From the NCBI GenBank assembly GCA_002269645.1, contig NIVC01000907.1:62001-126000 (forward strand): a DNA stretch of 64,000 bases, written 5' to 3'. Source of the stretch: Macrostomum lignano (taxonomy: Eukaryota). Shown piece by piece: positions 1 to 64,000 of the stretch. Position 1 is the first letter of the stretch. The number at the start of each line of letters is the position of its first letter. Made by a program: the position numbers and the translations under genes. Under the pieces are notes generated by a model that made no database searches, was not told where the DNA came from, and was given only the letters and a program-made list of their open reading frames with translations.

Positions 1-3000
1 CTGGGACTCTACTGACTGGGACTCTACTGACTGGGACTATACTGACTGGGCCTCTGCTGACTGGGACTCTACTGACTGGGCCTCTGCTGACAGGGACTCT
101 ACGGACTGGGCCTCTGCTGACTGGGACTCTACTGACTGGGACTCTACTGACTGGACTCTACTGACTGGGACTCTGCTGACTGGGACTCTACTGACTGGGA
201 CTCTACTGACTGGGACTCTACTGACTGGGACTCTACTGACTGGGACTCTACTGACTGGGACTCTGCTGACTGGGACTCTACTGACTGGGACTCTACTGAC
301 TGGGACTCTACTGACTGGGCCTCTGCCGACTGGGACTCTACTGACTGGGACTCTACTGCAGGACTGGGCCTCTGCCGACTGGGACTCTACTGACTGGGCC
401 TCTGCTGACTGGGACTCTACTGACTGGGACTCTGCTGACTGGGACTCTACTGACTGGTACTCTACTGACTGGGACTCTACTGACTGGGACTCTACTGACT
501 GGGACTCTACTGACTGGGACTCTACTGACTGGGACTCTACTGACTGGGACTCTACTGACTGGGACTCTACTGACTGGGCCTCTGCCGACTGGGACTCTAC
601 TGACTGGGACTCTACTGCAGGACTGGGCCTCTGCCGACTGGGACTCTACTGACTGGGACTCTACTGACTGGGCCTCTGCTGACTGGGACTCTGCTGACTG
701 GGACTCTACTGACTGGGACTCTATGACTGGGACTCTGCTGACTGGGACTCTACTGACTGGGACTCTACTGACTGGGACTCTACTGACTGGGCCTCTGCTG
801 ACTGGGACTCTACTGACTGGGCCTCTGCCGACTGGGACTCTACTGACTGGGACTCTACTGCAGGACTGGGCCTCTGCCGACTGGGACTCTACTGACTGGG
901 ACTCTACTGACTGGGCCTCTGCTGACTGGGACTCTGCTGACTGGGACTCTACTGACTGGGACTCTATGACTGGGACTCTGCTGACTGGGACTCTACTGAC
1001 TGGGACTCTACTGACTGGGACTCTACTGACTGGGCCTCTGCTGACTGGGACTCTACTGACTGGGCCTCTGCTGACTGGGACTCTACTGACTGGGCCTCTG
1101 CTGACTGGGACTCTGCTGACTGGGACTCTACTGACTGGGACTCTACTGACTGGGACTCTACTGACTGGGCCTCTGCTGACTGGGACTCTACTGACTGGGA
1201 CTCTATGACTGGGACTCTGCTGACTGGGACTCTACTGACTGGGACTCTACTGACTGGGACTCTACTGACTGGGCCTCTGCTGACTGGGACTCTACTGACT
1301 GGGCCTCTGCCGACTGGGACTCTACTGACTGGGACTCTACTGCAGGACTGGGCCTCTGCCGACTGGGACTCTACTGACTGGGACTCTACTGACTGGGCCT
1401 CTGCTGACTGGGACTCTGCTGACTGGGACTCTACTGACTGGGACTCTATGACTGGGACTCTGCTGACTGGGCCTCTGCTGACTGCGACTCTACTGACTGG
1501 GCCTCTGCTGACTGGGCCTCTGCTGACTGGGACTCTACTGACTGGGCCTCTGCCGACTGGGACTCTACTGACTGGGACTCTACTGCAGGACTGGGCCTCT
1601 GCCGACTGGGACTCTACTGACTGGGACTCTACTGACTGGGCCTCTGCTGACTGGGACTCTGCTGACTGGGACTCTACTGACTGGGACTCTATGACTGGGA
1701 CTCTGCTGACTGGGACTCTACTGACTGGGCCTCTGCTGACTGGGACTCTACTGACTGGGCCTCTGCTGACTGGGACTCTACTGACTGGGCCTCTGTTGAC
1801 TGGGACTCTGCTGACTGGGACTCTACTGACTGGGACTCTACTGACTGGGACTATACTGACTGGGCCTCTGCTGACTGGGACTCTACTGACTGGGCCTCTG
1901 CCGACTGGGACTCTACTGACTGGGACTCTACTGCAGGACTGGGCCTCTGCGACTGGGACTCTACTGACTGGGACTCTACTGACTGGGCCTCTGCTGACTG
2001 GGACTCTGCTGACTGGGACTCTACTGACTGGGACTCTATGACTGGGACTCTACTGACTGGGACTCTACTGACTGGGACTCTACTGACTGGGACTCTGCTG
2101 ACTGGGACTCTGCTGACTGGGACTCTACTGACTGGGCCTCTGTGACTGGGACTCTGCTGACTGGGACTCTACTGACTGGGACTCTACTGACTGGGACTAT
2201 ACTGACTGGGCCTCTGCTGACTGGGACTCTACTGACTGGGCCTCTGCTGACTGGGACTCTACTGACTGGGACTCTGCTGACTGGGACTCTACTGACTGGG
2301 ACTCTACTGACTGGACTCTACTGACTGGGACTCTGCTGACTGGGACTCTACTGACTGGGACTCTACTGACTGGGACTCTACTGACTGGGACTCTACTGAC
2401 TGGGACTCTACTGACTGGGACTCTGCTGACTGGGACTCTACTGACTGGGACTCTACTGACTGGGACTCTACTGACTGGGCCTCTGCCGACTGGGACTCTA
2501 CTGACTGGGACTCTACTGCAGGACTGGGCCTCTGCCGACTGGGACTCTACTGACTGGGCCTCTGCTGACTGGGACTCTACTGACTGGGACTCTGCTGACT
2601 GGGACTCTACTGACTGGGACTCTACTGACTGGGACTCTACTGACTGGGACTCTACTGACTGGGACTCTACTGACTGGGACTCTACTGACTGGGACTCTAC
2701 TGACTGGGACTCTACTGACTGGGACTCTACTGACTGGGCCTCTGCCGACTGGGACTCTACTGACTGGGACTCTACTGCAGGACTGGGCCTCTGCCGACTG
2801 GGACTCTACTGACTGGGACTCTACTGACTGGGCTCTGCTGACTGGGACTCTGCTGACTGGGACTCTACTGACTGGGACTCTATGACTGGGACTCTGCTGA
2901 CTGGGACTCTACTGACTGGGACTCTACTGACTGGGACTCTACTGACTGGGCCTCTGCTGACTGGGACTCTACTGACTGGGCCTCTGCCGACTGGGACTCT

Positions 3001-6000
3001 ACTGACTGGGACTCTACTGCAGGACTGGGCCTCTGCCGACTGGGACTCTACTGACTGGGACTCTACTGACTGGGCCTCTGCTGACTGGGACTCTGCTGAC
3101 TGGGACTCTACTGACTGGGACTCTATGACTGGGACTCTGCTGACTGGGACTCTACTGACTGGGACTCTACTGACTGGGACTCTACTGACTGGGCCTCTGC
3201 TGACTGGGACTCTACTGACTGGGCCTCTGCTGACTGGGACTCTACTGACTGGGCTCTGCTGACTGGGACTCTGCTGACTGGGACTCTACTGACTGGGACT
3301 CTACTGACTGGGACTCTACTGACTGGGCCTCTGCTGACTGGGACTCTACTGACTGGGCCTCTGCTGACTGGGACTCTACTGACTGGGCCTCTGCTGACTG
3401 GGACTCTACTGACTGGGACTCTACTGACTGGGCCTCTGCTGACTGGGACTCTACTGACTGGGACTCTACTGACTGGGCCTCTGCTGACTGGGACTCTACT
3501 GACTGGGACTCTACTGACTGGGACTCTACTGACTGGGCCTCTGCTGACTGGACTCTACTGACTGGGCCTCTGCTGACTGGGACTCTACTGACTGGGCCTC
3601 TGCTGACTGGGACTCTACTGACTGGGCCTCTGCTGACTGGACTCTACTGACTGGGCCTCTGCTGACTGGGCCTCTGCTGACTGGGACTCTACTGACTGGG
3701 CCTCTGCGACTGGGACTCTACTGACTGGGACTCTACTGCAGGACTGGGCCTCTGCCGACTGGGACTCTACTGACTGGGACTCTACTGACTGGGCCTCTGC
3801 TGACTGGGACTCTGCTGACTGGGACTCTACTGACTGGGACTCTATGACTGGGACTCTGCTGACTGGGACTCTACTGACTGGGCCTCTGCTGACTGGGACT
3901 CTACTGACTGGGCCTCTGCTGACTGGGACTCTACTGACTGGGCCTCTGTGACTGGGACTCTGCTGACTGGGACTCTACTGACTGGGACTCTACTGACTGG
4001 GACTATACTGACTGGGCCTCTGCTGACTGGGACTCTACTGACTGGGCCTCTGCTGACAGGGACTCTACGGACTGGGCCTCTGCTGACTGGGACTCTACTG
4101 ACTGGGACTCTACTGACTGGACTCTACTGACTGGGACTCTGCTGACTGGGACTCTACTGACTGGGACTCTACTGACTGGGACTCTACTGACTGGGACTCT
4201 ACTGACTGGGACTCTACTGACTGGGACTCTGCTGACTGGGACTCTACTGACTGGGACTCTACTGACTGGGACTCTACTGACTGGGCCTCTGCCGACTGGG
4301 ACTCTACTGACTGGGACTCTACTGCAGGACTGGGCCTCTGCCGACTGGGACTCTACTGACTGGGCCTCTGCTGACTGGGACTCTACTGACTGGGACTCTG
4401 CTGACTGGGACTCTACTGACTGGTACTCTACTGACTGGGACTCTACTGACTGGGACTCTACTGACTGGGACTCTACTGACTGGGACTCTACTGACTGGGA
4501 CTCTACTGACTGGGACTCTACTGACTGGGACTCTACTGACTGGGCCTCTGCCGACTGGGACTCTACTGACTGGGACTCTACTGCAGGACTGGGCCTCTGC
4601 CGACTGGGACTCTACTGACTGGGACTCTACTGACTGGGCCTCTGCTGACTGGGACTCTGCTGACTGGGACTCTACTGACTGGGACTCTATGACTGGGACT
4701 CTGCTGACTGGGACTCTACTGACTGGGACTCTACTGACTGGGACTCTACTGACTGGGCCTCTGCTGACTGGGACTCTACTGACTGGGCCTCTGCCGACTG
4801 GGACTCTACTGACTGGGACTCTACTGCAGGACTGGGCCTCTGCCGACTGGGACTCTACTGACTGGGACTCTACTGACTGGGCCTCTGCTGACTGGGACTC
4901 TGCTGACTGGGACTCTACTGACTGGGACTCTATGACTGGGACTCTGCTGACTGGGACTCTACTGACTGGGACTCTACTGACTGGGACTCTACTGACTGGG
5001 CCTCTGCTCACTGGGACTCTACTGACTGGGCCTCTGCTGACTGGGACTCTACTGACTGGGCCTCTGCTGACTGGGACTCTGCTGACTGGGACTCTACTGA
5101 CTGGGACTCTACTGACTGGGACTCTACTGACTGGGCCTCTGCTGACTGGGACTCTACTGACTGGGACTCTATGACTGGGACTCTGCTGACTGGGACTCTA
5201 CTGACTGGGACTCTACTGACTGGGACTCTACTGACTGGGCCTCTGCTGACTGGGACTCTACTGACTGGGCCTCTGCCGACTGGGACTCTACTGACTGGGA
5301 CTCTACTGCAGGACTGGGCCTCTGCCGACTGGGACTCTACTGACTGGGACTCTACTGACTGGGCCTCTGCTGACTGGGACTCTGCTGACTGGGACTCTAC
5401 TGACTGGGACTCTATGACTGGGACTCTGCTGACTGGGCCTCTGCTGACTGCGACTCTACTGACTGGGCCTCTGCTGACTGGGCCTCTGCTGACTGGGACT
5501 CTACTGACTGGGCCTCTGCCGACTGGGACTCTACTGACTGGGACTCTACTGCAGGACTGGGCCTCTGCCGACTGGGACTCTACTGACTGGGACTCTACTG
5601 ACTGGGCCTCTGCTGACTGGGACTCTGCTGACTGGGACTCTACTGACTGGGACTCTATGACTGGGACTCTGCTGACTGGGACTCTACTGACTGGGCCTCT
5701 GCTGACTGGGACTCTACTGACTGGGCCTCTGCTGACTGGGACTCTACTGACTGGGCCTCTGTGACTGGGACTCTGCTGACTGGGACTCTACTGACTGGGA
5801 CTCTACTGACTGGGACTACTGACTGGGCCTCTGCTGACTGGGACTCTACTGACTGGGCCTCTGCTGACTGGGACTCTACGGACTGGGCCTCTGCTGACTG
5901 GGACTCTACTGACTGGGACTCTACTGACTGGACTCTACTGACTGGGACTCTGCTGACTGGGACTCTACTGACTGGGACTCTACTGACTGGGACTCTACTG

Positions 6001-9000
6001 ACTGGGACTCTACTGACTGGGACTCTACTGACTGGGACTCTGCTGACTGGGACTCTACTGACTGGGACTCTACTGACTGGGACTCTACTGACTGGGCCTC
6101 TGCCGACTGGGACTCTACTGACTGGGACTCTACTGCAGGACTGGGCCTCTGCCGACTGGGACTCTACTGACTGGGCCTCTGCTGACTGGGACTCTACTGA
6201 CTGGGACTCTACTGACTGGGACTCTACTGACTGGGACTCTACTGACTGGGACTCTACTGACTGGGACTCTACTGACTGGGACTCTACTGACTGGGACTCT
6301 ACTGACTGGGACTCTACTGACTGGGACTCTACTGACTGGGACTCTACTGACTGGGCCTCTGCCGACTGGGACTCTACTGACTGGGACTCTACTGCAGGAC
6401 TGGGCCTCTGCCGACTGGGACTCTACTGACTGGGACTCTACTGACTGGGCCTCTGCTGACTGGGACTCTGCTGACTGGGACTCTACTGACTGGGACTCTA
6501 TGACTGGGACTCTGCTGACTGGGACTCTACTGACTGGGCCTCTGCTGACTGGGACTCTACTGACTGGGCCTCTGCTGACTGGGACTCTACTGACTGGGCC
6601 TCTGTGACTGGGACTCTGCTGACTGGGACTCTACTGACTGGGACTCTACTGACTGGGACTCTACTGACTGGGCTCTGCTGACTGGGACTCTACTGACTGG
6701 GCTCTGCTGGGACTCTACGGACTGGGCCTCTGCTGACTGGGACTCTACTGACTGGGACTCTACTGACTGACTCTACTGACTGGGACTCTGCTGACTGGGA
6801 CTCTACTGACTGGGACTCTACTGACTGGGACTCTACTGACTGGGACTCTACTGACTGGGACTCTACTGACTGGGACTCTGCTGACTGGGACTCTACTGAC
6901 TGGGACTCTACTGACTGGGACTCTACTGACTGGGCCTCTGCCGACTGGGACTCTACTGACTGGGACTCTACTGCAGGACTGGGCCTCTGCGACTGGGACT
7001 CTACTGACTGGGCCTCTGCTGACTGGGACTCTACTGACTGGGACTCTGCTGACTGGGACTCTACTGACTGGGACTCTACTGACTGGGACTCTACTGACTG
7101 GGACTCTACTGACTGGGACTCTACTGACTGGGACTCTACTGACTGGGACTCTACTGACTGGGACTCTACTGACTGGGACTCTACTGACTGGGCCTCTGCC
7201 GACTGGGACTCTACTGACTGGGACTCTACTGACTGGGCCTCTGCTGACTGGGACTCTGCTGACTGGGACTCTACTGACTGGGACTCTATGACTGGGACTC
7301 TGCTGACTGGGACTCTACTGACTGGGACTCTACTGACTGGGACTCTACTGACTGGGCCTCTGCTGACTGGGACTCTACTGACTGGGCCTCTGCCGACTGG
7401 GACTCTACTGACTGGGACTCTACTGCAGGACTGGGCCTCTGCCGACTGGGACTCTACTGACTGGGACTCTACTGACTGGGCCTCTGCTGACTGGGACTCT
7501 GCTGACTGGGACTCTACTGACTGGGACTCTATGACTGGGACTCTGCTGACTGGGACTCTACTGACTGGGACTCTACTGACTGGGACTCTACTGACTGGGC
7601 CTCTGCTCACTGGGACTCTACTGACTGGGCCTCTGCTGACTGGGACTCTACTGACTGGGCCTCTGCTGACTGGGACTCTGCTGACTGGGACTCTACTGAC
7701 TGGGACTCTACTGACTGGGACTCTACCGACTGGGCCTCTGCCGACTGGGACTCTACTGACTGGGCCTCTGCTGACTGGGACTCTACTGACTGGGCCTCTG
7801 CTGACTGGGACTCTACTGACTGGGACTCTACTGACTGGGCCTCTGCTGACTGGGACTCTACTGACTGGGACTCTACTGACTGGGCCTCTGCTGACTGGGA
7901 CTCTACTGACTGCGACTCTACTGACTGGGACTCTACTGACTGGGCCTCTGCTGACTGCGACTCTACTGACTGGGCCTCTGCTGACTGGGACTCTATGACT
8001 GGGCCTCTGCTGACTGGGACTCTACTGACTGGGCCTCTGCTGACTGCGACTCTACTGACTGGGCCTCTGCTGACTGGGCCTCTGCTGACTGGGACTCTAC
8101 TGACTGGGCCTCTGCCGACTGGGACTCTACTGACTGGGACTCTACTGCAGGACTGGGCCTCTGCCGACTGGGACTCTACTGACTGGGACTCTACTGACTG
8201 GGCCTCTGCTGACTGGGACTCTGCTGACTGGGACTCTACTGACTGGGACTCTATGACTGGGACTCTGCTGACTGGGACTCTACTGACTGGGCCTCTGCTG
8301 ACTGGGACTCTACTGACTGGGCCTCTGCTGACTGGGACTCTACTGACTGGGCCTCTGTTGACTGGGACTCTGCTGACTGGGACTCTACTGACTGGGACTC
8401 TACTGACTGGGACTATACTGACTGGGCCTCTGCTGACTGGGACTCTACTGACTGGGCCTCTGCTGACAGGGACTCTACGGACTGGGCCTCTGCTGACTGG
8501 GACTCTACTGACTGGGACTCTACTGACTGGACTCTACTGACTGGGACTCTGCTGACTGGGACTCTACTGACTGGGACTCTACTGACTGGGACTCTACTGA
8601 CTGGGACTCTACTGACTGGGACTCTACTGACTGGGACTCTGCTGACTGGGACTCTACTGACTGGGACTCTACTGACTGGGACTCTACTGACTGGGCCTCT
8701 GCCGACTGGGACTCTACTGACTGGGACTCTACTGCAGGACTGGGCCTCTGCCGACTGGGACTCTACTGACTGGGCCTCTGCTGACTGGGACTCTACTGAC
8801 TGGGACTCTGCTGACTGGGACTCTACTGACTGGTACTCTACTGACTGGGACTCTACTGACTGGGACTCTACTGACTGGGACTCTACTGACTGGGACTCTA
8901 CTGACTGGGACTCTACTGACTGGGACTCTACTGACTGGGACTCTACTGACTGGGCCTCTGCCGACTGGGACTCTACTGACTGGGACTCTACTGCAGGACT

Positions 9001-9820
9001 GGGCCTCTGCCGACTGGGACTCTACTGACTGGGACTCTACTGACTGGGCCTCTGCTGACTGGGACTCTGCTGACTGGGACTCTACTGACTGGGACTCTAT
9101 GACTGGGACTCTGCTGACTGGGACTCTACTGACTGGGACTCTACTGACTGGGCCTTTGCTGACTGGGACTCTACTGACTGGGCCTCTGCTGACTGGGACT
9201 CTACTGACTGGGCCTCTGCCGACTGGGACTCTACTGACTGGGCCTCTGCTGACTGCGCCTCTGCTGACTGCGACTCTACTGACTGGGCCTCTGCTGACTG
9301 GGACTCTACTGACTGGGCCTCTGCTGACTGGGACTCTACTGACTGGGCCTCTGCTGACTGGGCCTCTGCTGACTGGGCCTCTGCTGACAGGGATTCTTCG
9401 GACTGGGCCTCTGCTGACTGGGACTCTACTGACTGGGCCTCTGCTGACTGGGACTCTATGACTGGGCCTCTGCTGACTGGGACTCTACTGACTGGGCCTT
9501 TGCTGACTGGGACTCTACTGACTGGGCCTCTGCTGACTGGGACTCTATGACTGGGCCTCTGCTGACTGGGACTCTACTGACTGGGCCTCTGCTGACTGGG
9601 ACTCTATGACTGGGCCTCTGCTGACTGGGACTCTACTGACTGGGCCTTTGCTGACTGGGACTCTACTGACTGGGCCTTTGCTGACTGGGACTCTACTGAC
9701 TGGGCCTCTGCTGACTAGGCCTCTGCTGACTGGGCCTCTGCTGACTGGGCCTCTGCTGACTGGGCCTCTGCTGACAGGGATTCTTCGGACTGGGCCTCTG
9801 CTGACTGGGACTCTTCTGAC
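1..9820. repeat. 15-bp minisatellite array (consensus ACTGACTGGGACTCT; variants GGGCCTCTGC, ...GCAGGACTGG...), open at the left window edge
   Basis: Directly visible 15-nt period for about 9.8 kb; explains all TGTLL/DWDST/SRVPV ORFs. Confidence 0.98.
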
Positions 9821-10882
9821 TCGAATTCTGCAGACTCTTATCATTTCTCTTATCATTTTGTATGAGATATGACATATTAAATTCGGATTCCATTCTAAGA
9901 CATACATGTAATAAAAAGTCTATAAGAGGAACTTGTATGTATTATTTGGTTAAAATTTAAGTTCCACTATGTTCTGAAGGTTCATTGTTTGTCATATTTT
10001 TTGGGTTTTACTTAGTTAATTGTACATGTATTTTTTCTTGATTTAATGTACATGAGCCAACCCCCTCAATTTGCTAACCCCACCCCACGTTAAATAATAA
10101 TTAAAAAAGGCGTGATTTTTGGTAAGCGTGTTTTTGCTAACTTGTTTGTTTTGTTTGCGTTCGCGAGAACGCAGAGGTATTGAAGGCTACAGACATCCGA
10201 TTTTGCCTACTTAATTACTTGTTGGTTTCGAAGAGTTAGTCGATTTAACACACTATACTCGTACTAAAAATGGTTTGTCGGTAGATATATGTGATCGATT
10301 TTTTAATTTTCGACTAAATTTGTACAAAATTTTATGTTGCCAGCTCAGTGCCGCTTCCTGAAAGCAGGGCCAACGGTCATGTGCTTCTGTCACGTTCGAT
10401 AGCGCCTTCTTGAGTTGTTTTGCATCGAACTTGGAATCTAAGAGCTTCAGAGATTAAGAGCTTGTCAATCATGAAACTCTGTTTAGCTAGTATAGTATAT
10501 GAGTATAGTATATAGTATATGTAGTATATGAACATTTACAGGTAGATTTTTAGGAGATTTTGGAGGAACCGCAAAAGATTGAGATTTTGTTGTCATGGTA
10601 ACGAACAAAAGTCCGTATGAACAGCCTCCAGCGTGCCAGCACACAGCTCAAAAGCAGATGGATTGCATCTAAGCCAGTTTCGCTTATTTTTGCAGGCGTG
10701 GAGAAAATTTCAAATCTTAGTTAACGCCATGCGAATTAACTCTGCTTCATCAATCAAACTCAATCCAGGGACATGAAAATTTATTGCAACCTGAGCAGAA
10801 AGTCGAATAATTTTCTGGGAGCTGCTTGACAAGCAGTGCGTGATTTAAACGATTGCAGCCGTGTTTTATGGGATCTTGAATC

Positions 10883-10890
10883 TATAAATA
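10883..10890 (+). promoter_or_regulatory. TATA box (TATAAATA) of peptide gene copy 1; also at 15203-15210 and 21253-21260
   Basis: TATAAATA about 90 nt upstream of the signal-peptide ATG, identical in all three copies. Confidence 0.6.
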
Positions 10891-10977
10891 TAACACTGAG
10901 CAATGGCACAAAATCAAGCCTACAAATCCTCCTACAAGATTATCGGCTGCAACAAGTTCACATCTTCAAGAAACAGC

Positions 10978-11127
10978 ATGCGAGTTCTGTTTGCTCTGTT
11001 GGTCCTCATCGTTGCGCTGTTGGCAACTGTAAATGCAGATGATCTCTGTGGTCCACTCTGTTACTGCATAAACGAGATCTGCCTCGGTGATTCGCCGTCA
11101 TGCAAGGGCGACACTTGCAGGAGGTAG
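10978..11127 (+). CDS. Small secreted cysteine-rich peptide precursor, copy 1 (49 aa: MRVLFALLVLIVALLATVNA / DDLCGPLCYCINEICLGDSPSCKGDTCRR)
   Basis: Classic 20-aa hydrophobic signal peptide ending VNA; 29-aa mature part with 6 Cys and C-terminal RR; TATA upstream; AATAAA at 11228-11233. The internal ATG at 10978 is preferred over the ORF-track start at 10903. Confidence 0.8.
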   Translation: MRVLFALLVLIVALLATVNADDLCGPLCYCINEICLGDSPSCKGDTCRR

Positions 11128-11227
11128 AGATGAAAAGCAACGAGTTCTATTCTGCGTTCTGCACAGCTCACGCCGTCAGAATGCTACTGACAATACTTAC
11201 TGAAAGATCTCTGTGTGGAATATGAAA

Positions 11228-11233
11228 AATAAA
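11228..11233 (+). terminator. Polyadenylation signal AATAAA of the peptide gene (also in copies 2 and 3)
   Basis: AATAAA 100 nt after the stop, followed by a T/GT-rich stretch. Confidence 0.55.
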
Positions 11234-11328
11234 CAGTGACTTTTCGAATATCCGAGTTCACTTCGGTGATTGCATTAAGCGCTGTTTCTTGGCTTTTCTT
11301 GTTTTGGGGAAGAAACTCTGAGAGCAAA

Positions 11329-11522
11329 GGGGATGTCAACTTAAGCACCAGAATGGAGCCCGAAGTTCAGCTCCGGACCAAACCGACTGCAATCGATAAC
11401 TTGTCGGCCCAGACGACTAGAATCGCCGAGACATCCCATCCGGGTCCCTTCCTTGGGGTCCCAGGGGATAAAGGGGATAAAATGGGAATCTCATGTCAAC
11501 TTAAGTCTCTAGAATGGAGCCC
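11329..11522 (+). repeat. Left TIR of element copy 1 (one complete about 160-bp sub-repeat plus the start of a second)
   Basis: Reverse complement of about 13538-13729 with few mismatches; ATGTCAACTTAAG at 11333 and 11493. Confidence 0.9.
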
Positions 11523-11678
11523 AAAGCAAGGCTCCGGATGCTTTTTTAAACAAAATGAAACGGTATGGTCATTAGTTTGCAGAAAGGGTTTTTGTGTAAA
11601 CATTCTCGCAGATGATCCCATGGGTCTCTTTATACTTGCAGCAGGGCTCCAAGGACAACTAAGTTTAATGAAGTGACT

Positions 11679-12420
11679 TCAGTGGTCCTTGGATTGCTCA
11701 TGAACGAATGGATTGTAGTTTTTTGGAACTCTCATGTCGTCCAGCTTATTCCATACTCTATCTTTCAGGACACAAGATGTATAGTGCCCTTCCAAGGGCG
11801 TACTATACCGTAATGGGACACTGTGAACATTGGACATCCCAAGCTGGAGATGTTACCTGCTCGGATTGTCCAACAGACTTGCGTATTCAGTTTTTGACCA
11901 TCGGTTCCAATGCGATCTATATGCATCAGGGTCACTCTGCCGTTAGAGACCTGATCAGCTGCACAGTTGGTGTTGGTGCATGGGACGTGCTTTGGTGCCG
12001 TAAAAGCAGCGTAGAGACCGTCTAGAATTAACGGCGCGGTTGAAAACTCCTGCAAGGAGATGCTGAGGATACGACTATCCAGAACTCCTATGGGCAGCTC
12101 ATCCGTGCTAGTCAGGCAACTACCGCACGTGTAAATTCGATTAGGCAATGACGCTGCTGCTGCGACTCTGGCAGAATGCACTGTTAGCAGCAGTGTTGCT
12201 GTCTTGGCGCAAACTGCTGCGGATATCGGCTTCGGTTGGCTTCGAAAAGTTGATCTACGCTTGCTCAGTCGCCATAGACGTCATCAGGTTTGTCATTGCG
12301 ATGTTCACTGCCCACCTCTGAGCGGCTGAAAGAGCTGGACTTTGCTGCTGATGCAGTGAAGCAGTGCAAAAACAATTGCGTAGCACTGCTGACCATGGTT
12401 TTGAAGACCAAAGACTCTTG
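11679..12420 (-). pseudogene. USP/peptidase C19 (ubiquitin C-terminal hydrolase)-like domain inside the transposon, split over several frames
   Basis: In order on the minus strand: Cys box GLQNHGQQCY (12409-12380), fingers-like TCGSC...CTNTNC, LMHIDRIGTDGQKLNTQV, VSHYG, then after a frameshift the His box GHYTSCVLKDRVWNKLDDMRV (from 11789). Stop at 11679-11681, ATTAAA about 10 nt downstream. Confidence 0.75.
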
Positions 12421-12600
12421 AAGACTGAGGCTTGGATCCTGAGCTTCTGCTGGCTGACTGAAACGCCTCTTGCTGGCCGCTAAACTGTTGCTCAGTAGGC
12501 TTTCGCTGCTGTGGTAAAGCATTTTCTCTGGCATGAAGACTGGCAACAAGGAAGGCTGCGTGGAAGAGCGGAATCAACAAAGCGAAGGCTAGTACCAGAC

Positions 12601-13467
12601 CTTCGATAGCTATCTTGGTGGTAAGCGTAGCAGCCCAGGAGTTTGAGCACTGCCATTACATGACAATCGCAGCCTGCAGTCCTACCTCCAGCTTTTGCTG
12701 ACGAGTAGTAGCCATGAAGAAGTTGCAATCCTGGATCTCTAAAACCAAAGCGATTGTCCGCTGCTGTCACTCACTCTTAAGAATCACGCGGTAGGATTTC
12801 GAATTATGGCGCGAGAAAACGACAGCTAGAAAAAATCCAAGACGGATGCCACCGACCGAATCGGTTGCTCCAGTTTTCTGGCTGCGTCTCTTACCGAAAC
12901 TTCCAATACTTGAGGTGGCTCGGAAGTTCGGATGTGAGCGACTCAAAGTCTCTCCAGGAGTCACCTTCGTAGACCGAGAACCTCATTGACACGAATGTTT
13001 TGAATGTAATCATCGGCTTGATATAGTTGATACGGACCCACCGAAACATCTGTCAAATTCTGTGTGAATTCGGGGAACCCCGAGCTTTTTGGATCCAGCG
13101 GGTTTTCGGCAATCCATGCCGTTGTGTTAGCAGGGGGGACACGCGTCAGATCACAGTTGAAGTGCAGCTGCTCAATTTCGTCCAGTTTATTGGACAAGAG
13201 CACTCGGCGCATGAACTTCTGACCGAATTCGAACAACGATAGCCCTGTCCATGACGTTGGCAGCTGTTTAAATGATTCAAAACGTGGAAACGCCCGATTG
13301 TACTTTGCCATCGAGTTCTCGATAACGTCTAATTGGCTGCGCTCGCTGAAGCCGGCTGACTGCAGCCACTGATTCGGTTTGTGCCTCTCGTTAAAACATT
13401 TGTCCTGCCTAATGGCAGCAAAGCAGCACTCAATGACATACCGGAACATAGTGGCACAGCGAATGTC
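12601..13467 (-). pseudogene. C-terminal half of a DDE transposase (PIF/Harbinger-ISL2EU-Spy-clade-like) with SWIM-like zinc finger, probably spliced
   Basis: DIRCATMFRYVIE resembles the R...RWxVE region holding the third catalytic residue; GPYQLYQADDY; FSRHNSKSYRVIL; GYYSSAKAGGRTAGCDCHVMAVL resembles WYCxCKxGxRxVGCCxHV. Plausible GTAAGA...TTTTCTAG intron at 12894-12826. The 5' part is missing. Confidence 0.7.
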
Positions 13468-13729
13468 TCGGCGATTCTAGTCGTCTGGGCCGACAAGTTA
13501 TCGATTGCAGTCGCTTTGGTCCCGAGCTGAACTTCGGGCTCCATTCCAGAACCTTAAGTTGACATGAGATCCCCATTTTATCCCCTTTATCCCCTGGGAC
13601 CCCAAGGAAAAGACCCGGATGGGATGTCTCGGCGATTCTAGTCGTCTGGGCCGACAAGTTATCGATTGCAGTCGGTTTGGTCCGGAGCTGAACTTCGGTC
13701 TCCATTCTGGTGCTTAAGTTGACATCCCC
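13461..13729 (-). repeat. Right TIR region of element copy 1, two tandem about 161-bp sub-repeats
   Basis: ATGTCTCGGCGATTCTAGTCGTCTGGGCCGACAAG at 13463 and 13624. Confidence 0.9.
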
Positions 13730-13785
13730 TTTCGTGCTTTCACGAACTTCTGAGAGCAGCTCTGAGAGTAAAGTCGTAATTAAAA

Positions 13786-14141
13786 ACTCTACTGACTGGG
13801 CCTCTACTGACTGCGACTCTACTGACTGGGCCTCTGCTGACTGGGCCTCTGCTGACTGGGACTCTACTGACTGGGCCTTTGCTGACTGGGACTCTACTGA
13901 CTGGGCCTCTGCTGACTGGGACTCTACTGACTGGGACTCTGCTGACTGGGACTCTACTGACTGGTACTCTACTGACTGGGACTCTACTGACTGGGACTCT
14001 ACTGACTGGGACTCTACTGACTGGGACTCTACTGACTGGGACTCTGCTGACTGGGCCTCTGCTGACTGGGACTCTACTGACTGGGCCTCTGCTGACTGGG
14101 CCTCTGCTGACTGGGCCTCTGCTGACTGGGACTCTTCTGAC
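13786..14141. repeat. 15-bp minisatellite, short array (about 24 units)
   Basis: Same ACTGACTGGGACTCT unit with the same entry (TAAAAACTCT) and exit (GACTCGAATTC) sequences. Confidence 0.97.
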
Positions 14142-15297
14142 TCGAATTCTGCAGACTCTTATCATTTCTCTTATCATTTTGTATGAGATATGACATATTA
14201 AATTCGGATTCCATTCTAAGACATACATGTAATAAAAAGTCTATAAGAGGAACTTGTATGTATTATTTGGTTAAAATTTAAGTTCCACTATGTTCTGAAG
14301 GTTCATTGTTTGTCATATTTTTTGGGTTTTACTTAGTTAATTGTACATGTATTTTTTCTTGATTTAATGTACATGAGCCAACCCCCTCAATTTGCTAACC
14401 CCACCCCACGTTAAATAATAATTAAAAAGGCGTGATTTTTGGTAAGCGTGTTTTTGCTAACTTGTTTGTTTTGTTTGCGTTCGCGAGAACGCAGAGGTAT
14501 TGAAGGCTACAGACATCCGATTTTGCCTACTTAATTACTTGTTGGTTTCGAAGAGTTAGTCGATTTAACACACTATACTCGTACTAAAAATGGTTTGTCG
14601 GTAGATATATGTGATCGATTTTTTAATTTTCGACTAAATTTGTACAAAATTTTATGTTGCCAGCTCAGTGCCGCTTCCTGAAAGCAGGGCCAACGGTCAT
14701 GTGCTTCTGTCACGTTCGATAGCGCCTTCTTGAGTTGTTTTGCATCGAACTTGGAATCTAAGAGCTTCAGAGATTAAGAGCTTGTCAATCATGAAACTCT
14801 GTTTAGCTAGTATAGTATATGAGTATAGTATATAGTATATGTAGTATATGAACATTTACAGGTAGATTTTTAGGAGATTTTGGAGGAACCGCAAAAGATT
14901 GAGATTTTGTTGTCATGGTAACGAACAAAAGTCCGTATGAACAGCCTCCAGCGTGCCAGCACACAGCTCAAAAGCAGATGGATTGCATCTAAGCCAGTTT
15001 CGCTTATTTTTGCAGGCGTGGAGAAAATTTCAAATCTTAGTTAACGCCATGCGAATTAACTCTGCTTCATCAATCAAACTCAATCCAGGGACATGAAAAT
15101 TTATTGCAACCTGAGCAGAAAGTCGAATAATTTTCTGGGAGCTGCTTGACAAGCAGTGCGTGATTTAAACGATTGCAGCCGTGTTTTATGGGATCTTGAA
15201 TCTATAAATATAACACTGAGCAATGGCACAAAATCAAGCCTACAAATCCTCCTACAAGATTATCGGCTGCAACAAGTTCACATCTTCAAGAAACAGC

Positions 15298-15447
15298 ATG
15301 CGAGTTCTGTTTGCTCTGTTGGTCCTCATCGTTGCGCTGTTGGCAACTGTAAATGCAGATGATCTCTGTGGTCCACTCTGTTACTGCATAAACGAGATCT
15401 GCCTCGGTGATTCGCCGTCATGCAAGGGCGACACTTGCAGGAGGTAG
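15298..15447 (+). CDS. Secreted six-Cys peptide precursor, copy 2 (identical protein to copy 1)
   Basis: Identical translation, TATA and poly(A) context. Confidence 0.8.
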   Translation: MRVLFALLVLIVALLATVNADDLCGPLCYCINEICLGDSPSCKGDTCRR

Positions 15448-15648
15448 AGATGAAAAGCAACGAGTTCTATTCTGCGTTCTGCACAGCTCACGCCGTCAGA
15501 ATGCTACTGACAATACTTACTGAAAGATCTCTGTGTGGAATATGAAAAATAAACAGTGACTTTTCGAATATCCGAGTTCACTTCGGTGATTGCATTAAGC
15601 GCTGTTTCTTGGCTTTTCTTGTTTTGGGGAAGAAACTCTGAGAGCAAA

Positions 15649-18049
15649 GGGGATGTCAACTTAAGCACCAGAATGGAGCCCGAAGTTCAGCTCCGGACCA
15701 AACCGACTGCAATCGATAACTTGTCGGCCCAGACGACTAGAATCGCCGAGACATCCCATCCGGGTCCCTTCCTTGGGGTCCCAGGGGATAAAGGGGATAA
15801 AATGGGAATCTCATGTCAACTTAAGTCTCTAGAATGGAGCCCAAAGCAAGGCTCCGGATGCTTTTTTAAACAAAATGAAACGGTATGGTCATTAGTTTGC
15901 AGAAAGGGTTTTTGTGTAAACATTCTCGCAGATGATCCCATGGGTCTCTTTATACTTGCAGCAGGGCTCCAAGGACAACTAAGTTTAATGAAGTGACTTC
16001 AGTGGTCCTTGGATTGCTCATGAACGAATGGATTGTAGTTTTTTGGAACTCTCATGTCGTCCAGCTTATTCCATACTCTATCTTTCAGGACACAAGATGT
16101 ATAGTGCCCTTTCAAGGGCGTACTATACCGTAATGGGACACTGTGAACATTGGACATCCCAAGCTGGAGATGTTACCTGCTCGGATTGTCCAACAGACTT
16201 GCGTATTCAGTTTTTGACCATCGGTTCCAATGCGATCTATATGCATCAGGGTCACTCTGCCGTTAGAGACCTGATCAGCTGCACAGTTGGTGTTGGTGCA
16301 TGGGACGTGCTTTGGTGCCGTAAAAGCAGCGTAGAGACCGTCTAGAATTAACGGCGCGGTTGAAAACTCCTGCAAGGAGATGCTGAGGATACGACTATCC
16401 AGAACTCCTATGGGCAGCTCATCCGTGCTAGTCAGGCAACTACCGCACGTGTAAATTCGATTAGGCAATGACGCTGCTGCTGCGACTCTGGCAGAATGCA
16501 CTGTTAGCAGCAGTGTTGCTGTCTTGGCGCAAACTGCTGCGGATATCGGCTTCGGTTGGCTTCGAAAAGTTGATCTACGCTTGCTCAGTCGCCATAGACG
16601 TCATCAGGTTTGTCATTGCGATGTTCACTGCCCCACCTCTGAGCGGCTGAAAGAGCTGGACTTTGCTGCTGATGCAGTGAAGCAGTGCAAAAACAATTGC
16701 GTAGCACTGCTGACCATGGTTTTGAAGACCAAAGACTCTTGAAGACTGAGGCTTGGATCCTGAGCTTCTGCTGGCTGACTGAAACGCCTCTTGCTGGCCG
16801 CTAAACTGTTGCTCAGTAGGCTTTCGCTGCTGTGGTAAAGCATTTTCTCTGGCATGAAGACTGGCAACAAGGAAGGCTGCGTGGAAGAGCGGAATCAACA
16901 AAGCGAAGGCTAGTACCAGACCTTCGATAGCTATCTTGGTGGTAAGCGTAGCAGTCCAGGAGTTTGAGCACTGCCATTACATGACAATCGCAGCCTGCAG
17001 TCCTACCTCCAGCTTTTGCTGACGAGTAGTAGCCATGAAGAAGTTGCAATCCTGGATCTCTAAAACCAAAGCGATTGTCCGCTGCTGTCACTCACTCTTA
17101 AGAATCACGCGGTAGGATTTCGAATTATGGAGCGAGAAAACGACAGCTAGAAAAAATCCAAGACGGATGCCACCGACCGAATCGGTTGCTCCAGTTTTCT
17201 GGCTGCGTCTCTTACCGAAACTTCCAATACTTGAGGTGGCTCGGAAGTTCGGATGTGAGTGACTCAAAGTCTCTCCAGGAGTCACCTTCGTAGACCGAGA
17301 ACCTCATTGACACGAATGTTTTGAATGTAATCATCGGCTTGATATAGTTGATACGGACCCACCGAAACATCTGTCAGATTCTGTGTGAATTCGGGGAACC
17401 CCGAGCTTTTTGGATCCAGCGGGTTTTCGGCAATCCATGCCGTTGTGTTAGCAGGGGGGACACGCGTCAGATCACAGTTGAAGTGCAGCTGCTCAATTTC
17501 GTCCAGTTTATTGGACAAGAGCACTCGGCGCATGAACTTCTGACCGAATTCGAACAACGATAGCCCTGTCCATGACGTTGGCAGCTGTTTAAATGATTCA
17601 AAACGTGGAAACGCCCGATTGTACTTTGCCATCGAGTTCTCGATAACGTCTAATTGGCTGCGCTCGCTGAAGCCAGCTGACTGCAGCCACTGATTCGGTT
17701 TGTGCCTCTCGTTAAAACATTTGTCCTGCCTAATGGCAGCAAAGCAGCACTCAATGACATACCGGAACATAGTGGCACAGCGAATGTCTCGGCGATTCTA
17801 GTCGTCTGGGCCGACAAGTTATCGATTGCAGTCGCTTTGGTCCCGAGCTGAACTTCGGGCTCCATTCCAGAACCTTAAGTTGACATGAGATCCCCATTTT
17901 ATCCCCTTTATCCCTGGGACCCCAAGGAAAAGACCCGGATGGGATGTCTCGGCGATTCTAGTCGTCTGGGCCGACAAGTTATCGATTGCAGTCGGTTTGG
18001 TCCGGAGCTGAACTTCGGGCTCCATTCTGGTGCTTAAGTTGACATCCCC
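15649..18049 (-). mobile_element. 2.4-kb TIR transposon, copy 2 (transposase C-terminus, SWIM and USP-like)
   Basis: Same termini and AAA/TTT flanks; about 9 differences from copy 1, including a TGA before the His box and SRH changed to SLH. Confidence 0.85.
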
Positions 18050-18105
18050 TTTCGTGCTTTCACGAACTTCTGAGAGCAGCTCTGAGAGTAAAGTCGTAAT
18101 TAAAA

Positions 18106-20191
18106 ACTCTACTGACTGGGCCTCTGCTGACTGGGACTCTACTGACTGGGACTCTGCTGACTGGGACTCTACTGACTGGGCCTTTGCTGACTGGGACTCT
18201 ACTGACTGGGCCTCTGCTGACTGGGACTCTACTGACTGGGACTCTGCTGACTGGGACTCTACTGACTGGGACTCTACTGACTGGGACTCTACTGACTGGG
18301 ACTCTACTGACTGGGACTCTACTGACTGGGACTCTACTGACTGGGACTCTACTGACTGGGACTCTACTGACTGGGACTCTACTGACTGGGACTCTACTGA
18401 CTGGGACTCTACTGACTGGGACTCTACTGACTGGGACTCTACTGACTGGGACTCTACTGACTGGGACTCTACTGACTGGGACTCTACTGACTGGGACTCT
18501 ACTGACTGGGACTCTACTGACTGGGACTCTACTGACTGGGACTCTACTGACTGGGCCTCTGCCGATTGGGACTCTACTGACTGGGACTCTACTGACTGGG
18601 CCTCTGCTGACTGCGACTCTACTGACTGGGCCTCTGCTGACTGGGCCTCTGCTGACTGGGACTCTACTGACTGGGCCTCTGCTGACTGGGACTCTACTGA
18701 CTGGGACTCTACTGACTGTGACTCTATGACTGGGACTCTGCTGATTGGGACTCTACTGACTGGGACTCTACTGACTGGGACTCTGCTGACTGGGACTCTA
18801 CTGACTGGGTCTCTACTGACTGGGACTCTACTGACTGGGACTCTACTGACTGGGACTCTACTGACTGGGACTCTACTGACTGGGACTCTACTGACTGGGA
18901 CTCTACTGACTGGGACTCTACTGACTGGGACTCTACTGACTGGGACTCTACTGACTGGGACTCTACTGACTGGGACTCTACTGACTGGGACTCTACTGAC
19001 TGGGCCTCTGCCGACTGGGACTCTACTGTCTGGGACTCTACTGACTGGGCCTCTGCTGACTGCGACTCTACTGACTGGGCCTCTGCTGACTGGGCCTCTG
19101 CTGACTGGGACTCTACTGACTGGGACTCTACTGACTGTGACTCTATGACTGGGACTCTGCTGACTGGGACTCTACTGACTTGGACTCTACTGACTGGGAC
19201 TCTACTGACTGGGACTCTGCTGACTGGGACTCTACTGACTGGGACTCTACTGACTGGGACTCTACTGACTGGGACTCTACTGACTGGGCCTCTGCCGACT
19301 GGGACTCTACTGACTGGGACTCTACTGCAGGACTGGGCCTCTGCCGACTGGGACTCTACTGACTGGGACTCTACTGACTGGGACTCTACTGACTGGGACT
19401 CTACTGACTGGGACTCTGCTGACTGGGACTCTACTGACTGGGACTCTACTGACTGGGACTCTACTGACTGGGACTCTACTGACTGGGCCTCTGCCGACTG
19501 GGACTCTACTGACTGGGACTCTACTGCAGGACTGGGCCTCTGCCGACTGGGACTCTACTGACTGGGACTCTACTGACTGGGCCTCTGCTGACTGGGCCTC
19601 TGCTGACTGGGACTCTACTGACTGGGACTCTATGACTGGGACTCTGCTGACTGGGACTCTACTGACTGGGACTCTACTGACTGGGACTCTACTGACTGGG
19701 CCTCTGCTGACTGGGACTCTACTGACTTGGCCTCTGCTGACTGGGACTCTACTGACTGGGTCTCTGCTGACTGCGACTCTACTGACTGGGCCTCTGCTGA
19801 CTGGGACTCTATGACTGGGCCTCTGCTGACTGGGACTCTACTGACTGGGCCTTTGCTGACTGGGACTCTACTGACTGGGCCTCTGCTGACTGGGCCTCTG
19901 CTGACTGGGACTCTGCTGACTGGGCCTCTGCTGACTGGGCCTCTGCTGACTGGGACTCTGCTGACTGGGCCTCTGCTGACTGCGACTCTACTGACTGGGC
20001 CTCTGCTGACTGCGACTCTACTGACTGGGCCTCTGCTGACTGGGACTCTACTGACTGGGCCTCTGCTGACTGGGCCTCTGCTGACAGGGATTCTTCGGAC
20101 TGGGCCTCTGCTGACTGGGACTCTACTGACTGGGCCTCTGCTGACTGGGCCTCTGCTGACTGGGCCTCTGCTGACTGGGACTCTTCTGACT
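18106..20191. repeat. 15-bp minisatellite, about 2.1-kb array
   Basis: Same unit and same boundaries as the other two arrays. Confidence 0.97.
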
Positions 20192-21347
20192 CGAATTCTG
20201 CAGACTCTTATCATTTCTCTTATCATTTTGTATGAGATATGACATATTAAATTCGGATTCCATTCTAAGACATACATGTAATAAAAAGTCTATAAGAGGA
20301 ACTTGTATGTATTATTTGGTTAAAATTTAAGTTCCACTATGTTCTGAAGGTTCATTGTTTGTCATATTTTTTGGGTTTTACTTAGTTAATTGTACATGTA
20401 TTTTTTCTTGATTTAATGTACATGAGCCAACCCCCTCAATTTGCTAACCCCACCCCACGTTAAATAATAATTAAAAAAGGCGTGATTTTTGGTAAGCGTG
20501 TTTTTGCTAACTTGTTTGTTTTGTTTGCGTTCGCGAGAACGCAGAGGTATTGAAGGCTACAGACATCCGATTTTGCCTACTTAATTACTTGTTGGTTTCG
20601 AAGAGTTAGTCGATTTAACACACTATACTCGTACTAAAAATGGTTTGTCGGTAGATATATGTGATCGATTTTTTAATTTTCGACTAAATTTGTACAAAAT
20701 TTTATGTTGCCAGCTCAGTGCCGCTTCCTGAAAGCAGGGCCAACGGTCATGTGCTTCTGTCACGTTCGATAGCGCCTTCTTGAGTTGTTTTGCATCGAAC
20801 TTGGAATCTAAGAGCTTCAGAGATTAAGAGCTTGTCAATCATGAAACTCTGTTTAGCTAGTATAGTATATGAGTATAGTATATAGTATATGTAGTATATG
20901 AACATTTACAGGTAGATTTTTAGGAGATTTTGGAGGAACCGCAAAAGATTGAGATTTTGTTGTCATGGTAACGAACAAAAGTCCGTATGAACAGCCTCCA
21001 GCGTGCCAGCACACAGCTCAAAAGCAGATGGATTGCATCTAAGCCAGTTTCGCTTATTTTTGCAGGCGTGGAGAAAATTTCAAATCTTAGTTAACGCCAT
21101 GCGAATTAACTCTGCTTCATCAATCAAACTCAATCCAGGGACATGAAAATTTATTGCAACCTGAGCAGAAAGTCGAATAATTTTCTGGGAGCTGCTTGAC
21201 AAGCAGTGCGTGATTTAAACGATTGCAGCCGTGTTTTATGGGATCTTGAATCTATAAATATAACACTGAGCAATGGCACAAAATCAAGCCTACAAATCCT
21301 CCTACAAGATTATCGGCTGCAACAAGTTCACATCTTCAAGAAACAGC

Positions 21348-21497
21348 ATGCGAGTTCTGTTTGCTCTGTTGGTCCTCATCGTTGCGCTGTTGGCAACTGT
21401 AAATGCAGATGATCTCTGTGGTCCACTCTGTTACTGCATAAACGAGATCTGCCTCGGTGATTCGCCGTCATGCAAGGGCGACACTTGCAGGGTGTAG
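21348..21497 (+). CDS. Secreted six-Cys peptide precursor, copy 3 (C-terminus CRV instead of CRR)
   Basis: Identical to copy 1 except the last codon (AGG to GTG); AATAAA retained. Confidence 0.8.
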   Translation: MRVLFALLVLIVALLATVNADDLCGPLCYCINEICLGDSPSCKGDTCRV

Positions 21498-21839
21498 AGA
21501 TGAAAAGCAACGAGTTCTATTCTGCGTTCTGCAGAGCTCACACCGTCAGGACGCTACTGACAATACTTACTGAAAGATCTCTGTGTGGAATATGAAGAAT
21601 AAACAGTGACTTTTCGAATATCCGAGTTCACTTCGGTGATTGCATTAGGCGCTGTTTCTTGAATTTGCTATTGTTGTGAGGAAGGATTAAAGTCTGAGTG
21701 AAAATTGCGTGTTTCATCTGTCTGTACGGAAACTGAAGTAAGAAAACAACAGAGCAGAGCTTTGACAGAGCCGGCGCAGCTTGGACTAGACGGAAGAAAA
21801 GAACAATTTATGGGTCTGATCGTCTCGTAATGTTCAAGA

Positions 21840-22170
21840 CAAAGAGGAAGAAAGGAAGAGAGCAGAAGAGAGAGTGAGAGATTGGAGGATCCTCAGAGGG
21901 AGGGGAGAGAGGAGAGAGGGGGCGAGAGGAGAGAGGAAGAAGAGGGAGCTAAAAAGAAAAGATACAGAGAGAGGGACAGACGGGGAGACGTAGGCAGAAA
22001 GAGAGGAAGAGTGAGAGACGGAGATAGAATGAGGAAGAAAGAGAGGGCAGAGAGAGGGAAGAGGGAGAGAGAGGGGAGACGAAAAGAGAGAGCAGAGATG
22101 GGAGAGAGAGAAAGAAGATATTGGGAGAGACAGGAGAAAGGAGAGGGGAGAAAGGAGGACACCTCCAATC
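21840..22170. repeat. GA-rich polypurine low-complexity tract
   Basis: Almost exclusively G/A on the + strand. Confidence 0.85.
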
Positions 22171-22772
22171 TGAGGTGAAAAAGGTCTGATAAGTCAATTT
22201 AGGTAATATTGCCGATATTTCGGATTTGGTAAATTCTTCGTCAGGATGAGTACAGTAAAGTTTATTTGCGCAAGTTGCCGTCAATATTTGAAGGCGGGAA
22301 CTCCTGGAAGGAGAAGATCGGTGAGGGGAGAGAGAAACAAGAGTACAAGCGCATAAAACAGTACGTAAGTCTCATCACATGTACAATATAAAATGAATCA
22401 GAGACTTTTAGAAGAACAGATTGATGGCTAAAAGTAGAGTACGCTCGTACGAGCTACAAAGGTCTTACAGACCCTTAGCAGAGAAATAAATGTTTACAGA
22501 ATAAATAGACGAAGTATGATGAGTAACAGATCAAAATAAATAGAATGAATGAAAAAATATAAACTGAATAATAAATACCTTAGTAAATGGCTAGAACTAT
22601 ACGCTCGTACAGTTTGGCCATAACGATAAATGATCCGTAGAGTTCCGGTGCACCGCGCACGGCGCCAGTATCAACAAACAAGTGCACACAATAGCAGAGG
22701 AGCAGAAAAATCACTGAGTAAACTCTTAGAAAGAACAAAAATGATAGCAAGTGAAAGGGCATCATGTAAGAG

Positions 22773-23794
22773 CTACTGCGTGAAAATGAAAGAAGTTAGT
22801 TGGCAGGTTCGAGTCGACAGTGGCAGAGCAGCTCCAGGAGACTCCTGCCCTTCGCGCACGTGTCGTGCCAGCCGATCTCTCACAATGACAACCAGGGCGT
22901 CGGACGCCGCACAATGGGGCGAAATCAACGGGATGGCCGGATAGTGCAAGTCAAGGCTGATGCGGTCGCGTCGGAGGGCCAGCTCGTTGGCTTCCAGCGA
23001 GACGAGGCTGACCGATTGATGGCTGCTCAGCAGCTGGTTGGTCTTGTGGCAGTTTGTCCTCAACACCGTTGCTGATGCGTCCGGGGGGCAGACCACCTGC
23101 ACAGGCCAGATCGTCGCGTTGGGGAAGGCCTTCTTTAGGTTGCTGAAGCTCGCCTTCCAGAGTCTTGCGATGGAAAGGTCAAAGCTCTGGCGGTGGAGGT
23201 CATTGTAGCCAGCCCAGATGATGATGCGGCTGGTGGTGGGGCTCGCGTTCTCGACTCTGCAGATACTTTTGATATAGTCCAGCGTGAGGTCGGGAAAGCA
23301 GTGCACGTCCAAGTCCGGAGACTTGAAGGGTTTTCACGAACTTCACGTTTTGGTCCGCGATCACCAGGGTGGGCGTCTGTCTCGATCTCAGGTGCCAGTT
23401 CTTTTTTGAGCCACCGTGGAAGATGACGTTGGGAATTCTCGGCTTCCCTGTGCGTTTCTTGAAGCAAGACGGCACTGGGGCGGAGGTGGGCAAGACGTTC
23501 GGCTAATTCCGTTTGGCGTGCCTGCAGCCCGTTGCAGTTGAGCTGCAGGATGTGGAGTTCTCGGCCACGCTTGATGCTCCGTTTGTGCGTCATTTTACTG
23601 CGCTTCTCCTTCGGCTGCTCTTCACTGGCGTGGCCGCCGCGGAGTCTGTGGACGGTATAGATTCCTGCAATATCTTCGGTATCGGCACTCTCGTGGTGGA
23701 TGTCCGGGGCTTTAGTTGCGTAGTATTCCTGTTGGTCACGACACTTCGTCGTCTCCATGATGATACGGGACACGTCCGGCGGCCCGTCAGGCAA
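22773..23794 (-). mobile_element. Degenerate non-LTR retrotransposon-like fragment: AP-endonuclease N-terminus followed by an SGNH/GDSL esterase domain
   Basis: LHILQLNCNGL...AVLLQETH is the APE motif I/II signature. TLVIADQNV (block I-like), VHCFPD, IIIWAGYNDL (GxND) and RDRISLDLHY are SGNH-like. Two frameshifts; no RT seen. Confidence 0.65.
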
Positions 23795-24002
23795 GGCAGC
23801 CGTCCTGGACGTGGGTCGCGTGAAGGGGGTCGCTTGTCATGGGTCGGTGCTGGCCGGCCCACTCCGCACGATTTTGCAACTCGGTCAGACGGTTGCCTTT
23901 AGTGCGGACCCCTCTCCGCACCTTAGTGTGGACCCTTCTCATGCACTCGGTCCAGTGTATAAGAAATCACTGGACTTTCTCATGCCCTGCTGCTGGTGCT
24001 GC

Positions 24003-24770
24003 CTAGCCGAGTGCCAGCCATTGCCGTTGTGAGACGCCAGTCGAGTGCTGCTGCTGGAGTGCTGCTGGGCGGTGACTAATCGTAGCCACCCACCTCATAG
24101 AAGCTGGAGGAGATGCCGGAGGTCCGGGCGGCAGCTCCCTGCCTGTCAGCGTTGCGGCTGGACTTTGACTGTCGCTGCCGAGACGCCTCACAGCTGAACG
24201 AATCCAACGCTTCAGCATTTTACTCGCTTCCCTCTGCCGACTGAATTTCGAATGGGCATGGACCAGCCAGTGTCCTGGTTGCTGCTTGAAGCCTGCTGCA
24301 GAGCTGGCCTTGCTGTGGCGACCTGCCAAATCTACAGGCGACTTGAGCATCGCGACCGACCGGCCTCCGGGACTGCGGCTGGCGAAGTGCTTGGGCCCGT
24401 TGGCATTTGCGGAAGCTGCTGTGGCTGCTGGTGCTATTGCTGATGGCTGGCTGTTGAATGAAAACTGCAAGAAAGTATCAAAGCTGTCATTGTGCAGAGG
24501 AGCATCTGCGGATGCAGCGGGGGCGGCTACAGCTGTGGAAGTAGCGGCGGTGGCGGCGGTGGTTACTGACGGCTGCTGCTGTTGACTTACGCGTAGCTGC
24601 GTGCGCTGGCGCCGGCAGCGAATGTAGCAGCACTGCAGGGCCTTGAAAGTGAACGCCAGGGCCAGCATGGTGACAACAGCGACCGCCACAACTGCCGCCG
24701 TCACCCAGGCTCCGCTGAGCAGCTCCTGGTCCAGGCTTGTGCGTTCTCGATTGGCAGTCGGAAAAAATTC
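24003..24770 (-). CDS. Possible terminal exon of a single-pass membrane protein (TM plus low-complexity tail); upstream exons not identified
   Basis: Open frame from candidate acceptor CTAATTTCACGAAACGCAG; hydrophobic WVTAAVVAVAVVTMLALAFTF followed by CCYIRCRRQR (stop-transfer-like). Confidence 0.35.
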   Translation of the reverse strand, partial: EFFPTANRERTSLDQELLSGAWVTAAVVAVAVVTMLALAFTFKALQCCYIRCRRQRTQLRVSQQQQPSVTTAATAATSTAVAAPAASADAPLHNDSFDTFLQFSFNSQPSAIAPAATAASANANGPKHFASRSPGGRSVAMLKSPVDLAGRHSKASSAAGFKQQPGHWLVHAHSKFSRQREASKMLKRWIRSAVRRLGSDSQSPAATLTGRELPPGPPASPPASMRWVATISHRPAALQQQHSTGVSQRQWLALG

Positions 24771-24804
24771 CTGCGTTTCGTGAAATTAGGGATTCGCAAT
24801 GGTC

Positions 24805-24903
24805 TGGTCAGCTCCCAATGGGTGCAGGTTTCAGAGCTATTTCCGAGGGAGCAATGATCTGGTCAGCTCCCAATGGGCGCAGGTTTCAGAGCTATTTCCG
24901 AGA
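24805..24903. repeat. Direct duplication of about 43-56 bp (TGGTCAGCTCCCAATGGGYGCAGGTTTCAGAGCTATTTCCGAG x2)
   Basis: Two near-identical adjacent copies. Confidence 0.85.
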
Positions 24904-25888
24904 GAGCAAGGCAGAAGTAATAGCTCGTACATCATTTTGCTTTGCTTTTTCACTAAAATCGAGACATTTGACGGTACCATCGTTTCTTCAAAGCACGGTT
25001 TGCTGCTAAATTTATGCACTTTGGAGCTACCCGAATAATTTTTCCGAGTTGTCCCGCATATCTGATCATTTATCTCGTCCTTCTGGTTCGAGTCAAGCGC
25101 TCTGGCTGACTGCATGAGACAGGGATTATTTGAATGAAAGACTTATGGACGAAAGCCGCAAATTTTTTCCCGAAATTCTCAGCTTTGCTTTTTGATTTGG
25201 AGAATTTCTTATTGCACATTTGAATTGAAGCTGCGAGCTCACGGGGCGAAAAGAACCAATCCGCTAGCGGTCTCTTTGATCAGTTGCAAAAAAGTTCCAA
25301 AGCAAGCCTGCAAGTCGGCTCTCACAAAAGGCTTGCCACGCGATTTCGGCAAGAATCCTCGATATCCGACTGAAGCTGCTCACCTGTGCAGGACCTGTCG
25401 CCTACTGTACGAGTACCTGACGGATCAGTTGGCTCTGCAGCTACTGCTTTTAGGAGCAAGGTTTGCTGCTGCAGAAATGCTTGAACTGCTGCGCCATTTG
25501 ACCACCCGACCGCCCCGCTTGCACCCTTGCGCGAGGTCCGGTACTGGCTGATGGCGAGAGCCTCCCCAATGCAGCTTGGCGCCAGACAGAACAGGGGGGT
25601 GGGGCAGCGGATGGGAAGTGGAGCTGAAGGTGGCCAGCAAATTCGAATGGGCTTGTAGTAGCAACAGCACTTGCTCCATCCGGTCAGGCAAGGGGGTAGA
25701 GAAATGGCGAACTGAGTGATTCAGCAAAGAGGCTGGCCGGAGACTGGGTCGGGCGGCCAACTGGATTACCGATTCAGTACTGCCGCGGTCGCCACGAATA
25801 GGGGGTTGGCTAGCGGCAGCAAATTGCTATGGCCCGCCGCGCTCTGCTGCAGCTGCAGCTTCCGACCGCTTCATCATGCTTCATCGAT

Positions 25889-26075
25889 TGCCATAGCCAT
25901 AGCCATAGCCATAGCCATAGCCATGGCCATAGCCATAGACATGGCCATAGCCATAGTCATAGCCATAGCCATAGCCATAGTCATAGCCATATCCATAGCC
26001 ATAGCCATAGTCATAGCCATAGCCATAGCCATAGACATAGCCATAGCCATAACCATAGCCATAGTCATAGTCATG
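25889..26075. repeat. (GCCATA)n hexamer microsatellite
   Basis: Direct; explains the AI/HS/YG repeat ORFs. Confidence 0.97.
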
Positions 26076-26457
26076 TTTGAAACCGGAAGTGATCGAGGCC
26101 GGAAGACCACGCCTCACGGTGACCGAATCTTTGGGTGAAATTTCTCATTGCCAGCCTCGTAGATAAGTCAATAAATTTTCTGCCTACTCTAGTCAACAAG
26201 CTAGTGAATTAAATTCATTGTTAAAAGCATCAATGGTGCAGTGAGCCAATAGTTTGACATTGAGGTGAGGATTCAATCTCTATCCCGACATGCATCCTTC
26301 AGCATTCCCCTACTTGACACTTGAATTCCAAAAATAAAGCCAAATTCCATTTTAACGACGCAGCCTGTAGCCAATTTGCTGAGGGAATTCATCTGATTAT
26401 CTGCTTCAGTGGGACATCGGTATCGCACTGGCAAAAGTCTTCCTCACTTATGCTTAC

Positions 26458-27078
26458 CCCGATGAGAACGGTACCCAGGCCAAGAATCAAGCGTTGCAGA
26501 TGACAGGTCAAATAGGAAAGAAGGGATTCTAAACGACTCTAAAACGACGACATGCCACAGTACAAGTCTCCAAAAGTTCGCCAAAGAGTTGCCCCAGAAT
26601 AACTTTGAAGCGTTTTATTGTCTGCGACTCTGAAACGATTCTGGGGCGACGCAAGTGATTCTGGCGCGACTCTGGTGACTCTGGGGCGACGGTATAGCGA
26701 TTGTGGGGCCGTAGAGTCGTATATGAGGCGTTCTAGTCGCATTAGAGTCACTGAGTTGTGTTTGAATCGCATTTGCGTCACTTGATGAAATTACAGTCAC
26801 ATTTCCGGCATTTCAGCGGCGTTCTGCAGTCGCATAAAAGTCGCAGAAAAAAGCGCTTTTTGCGTCACTGTAGAATCGTTAGTGCGTCACTTCTGAGGCG
26901 TTCTAGGCGAATAGAAAACGCAGCTCATCGACCGTGATTTGTACCGTGACAGCTCGTTTTAGAGTCGTTTAGAATTACTTTCCTATTTGCCCTATCATCT
27001 GCAACGCGTGTGAACCGATTCTGGGGCGACGCAAGTGACTCCGGGGCGATTCTTGGCCTGGGTACCGTTTTCATCGGG
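26458..27078. mobile_element. MITE-like element of about 620 bp with CCC-starting TIRs and GACTCT/AGAGTC-rich interior
   Basis: CCCGATGAGAACGGTACCCAGGCCAAGAATC at 26458 versus GATTCTTGGCCTGGGTACCGTTTTCATCGGG ending 27078; further inverted match 26490-26550 versus 26955-27005; no clean TSD. Confidence 0.65.
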
Positions 27079-30000
27079 CAATGAACACTCAGTTTTAGCC
27101 TATAGAACCCTGATTGCACTCTAACTAACCTACTGTGTTGTAGAAAGTTAAGCGCCAGCACAATAATTCTTCGCGACTCTTTTACGATTCTACAACTCAC
27201 GTGACGCGATTGGAATACAGAATACGCCTCTCCGTTAAAAAGTCACAAGAGTCGCCCCAGACGCACAAGTCACTAGAGAGTTGTTTGCAATGACTCTTTA
27301 GTGATTCTTGTCCCGGTATGGTTCTCAACGGGTACGATCGTGGAGTGCGCGTTGGCCAAACTCGATTCTAAAGACGCTCCGTAGGTACGAGCTAATTCGA
27401 TTCCGCAAATTGCCTTTCGATGCTGCACCGAAGTCACTTCCTGTTCGTCAATTTTCGTCAACCTTTTGATGATAGACATTCGAAGGTTTTTTCAAGAGGT
27501 GTCTCGCAACTGGCTGCCGTTCTTATTGACTCGGGAAACCTTATAACACCCAAAGTCTAGTTTCAAGGTGCCACATTTTCTTAAAAAATAGTCATTGTGG
27601 TGGTCCAAACGCTGAGATCTCCCGGATTTTGGATGTCATTTTGTGTGCAACATTTGAAACAAGTTTGTTCAGAATGGACAACGGTACGCGCTATTAAGGA
27701 GAGGATCGAGACATCATGAACTGACTCCTATCATGAAGGAGCACTTAAGTCGCAAAAGTTAATTGCGAACCTGTTAGCGAATAAACATTTCACCGCCAGC
27801 AAGAAAATTGGCCTGATCTGAAAGACGGGGATCTCATCTGACTTGCCAGTGCATGCTGCTTCCCCATTCCCAACGGTGCGGTGAATAATACGCTCGTATT
27901 AATCAGAAGAATGGAGTCCATTTTTGTATTTTTAATTTGTAAAGTTACAAATGTACTTGTACCTGCAAGAAAAGGTACAGAGCATGCTACATGTAGTAGA
28001 CCATAGTAACAATTTAACGGTACGACAGAGTAAAGGTTATTCGGAACTAAAATTTTTATTGGAAAAATATGAATTGTTGCCAAGCTATTTTGGGCTATGA
28101 ATATGGTTTATTTAAAAATTGCTGCTTTTACATGCAGTAAAATTACGACGCTTTTATTATATAGGGTTTCTTCGATAGTACTCCGTTTAAACACATTAAC
28201 GGCGTACTATCTAATTAATTTTAAGGTTGGTAAATTTACGAAGAGAAAGCAGTAGTATGAAAACAACTGCATGTCAGCAGTTTGTCTACCTTGGCGGCCT
28301 GGTTCTCGACATCCGCGAGGAGCTGCAGTGTCGCCGTGCGCCTGCTTGGGCTGCTTTTAGAGGCAGTCCTACAGTCCGAGGCCCTAACTGACCACCGGAG
28401 GGCAGAAATTTTTGAGGCGGTGGTCCAGTTCGTCCTGCTTTAGTACAACTCCCAGAACTAGATGCTGACAGGGCACTCGCTTCAAGACCCGCTACGAGCG
28501 AGTTACCAACGTGGCACAGCGGCAGCGCAGTGACTCTCCAGCTCGCAGAGATTCGTGCAGAGTCGCACTGCAGAAAGTGCTGGAGGCATCCTACCGGCGA
28601 GGACAAGCGCGCATTGTGCGCTTCGTCGACTGCCTGTTGACTGATGCTGTGCGCCCCGGATTCGGTCGGCCATCACAGAAGGACGCAACTGGCGCACTGC
28701 ACCAGACGCCTGGCTGCTCGCTCATCGCGTCACTCCGCACTTGGAAACCAGCGAAGCACCAGCCGAACTGCTCATGAGCCGACCTCTCAACAACGGCGTC
28801 CCGTCAATTCAACCACCGTAGTTTGTGCAGCACGACCGAGCCCAGCTCACACGGCCTACAACAACCAGATGGCAGCAGGTTTCGGCGGTTCTCCGCAAGC
28901 GGATGAGACGCACGAAAATTTAGACACCTTTCGACTGTCACCGACAAGCTAGGCGATTCCTACCTCCTGCGACCGGACACGCGCTCGCCACCTGACGCAT
29001 ATCCGACTCTGACAGCGGCCTAGGGCCTGCCACCAGAAGCGGATGCTGGCGCGGCACCCGTGAGCTGTCAAGGACCAGCCTATCAGCTACAGAATTTCAC
29101 TCGTAGTTTGTGCTAATAACTGAGCCAAGTATTCCGCATTTTACGAGCTAGCTCGTTTCGTTTTTTGAGGAGAATTGTAATTTTCTGGCAATAATGTTAT
29201 TCATTTGCTCTAAATAACTGAATTATATTCTAACGTACTGTAAATGTACGTATCGGGTTGCACGTTGACAATAAAATTGCCGTACGTTCTAGCATTTAAT
29301 TTTACAATCGCCAATTTTGGTTAGTTAGGGCCCGCGCTTACTCGCTTTACCTTTTAGCCAAAGAAAAGACTACACACGTAGATTAGTGTGATCGGGATGA
29401 AATGACGTTGCAATTTTCATGGGTTAAGCTGCATATGCACGCACTGTTATAAGCGCGCCTACGTATTTTTGACGAAGCTTGGTCTAAGAGAGCAGATTCA
29501 AATTTGCAACTTTCAGCACAACTTAAAGTATACAAGTAAACTCCCCTTCAGACCACTATCATGCATCGTGCAACCAGCTTATTTACATCGATCTTTGACT
29601 TTCATTCGTAAAATTTATTAAGGGCCTGTCACCTGTCAGTTGTTTTGCAACACGTCCAGTGCGCTCTTGTGCCACCTGCGCGCTTATGCAAGCGCGAGTT
29701 GATGACATTGCGCGCTTATGCGTCCCATGTTTATGACCATCAAAAGCAACTGTGAATTGGTCGTTGCCATCGAGAGAAGGTGACAGTGCTGAGCATAAGG
29801 GGGGTGCATTTAGCGATGGCTGGACGTACATAATAAAGCAGTGCATTATGTTGTCTGTCTGTCTTTGTTTTTATTGGTTTCACTGAAATAGAAGTTTGAT
29901 TGGTATGTCATCTGTTTGCAGACGCTTCAGCAAATAAAAGAAGGATGTACTGTGGCTGCTCTACAGACCCCCTTTTGGGCCATAGACAATGAGAAGCAAG

Positions 30001-30444
30001 ACTTCAGCAGCTTGGTTCTCACACCAAGGGATAGAACTGCTTGATCCTAGGCTTGATTGCCGCGGAAACTGCTATGTCATTATTCAACCTATTTCTAAAA
30101 TTAGCTCAAACACGCTTGTATGATGCTTGACAGTAAGAAAATCCCTGTTTCCAACTTGGTTGTGAGCATAATTACAGACCTTAGTTACTCCTCATCCGCA
30201 GACGACAATTATCTTGAAATGCAAAGAATTTTTGCTACTAAAGGCGTTCAGTAATTACAGACCCTTTTAATTATTGCTGGGGCGAGTCTGAAGCGCGAAA
30301 TTTTTGAGGAGGATTTAAGATAATAGTTGACGTCATTCTGTGACAATTCTGTCACTGAACTCAAGCTGGCATCATTCCCCCTTATCAATGCAGATGGAGG
30401 CAGGGTATTTTCCTCACTTCTCCATAAGCAGCTCCCCACCTTTT

Positions 30445-30960
30445 CCTGGGAATTTAATTCCCCTCCAAACAGGTGATTCCCCGCCTCCTGGGAGTTTAAT
30501 TCCCCTAAACAGGTAATTCCCCGCCTCCTGGGAGTTTGATTCCCCCAAACAGGTAATTCCCCGCCTCCTGGGAGTTTAATTCCCCCCAAACAGGTAATTC
30601 CCCGCCTCCTGGGAGTTTGATTCCCCCAAACAGGTAATTCCCCGCCTCCTGGGAGTTTAATTCCCCCCAAACAGGTAATTCCCCGCCTCCTGGGAGTTTG
30701 ATTCCCCCCAAACAGGTAATTCCCCGCCTCCTGGGAGTTTAATTCCCCCCCAAACAGGTAATTCCCCGCCTCCTGGGAGTTTAATTCCCCCCAAACAGGT
30801 AATTCCTCACTTACTCCTGGGAGTTTAATTCCCCCAAACAGGAAATTCCCCGCCTCCTGGGAGTTTAATTCCCCCCAAACCCCAAACGGGTAATTCCGCA
30901 ACTACTTCAGCGAGAGTTTAATTCCCCCAAACAGGAAATTTCCCACCTACTCCTGGCAAT
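30445..30960. repeat. About 39-41-bp minisatellite (AAACAGGTAATTCCCCGCCTCCTGGGAGTTTAATTCCCCCC)
   Basis: Direct tandem copies with a variable C-run and degenerate ends. Confidence 0.93.
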
Positions 30961-31261
30961 TTCATTCCCCCTAATAGATAAATCACACCGACATTCCTAA
31001 AATTCACTGAATTTATCAAAGGAATTCCACGGAAGAAATTCGCCTTTCTTGCAGATTGACTAACAGCCAAACAGAGTCCAGCTAGCAGGCAATTTTCCTT
31101 CTCAATCGGTACCTCGAATCAAAGAGAAATGTGTCAGTAATCTCGTTTGTCGAGTGCAGTGCAAATATACCGGCTGCTCAGTTGTACGTGTAGTTATGGT
31201 ACACAAATTTGCGGATGGTTGGGACAATGTAGACGTGAACCAGAAGGATCTGGGCATCAGA

Positions 31262-31800
31262 CAAAAGACAGAGGACAGAGGACAAAGGACAGAGGACAAA
31301 GGACAGAGGACAAAGGACAGAGGACAAAGGACAGAGGACAAAGGACAGAGGACAAAGGACAGAGGACAAAGGACAGAGGACAAAGGACAGAGGACAAAGG
31401 ACAGAGGACAAAGGACAGAGGACAAAGGACAGAGGACAAAGGACAGAGGACAAAGGACAGAGGACAAAGGACAGAGGACAAAGGACAGAGGACAAAGGAC
31501 AGAGGACAAAGGACAGAGGACAAAGGACAGAGGACAAAGGACAGAGGACAAAGGACAGAGGACAAAGGACAGAGGACAAAGGACAGAGGACAAAGGACAG
31601 AGGACAAAGGACAGAGGACAAAGGACAGAGGACAAAGGACAGAGGACAAAGGACAGAGGACAAAGGACAGAGGACAAAGGACAGAGGACAAAGGACAGAG
31701 GACAAAGGACAGAGGACAAAGGATAGAGGACAAAGGACAGAGGACAAAGGACAGAGGACAAAGGACAGAGGACAGAGGACAAAGGACAGAGGACAAAGGA
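31262..31800. repeat. 14-bp minisatellite (GGACAGAGGACAAA)n
   Basis: Direct. Confidence 0.97.
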
Positions 31801-32162
31801 CAAAAGACAAAGTGCTTAAAAACTGAAAGCTTTCTATCTTGCTAATGCATGTGTCAGCAAAGCGTGTTTCTAATTTATTTGTTCAGTGACATGGGCAGAG
31901 GACAGAGGACAAAGGACAGAGGACAAAGGACAAAAGACAAAGTGCTTAAAAACTGAAAGCTTTCTATCTTGCTAATGCATGTGTCAGCAAAGCGTGTTTC
32001 TAATTTATTTGTTCAGTGACATGGGCAGAGGACAGAGGACAAAGGACAGAGGACAAAGGACAAAAGACAAAGTGCTTAAAAACTGAAAGCTTTCTATCTT
32101 GCTAATGCATGTGTCAGCAAAGCGTGTTTCTAATTTATTTGTTCAGTGACATGGGCAGAGGA
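31771..32162. repeat. 130-bp tandem triplication including the end of the 14-bp array
   Basis: CAAAAGACAAAGTGCTT at 31801, 31931 and 32061. Confidence 0.95.
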
Positions 32163-33250
32163 CACTGCGCAGTGGACATTGAACAGACAGCTTTCTAATT
32201 TTGCAGTGAATCGCACGGGACATGCAAAATATTGTTTGCAAAGACTTTCACAATACACATTCGGAACATGCAGATTTCCAAGAGCGGAGAGTCAGTAGAG
32301 AGAGTGGCGTCACCGACTGCACAAGCCGAGCGCCAGCAGGAAGCAAATGATGAATTGATGGCAACAGGAGCAGCGGAGTGAGGGAGCACAGGACTGCCAG
32401 TTGAGGCAGTCAGATTCGAATTTGTCATGGCAGGCAAGGCAGGAGAGCAGAGCGAAGCCCTCAGCGCAGCGGTCTCCGGGCCAGGGAGCCGGCAGAATCC
32501 TGACAAAGTTGGCCTCATCAACTCCTCTCGATGGCAGTGGGACTGAGGGAACTGCCTGGGCTGGCTGGTGATTTCCTCTGCAGTTTTGCGTGCGTCAACT
32601 GAGCGCAGCGGAGACCCCTCGTGTGTGAAATGAAATTCAAACAGTCGCTGGGCGCTCAGCTACGGGAAACTTTTACGAAAGATTATTTAACAACTTTAAT
32701 TAGAGGGATAAGCAACAAGACTAATAGCTGTCATCCGGGTTGCACTCTCTGCCAGTGAGGGATGTGTTTTGAAAGCGTGTGCATGGGGTTCACATGTTTA
32801 CGGACTGGGCTCAGCATCAGTTTGAGTAGCTCCAGCAGCCCCATCTGTTCCATGCAGAAGTATGGGGCTGCTAGCGACAGTAATAAGCTTTTGAAAAGTT
32901 TATGAGTAGTGGTTAATAGTGTAGTTTATACATGTTAGAGATGAGTATAGTGATAAAAAAGCATCCCTAGAAAAGAATGTTCGGTACGAGCTAGAATCGA
33001 AAGAATGAAGCGATTGAAAAGGGCGCAAATTAGATTTGGAACAAAGAGCCGACCAAATCATGTGCTCAGCTTGAGAAAATCAGCAGCTGAGGATGCAGGA
33101 GTCAGTTGCATCGATCAGCTGTCTGACACTGGATTGTCATGCATCTGAGCCTGGGATCTGGGAGCGAGTAGAGAATGACAACTGACAAACTGGCAGTTTT
33201 CCAGCGGGGGCAGCAGTCGGATTTCACTTCCGATTCAATTTTGAGTCAGT

Positions 33251-34614
33251 TTACTCGAGCCGCTCGGGCTCATCCTCAGCTTCAGCCTGTGGCCGGTTGA
33301 CTATAGCCTGGTGCTGCTGGTGATTTGGTGACTCTTGATGAGGATGCAGCAGCTGCTGGTGCTGCTGGTGCTGCTGGTGCTGCTGGTGCTGCTGGTGCTG
33401 CTGGCGCGAGCAGTACGAGTGCAGCTGCAGCTGCTCAGTCCTGGCCCTGGCAGCTCTGGATTCGGCATCACACTTGCATGTCAGGATCAGCCTGAAGTAC
33501 TTTTTGAACTTCGAGCTGATAAGCAGCAGGCAGAGAGGGTTAATTGCGCTGTTGGCGTAGCTCATCAGCAGCGTGATTGGCAGGGCCGTTGTCATGGCAA
33601 CGTAGACGCGCCCCACCTGGCTGTCGTTTGCGTTTGCTGCTGAAGGCTCGGTGGCGTTGCCGGTGGAGAGCAGCTCGGAGCCGCGCAGCTGGCGCAGGTC
33701 CATGTAGATCATGACTACGTAATGCGGCAGCCAGCACACGGCGAAGGCCATCAGCAGGGCGATCATCATCTTGCTGACCTTGACTCGCCCCCGGCTCACT
33801 GCGCGGAGGCTGTTCTGGTGCGTCTCGTTGGTCACCTGTCGAGTGAACTTTACCGTGGAGACGAGAGTGCGGCCCAGCATTGAGTAGAAGATGGCCATGG
33901 CGATGAGGGGGGCCATGTACAGTGCGATGAACAGGAACAGCGTGTAGGCAAGCTTGTTGGCTGGCGATGCCCACTCCTCCTGGCAGGACAGGATGGAGGT
34001 CTTCCAGAACAGCTGGTGCTCGGTGATCCGGTGCACGGCAGCGATGGGGCTGCTAATGAGAGCGGCGAGAGTCCAAATGGCCGCCATCCAGAGGCACATG
34101 ACCCGGTTGGAGAGTCGCTCCTTGGCCGTCATGGGGTAGCGGATCACCAGGTAGCGCTTGATGGACATGGAAGCCAAGGAGCCGATGCTGACGCACACAG
34201 AGACACACTGCAGGAAGGGAGACAGCTTGCAGAGGGCCACACCAAGGTGCCAGCGCGTCTGCAACAGGTTGTAGACGGTGATCGGCACGCAGACGAGGAA
34301 CACCAGCAGATCGCTGACGGCCAGGTTCAGCAGGAAGATGTTGGTGCGAGAGCGCATTGAAGGGAACAGCAGAATGCTGAAGATGACGAGGAAGTTGCCG
34401 AGGACGCCACAGGCGAACAGCATGCGAGGGCGGTGATCATGCCCAGCTTGAAGCCCATGCCCTGATTCTCGAAGTAGTCGTCCAGCATATTTCGACAGAA
34501 CTCGGACTGCTCCATCTCGATGTAGCAGCGGTTGAATGTGTTCAACCGGGCGCTCAAGTCATCTTGCGACATGTTGGCGCCCGCGGCGCCGAGCTTCTCG
34601 AACAGGCTGGTCAT
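33251..34614 (-). CDS. Intronless class A (rhodopsin-like) neuropeptide GPCR, orexin/allatotropin-receptor-like; one 1-nt frameshift near 34425
   Basis: TM1 GVLGN, TM2 LNLAVSD, WHLGVALCKL, ECL2 CQEEW, TM6 CWLP, TM7 YANSAINP, poly-Q tail. The N-terminus (MTSLFEK..., sequon NMS) is in the overlapping ORF 34327-34614. The subfamily call is by resemblance only. Confidence 0.9.
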
Positions 34615-35867
34615 GCTGAAGCGGTCGCTGAAATCAGTTGAATGTGTGCAGAAGCGGGATGTCTATCGATGGAACTTGAACTTCGTGACGAAATGCGACT
34701 CGGTGAGCGAATGTCTGGCCAGCACTCGCTAAATATAGAGCCTCCCCGATCGCCTTTGTCCCGGCACGGCCCGCACTATGGCATTAGCGGTCGAGAACCC
34801 TGTTATTTACAGTCCTGCTTGGGGCCCGCTTGTCTGCTTGATGGAGAAATGATGACTACTGACTGCATTAGTTCTATGCAGCACCGCTGGATGACTGAAA
34901 GCCACTCTTAGTTTTTCCTGAATTTGGGATTTTTTGGCTATTCTTTCTCACTCGTCTCGCCGCGCTGGAACAATGGCGGCTGCATCCTCAGCGATCGTGA
35001 CGAAGTTAAATTTTACAGGAATCAGGGGCGGGCAGTTCATGCGTCTGAGCTGATGGACAGCTGGGCCAACAAGTGCATTGGGGGATAATGTTTGAGACTT
35101 GCGATTTTGTCTGCAGATTATTTTGCAAATTATTGCAAATACGCAATTTGAAGTCAAATTAAATTCTTAGCACAGGATTCAGCACACCTACGCCAATGAG
35201 GCAACGATATTTATAAAGAGATTCTGTGCATATGCAATATTGTAATCTACAGAGAAGTTTAAATCTACATCAGATTGCGTAAATCAGCTATGGAGAATCT
35301 ACAATATAAGTGACGCTTGGATCGCAGGTAAATTGTTAGCATGAATGATACATCGCGAATGCAACTTACAATTAGGCTGAAAATGAGTTTGCCGCCTGGT
35401 GTAGCTTCTCTTGCGTAGACCCGATTCTGGCCAAGCGATGATGAGGGATGCTGGCCAAGCGGCAGTTATCATGCTGGGCGCAGATCCACTGCATCGGGCA
35501 GAGCCAATCAGCGCAGCCAGAGGCTGCTGCGCAGTCGGTCTGAGAAATATGTGAGAACATGGGATTGAGTCTAAAAGTCAATAACAAAATTTATTTCAGC
35601 TTTCCAAGCTTCCATATACGGTCAGTGATTTGGGCGCACTAGCGCGCACTAGGGGAATTATAGTTTGGAAGATTCAAAGTTCCGAAATTCATTTCGTCCA
35701 TCCTCTTGACCAGATGATGTGGAGGCTGAAAGCTCTCATTATCTGATCAATATGCAGCTGCCACGCCACAGCTTTTAGATGTATTAAGATTGCGCCATCA
35801 CCGGTGAAAGTTCTAAAATGTTTTTCGAGTTGTGTGTACTTGCAGTTTTTACCAATAAGCGTACAGT

Positions 35868-38100
35868 CTACATCCCCAGCTCTGCATATATATTGAGTAT
35901 GTACAGATCCAACCAGGGGTCGTGGCGCCCCCTTAGCCTCCGTCCCCAGCTCTGCATATATATTGAGTATGTACAGATCCAACCAGGGGTCGTGGCGCCC
36001 CCCCTTAGCCTCCGTCCCCAGCTCTGCATATATATTGAGTATGTACAGATCCAACCAGGGGTCGTGGCGCCCCCCTTAGCCTCCGTCCCCAGCTCTGCAT
36101 ATATATTGAGTATGTACAGATCCAACCAGGGGTCGTGGCGCCCCCCCCTTAGCCTCCGTCCCCAGCTCTGCATATATATTGAGTATGTACAGATCCAACC
36201 AGGGGTCGTGGCGCCCCCCTTAGCCTCCGTCCCCAGCTCTGCATATATATTGAGTATGTACAGATCCAACCAGGGGTCGTGGCGCCCCCCCTTAGCCTCC
36301 GTCCCCAGCTCTGCATATATATTGAGTATGTACAGATCCAACCAGGGGTCGTGGCGCCCCCCCTTAGCCTCCGTCCCCAGCTCTGCATATATATTGAGTA
36401 TGTACAGATCCAACCAGGGGTCGTGGCGCCCCCCTTAGCCTCCGTCCCCAGCTCTGCATATATATTGAGTATGTACAGATCCAACCAGGGGTCGTGGCGC
36501 CCCCCCTTAGCCTCCGTCCCCAGCTCTGCATATATATTGAGTATGTACAGATCCAACCAGGGGTCGTGGCGCCCCCCCTTAGCCTCCGTCCCCAGCTCTG
36601 CATATATATTGAGTATGTACAGATCCAACCAGGGGTCGTGGCGCCCCCCCTTAGCCTCCGTCCCCAGCTCTGCATATATATTGAGTATGTACAGATCCAA
36701 CCAGGGGTCGTGGCGCCCCCCCTTAGCCTCCGTCCCCAGCTCTGCATATATATTGAGTATGTACAGATCCAACCAGGGGTCGTGGCGCCCCCCTTAGCCT
36801 CCGTCCCCAGCTCTGCATATATATTGAGTATGTACAGATCCAACCAGGGGTCGTGGCGCCCCCCCTTAGCCTCCGTCCCCAGCTCTGCATATATATTGAG
36901 TATGTACAGATCCAACCAGGGGTCGTGGCGCCCCCCTTAGCCTCCGTCCCCAGCTCTGCATATATATTGAGTATGTACAGATCCAACCAGGGGTCGTGGC
37001 GCCCCCCCTTAGCCTCCGTCCCCAGCTCTGCATATATATTGAGTATGTACAGATCCAACCAGGGGTCGTGGCGCCCCCCTTAGCCTCCGTCCCCAGCTCT
37101 GCATATATATTGAGTATGTACAGATCCAACCAGGGGTCGTGGCGCCCCCCCTTAGCCTCCGTCCCCAGCTCTGCATATATATTGAGTATGTACAGATCCA
37201 ACCAGGGGTCGTGGCGCCCCCCCTTAGCCTCCGTCCCCAGCTCTGCATATATATTGAGTATGTACAGATCCAACCAGGGGTCGTGGCGCCCCCCCTTAGC
37301 CTCCGTCCCCAGCTCTGCATATATATTGAGTATGTACAGATCCAACCAGGGGTCGTGGCGCCCCCCTTAGCCTCCGTCCCCAGCTCTGCATATATATTGA
37401 GTATGTACAGATCCAACCAGGGGTCGTGGCGCCCCCCTTAGCCTCCGTCCCCAGCTCTGCATATATATTGAGTATGTACAGATCCAACCAGGGGTCGTGG
37501 CGCCCCCCCTTAGCCTCCGTCCCCAGCTCTGCATATATATTGAGTATGTACAGATCCAACCAGGGGTCGTGGCGCCCCCCTTAGCCTCCGTCCCCAGCTC
37601 TGCATATATATTGAGTATGTACAGATCCAACCAGGGGTCGTGGCGCCCCCCCTTAGCCTCCGTCCCCAGCTCTGCATATATATTGAGTATGTACAGATCC
37701 AACCAGGGGTCGTGGCGCCCCCCTTAGCCTCCGTCCCCAGCTCTGCATATATATTGAGTATGTACAGATCCAACCAGGGGTCGTGGCGCCCCCCTTAGCC
37801 TCCGTCCCCAGCTCTGCATATATATTGAGTATGTACAGATCCAACCAGGGGTCGTGGCGCCCCCCCTTAGCCTCCGTCCCCAGCTCTGCATATATATTGA
37901 GTATGTACAGATCCAACCAGGGGTCGTGGCGCCCCCCCTTAGCCTCCGTCCCCAGCTCTGCATATATATTGAGTATGTACAGATCCAACCAGGGGTCGTG
38001 GCGCCCCCCCTTAGCCTCCGTCCCCAGCTCTGCATATATATTGAGTATGTACAGATCCAACCAGGGGTCGTGGCGCCCCCCCTTAGCCTCCGTCCCCAGC
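35868..38100. repeat. 71-72-bp minisatellite, about 31 copies
   Basis: Unit TCCCCAGCTCTGCATATATATTGAGTATGTACAGATCCAACCAGGGGTCGTGGCGCCCCCCTTAGCCTCCG; copies differ essentially only in C-run length. Confidence 0.98.
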
Positions 38101-38708
38101 TCGGATGCAAACAGGGCCTCAGTGCACCATACCGCTGTGAGGCATGCAGTTGTTGACTGCTCTGCAGTGGAAATGTGAATTCTCGAGGCGAAGGAGTGTC
38201 AGTCATATTTTGCGTGCTGAGAGGCAGACAGAGAAAACTTGAAGACCCTCTCAGACACTTCGGCAGCAGCTGCAGCGGCAGAGCCCTCGGCCTCAGCTGG
38301 GCGAGCCAAACAGGAAGGCAATTTCAGACAGCCGGAGCTTCAAGCAGAGGAAGAAGATACTCCGCCTCACCTGGCCTTCCTGCCAGGCCAAATTAGTGGA
38401 GCGGAAGGACGGGCCGCCCCTGAGGCAGCTGAGCCGGCCACTGGGGGTGTCGGTGTTTTCCTTCATTTTCTGGAAATTTCCGACAGGCTCTGCGCTGACA
38501 GTTTCCTGGGATTTTGTCGCAAATTTCCAATTCCTGGCTTGTCCGAGGGCTTTCGCCGCTCTAGGACTCCGCGTCAGCGCTGGCAGCCACCTCCGGCCTC
38601 ATCCTCGCCTTCTTTCCCTTTTCTCACCTTTATCACTCCGTTTCTCGTGTCGCATCTATTGTTCAGCTTGAAGGAAGCTTGCCGAGTTTCTTCAGGTCTC
38701 AAGGAGCG

Positions 38709-38970
38709 TTTTCATAAGCTCGAACCTTCATAAGCTCCAACCTTCATAAGCTCCAACCTTCATAAGCTCGAACCTTCATAAGCTCGAACCTTCATAAGCT
38801 CGAACCTTCATAAGCTCAAAACTTCATAAGCTCGAACCTTCATAAGCTCCAACCTTCATAAGCTCGAACCTTCATAAGCTCGAACCTTCATAAGCTCGAA
38901 CCTTCATAAGCTCGAACCTTCATAAGCTCAAAACTTCATAAGCTCGAACCTTCATAAGCTTGAAACTTCA
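38709..38970. repeat. 16-bp minisatellite (TTCATAAGCTCGAACC)n
   Basis: Direct. Confidence 0.95.
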
Positions 38971-39837
38971 ACAACAAAAGCCGATTTTTTTTCAACGATA
39001 TGAAATTCTGAGCTTGTGAAAGCAACCCAGTCGATGACGACTTCATCCAGCTGATGAAGAAGGACAAACCTGGGCAGAATTTGGCCTCAATTTCACTTCA
39101 GATTTCTACCATGCTGGGCACCATCAGCCCAAGAGTGCTAAGTTATTATTTTCATATCGGCATTCGAAATGGCGTCGACTTGACCGCTCCTCCTCGCCGG
39201 GGATAAACAGCTTCACAAGTGGCGATTTTTTACCCTTGGGATAAAAACAGCATCAGCTGTCCAAAGAGTTGGCTCTCGAACCTTGGAAGCCCCTGAGCAG
39301 TCAGTCTCCTGTCGCTCTGTTGATGCATTTTCGTGAAAAACTCCTGAAGGGAAGCAGGTGGCAGCTGGCTCAGGGGGCTTCATTCGCCGGACTCAAAAGC
39401 CCCGGTTGAAAGGCCTCACCTTCTCGATTTCCCAGCATTGAATCCCGTTGAGCGCGAGGCTGAGTGGCTTTGCTGTTGAATCGCAAAACACGACTGCTGA
39501 ATGCTCCGAGTGCCATTCAGCATTTTCTCAACTGCAATCCATCGCCACTTTTTCTACTCCGTCTATGCAGGGAAAATTTTGCGCCAATCTGAGGATTTCG
39601 ATTATTAGGCTGATTGATCTCTGCCAAACACCTGTTTCTGTTCACCTGCACCCCTTGGGCCACTCGAACTCCTCAGCCGTTATCGAATTCTCAAGTGAAG
39701 ATTAAAAGCTTATGGCTCATTCTGAATCAGGGTATTTGTGAGCCAGTCTATCTGGAATAGACAAACTTCATTCACACTTCTTGACTTTGGGTGTCAAATC
39801 CCAGGCATAGCATGATAAATGGCATATAGACTGAGCT

Positions 39838-40400
39838 GAGTATCCTGAGTCGGGTATCTTGAGTCGGGTATCCTGAGTCGGGTATCTTGAGTCGGGTATC
39901 TTGAGTCGGGTATCTTGAGTCGGGTATCTTGAGTCGGGTATCTTGAGTCGGGTATCTTGAGTCGGGTATCTTGAGTCGGGTATCTTGAGTCGGGTATCTT
40001 GAGTCGGGTATCTTGAGTCGGGTATCTTGAGTCGGGTATCTTGAGTCGGGTATCTTGAGTCGGGTATCTTGAGTCGGGTATCTTGAGTCGAGTATCTTGA
40101 GTCGAGTATCTTGAGTCGGGTATCTTGAGTCGGGTATCTTGAGTCGGGTATCTTGAGTCGGGTATATTGAGTCGGGTATCTTGAGTCGGGTATCTTGAGT
40201 CGGGTATCTTGAGTCGGGTATCCTGAGTCGGGTATCTTGAGTCGGGTATCTTGAGTCGGGTATCCTGAGTCGGGTATCCTGAGTCGGGTATCTTGAGTCG
40301 GGTATCCTGAGTCGGGTATCCTGAGTCGGGTATCTTGAGTCGGGTATCTTGAGTCGGGTATCCTGAGTCGGGTATCCTGAGTCGGGTATCCTGAGCCAGC
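39838..40400. repeat. 14-bp minisatellite (GAGTCGGGTATCTT)n
   Basis: Direct. Confidence 0.97.
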
Positions 40401-40869
40401 GACATCTTGAGTCTTGAGGCAGGTTTTGTAGCCGACCTTTTCTACAGTTTGCATTGCGGCTGTGCCAATGCGAGCTCACCGAATATCCTGTCCCACGAAT
40501 AAATGCCCGAACCCGTCAGTGAAGTCGGGCTGGCAGGCAGGTGGGGTCAATATTTGCAAAGCTCGACATTTCAGCTGCCCGTTCGACTGCTCCTGTCAGT
40601 CTGGTTTCAATAAATCCTTGTCTTCGGTCACTCAGCCGCCCCAGTCTGGCGCTAAAATCAGAGCAGATAAACCAGGCTGGAAGTAGAAGTAGCGCTGCAG
40701 CTGAGTCAGGTTTCTGGGCTGCGAAAAACAGCTTCTTCTTCTCCCTGACCTTTCCTGTCATTTTCTATAACCAGTCTCTCCCCTGCCTGACTTCTCTCAC
40801 TGTGATCATCTTTGACAGGATTTTTTTAAAACATGGCTCTGCAATCCAACCCACGGTTCTCTCCTATTT

Positions 40870-41170
40870 TCTATCCCCTCCCTCTCCTTCTCTCCCTCTT
40901 CTTCTCTCCCTCTTCTTCTCTCTCCTTCTCTCACTCTCCTTCACTCCCTCTCCTTCTCTCACTCTCCTTCTCTCACTCTCCTTCTCTCACTCTCCTTCTC
41001 TCACTCTCCTTCTCTCCCTCTCCTTCTCTCCCTCTTCTTCTCTCTCTCTCCTTCTCTCACTCTCCTTCTCTCACTCTCCTTCACTCCCTCTCCTTCCCTT
41101 CTCTCCCTCTCTTTCTCCCCCTCCCCTTCTCTCCGTCTCCCTCTCTCCTTCTCTCCCTCTCCTTCTCTCT
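40870..41170. repeat. CT-rich polypyrimidine low-complexity repeat
   Basis: Direct. Confidence 0.85.
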
Positions 41171-42345
41171 CCTATTCTCATACCCCTATGAGAATGATAA
41201 TGCTACCCCTACTCTCCATCGCCATCGCAATCGGGGGCGGTGTCTCAGTCTCGAATTCCCCTAGCCTAGAGGTTGCCAGTGAGGCTTGCGCATGCAAAGT
41301 GAGCTGCATTCTAACAAGCCTGCTGCTGCACCTACAACTGCACCTGACCCGAACACGCAGTCCCGAAATAAATAAGTTGAGTAAATTCCACAAAATTCCA
41401 AAAAGCCGCACCCTGCCTGCAAGACAAAACTCTTGTCTTGGGGCGCCTTTGGAATGGAAAATGCTACCTGGCATAAAATTGCTTATTGTGCCGAAACAGA
41501 AGCCCCTTGAGAGCAGAATATTTAGCACTGCCAGTTCACATTGAATCAGAGCGAGGCGCAGCAAGATTTATGGCCGCTAAGAGCTGCTTGAGTGCGCTGA
41601 ATTTCAACGCGGCTGGAATCTGTGTTAAAACAGCACACTTTGCAACGCTTTGAGAGCGCCGACTTTCTAAGAATTGATGCCATAGCGTCGAAATCGGAGT
41701 TCTTCATCAATTGGGAAGTTTATTCTCTCCTCTTGACAGCAAAGTTGGTCAGAGCCCATAACCCCTAGAAGAAAATCCTGCTGAATGAGCAACTCAGATT
41801 AAGAAATTTCATAGTTTTTGTGTGAAATCCACATAAAGGTATATTCTGTGAAATCAGCTGACTGCTTCGTAGCTGCTGAATTGGCCAAAAGCCCATCTTT
41901 AAAAGATGACAAGAATAAAAAATACTTGCTAATAGCCATAAACAAGCAGCCGAGCTGCAAGCGCTTCGCATAAAGCCGCCGTGCAATGTTGGGCAACTTA
42001 TCAAAATGCAATTCAGAGAGAGAGGGAGAGAGAGAGAGAAGCCCTGGGTAGGAGGAGCTGCTCGGGCTCATTCAGGCGCTTTCATACAATAGCAGACAGG
42101 GTGCAGGGGTGGGACGTGCTGGAATATTTAGTGCGGGTGATGAAGGGGCGGGGTGGGTGGGGCCGCCCAAGCACTGCGAGACGGAGGGCTGCATTGGTGG
42201 TTAAAACGCAGAGGCCAGACAGCGAAGGAGACACGAGAGACACCAGGAGAGGCCCAGACAGCAGCGCCCATTTTGAAACGCTCCAACAACTTTGAGACGG
42301 ACTCAAAGCCGAAGCTCGATCAGCCGAGTTGGACCCTGTGAGGCC

Positions 42346-43243
42346 ATGGAAGCCAAGCCGGACCTGGCGAGCGTCTACCGCCACACGCACCACCTGCGCT
42401 CGCCGCCGCCCACCGCGAAGCCGGACGAGCCCGTCATTGAGGCGAACCCCTTCCTGGATGCCTTCATCGCCATTGACGAGGACGGCAGCGAAACCATCAC
42501 GGTCGAGGAGCTGCGGAACTACATGAAGAAGAACAACTTTCAGGAGAGCTTCATCAAAGTGAGCTGTCTATTTACCTGTCTGCCTGTATATATGTCTTTC
42601 TCTGCATGTGCATATTTTAGTCAGCAACCCACCATTTCTATCAAATTCACAGAAATGGCTCAAAATGTTCGACTTAAACAGCGATGGTGTCATCAGCTTG
42701 GACGAGTTCTGTGAAGTACTTGGACTGCAAATGAAAAATGCGTAAGAAATATGATTGTACGAGTACTCGGAATCCTTTATTTGGTGTCCTTTGGGGTGTT
42801 TGGAATCGTTTTTCAGTAGCTCGCATATAAAAACTTATATATAAAAACTTCTTGGGATCTGTGCAACCCTCGATGGTGCTACAGATATGTTAATCCTACG
42901 CGCTCGTACTTAGACGTAGCGGAATCCCGTCCGCAGGCGCATGTATCGTCGCAAGGTGCAGGGCGGGCTACCGGCCGAGGTCACGGTGATCAGCTCCAGC
43001 ATGGCAGAGTGGATGCAGGTCATCATCGTGGAGAGTGTCCGACGCGCTTCCGGCCGGTTCCGCGACGAGCGCGACATCTCCAACGACATCAAGCAGCACC
43101 TGGATGCTGAGTTCGGCAAGCTATGGCAGGTGGTCATAGTGATGGGCCAATACTTTGCCAGCTACAGCCACGAGCCGGAGATGAGCTTCTTCTTCAAGCT
43201 TGGCAACCGGGTTTACCTTATCTGGAAGACCCCGCCGCCCTAA
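42346..43243 (+). CDS. Tegument-allergen-like (TAL) protein, two EF-hands plus a C-terminal dynein light chain domain; 3 exons 42346-42558, 42653-42741, 42937-43243 (202 aa)
   Basis: EF1 DEDGSETITVEEL; EF2 DLNSDGVISLDEF; DLC-like DIKQHLDAEFGKLWQVVIV..GQYFASYSH. GT-AG introns with consistent phases (0, 2); the 609-nt total is divisible by 3. Confidence 0.92.
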
Positions 43244-43885
43244 TGTCACCTCTGAATTTTGTTTACTTGCTACAATGATATGATATTAGACCTAGACAAT
43301 TGAGTTGGCAGTGTATAAATGTATTGTTTCGCGGAAGGTAACTGCCTTGGGACAATTTTGTGTTACACCCTCAAATCGCGAATACAACGCTTCCTGGACC
43401 AGAAGTTTAAAAAATGTTATTACATATCATCATGGCTCTTCTTTTGATTCCATTAGACAGTACGTGGATCATAAAAAATAGAATAAAATACATATCGTGC
43501 TACTATTTTACTACATCAGTAGAAGATATAGAACATTTTTAAAATAGCGAAACTAAATAAGGCAATTTCAAAGAACTGAAAATTCTACGAGAGACAAAAA
43601 TTGCTTGGCTTGGCAAATTTCAAGAGATGAATTTTCTCTACGGGATTTGATTGCATCGTCGCCTAGAAGAGGCTGTTTGTTCTGTTCAAAGAATTTGGAA
43701 ATTGAGATTGGCCGTCAATCTCAAGATTAATTTTTCAGGCGTCGAGTGTTTGCATTTTGGCGATGAGGACCCGCTTGCAATTATGATATTGGCAAAACAT
43801 ATGGACACCTGTGCACCAATCAAAGGGACAGGTGTTCCAGGACTAAGATCTTCCCGCTAACGGGAGCGAAGTCGAAATAAAAGCA

Positions 43886-44330
43886 GGGAGAGTGAGGGAG
43901 GCAGGAGAGTAAGTGAGGGAGGCAGATGAGTGAGTGAGGGAGGCGGGTGAGTGAGGGAGGCAGGTGAGTAAGTGAGGGAGGCAGGTGAGTGAGTGAGGGA
44001 GGCGGGTGAGTGAGGGAGGCAGGTGAGTGAGGGAGGCAGATGAGTGAGGGAGGCAGGTGAGTGAGGGAGGCAGGTGAGTGAGGGAGGCAGATGAGTGAGG
44101 GAGGCAAGTGAGTGAGGGAGGCAGGTGAGTGAGGGAGGCAGGTGAGTGAGGGAGGCAGGTGAGTGAGGGAGGCAGGTGAGTGAGGGAGGCAGGTGAGTGA
44201 GGGAGGCAGAAGAGTGAGAGTGAGGGAGGCAGAAGAGTGAGAGTGAGGGAGGCAGGTGAGTGAGGGAGTCAGGTGAGTGAGGGAGGCAGATGAGTGAGAG
44301 TGAGGGAGGCAGGGAGAGTGAGTGAAGCAG
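43886..44330. repeat. 17-bp purine-rich minisatellite (GAGTGAGGGAGGCAGGT)n
   Basis: Direct, degenerate edges. Confidence 0.9.
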
Positions 44331-46221
44331 ACAAGCTGAGAAAACTGACCGATTTCGCTCACTTAAATTTTTCGTGATTAAAAGCAGATTAGAAGCAATC
44401 AAAAAGAGACTTTTCCTTTTGCCAAAACTTTTCCGTTTCACTTTAAGTTCCAGTGAGGAATTGCAAAGAGCCCGGCAACAGCAGATCCTCAGAGCCTTGC
44501 ACTACTAATTGGAGCTGTAGCAAAGTCGCTGAGCTCAGCTCATTCAGTGGGAGCGTGTGGGGGCTGGCGTCAGCAGTTTCGGGTCAAAGCCAAATGTTTT
44601 TGTGCGCTCGGTGAAACGCAAAGCCAAGCAGTTTTGCAGCGGGGCAGAAGTGCATGCAGCAAATGCTTGGCGCTGCTGTTGTCCTGCCCCATGCAGGCGC
44701 CGGCCCTGCGTGGGTGGGGAGGAAGCTCTCGGGTTGCTAGGGCGAGGGATTTGGGCAGTAGGGAAGGCAGGGCGAGAGGAAGCCTGTGCTAGGCCTGAGC
44801 TGCCATATTTGGAAGTCGATAAGCCTGTTGGGACAGGGGAGCATTGGGAGCTGAGCACGCCATGGCTTGAGAGTGGGAGCTCGTGCTTAGAATTTTTCTT
44901 CCCAGCTGTCTCCCTCCCTCTCCTGTCCCGCTTCCTGGGGGAGCTCGGCTTGGCTGCCTGAAGCGAGTCAGCTGATCCCCAGATTTGCCATTGCTCTGTG
45001 CGCGAGAGCAGTCTTATCGCAGCCTTTTTCTTATCTGTACGCAAGCTCTTCATGAAGAAGACTTCATTATTCCTGTCAGCATTATTTGCACAGGTAGGGG
45101 AGCTGAGATGGCGCAGCTTCCTGTGTCGGGCGGTCGTCAAGGGAGGACGGGGTGGCGAGGTCGTTCAATCTGCCACAGAGCTCAGTGCCGATCTGCCTGT
45201 CTGCCCCAGCCAGCCATGCAGTCTCTACCGCCTCTGGCCTCCGACTGGCAGAAAGCACTAGAAGGTTGCGGCGCTGTTCTGTTTAGTATTCTTTTGCTTG
45301 CAGTAACTCGGGCAAACTGTCAAAAACGATCGGACGCTGCAGGAATACATTTTCATGTAGTAGAAGTCGCTAGCATGCTAATTAACTTCGAGCACTAGCC
45401 AGGGGTTCGGACTTAGCTATTTGAATTTTACTGGTTGCAATCGAAAGCAGTTTTGTCTCTGTGTAGTAATTCTTTTTAAATCTGTCTTCTGTCGACAGCA
45501 TTCTACTGGTGCCTCGTCCGCCTACCGAACGATGCGTCCTCGGTTGAGCTCGATCTCCGCTTCCAGTGCCGTACCGCCCGAAGAGGTGTCCCCTTGGGGA
45601 CCGCACGCTGCTCCGGACGAGTCCTCTCCTCCCTCCTTCCTCCTTCTCCCTTTTCATCCAGATAGCCAAACGTTTGCTCGTCAGTATCTACAGTAAAAGC
45701 CATAAAATTGCTAAGACGAGATTGCTCCCACAAAAATGGTTGCTTTCGAATACATTTGCAGCAGCTATTCTGTTTTTTTAGCCAGCCGCAGTAGCAAAGC
45801 CGCTGCTCACAAGTAAAACCAGGACTGTTCGCGGCAGTGAGAACTTGTGAACGTGCGATGCAATGCGATGCGATGCAATTCTAATCACTGTGGTGGGTCC
45901 CCACGCCATTGCCTCCATCACTGGCCTTCAGTTTTCATTCCTCTGCAGCGTATACTGCGCACTGTCTAGCAATGTATAAAAAGTCTTGACTGACAATTGA
46001 TAAGAAAGAATTAAAGCTGAGGCTGAGTCATCGACCGGAGAGAATCGTTATTAAGCAGTAGGATCAGTCACATGTCCCTGGTGGGACAGCCGCTCGAATG
46101 GGCCGGGTTACGTGCTGGGCCCTAAGGATGACTCACAGGCTAACGGGGGGTCGCATCGCGTGGCATGGGCCACTTCATTCAAACAAAGATTGCCACGGCC
46201 AGGGCATAGGAGAAGCAGGGA

Positions 46222-46506
46222 CTAAGGTCTTTGTGCTGCTCTGGTGTGGCCTGTCTTTGTTTGCCATTGGCATTGAGTTTCAACTCCCCTATACGCCCTA
46301 TAACCCATCGCCGGGTCGCTGAAATTGGTGCCAAATCCTGCGGGATTGCATAACAATCGAATTTCTTTTCTCTGTGATAACTGCGATCTGCGAACAAAGA
46401 CCCAGTCGCGGGGTTGAGCTTGTCTGTGTTCTCTTCTATTTTCAGCAGTTGCGATATGACTCACTGGGGACTTTCTTATCCCGCAGAGTTGAGTCGGCCT
46501 ATCCAA
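46222..46506 (-). mobile_element. Possible Ty3/Gypsy integrase C-terminal remnant
   Basis: NRREHRQAQPRDWVFVRR...K resembles the post-catalytic ...GDWVxVR region; nothing else of pol recognised. Confidence 0.3.
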
Positions 46507-47539
46507 TGTGCTCTAGCCTCTAGCATGTTCAAAAATTGATGGGGCGTTTACCGTTGGAAGTCTTTGAAGCAGTCATGCTGCTATACAAGATTAATAACGA
46601 TTCATAAAGCTGTTCAAGTAGACAGTAGTGGAAGGTGCTTCTGCGGCTCGTTGAAGTAACCTTTAGAAAGTGATCGCGCATTGACAATGAACTGCAGATA
46701 TAAAAATGTTTACTTTGCTGGGGTGCAGGCAAACTAATCTGCCACGAGTTCTACGAGTCGTACAAGCACAGAATGCAAAGCACCTGCAAATACTGAAACT
46801 CTTGCCGTGCAGGAAAAGCAATCAAAATAGAACTTTCAGCTATTTTGTTATCAAAACTTTTCGACGTGTACTAATTAGGCGCTGTACACTTTCATCTGGT
46901 CAGGCATTGACACGCTGGTTAAAGGCCCAGGCTATGTACAAGTTGTCCAGGGTTCGAACTGGGGCGGAGCCGCGCCCCGAAAAACAGACCTAACTTCTAC
47001 TTCTACTTAGCCAGGGCTAATTTGGTCTGCGAGAGAGCGGCTCTGCGTTTAGGTGCCTTCTAATACAATGCTTCTAAGTTCTAGCAGTCATACGCTCATA
47101 CCAGCTTAGTCAGGCCAAGACGCCAAGTAGAATTTTAATTTGACAGCAAGGTCAAAGCAAAAGCAAAAATAGCGCCTTCCAATTTAATATCGCTCCCAGG
47201 TAATTTTTATAGATTGAAACAGTAAGAGTTATGCAGATGGATTTGAAAAGGCGATCTGGGTCCAGCGGATTGATGCCTGACATGTGAAGGTTGGGAAGAA
47301 ATCTGCTGTGCGTTGCGAATGTTATAGACAGTGGAATTTTCCATTGCAAGGGTGACTGCTAACTGGGACGGGCTGCTGGGTGCGCTAAAAATAGAAATTA
47401 CACACCAGACAGCCCACTGAACTGCCCCCATGGCCTTCAGGTCAGCTGACCCAGAGTTTCTTTGCTTCTTGTTTATAAAAATTAACGATCCTCATCAGCA
47501 CTAAATTGGGGATCCGAATATTCGAACCGCGCACGATAT

Positions 47540-48245
47540 TTCCCCCAATCTTCACAATCCCCAATTTTTACAATCCCCAATCTTCACAATCCCCAATTTT
47601 CACAATCCCCAATCTTCACAATCCTCAATTTTCACAATCCCCAATCTTCACAATCCCGAATCTTCACAATCCCCAATCTTTACAATCCCCAATCTTCTCA
47701 ATCCCCAATCTTCACAATCCCCAATCTTCACAATCCCCAATCTTCACAATCCCCAATCTTCACAATCCCCAATCTTCACAATCCCCAATTTTCACAGTCC
47801 CCAATTTTCACAATCCCCAATTTTCACAATCCCCAATTTTCACAATCCCCAATTTTCACAATCCCCAATTTTCACAATCCCCAATTTTCACAATCCCCAA
47901 TTTTCACAATCCCCAATTTTCACAATCCCGAATTTTCACAATCCCCAATTTTCACAATCCCCAATTTTCACAATCCCCAATTTTCACAATCCCCAATTTT
48001 CACAATCCCCAATCTTCACAATCCCCAATTTTCACAATCCCGAATTTTCACAATCCCCAATTTTCACAATCCCCAATTTTCACAATCCCCAATTTTCACA
48101 ATCCCCAATTTTCACAATCCCCAATCTTCACAATCCCCAATTTTCACAATCCCCAATTTTCACAATACCCAATCTTCACAATCCCCAATCTTCACAATCC
48201 CCAATTTTCACAATCCCCAATCTTCACAATCCCGAATCTTCACAG
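47540..48245. repeat. 16-bp minisatellite (TTTTCACAATCCCCAA / TCTTCACAATCCCCAA)n
   Basis: Direct. Confidence 0.97.
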
Positions 48246-49736
48246 TAAATATTTATTTTAGAATTTCGCTGGTAAGAAAATCTCTTCAAGTAGCCTGAAG
48301 GCTCCCCTCATGCGACTTGACTGGAATTTGGGGCTGTGAAAACAACCCCACCCAAGTGATGAAGAATCATTTGCATTTATAGATAAATGAGTGAGTAGTT
48401 GGCCTGGAGCAGCACTTGTTTTCTCACTAGACAGCTCCACACAGTAAGCTCTGCAGAATGGAAAGCAGACAAGTGCGCAGTCAGCGATATCAAGTACCGA
48501 GTTTGCAGTTCATATTATGCTGAGCTGTGCAAAAGCAATAACAAGTTCTGTACGTTAAGCCAACCCGATCTGCTTGCAGTTGTTGCTTATTCTAAAAATA
48601 ATGCATTCTAAGCTTTCGTCATGGTCTCGCAACTGCTTGTGGGTTGTGGATTTCAAGAAATTTGTCCTCAGTGAATTGGGGACCGTGTAGTAGTGTCACT
48701 GCAAGCTTGACTTGCCAACTCATTGCGGAAGCGCTGGCTGAAGAAGTTTCTGGTCTCCATTCTAGTAATGATTTCATGATTATTTCCAGAAATGCCATCT
48801 GGGGTTGTCAGAAAGGTTTTGTCTTTTGTGAATATGAAAAAGTGACTTGCGTGTCGAACGGTTTTCTTAGAAACAAGATTTTCTTAGAACTTGGATGGGG
48901 TGTTCGGTCAGGTTTCCCCGAGTTGCTTGCCTGGTTGCTCGAATGGATCGGATGTGGTCGCTGAGATCTCAAAGCCGAAGCCCTGAGCGATAATTCTTAT
49001 CTACTCGTAACAAAAGCCGAAGTGCTAGAAAAAGGCTGTCGGACAGGCAGAACAGCGAGAATTCGAAATTTATCAAGCGGTGCCGGTGATTAATCGATTT
49101 TCCATCAGAATCGGAGGCACTAGCAACCTAAGAGAGAGAGAGAGGTAGTTCTGGTCTCTTCTCTGCTTGGCTAGAATAGGAATGAGATACTATACTGGAA
49201 TGCTTAATTAGTGATGGCACTGATGGGCTGGGAAGAAGTGAAGGGATTTGAATACTGGTATCGACGCGACTCATTCCAACCAGCCAGAATCATCATCATT
49301 TGTCCTGATGCAGGCTCTCTAGTCCACAAATTAGACTCAAACCGAAGGCTCATAATGACGCACATATGGGTGGGTCTCTTAATAGAAAAGGCTGTGAATG
49401 TTTGTTGCCTGCCTTTGTGTAGCGAGTTGCTAGGAGCGGTCGTCTTTCCTACTGAGTGAAATGTACACCAAAGCGAGAGCTAGTTTTGCTTAGATGGCTG
49501 AGGGCCGGGCTTAGAAGGCTGAAGTTTTCTATGCCCCAGTTTATGCCCGTCTGCCAGTTCTGAGCGAGGAAATCCTACCCTCCGATATGTAATAAAGTGT
49601 ACGCAGTGAATGTACATTGGACCCCGGCCGCAAGGAGAGGGGTGGGGCGTGCGGGCTAGAAAATCGAAGACTCCATACCCCCTTGGCCCACTCAAGCCTA
49701 ACAGCAGCAGTCTGTGGTGGGAAAAACATAGAAGGC

Positions 49737-49855
49737 TGACGTTAGCAGAGCGGAGCAGCTGGGCTAAAAATAGAACAGCCAATAGAGACCCTGAAAGTCT
49801 GCCCCACAGCCCCCCCCCAGTAGAAAGCCTTAGCGTGTGAGGGAGAGGGTATAAA
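49737..49855 (+). promoter_or_regulatory. Candidate core promoter of the SERTA/IER-like gene: CRE-like TGACGTTA (49737), CCAAT (49779), TATAAA (49850)
   Basis: Canonical order and spacing about 220 nt upstream of the ATG; motif matches only. Confidence 0.4.
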
Positions 49856-50075
49856 GCTAGATAAGGCTTAACGACTTCGGACTTTCTCTCAAGCCCAACC
49901 CCACACATTAAGCCAGCGCGTTCAGCGGGCGAAGCGAAACCCAGGGCTTAACGCCCGGTCATTTGTAAAAAAACAAAAAAAACAGCAAAAAGACGGCTTC
50001 AACTTTCATTCAAGCTTCAATTCCTGTACAAATTCATCGGCATCGCATGTGTAAATTTCTCAGTCGTCAGCAGCA

Positions 50076-50906
50076 ATGTACAGCAGCAGCATACAGCAGC
50101 AACATTCGCATTTTATTGACGACCCGGCAGCGGACACTGAAGAGGAGCGTCCGGCCTACGGCAAAATTCTTCAGTGGTCTATCGAAAAGCTTTCAACGAC
50201 AACTTCAACTGGGCAGCGGCGGCGCAAGCAGCAGGGCGACCTACGCCGAACCCTGCTTATTGCCAGCGCGATGGGCAAAGCGAGGGCTGGCATTCTGCAC
50301 GAACGAGCCCTGGAGTTCCTCGAGGCCCGACCGCAGATGCAGCCACCCACCGGATACTGCGGCGGTGCACCAACCCGACTGCCCCAACAGCCGCAGTCGC
50401 AAGTTGCAGAAGAGCCCGAGCTGCCTCTAGCAGAGCCGCAGTCTGCTTTCGGCTACTGCCCGGTTGACGTCGTTAGTGAAGTCGAGGAGGAAGTCAAAAG
50501 CGTCAACGACAACAACGAGGACGATGCGCTGAGTGCCAGCGCAGACGCCATCGTGCTGTCCTCCGTGGAGCTGTCCATCCAGGACCTCGATGAGCCGCCG
50601 GAGCCGCAGCCGCAGCAGCCGCCGACGCCGTCCCGCAAGCGGAAGCAGCCGGCCCGCCCGCGCCCCAAGCGCACCCGCCAGAGCCTGTCATCTGAGGAGG
50701 ACGAGGGCGACGCCCCGGAGGACTCTGCGACTCCCCCGACTGCGGAGCTGCGCAGCCTGCAAGCTTCGTTCGTTGACCTGACCATGTCGGCCTGGAGCTG
50801 CCGCCAACAGGTGGTCTCAGCCTCCACCGCTGCCTCATCGGCTTCTGCTTTCGGCTTTGGTTTTGGCTTTGCCAACACTTGGCCCGAGTGCTTTTCATTC
50901 GCCTAG
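50076..50906 (+). CDS. Intronless 276-aa SERTA/IER-like putative nuclear regulator
   Basis: KILQWSIEKL...DLRRTLLIASAMGKAR resembles the SERTA/IER N-terminal motif; acidic/Pro-rich body; NLS-like PSRKRKQPARPRPKR; GC-rich coding-like composition with an AT-rich 3' flank. Confidence 0.7.
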   Translation: MYSSSIQQQHSHFIDDPAADTEEERPAYGKILQWSIEKLSTTTSTGQRRRKQQGDLRRTLLIASAMGKARAGILHERALEFLEARPQMQPPTGYCGGAPTRLPQQPQSQVAEEPELPLAEPQSAFGYCPVDVVSEVEEEVKSVNDNNEDDALSASADAIVLSSVELSIQDLDEPPEPQPQQPPTPSRKRKQPARPRPKRTRQSLSSEEDEGDAPEDSATPPTAELRSLQASFVDLTMSAWSCRQQVVSASTAASSASAFGFGFGFANTWPECFSFA

Positions 50907-52244
50907 CGAATATTGTTGTTATTTTTCAATTCAAATGACTGAATTTTGAACTTTGGAAATTCTTATTTTGTTTAACATCCTGAGGTTTATGCATTAGTAT
51001 TTACCAAACCATTTTTATTTATTAACAATTTATAAAAATTAACTAAATTTCTCTGAACTTTGGGGCCTCGCATCAACTTTGGCATGAAATATTTTAGATT
51101 GAAATGGGACTTAAAACTAAATTAAATTAAAGTTCACTTGCAGTCTGTCTATCAAGTTTGAAGTTTGTTGGTTTTTATTCAGGCAGCCCAATAGCAATAG
51201 CAAATACTAATATTAATTAATTAATAATTAACTAGTTATACTCGGCTACCATTCTTACATCCTCTGTTTATTTTTACAGCAAGCTTATTGGTGTGTAATA
51301 ATTGTTGTTTCCATAGCAACCCAGCAGTTGTCTCATGTTCCCTGCGAGTTTTTCTTTATTAATTTTTCGAATTTCTCCCAATTCTGCCGGTCCCTGCAGA
51401 GCCCCGGCTCGAGTTGCAATCGGAGTGATGGCCCGCACAGCCCCCAGCCTAAGAACTTGTTGTCAGTTGGCACTGTTATCCGTTTCATAGCATATTTCTG
51501 AGTAGTGACCCCATTATTGCACCATTTATTTATTCAAAAAATCAATGGATAAAGTCCAGGCTATGAGCTCCATTTGTTCTGCGTATTGTAAGCTTATATG
51601 ATAATTTAGTTTTTAGTGAATCTTTTAACTTCTCCAATGCCAGCCTCGTGCACGATAAATCAGTGTAAATTAACGATATCAGATCAGCATCTACATTGTC
51701 TGTCTTGTATTTTTACTGTAATAGAAAGCTGCATTGCCCAGTGCTTACTGTAACAGCCAGAAGTTATTTACTGATGTGTATTTAATACGTATCACCAGCA
51801 GTTCCCTGTTCAGTCCCAGCTATTTTCTGTCTGATAAATCCATCTTCTGATACAGCACCTGTACAATGCATGCATGTTGTTGCTGCGCATACTGACGTAT
51901 ATTATTGTGAATATCTGTGCTGCTGCCAAGGCACAAATCCAATTGCAATTCGCTCCGGCTTTCCGGCCATTTCTCACAGACTGGCTCGCCTATTTTTTCG
52001 CTGGCATATTTTTTTTGCTTTTCGCTTGCGAGTAAAAATTGAATCAATGATTAACAAAAAATATAGAAACACAAAACCTCACGCATTGTCCACTGGGCGA
52101 AGTTTGAAACTGACTATTGATAAAATTGCCGTCTGGGGTGTTTAATTTAATTTAGCCACCAACCATGCCTTCTACTGACAGTAGGCATGAAAAAGTGGAA
52201 AATTGAAGCTCCCGACAAATAGACTGTTCAATAAGTGGGTGCCA

Positions 52245-52575
52245 GCACCAGGGGTGGCAGCACTAGGGCCGCAGCACCAGCGGCAGCAGCACCAGGGGCA
52301 GCAGCACTAGGGCCGCAGCACCAGGGGTGGCAGCACCAGGGGTGGCAGCACCAGGGGCCGCAGCACCAGGGGTGGCAGCACCAGGGGCCGCAGCACCAGG
52401 GGTGGCAGCACTAGGGCCGCAGCACCAGGGGCCGCAGCACCAGGGGTGGCAGCACCAGTGGTGGCAGCACCAGGGCCGCAGCACCAGGGGTGGCAGCACC
52501 AGTGGTGGCAGCACTAGGGCCGCAGCACCAGGGGTGGCAGCACCAGGGGCCGCAGCACCAGGGGTGGCAGCAATG
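52245..52575. repeat. 15-bp minisatellite (CAGCACCAGGGGTGG / CAGCACCAGGGGCCG)n
   Basis: Direct. Confidence 0.95.
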
Positions 52576-52820
52576 CTTACCAATATTACGCTCATATTTT
52601 TCATATTGTTGTTGACCTAGTCTTTGAAAAGCTATCATTTTTAAGCTAAGGCCTTGCTTAAAGCTAAGAGTGCCTGCATGCAATATTTTTTTGTACAAAT
52701 ATTGCTCGTACTTTGATTTAGGAACAAAACAAGAAGCTCACTGAGGCTCGTATTTACAACTTTTGCTTATTAGGCTTATGAAATAAAACAAAAAAATATG
52801 AAAATGAAACTCAAAGCACA

Positions 52821-53067
52821 CAGGGACGTCGCCACAGGGGGGAGCCAGGGGGGTCATGTGCCCCCTCCCAGTAGAAGCTATATGGGGGGCATGCCAATGC
52901 TTTGTCTTCCCTCACCGCGGGCGCCAAAATTAGTGGCTGCGACACCAAAGTGAGTGCCTGCGGCGCAAAAATGAGCGCTGAAAACACATTCTCAAAGTAT
53001 TGTACATGTATATGTAAAATTCTTGGCTTGTCCCCCCACCATAAAATCCATGTGCGCGACGCCCCTG
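52821..53067. mobile_element. Short hAT-like MITE (about 247 bp)
   Basis: Termini CAGGGACGTCGC and GCGACGCCCCTG (imperfect TIR); no 8-bp TSD found. Confidence 0.4.
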
Positions 53068-55989
53068 TCCTTGCATGTGCCTTTTTTCTGCGCACACGTC
53101 AAAATTCGCTTGCTGTCAGTCAGAAAACTGTCCCTAAATTTACAACTTCATAATGTAAGCATACTATATATACTATCCAAGACTTACTTTACGAGTATTT
53201 GTGAAAGATATTGCTTGCATGCAAAATGTTTGTGTTTGATTTCTTTGTACGAAACTCCTGTTATTCTACTGGCAGTAGACATACAAATAAAACAATGCCG
53301 TATTTTACTTGAAATTCAGCATTTCGGATTGTTAACTTTATACACATTTACGAGCTACGCGTACAACTGAAGCACCAACCCGACTATAGCATGCAAAGAA
53401 CGGGGAAGGCAGAGCTTGTGAACGTCATGAAATCATAAAACACGTTTATTCGCGATTAATTTCGCTTTCTGTATATTTCAATACTGCATAGCGTGGGTAT
53501 GCAGCTCAGATGCAGCACAACGTTTATGAAGATTTAAATAAGGGAGTGAACTGAAACCATGTAAATTTTTTCCTAAAAGCAATACAACAAACAGACCCTT
53601 GTTTCGGATGGCAGGCAACATCATTGTAACTGCTCGGAGCGAATAAAGAAAGACAATGCAAGTTCGATGAGCAGAGGTCTCAGACGTGGAAGCCAGTGAT
53701 AGGTTGTCAGGCGAGTCACGCTTGCCAGAGCCACTGGAACCCGGAGCAACAAGCCTAGAGGCTGCGGCTGCTGGCAAGCGAATGCCTACAATCGGGACAA
53801 CAAATCACTAGTCTTCCAGGTCGGATTGAGGCCCGGTTCAGTATTGGGGTGATAAAGGGCGCAGTTGCCGGATAAACTACTTACCGAGCTGAACTCTGAG
53901 CGTGTGTGAACTCTAAGCAATGTTAGAGCGCGACTCACCAACCAGTGAACACAGGGCCAGCTCACATGCCTCTCTCTTCTCGCGCCATTATTCCCTTTAG
54001 TTATATAGAGGAGCCTGGGACCCCTGCGCGCACAAACCCTCTCCATACAGTACTTAGAGGAGGAATTGCTTTGAAGGGTCCCCAGCCAATGAGGCTCGTC
54101 CAGGTGTTCTCCAATTCCCCTATTCTCAATGCGAGGACGAAGGCCATGGGGCGATGACGTGGGAGGGAGGGAAAGGGGAACGGGGCATCGCACACGCAAT
54201 AGTGGGTAGGGAGGCCAGGTGTGGCCAAGCCTTTTGGCGCAGGTAAAGGGAGTGAAGGCAGGGGAGTGGGGATGAGAAGGATGACTAGGTCTGCGCGGAC
54301 GCGGGAGAGCAATGTAGGGGGTAGTGCGCGCTCAAAATCCTCTCTGAATGTCAACGTGCAGGCGCCAGCTAGCCCAGCCCACTTAGCGCCGCAGTCATTT
54401 GCTCTGAAGGCTTGCCTTCCCTGAGGCCCCATTGTCAAAGCGGAGATAGGAACTGGAATGTGAGAGCAGATGAAGAATGGCACTGTTAGGGAGGAAGCAC
54501 TGCCAGTCTTCTTGGCCTGATGCTTTGGTAGCCATGCAGTCATTTTGTCTATGGAATCAAAGGCAGTATATTGTCGCTCTAAATTCGTCAGCATCAGTTT
54601 AACTGCAAGCGATTTGTACTAGTTGAATCTCATACCGACTCAAACCCATGGAATATCTTATACATGTACGTCAGCGCGATTTTGTACTTGTAGTTTCGCA
54701 AACCAATTCGCAGGGCTTTCGGCACTGCGTCAACTGAACAAAGCATGAACGATCAACTCTGCATAACAAATTCCAATGCTTATAATATCATTTGTAAAAC
54801 CCATTCACTGCAGCTCGGAGTTGAATTGTTGCTGTTTTTACAATTGCAAGATTACAATAATGAAATTTGTTGGGATTTAAAATTTTCATAAGTTTGCACC
54901 ACTCCGCGACACCTGAGCTGGTAAGTGTACCTGGTGCAGAACAGGGCCGGAAGGAGAGTTACGATCCAGCTTCCCAAGTCTGACAAGCAACAACTGTCAA
55001 AGCAGTATTGCGCTGCCAGGGATGCAGTCCCAACAGAGCACACGGGCCACAGCGCGACTTCAGCGCGCTACGCTGCCCTCGCAAGGCGGTGGGTTCTAGA
55101 CGGAATCGATCGATATTTGCAACCCCTCCCTCTCCCTGCCTCCTGCTCTGCGCGCCATTGAGTTTTGTGAAGAGAAAAAGTGGGCGAGTCCCCGTGTTCC
55201 GGGCATTGAAAGGGAAGCATTTTTAAAGGATGAACTGGAATAGAGAGAGAGGGATGGAGAAAAATAAGGCAGAGTTGAGGCTGAGGTGGGCTGACTAGCA
55301 GGCCTGCATGAGTCGGTCTCATCCCTTCCCTTCAGTCCGCGTGTTTCCCTGTTTCCCGTGAACAAGAGGCTGAGGAGAGGGAAAGGAACAGAGGCCAGAG
55401 CAGGGACAGAACTGTGGCAAGTCAGCACCTGCTCAATTTTCCCTCTAATGTGCAAATGCTATGCGGAGGCAGTCTCACAATCCAGCTGCAGCGCTCCGGC
55501 TGTTGCGGCTGCCTTCAAATCAGTGAAGCAGTTCCACTCTGCCGTGCAGTCGCATCCGCAGCAGCAGCAGCTTGAAGCAGCCGAAACGGAGGCAGAACAA
55601 TGGGGGTAGCTGGGAAGCTGAGGACCTCGCTATAGGCTAATCTGAGCAAAACAGTGAGGAATGAAAAAAGGGAAGAGAGAATGAGAGATAGGGGGGGGGG
55701 GGCACCTGATGCAGCCGCCTAGGCCACGCAGGTAAAACGCACCTCCCTCTAGCGGCACTCGGGCTCAACCTCAAGCTCCAGTCTGTTATTACGTAGTCAC
55801 AAAAAACAAAATGCATGCTTCAAATTAGCTCAGCAAAGAGTAGCAGCAGGTGCTGCGGAACACTCTTGACTTGAATGACAGGGGGGGGGGAGACGGATAA
55901 GAAGAAAATTGAAGCCGCAAAAAAAGCTCGCGACTCACTACTGTAATTCTTACCATTGAAAAGGATCTGCAATTCACAAGCAAGCAGGC

Positions 55990-56400
55990 AAGGGGCGCTA
56001 AAAACCGTGCAAGGGGCGCCAAGAACTATGCAAGGGGCGCCAAGAACCCTGCAAGGGGCGCCAAGAACCATGCAAAGAGCGCCGCGCCAAGAACTGTGCA
56101 AGGGGTGCCAAGAACCGTGCAAGGGGCGCCAAGAACCGTGCAAGGAGCTCCAAGAACCGTGCAAGGAGCTCCAAGAACCGTGCAAGGAGCTCCAAGAACC
56201 GTGCAAGGAGCTCCAAGAACCGTGCAAGGAGCTCCAAGAACCGTGCAAGGAGCTCCAAGAACCGTGCAAGGAGCTCCAAGAACCGTGCAAGGGGCGCCAA
56301 GAACCGTGCAAGGAGCTCCAAGAACCGTGCAAGGGGCGCCAAGAACCGTGCAAGGAGCTCCAAGAACCGTGCAAGGGGCGCCAAGAACTGTGCAAAGGGC
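55990..56400. repeat. 21-bp minisatellite (CAAGAACCGTGCAAGGAGCTC / ...GGGGCGC)n
   Basis: Direct; source of the CKELQEP/VQGAPRT ORFs. Confidence 0.95.
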
Positions 56401-57036
56401 GCAAAACGTCGGTGGATGCCTTCAGGGCAGAGTGCAAAGTGACTCGCTTTTCCTACCAGCTGCATGCATGCAGAATTCCCCATCCAGCACTGAGACGGCC
56501 GCAATGAGAAGGCCGGTGCCGTCAGCCTGTGCCTCTCAGTCTCTCTTGACACTCACTGTCTGTCTGACACGCCGCCTCTCCGTCTGTCTTCGCTAAGCCT
56601 CCCATAGGAGACCCCCGCTCTGTCCCACACGGCCTCACAGAACTGCTACGCGCGCGCAAGGTCGGGAGCTCAGCATCGGCACTGCGCTCCCCCCATTGTT
56701 TCGCGCTGCTGAAACCGATCAATAATAAAATTTGGGGAGGGGGCGGTTTGAGGGGAGGAGAGGGAGATGGGAAATGAGGCTGTGACAGCCGGGAATGCTT
56801 GCAGCAGTGTACTGAGTGGGAGGTTAGGGAGAGCGGCCGGTTAGGGCTTGTTTCAGCCCCCGTTTCGCAAGTTTGCTTTAGCAGGCGCGGGCGCTGCCGA
56901 TTGTTGCAGAAGCAGAAAGTCCGGAGTGACAAGGAAGAGGAGGAGAAGCAGACGGCTTTTGCAAACGGAAGAGAAAACTGCATTGGGATGAAATCGCAAC
57001 GCAAGGCAGTCTGGGACCTCGGCTAAGCTCGGAAAG

Positions 57037-57210
57037 ATGGGGTGGGATGAGATGGGGTGGGATGAGATGGGGTGGGATGAGATGGGGTGGGATGAGATGG
57101 GGTGGGATGAGATGGGGTGGGATGAGATGGGGTGGGATGAGATGGGGTGGGATGAGATGGGGTGGGATGAGATGGGGTGGGATGAGATAGGGTGATATAA
57201 AATGGGGTGG
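57037..57210. repeat. 15-bp minisatellite (GATGGGGTGGGATGA)n
   Basis: Direct. Confidence 0.95.
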
Positions 57211-57214
57211 GATC

Positions 57215-57390
57215 AAATCATCTCAAACTCACAGCATCACAGACTCACAGCATCTCAAACTCAAATCATCTCAAACTCACAGCATCTCAAACTCACAGCA
57301 TCACAGACTCACATCATCACAAACTCACAGCATCACAAACTCACAGCATCACAAACTCACAGCATCACAAACTCACAGCATCACAAACTC
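57215..57390. repeat. 16-bp minisatellite (AAACTCACAGCATCWC)n, array A
   Basis: Direct. Confidence 0.9.
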
Positions 57391-58599
57391 GAGTCAGAAA
57401 CATTTGCCACCGAGCTGAGCAGCTCCGTCCCACGTAAGAATGGAGAACTGCATGGATGCAATCGGATTGAAAGGGATGAGATTAAATCAGACGAGATTAG
57501 ACGGGGTGGAAATATGGTGAGATGGGTGAGATGAGACAGAGTCTGCAAGGCGAGCATTGATGAGCAGCTGTGCTTCCTCAAGCTGCTCTGCGAGCTCGAA
57601 TTTCAGTTTCTGCTGCTCAGCGGGCGGGGAAATGAGGGATATTCTGGCAAAAGAGTCGGACGATGGGGATATTGAAGCAGGCAGGGAGACAGGGAAGAAA
57701 CGGAAGGCGGAAGCCTGCCAAACATCCCGACGTTTTTCCTGTTTGCAATTAAAACACCCAAAATCCCATAAATTCAATTAATTCTACCTGCCCAGGTAAA
57801 TCAGCAAATTAAAAGTGGTTTTGCCCCGAGAGCATCAAATCATCCATGAGACAGGTCTACTGCCTGCAATTCTATGTATTTAAAAACTTCGATTGATCGA
57901 GCCTGAAAAGCAGAAAAAGCAGATTAGTACTTCTAGCGGAAGACAAGATTCAAAAAGCGTTGGGCACTATTGAAAGTAGAAACAAGCAAAATTAGCAAAA
58001 ACTGCACATTTTATAACTGTAGCACCAATCTGTGAGTTCTGGATTTATCGATAGTCACGAGAAAAATTTAACGGTAGAAGTTTTAGCAAACACGAACGCG
58101 TGATGCTACTAAAAGTGGCAGCGGAAGCACAAGCCCGCATGTAACTAGGAAAATTACAAGGCAGCACAGGGTGGAGTGCTGTGCACCATCTGAGCTTCAA
58201 TAAATATATAATTGCCATCCGCATAAGATCACACACTGTAAGTGCATCAGTTGAACCAAGAATATTATTGGTACGGGGATTAGCAGTTCTCATGGGAGAT
58301 TGAACGAAGATTCTCATTGGCGAACAAGCAGACAGACAAACACAAAACGGTCCGATTAAATCAATGGATAAAAAATAACGAAGATTTCTGCACTTCACTT
58401 TTCACAACTTGTTTAAAAATTGAAAATAATTAGTGATAGAGGAAATTACTGGGAAAGCAGACCTGAGTCACTTCCACAACATTGACACCAGCAGAGCTAG
58501 CAGGCACATAAAACTCCACGCAGATGTCCTCAATTTTGCTGAGCACAACTGCAGCGACCCATTCGAGATGGCCGACCCAGCCTTCGATTTTGACTTTTA

Positions 58600-58930
58600 G
58601 CAAACTCAAACCACCTCAAACTCGCAACATCTCAAACTCAAATCATCACAAACTCACAGCATCTCAAACTCACAGCATCTCAAACTCAAATCATCTCAAA
58701 CTCACAGCATCTCAAACTCACAGCATCTCAAACTCAAATCATCTCAAACTCACAGCATCACAAACTCAAACCACCTCAAACTCGCAACATCTCAAATTCA
58801 CAGCATCTCAAACTCACAGCATCTCAAACTCACAGCATCACAAGCTCACAGCATCTCAAACTCACAGCATCTCAAACTCACAGCATCACAAACTCACAGC
58901 ATCTCAAACTCACAGCATCTCAAACTAACA
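58600..58930. repeat. 16-bp minisatellite (AAACTCACAGCATCWC)n, array B
   Basis: Same family as 57215-57390. Confidence 0.9.
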
Positions 58931-59145
58931 GCAACATAAACTTGACATTATAAAAAATTCCTACTTCTGCGCAGACCGCAAGATGTGGACAAATCTAAAA
59001 ACTTGAGCTTGTGATGATTCGAGCTAGCAAAGTTGATGAAGCTTATTGTCTGTAAAAAAAATTATCTTGACCCAAAAAGCCCCCGTTTAGGTTCTCTGCA
59101 GGCTGCAAATCGAAGAAGTGGGGACCCCAATTAACAGTCTGTCAA

Positions 59146-62100
59146 TCACTTGTGCGAGGTGCCCAGAGGCCGGGCCAGCTCGGTGTACTCCACAGTAGCG
59201 GGCCCGCGCTGCTGGCCGCGAGTCCCGCCATGCCAATCCGCCTGCAGCCTCGGCTTGAAGTCTAGCTGCGCGTAGCCCAGCCGCTGCGGGTGGCATCGGG
59301 GGAAGCGTTTGAAACCGCGTAAGTAAACCTATACGACTACTGCCCACACTGTTTGTTAGTAGTATCGCATAACAAGAATGTACAGGGACGGTGGCTACTG
59401 CAGTTATTTTGTAGATAGAAAAGACTAATTAGAGTCAAAAATATCTTCGAAGGCAGATTCTTTGGCAGATTCTGTGACAGATTCAGTGACATGCAGATTC
59501 AGTGACAGGCAGATTCAGCGACATGCAGATTCAGTGACAGGCAGATTCAGTGACAGGCAGATTCAGTGACAGGCAGATTAAGTGACAGGCAGATTAAGTG
59601 ACAGGCAGATTCAGTGACAGGCAGATTCAGTGGCATGCAGATTCAGTGACAGGCAGATTCAGTGACAGGCAGATTCAGTGACAGGCAGATTTAGTGACAT
59701 GCAGATTCAGTGACATGCAGATTCAGTGACATGCAGATTCAGTGACAAGCAGATTCTGTGACATGCAGATTCTGTGACATGCAGATTTAGTGACAGACAC
59801 AGTGACATGCAGATTTAGTGACAGACACAGTGATAGGCAGATTCAGTGGCATGCAGATTCAGTGACAGTCAGATTCAGTGACAGGCAGATTCTGTGACAT
59901 GCAGATTTAGTGACAGACACAGTGACATGCAGATTCAATGACATGCAGATTCAGTGACAGGCACAGTGATAGGCAGATTCAGTGACAGGCACAGTGACAG
60001 GCAGATTCAGTGACAGGCACAGTGACAGGCAGATTCAGTGACAGGCAGATTCAGTGGCATGCAGATTCAGTGGCATGCAGATTCAGTGGCATGCAGACTG
60101 AGTGAGAGGCAGATTCAGTGACAGGCACAGTGATAGGCAGATTCAGTGACAGGCACAGTGACAGGCAGATTCAGTGACAGGCAGATTCAGTGGCATGCAG
60201 ATTCAGTGGCATGCAGATTCAGTGACAGACAGATTCGGTGACAGACACAGTGACAGGCAGATTCAGTGACAGGCAGATTCGGTGACAGACACAGTGACAG
60301 GCAGATTCAGTGACAGGCAGATTCAGTGACAAGCAGATTCAGTGACATGCAGATTCAGTGGCATGCAGACTGAGTGAGAGGCAGATTCAGTGACAGGCAG
60401 ATTCAGTGACATGCAGATTCAGTGACATGCAGATTCAGTGACAGACACAGTGACAGGCAGACACAACCACTGGCAGATTCAGTGACAGATTCAAGAAAGG
60501 GTATTCACGCGAAGGACAGCAAATTTAAATTTTATTTGTTAGTTTCACCATTTCAAAAGCCTATATAAATGCTTGTTTGTTTACAAATAAACAGTCAGTT
60601 TAATGTACATATTGTTAACGCATACAAATTTAATTCTCTGAACTTCTTAGGGCCTAGAAATGACGCAGTTAAAAGTTAAACAAAAGTGAAAACTGGCTAA
60701 AATTAAATTTTATTAGCGATCGGGTTTAGTTGAACTACCAGCTCTACTCACAGTGTCAGTAGTAAATAAGAAATGTCTTTGCCGAAAGAAATTCCTAAAC
60801 CTGAAAACCAAGAGAGAAGTCACACACTGATTGTCCCAGTTTAGTAGGTGCAATTAATGCTGCATTAATTAAGCACAAATTGCTAAAGTGCGATAAGGCG
60901 AAGTCCCGTTGCGTTGATAAGGACCGGCCAGTTAAAATGTGCAGCCAGAAATCAGCTGATAATTTTTTCCTGCGAAGGAGCGAGTGACTGCAGACTGGCA
61001 CTCAGCAGTTTCCCAGCCGTCTGCATGAACGGCCGTCCTAATGGTATGGGAGCTGAGACCAGGATTTTATTATATGGGATCTAGGATATGTGATCTATGG
61101 TATGGGATCTAGGGTATGGGATCAAGGATGTGTGATCTATGGAACGGGATCTAGGATATGGGATCTAGGATATGTGATCTATGGTATGGGATCTAGGGTC
61201 TGGGATCTATGGTATGGGATCTAGGGTCTGGGATCTAGGATATGGTATGGGAGATCGTAGGACTTAGGATTTGGGATTTTAGACATTTCTGATCTAGGAA
61301 CTGTGGAATCTTGGGTCTAAGATTACAGATCTACCAGACCTAGAACCTGGGATTAGAGATCCATGGGATCTAGGATTTGAGATCAGGGAAGGTCGGACTA
61401 ACTGAGTGACAGCCCCAGCCGGTACTCACCCCCAAGTCGCTGCCGAGCGAGCCGCTGTCCTCCGCAGAGTCCGAATCGGCCGAGTCAGAATCCGACTCGG
61501 TGAGGTCGTCCTCGCTGCTGGCGTTGGTGCCGGCGCGAAGTCGGCGAGGCAGTGGCATCGGCGCCAGAAACTCGTCGTTGGCAGCGACGGCGGCGGCAGC
61601 AGCGGGAGCGGCGGGGACCGCGGAACGGCGCTGCGTGAAGATGCGCGACATAGTGGAGCGGCGCACCTCTGACACAGCCGTATCGCGCTGCCCTACGCCG
61701 CTGTCGGTGGCATCCAGCGTCGGCACGGGCGCTGCTGCGGATTTTGGACAAATTTTGAGCAGCATTGCAAATCGACATGATGGTAACAGTGCCGGTTGCA
61801 AATACGGGATCTGGGATCGGGATCTGGGATTGGGATCTGGGATCGGGATCTGGGATTGGGATCTGGGATCGGGATCTGGGATCGGGATCTGGGATCGGGA
61901 TCTGGGATCGGGATCTGGGAATCGGGATCTGGGATCGGGATCTGGGATCGGGATCTGGGATCGGGATCTGGGATCGGGATCTGGGATCGGGATCTGGGAT
62001 CGGGATCTGGGATCGGGATCTGGGATCGGGATCTGGGATCGGGATCTGGGATCGGGATCTGGGATCGGGATCTGGGATCGGGATCTGGGATCGGGATCTG

Positions 62101-63947
62101 GGATCGGGATCTGGGATCGGGATCTGGGATCGGGATCTGGGATCGGGATCTGGGATCGGGATCTGGGATCGGGATCTGGGATCGGGATCTGGGATCGGGA
62201 TCTGGGATCGGGATCTGGGATCGGGATCTGGGATCGGGATCTGGGATCGGGATCTGGGATCGGGATCTGGGATCGGGATCTGGGATCGGGATCTGGGATC
62301 GGGATCTGGGATCGGGATCTGGGATCGGGATCTGGGATCGGGATCTGGGATCGGGATCTGGGATCGGGATCTGGGATCGGGATCTGGGATCGGGATCTGG
62401 GATCGGGATCTGGGATCGGGATCTGGGATCGGGATCTGGGATCGGGATCTGGGATCGGGATCTGGGATCGGGATCTGGGATCGGGATCTGGGATCGGGAT
62501 CTGGGATCGGGATCTGGGATCGGGATCTGGGATCGGGATCTGGGATCGGGATCTGGGATCGGGATCTGGGATCGGGATCTGGGATCGGGATCTGGGATCG
62601 GGATCTGGGATCGGGATCTGGGATCGGGATCTGGGATCGGGATCTGGGATCGGGATCTGGGATCGGGATCTGGGATCGGGATCTGGGATCGGGATCTGGG
62701 ATCGGGATCTGGGATCGGGATCTGGGATCGGGATCTGGGATCGGGATCTGGGATCGGGATCTGGGATCGGGATCTGGGATCGGGATCTGGGATCGGGATC
62801 TGGGATCGGGATCTGGGATCGGGATCTGGGATCGGGATCTGGGATCGGGATCTGGGATCGGGATCTGGGATCGGGATCTGGGATCGGGATCTGGGATCGG
62901 GATCTGGGATCGGGATCTGGGATCGGGATCTGGGATCGGGATCTGGGATCGGGATCTGGGATCGGGATCTGGGATCGGGATCTGGATCTGGGATCGGGAT
63001 CTGGGATCGGGATCTGGGATCGGGATCTGGGATCGGGATCTAATAATCTACGCTCGTAAAATCAGTTAAATATAATCAGGCTGTAATTGAGGCCTGTGGC
63101 GGTTTCGATGTTCCAAGCGGAGGGCTGTTATCAAGAGCAGCATAAGCAGGTAATTGATGCCTGGCACAGGTTTGGAATACGGTATAAACCTAAACATGAC
63201 GAAAGCATAAATATTAGTACAGATTGGCTTTTTCAGTTTAGCCTGAGAAAGTTTCATGGGACCAGCTCATTCCATGTACCATGTTAAGGAGCTAAGGAGC
63301 GGAACCCTTCGGTTCATAATCTGGGAAAAGTATTGCAAGGGTGGGAATTCGAATTGGGATCGTGGGATCAAGGTACGGGATTCAGGGTGTGAGGTCATGA
63401 TGCTAGATCCCGGTGCAAGATGAGAGTGCGGGATCAGAGTGTGGGATTGAGCTAAGGATCGGGGTGGGGGATCATTGTGTGGGATCATTGTGTGGGATCA
63501 GTGTGTGGGATCAGTGTGTGGGATTGGACTCCCTGGCAGGAATATGGAGCTCGTCAGTAACAAGGCACTGCAGCGCAAGGCCCTTACCAGATTCGGGCGG
63601 AGGCACCCTGGGCTGCTTGAGGGCATTTTTCCTGGGCGGCGGTGTGGGAGACGATTCGGCCTGCTGCTCAAGCAGCTGCTGCTGCTGCTCCGCCGAGATG
63701 GGCGGCGGCGTGCCGTACACGTCATCGGCGCGGGCCGCGGCGAGCTCCGGCACCGGAGACGGCACCCGGTAGACCGAGGGGTCCTCGGCCGGCACGCCGT
63801 AGACGCCCTCGGCAACCAAATCTGCTTGCAGCTCGGCGGGCAATTTGTAGGCCTCGCTGTCCGCGTCATCGACCGCGGCCGGCTGCAACCGCGGCGGCGG
63901 TGGCGGCGGCGGTCGCTGCAGCATTGGCTGGGTGCTGAGCAGGCCGG
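59146..63947 (-). CDS. 3' part of a phosphotyrosine docking/adaptor protein (Gab/DOS/IRS-like); exons 63947-63588, 61734-61430, 59283-59146; 5' end beyond the window
   Basis: GT-AG junctions with matching phases (1/1, 1/0, 0/stop); four YxxP motifs (YKLP, YGVP, YRVP, YGTP); Pro-rich and Ser/Asp-rich segments; C-terminal LGYAQLDF...VEYTEL. Confidence 0.7.
59450..60490. repeat. 16-bp minisatellite (GCAGATTCAGTGACAG)n with shorter GACACAGTGACA variants, intronic
   Basis: Direct. Confidence 0.93.
61060..61380. repeat. Degenerate GGATCTA/GGTATG repeat, intronic
   Basis: Recurrent GGGATCTAGG motifs. Confidence 0.7.
61805..63040. repeat. 13-bp minisatellite (GGGATCTGGGATC)n, about 95 copies, intronic
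   Basis: Direct; explains the GSGIGIWDRDL ORFs. Confidence 0.98.
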
Positions 63948-64000
63948 CTGGGGGATGAGTGGCGATTATTGTGAGCACTCTACATATCGGCGACAGATTA

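Follow-up and report, generated by a model that had tools for sequence, protein, structure and literature searches.

The window, a stretch of 64,000 nucleotides of Macrostomum lignano DNA, contains a DNA transposon that is bounded by TIRs and probably belongs to the PHIS/Spy group, and the feature studied here is most probably one of two tandem, dead and internally deleted members of a Spy-type family whose autonomous relatives encode a transposase joined to a USP (peptidase C19) domain, a putative active deubiquitinase that would aid transposition. The window locus itself is a relic and of no functional importance. An initial reading of the DNA had already described a TIR-bounded element, and inverted repeats are indeed present, with the ends now refined to the positions listed in Table 1. 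Host AAA (11326-11328) and host TTT (13730-13732) directly flank copy 1, and its inverted repeats pair as arms of 213 nt (11326-11538 and 13520-13732) that are 94% complementary. The termini of the window element read GGGGATGTCAACTTAAGCA and at the empty paralogous sites L030-L032 the sequence runs uninterrupted as ...GAGAGCAAATTTCGTGC... The two copies are near-identical tandem twins, spaced by 4,320 bp and differing at 9 positions. The match to the intact transposase begins at 13461 (tblastn), and the same breakpoint is seen in other truncated copies. As this deletion breakpoint recurs at several loci among truncated copies with different flanks, the truncated form must itself have transposed.

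Table 1. Positions of the element copies and of the features recognized in copy 1 (window coordinates).
Feature	Position	Strand	Remarks
Spy-type non-autonomous element, copy 1	11329..13729	-	2,401 bp, internally deleted; true ends
Element copy 2	15649..18049	-	tandem duplication of a 4,320-bp host unit; flanks as in copy 1
5' TIR arm (relative to the ORF)	13520..13729	.	about 1.3 units of the ~161-bp subrepeat; unit common to full-length elements
Extra partial subrepeat unit, copy 1	13463..13546	.	spacing 161; adjoins the breakpoint of the deletion, at the beginning of the coding remnant
3' TIR arm, copy 1	11329..11538	.	from inverted-repeat search
Transposase remnant	12552..13461	-	residues 366-671 of intact P0001 (tblastn); frameshifts and stops
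CCTT duplication, 4 bp, CCTTCCTT	12548..12555	-	shifts the frame between SWIM-like region and linker/USP
USP (peptidase C19) remnant	11697..12420	-	several frames, an internal stop; zinc-ribbon Cys pairs
USP Cys box GLQNHGQQCY	12409-12380	-	Cys codon 12385-12383
USP His box GHYTSCV...W..LDD	His codon 11786-11784; Asp pair 11741-11736	-	

Neither window copy is functional any more: each lacks the initial ~365 codons, and what is left lies in several frames with stops. The deletion took away both catalytic D residues of the DDE triad as well as the HTH and the C2H2 finger; the third acidic residue, the catalytic E, survives within the RYVIE motif of the transposase remnant, which also includes a degenerate SWIM-like stretch (..GCDCHVMAVLKLLGCYAY..). 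Collinear after it, the USP remnant matches residues 777-976 of the intact protein (tblastn). All motifs by which the two domains had originally been recognized (RYVIE, GPYQLYQADDY, GLQNHGQQCY, two Cys pairs, VSHYG and GHYTSCV...W..LDD) could be found again, and the catalytic Cys, the oxyanion Asn (five residues before it), the His and the Asp after the Trp are all readable as motifs in the window copy; the USP remnant is followed on its 3' side by a stop codon and then by ATTAAA, as first reported. The claim that the domains lie on one strand in collinear order holds for the minus strand according to tblastn, but the first-pass annotation had passed over the fact that they are spread over several frames with internal stops. 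The window copy was therefore rejected as a coding unit and is regarded as a 5'-deleted, frameshifted and non-autonomous relic. Raw ORF pieces from the window, which are short and broken, gave no matches in Pfam, and for this reason the case for the fusion was made via intact relatives. The stitched USP piece scored 18.3 bits against Pfam UCH and so remained below the cut-off of 23.9, although it is 48% identical to the USP domain of intact P0001 (E = 3e-82); the proposed profile check thus fell short of its threshold, and the comparison with an intact domain succeeded.

A duplication of 4 bp (CCTT) at 12555-12548 accounts for the frame change that had been taken for an intron. The proposed 61-nt GT-AG intron (12600-12540) is in fact coding, as its span encodes RSGTSLRFVDSALPRSL, homologous to NSGARVRFVDSVLPRVL in the intact protein. 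The duplication is absent from nine of ten other copies and is private to the lineage of the window copy. In the consensus of the copies the SWIM-like region, the linker and the Cys box share one frame of 229 codons, and in intact relatives the ORF is continuous across the supposed intron position. A spliced gene joining a SWIM exon to a USP exon was therefore discarded as a frameshift artefact.

The earlier prediction that an autonomous parent encodes transposase and USP in one protein was borne out by the M. lignano genome, where at least 12 loci carry an uninterrupted frame of 995 codons spanning both regions and where a second intact family, represented by P0001 (988 aa), has the same layout. 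Intact copies possess a single intron-less frame of 978-988 codons (~980 aa), encoding in order a C2H2 finger, an HTH (HTH_Tnp_4-like), the DDE core, the degenerate SWIM-like region, a low-complexity linker and the USP. One intact ORF, of 978 aa, lies at L023 3643-6579. Autonomous relatives are about 6-7 kb long, and their ends consist of long inverted arrays of the ~161-bp subrepeat finishing in GGGGATGT(C/G)AACTTAAG. Element ends begin GGGGATGTCAACTTAAG... and the termini are common to full-length and window copies, so that the genome search for full-length copies with the same termini was successful, including the same AAA|TTT insertion. These AAA|TTT flanks surround the window copy and two full-length copies with no target duplication, and empty sites (L027-L032) contain uninterrupted AAATTT, indicating insertion without target-site duplication; a few copies are flanked by TAA/TTA instead. 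The genome also holds matches of ~50% identity to the family, which represent more divergent subfamilies. Copy counts may be inflated, the redundancy of the M. lignano assembly being known (PMC5730564).

Identity among the full-length copies is 99.5%, and this value, together with the coexistence of filled and empty sites, implies recent activity. Long intact ORFs and a constraint that is visible between families might also be expected if the ~980-aa genes were domesticated host genes, that is a transposase-derived deubiquitinase and not active transposons. However, the ORFs lie between TIRs at many unrelated loci whose flanks differ and show the near-identity given above, empty sites exist for intact copies, and derivatives that carry deletions but share their ends have become dispersed, all of which makes domestication very improbable.

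The USP assignment was examined on intact relatives, which scored 42.5 bits (P0001) and 37.5 bits (P0002) against Pfam UCH (PF00443), with a cut-off of 23.9. Structure prediction by AlphaFold2, made for the USP domain of the intact relative P0001 and not for the window copy, gave a pLDDT of 87.6 and a pTM of 0.85, and when this model was compared by Foldseek the top 50 PDB matches were all USP catalytic domains (E ~ 1e-16 to 1e-14, TM 0.63-0.72); the expectation that the domain would fold as a USP was thus confirmed for the intact protein. A family profile matched 105 USP sequences of the PDB, best USP46/USP12 at E ~ 1e-24. In alignment A1 the catalytic Cys is conserved wherever its column is present, His and Asp are invariant, and of the zinc-ribbon Cys columns three are invariant and the fourth nearly so. 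In the USP region the two intact families differ by a dN of 0.54, compared with 1.37 in the linker; as dS is saturated between them, this contrast between domains was used and no dN/dS.

A catalytically silent, non-protease module of USP-like fold would have to be considered if the domain only bound ubiquitin or a ubiquitin-like protein and steered the transposase to ubiquitinated chromatin (e.g. H2A/H2B-Ub, damage sites). Inactive USP-fold proteins are known, the domain is unusually small at about 265 aa, and its divergence from cellular USPs is strong (13-19% identity; phmmer against single PDB USPs reached an E of only 0.01). Yet the catalytic Cys, oxyanion Asn, His and Asp pair are kept across lineages sharing 16-38% identity, which is the pattern expected of an active enzyme, and the VTD deubiquitinase domains of Helentrons that have been assayed are active (PMC9741609), so that a silent module appears unlikely.

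The transposase-USP fusion is found in no fewer than five other deep lineages from metagenomes (P0010, P0015, P0037, P0051/P0062 and P0116), with Pfam UCH scores of 47.2 bits for P0010, 46.9 for P0015 and 38.9 for P0037. These distant fusions were found by an exhaustive HMMER scan; when 5.8 billion proteins were searched with P0001 by a word index, nothing came up at E <= 1e-3. Gene capture by DNA transposons is common, and from the window copy alone, which is fragmentary and gave no Pfam match, a chance juxtaposition or one-off transduplication, in which a fragment of a host USP ended up in one non-autonomous element with no autonomous fusion behind it, might have been suspected. Intact single ORFs with both parts at the loci described above and in a second family, as well as the same architecture in several deep lineages elsewhere, rule out such a one-off capture, to which we accord almost no probability: the fusion recurs and is therefore not a single event. 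Some close relatives, e.g. P0007 (locus L035), end directly after the SWIM region and have no USP, which shows that the protease is dispensable in at least some lineages.

The SWIM-like region was found to be homologous but eroded. Pfam SWIM (PF04434) had no match on the M. lignano family, in which the CxCxnCxH signature is not formed and the first CxC ligand pair has been lost (YYS-TS...GCDCH or GCDSH). Relatives retain C.C...GCCxH, and one of them (P0072) scores 17 bits on SWIM. As judged from these alignments, the M. lignano region is homologous to the SWIM finger but degenerate, and of the SWIM-like motif originally annotated the homologous region stands while a functional finger does not, the first CxC being missing and the Pfam match absent.

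For the transposase part, P0001 scored 25.4 bits against HTH_Tnp_4 (threshold 27) and had no direct match to Pfam DDE_Tnp_4. In phmmer it matched bona fide DDE_Tnp_4 proteins (E ~ 1e-10 to 1e-5), which themselves score 49-79 bits on DDE_Tnp_4, and its residues D201/D295/E376 align with the columns of the DDE_Tnp_4 triad. A fold search of the transposase core against the PDB yielded weak RNase-H-like matches only, none of them significant and led by Tn5 transposase (E = 0.028), and a profile search of PDB sequences with the transposase found no relative; there appears to be no solved structure of a PHIS transposase. The spacing is D(93)D(80)E in both P0001 and P0002, and the nearest canonical DDE_Tnp_4 relatives, with a Spy-like D(77-82)D(47-53)E, form a separate sister clade in the transposase tree, which was calculated without named Spy, ISL2EU or PIF reference sequences.

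How the window element arose and what the USP might do can be proposed as follows. The window form would have lost its first ~365 codons and would then have spread to many loci, presumably because an autonomous relative mobilised it in trans, and the frameshifts and stops would have accumulated afterwards in the window copy. In the autonomous relatives the USP domain could be a working deubiquitinase that accompanies the transposase; we infer both this activity and a role in transposition. It might strip ubiquitin from the transposase itself and so prevent its proteasomal turnover, or it might remove ubiquitin from chromatin or repair factors at excision and integration sites. Erven et al. have put forward a comparable role for the experimentally active Helentron VTD deubiquitinases. 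On a broader scale we suggest, tentatively and as a possibility for which we would not claim even odds, that there is a widespread undescribed Spy-related clade, comprising a flatworm and several marine-metagenome eukaryote lineages, in which a putative active USP fused to a DDE transposase is required for transposition or strongly boosts it, one family being still mobile in Macrostomum lignano.

The family offers a clean case of a USP and a DDE transposase in one polypeptide, kept across lineages of 25-30% identity, with close relatives without USP as natural controls. It is young, has many intact copies and lives in an experimentally tractable animal for which transgenesis has been developed, and this makes the role of deubiquitination in cut-and-paste transposition directly testable. 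If the proposal is true, the family would help to explore why mobile elements have acquired deubiquitinases again and again, and it might serve as a tool for integration free of target-site duplications. With this family the range of the Spy group, on which few studies exist, comes to include flatworms, where the DDE spacing differs and the TIRs are built of subrepeats.

Among known systems, Spy elements (PHIS; Han et al. 2014, PMC4122938; Han et al. 2015, PMC4482050) share with the M. lignano family the insertion into AAA|TTT without duplication, one long ORF whose product combines an N-terminal HTH with a DDE transposase (probably a relative of IS5/PIF-Harbinger, DDE_Tnp_4), and TIRs of highly variable length beginning with GG. 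Spy-type insertion was established for the M. lignano families only, their metagenomic relatives (L033-L036) being single contigs that lack another copy by which TIRs and target sites might be delimited. In contrast, the clade to which the M. lignano families belong has, few outliers excepted, a DDE spacing of D(92-95)D(74-102)E versus the published D(79-80)D(44-62)E of Spy (PMC4122938, PMC4482050), and the terminal motif is GGGGATGT... versus 5'-GGANNNNG-3' in Spy, so that the leading GG alone agrees. In the M. lignano family the TIRs are made of 161-bp subrepeats in tandem, a structure not described in the Spy paper, and the N-terminal C2H2 finger and C-terminal USP are additions relative to Spy; the Spy/PHIS papers (PMC4122938, PMC4482050) make no mention of ubiquitin, protease or SWIM.

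Cellular USPs (USP46/USP12, USP21, USP2, USP8 and USP18) and the element domain have in common the palm-thumb-fingers fold (at the TM values given above), the Cys box, the His box, the Asp and the four-Cys zinc ribbon. Their low identity to the element domain refers to fold alignments, and, unlike them, the latter is minimal, with no accessory domains and with a transposase as its fusion partner.

Ubiquitin or ubiquitin-like proteases have been acquired independently by unrelated mobile elements, as in herpesvirus tegument proteins, Helentrons and, in the form of Ulp1, MULEs. Ulp1/SENP (C48) proteases occur in MULEs and other cut-and-paste elements, and both they and, putatively, the M. lignano USP are proteases of ubiquitin-like modifiers associated with a DDE transposon; Ulp1/SENP belongs to clan CE, probably acts on SUMO and is often encoded by a separate ORF, whereas the M. 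lignano domain belongs to CA/C19 and probably acts on ubiquitin. Literature searches for USP or UCH on PHIS, Spy, ISL2EU or Harbinger transposases, which covered publications and left Repbase and Dfam aside, retrieved nothing relevant. The first-pass annotation had not recognized the architecture, and with respect to a USP on a PHIS/Spy transposase this agrees with our searches, but deubiquitinase domains as such were already known from Helitron-like elements, in which UCH, OTU and VTD domains have been reported (PMC11417382, PMC9741609), UCH (PF00443) specifically in HLE2 subgroups (PMC9741609; PMC11417382), and the VTD domains of Helentrons cleave ubiquitin and NEDD8 (PMC9741609). Helentron/HLE2 elements and the M. 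lignano family are alike in that a papain-fold deubiquitinase with conserved catalytic residues is stably held within the transposition protein. They differ in that this protein is a RepHel HUH endonuclease-helicase of rolling-circle elements in the former, whereas in the M. lignano family the protease lies C-terminal to the DDE core of a cut-and-paste transposase.

In the window, stop-free stretches in differing frames can be chained along the minus strand, and every motif quoted in the first-pass annotation, which proposed an element encoding a transposase-SWIM-USP fusion (USP: peptidase C19, a deubiquitinase domain), was found in them (table). The stop and ATTAAA said to close the unit follow the USP motifs, and inverted arms bracket the coding remnant as claimed for a TIR-bounded element; with all of these present, the original observation is real. 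The coding pieces lie in several frames with stops inside, and Pfam matched no family to any single ORF piece. The stitched USP part reached 18.3 bits on the UCH profile (PF00443), under threshold, and is 48% identical (E = 3e-82) to the domain of P0001, an intact M. lignano relative. The window copy matches only residues 366-976 of P0001, so that zinc finger, HTH and the two catalytic aspartates (D201, D295) are all missing; the sole catalytic residue kept by its transposase remnant is E376, the E of RYVIE. Judged from its sequence the copy is dead, and the locus is only a relic, whose interest lies in the family to which it points.

Features of the window and their positions
Feature	Position	Strand	Remarks
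Chained stop-free stretches	13476-11679	-	differing frames
RYVIE, GPYQLYQADDY	within 13476-11679	-	transposase motifs
..GCDCHVMAVLKLLGCYAY.. stretch	within 13476-11679	-	in window frames
Two Cys pairs	within 13476-11679	-	in window frames
Cys box GLQNHGQQCY	12409-12380	-	in window frames
VSHYG + GHYTSCV..W..LDD	His codon 11786-11784	-	in window frames
Inverted arms	11326-11538 and 13520-13732		213 nt, 94% complementary
Second copy of element	15649-18049	-	9 differences only
Proposed intron	12600-12540	-	rejected
CCTT duplication	12555-12548	-	4 bp
Tandem ~4.3-kb repeat	~10180-18820		host sequence
15-bp satellite arrays	1-9821, 13786-14142, 18106-20191		first array ~650 copies
Small ORF	10900-11127, 15220-15447	+	one in each 4.3-kb unit
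Non-LTR-like frame	23135-23836	-
Short-period tandem arrays	e.g. 35873-38102, 61805-63041		many within 30.4-63 kb
Receptor-like frame	33251-34558	-	435 codons

The entire element is repeated 4,320 bp downstream because the surrounding host sequence consists of ~4.3-kb units in tandem, also present at 33-52 kb of the contig holding the window (C907) and at 38-65 kb of contig C3333. The transposon-bearing units are embedded in a 15-bp satellite (CTGGGACTCTACTGA; GC ~58%, strong AT skew). Some units hold the transposon and others are empty (C907:33341, 36913, 39853; C3333:53965, 58058, 61259, 64237), so that the insertion is either older than part of the array expansion or was spread via unequal exchange. 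The small ORF of the units (MRVLFALLVLIVALLATVNADDLCGPLCYCINEICLGDSPSCKGDTCRR) has the look of a Cys-rich peptide preceded by a signal peptide. A DNA search with the window element gave at least 46 matches in the flatworm genome, at 84-100% identity. Ten copies detailed, at several loci with differing flanks, share one anatomy (terminal repeat, identical 5' breakpoint, ~2.2 kb internal sequence, terminal repeat), indicating that the truncated form is a non-autonomous element itself spread by transposition; seven copies of ~100% identity, on C907 and C3333, have their flanks in common and so arose by duplication of the host repeat unit. Elsewhere in the window, one frame resembles a rhodopsin-family seven-transmembrane receptor (..NLAVSDLL.., ..NPLCLL..) ending in a poly-(QH) tail, another begins like an apurinic endonuclease (..HILQLNCNGLQARQTELAERL..), as is typical of non-LTR retrotransposon fragments, and the short-period arrays have periods of 13-17, 21, 41 and 72 bp.

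When the genome was searched in six-frame protein mode with the first ORF of the window copy and with its USP piece, both queries matched the same long open frames: one of 1,022 codons on contig C3075 (68% and 50% identity, respectively) and one of 995 codons at 12 loci (57% and 42%). Their products from the first ATG, P0001 (988 aa) and P0002 (978 aa), scored 42.5 and 37.5 bits on UCH against a cut-off of 23.9, the P0002 match covering profile positions 2-237 of 254; the Pfam search also gave an N-terminal C2H2 finger and HTH_Tnp_4 slightly under its cut-off (25.4 vs 27). An autonomous parent encoding transposase and USP together, as had been postulated, was thereby found as intact frames. 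The 61-nt GT-AG intron proposed to join SWIM and USP exons was rejected: it would remove RSGTSLRFVDSALPRSL, which is alignable to NSGARVRFVDSVLPRVL of P0001; in the majority consensus of eleven non-autonomous copies the SWIM-like region, linker and Cys box form one 229-codon frame; and the CCTT duplication, carried by the window lineage and absent in nine of ten other copies, shifts the frame. The intact parents need no intron, and the supposed intron is a frameshift mutation in a pseudogene. A ~355-aa mariner-like transposase ORF (L021 1420-2490, C3075) lies directly outside the P0001 element on its left; L025, a 98% identical copy of this locus, has a broken transposase-USP frame with only 663 aa open. 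Further subfamilies, with ~45-55% protein identity and open frames of 400-600 codons, occur on many contigs (among them C422, C1332, C1171, C197, C212 and C793), so that the genome holds a diversified set of transposase-USP-related elements.

Full-length elements with the 995-codon frame measure ~5.3-7.1 kb (for example L023 2249-9310), are 99.5% identical to each other and end in inverted arrays of a ~161-bp unit; the two arrays of L023 count 6.7 and 12.7 units. The window copy shares this unit and the terminus GGGGATGTCAACTTAAGCACC with them; in the P0001 element the subrepeats are diverged and the terminus is GGGGATGTGAACTTAAG. At nearly all ends, AAA flanks one side and TTT the opposite side. 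When the joined flanks of six insertions were searched against the genome, three (two full-length copies and the window copy) gave contiguous 180-bp matches, and these empty sites read ...AAATTT... with no bases duplicated or missing.

The USP assignment was examined in an alignment of twelve USP regions from the two flatworm families, one JGI fragment and metagenomic relatives. The catalytic Cys is conserved wherever its column is present, the His, the Asp and three zinc-ribbon Cys are invariant, and the fourth zinc-ribbon Cys is almost so. All of the 105 PDB sequences matched by the alignment profile are USPs, with USP46/USP12 ranking first (E ~ 1e-24). The P0001 domain was modelled with AlphaFold2 (pLDDT 87.6, pTM 0.85), and its top 50 Foldseek matches in the PDB were all USP catalytic domains, including USP21, USP8, USP46, USP18 and USP2 (E about 1e-16 to 1e-14, TM 0.63-0.72). 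Synonymous sites are saturated in the P0001-P0002 comparison, where dN amounts to 0.24 for the DDE core, 0.54 for the USP region and 1.37 for the linker. The USP part is hence constrained, to a lesser degree than the core.

P0001 had 202 matches when 1.84 billion representative proteins were scanned exhaustively with HMMER. The weaker ones (E from about 1e-10 to 1e-5) are genuine DDE_Tnp_4 + HTH_Tnp_4 proteins, and their D/D/E columns line up with D201/D295/E376. One relative, P0072, has a sub-threshold SWIM match exactly at the flatworm ..GCDCH.. position. The region claimed as SWIM is homologous, but relatives keep CxC...CxH, of which the flatworm family no longer has the first CxC, making its region a degenerate homologue. 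A maximum-likelihood tree placed the flatworm proteins in a 20-sequence clade (100/100 support) apart from these canonical DDE_Tnp_4 proteins. A few outliers excepted, spacing in the clade is D(92-95)D(74-102)E; the canonical group, at D(77-82)D(47-53)E, comes near the D(79-80)D(44-62)E published for Spy. The AlphaFold2 model of the transposase core is confident (pLDDT 82.5) and has no significant PDB fold neighbour; those ranking highest, Tn5 transposase, a PIWI domain and retroviral integrases, are all RNase-H-like at E >= 0.03. The flatworm elements share the trait that defines Spy, insertion between AAA and TTT without target-site duplication (PMC4122938), but their DDE spacing departs from Spy and the published GGANNNNG terminus is absent. 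Of the PHIS/Spy-type assignment the target-site behaviour stands, and we would provisionally call the family Spy-related.

The same transposase with C-terminal UCH also occurs in several metagenomic proteins (TARA Oceans, other ENA assemblies and one Logan run), namely P0010 (1,048 aa, a 20-member cluster), P0015 (955 aa), P0037 (1,119 aa), P0051 and P0062 (1,639 and 1,842 aa) and P0116 (1,134 aa). They are 24-29% identical to P0001 and occupy two of three subclades of the transposase tree; the fusion is not restricted to the flatworm. It recurs, but one nested subclade (P0005, P0007, P0008, P0009, P0014) is without USP, and in locus L035 the ORF terminates directly past the SWIM region, with no USP-like sequence in the remaining 830 bp. 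This distribution is compatible both with an early acquisition followed by loss and with gain on several occasions. In L033 187-5154, an ENA metagenome contig of the P0010 family, a 585-codon C2H2-finger/low-complexity frame is divided from the transposase-USP frame by one in-frame stop (1942-1944), for which a pseudogene, readthrough or a variant genetic code may account; in P0051, an intact relative, both parts form a single ORF.

Anatomy, target-site behaviour, single ORF, USP fold and conservation of catalytic residues are established. In the working we propose, the HTH and zinc finger would bind the subterminal 161-bp repeats, the DDE core would cut and paste, and the USP would act on the transposase itself or, alternatively, on ubiquitinated chromatin or repair factors at the transposition site. 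That the USP is an active deubiquitinase is suggested by its conserved catalytic residues and by a precedent: the VTD domains of Helentrons were shown to cleave ubiquitin and NEDD8, and protection of transposition proteins against proteasomal degradation has been proposed as their role (PMC9741609). Descriptions of Spy/PHIS (PMC4122938; PMC4482050) nowhere mention ubiquitin, protease or SWIM, and in the published full texts searched no USP on a PHIS transposase was found. OTU and VTD domains are known in Helitron-like elements, and UCH in HLE2 subgroups (PMC9741609; PMC11417382). Transposon-encoded deubiquitinases are therefore known as such; here one of the USP class sits on a DDE transposase of Spy type.
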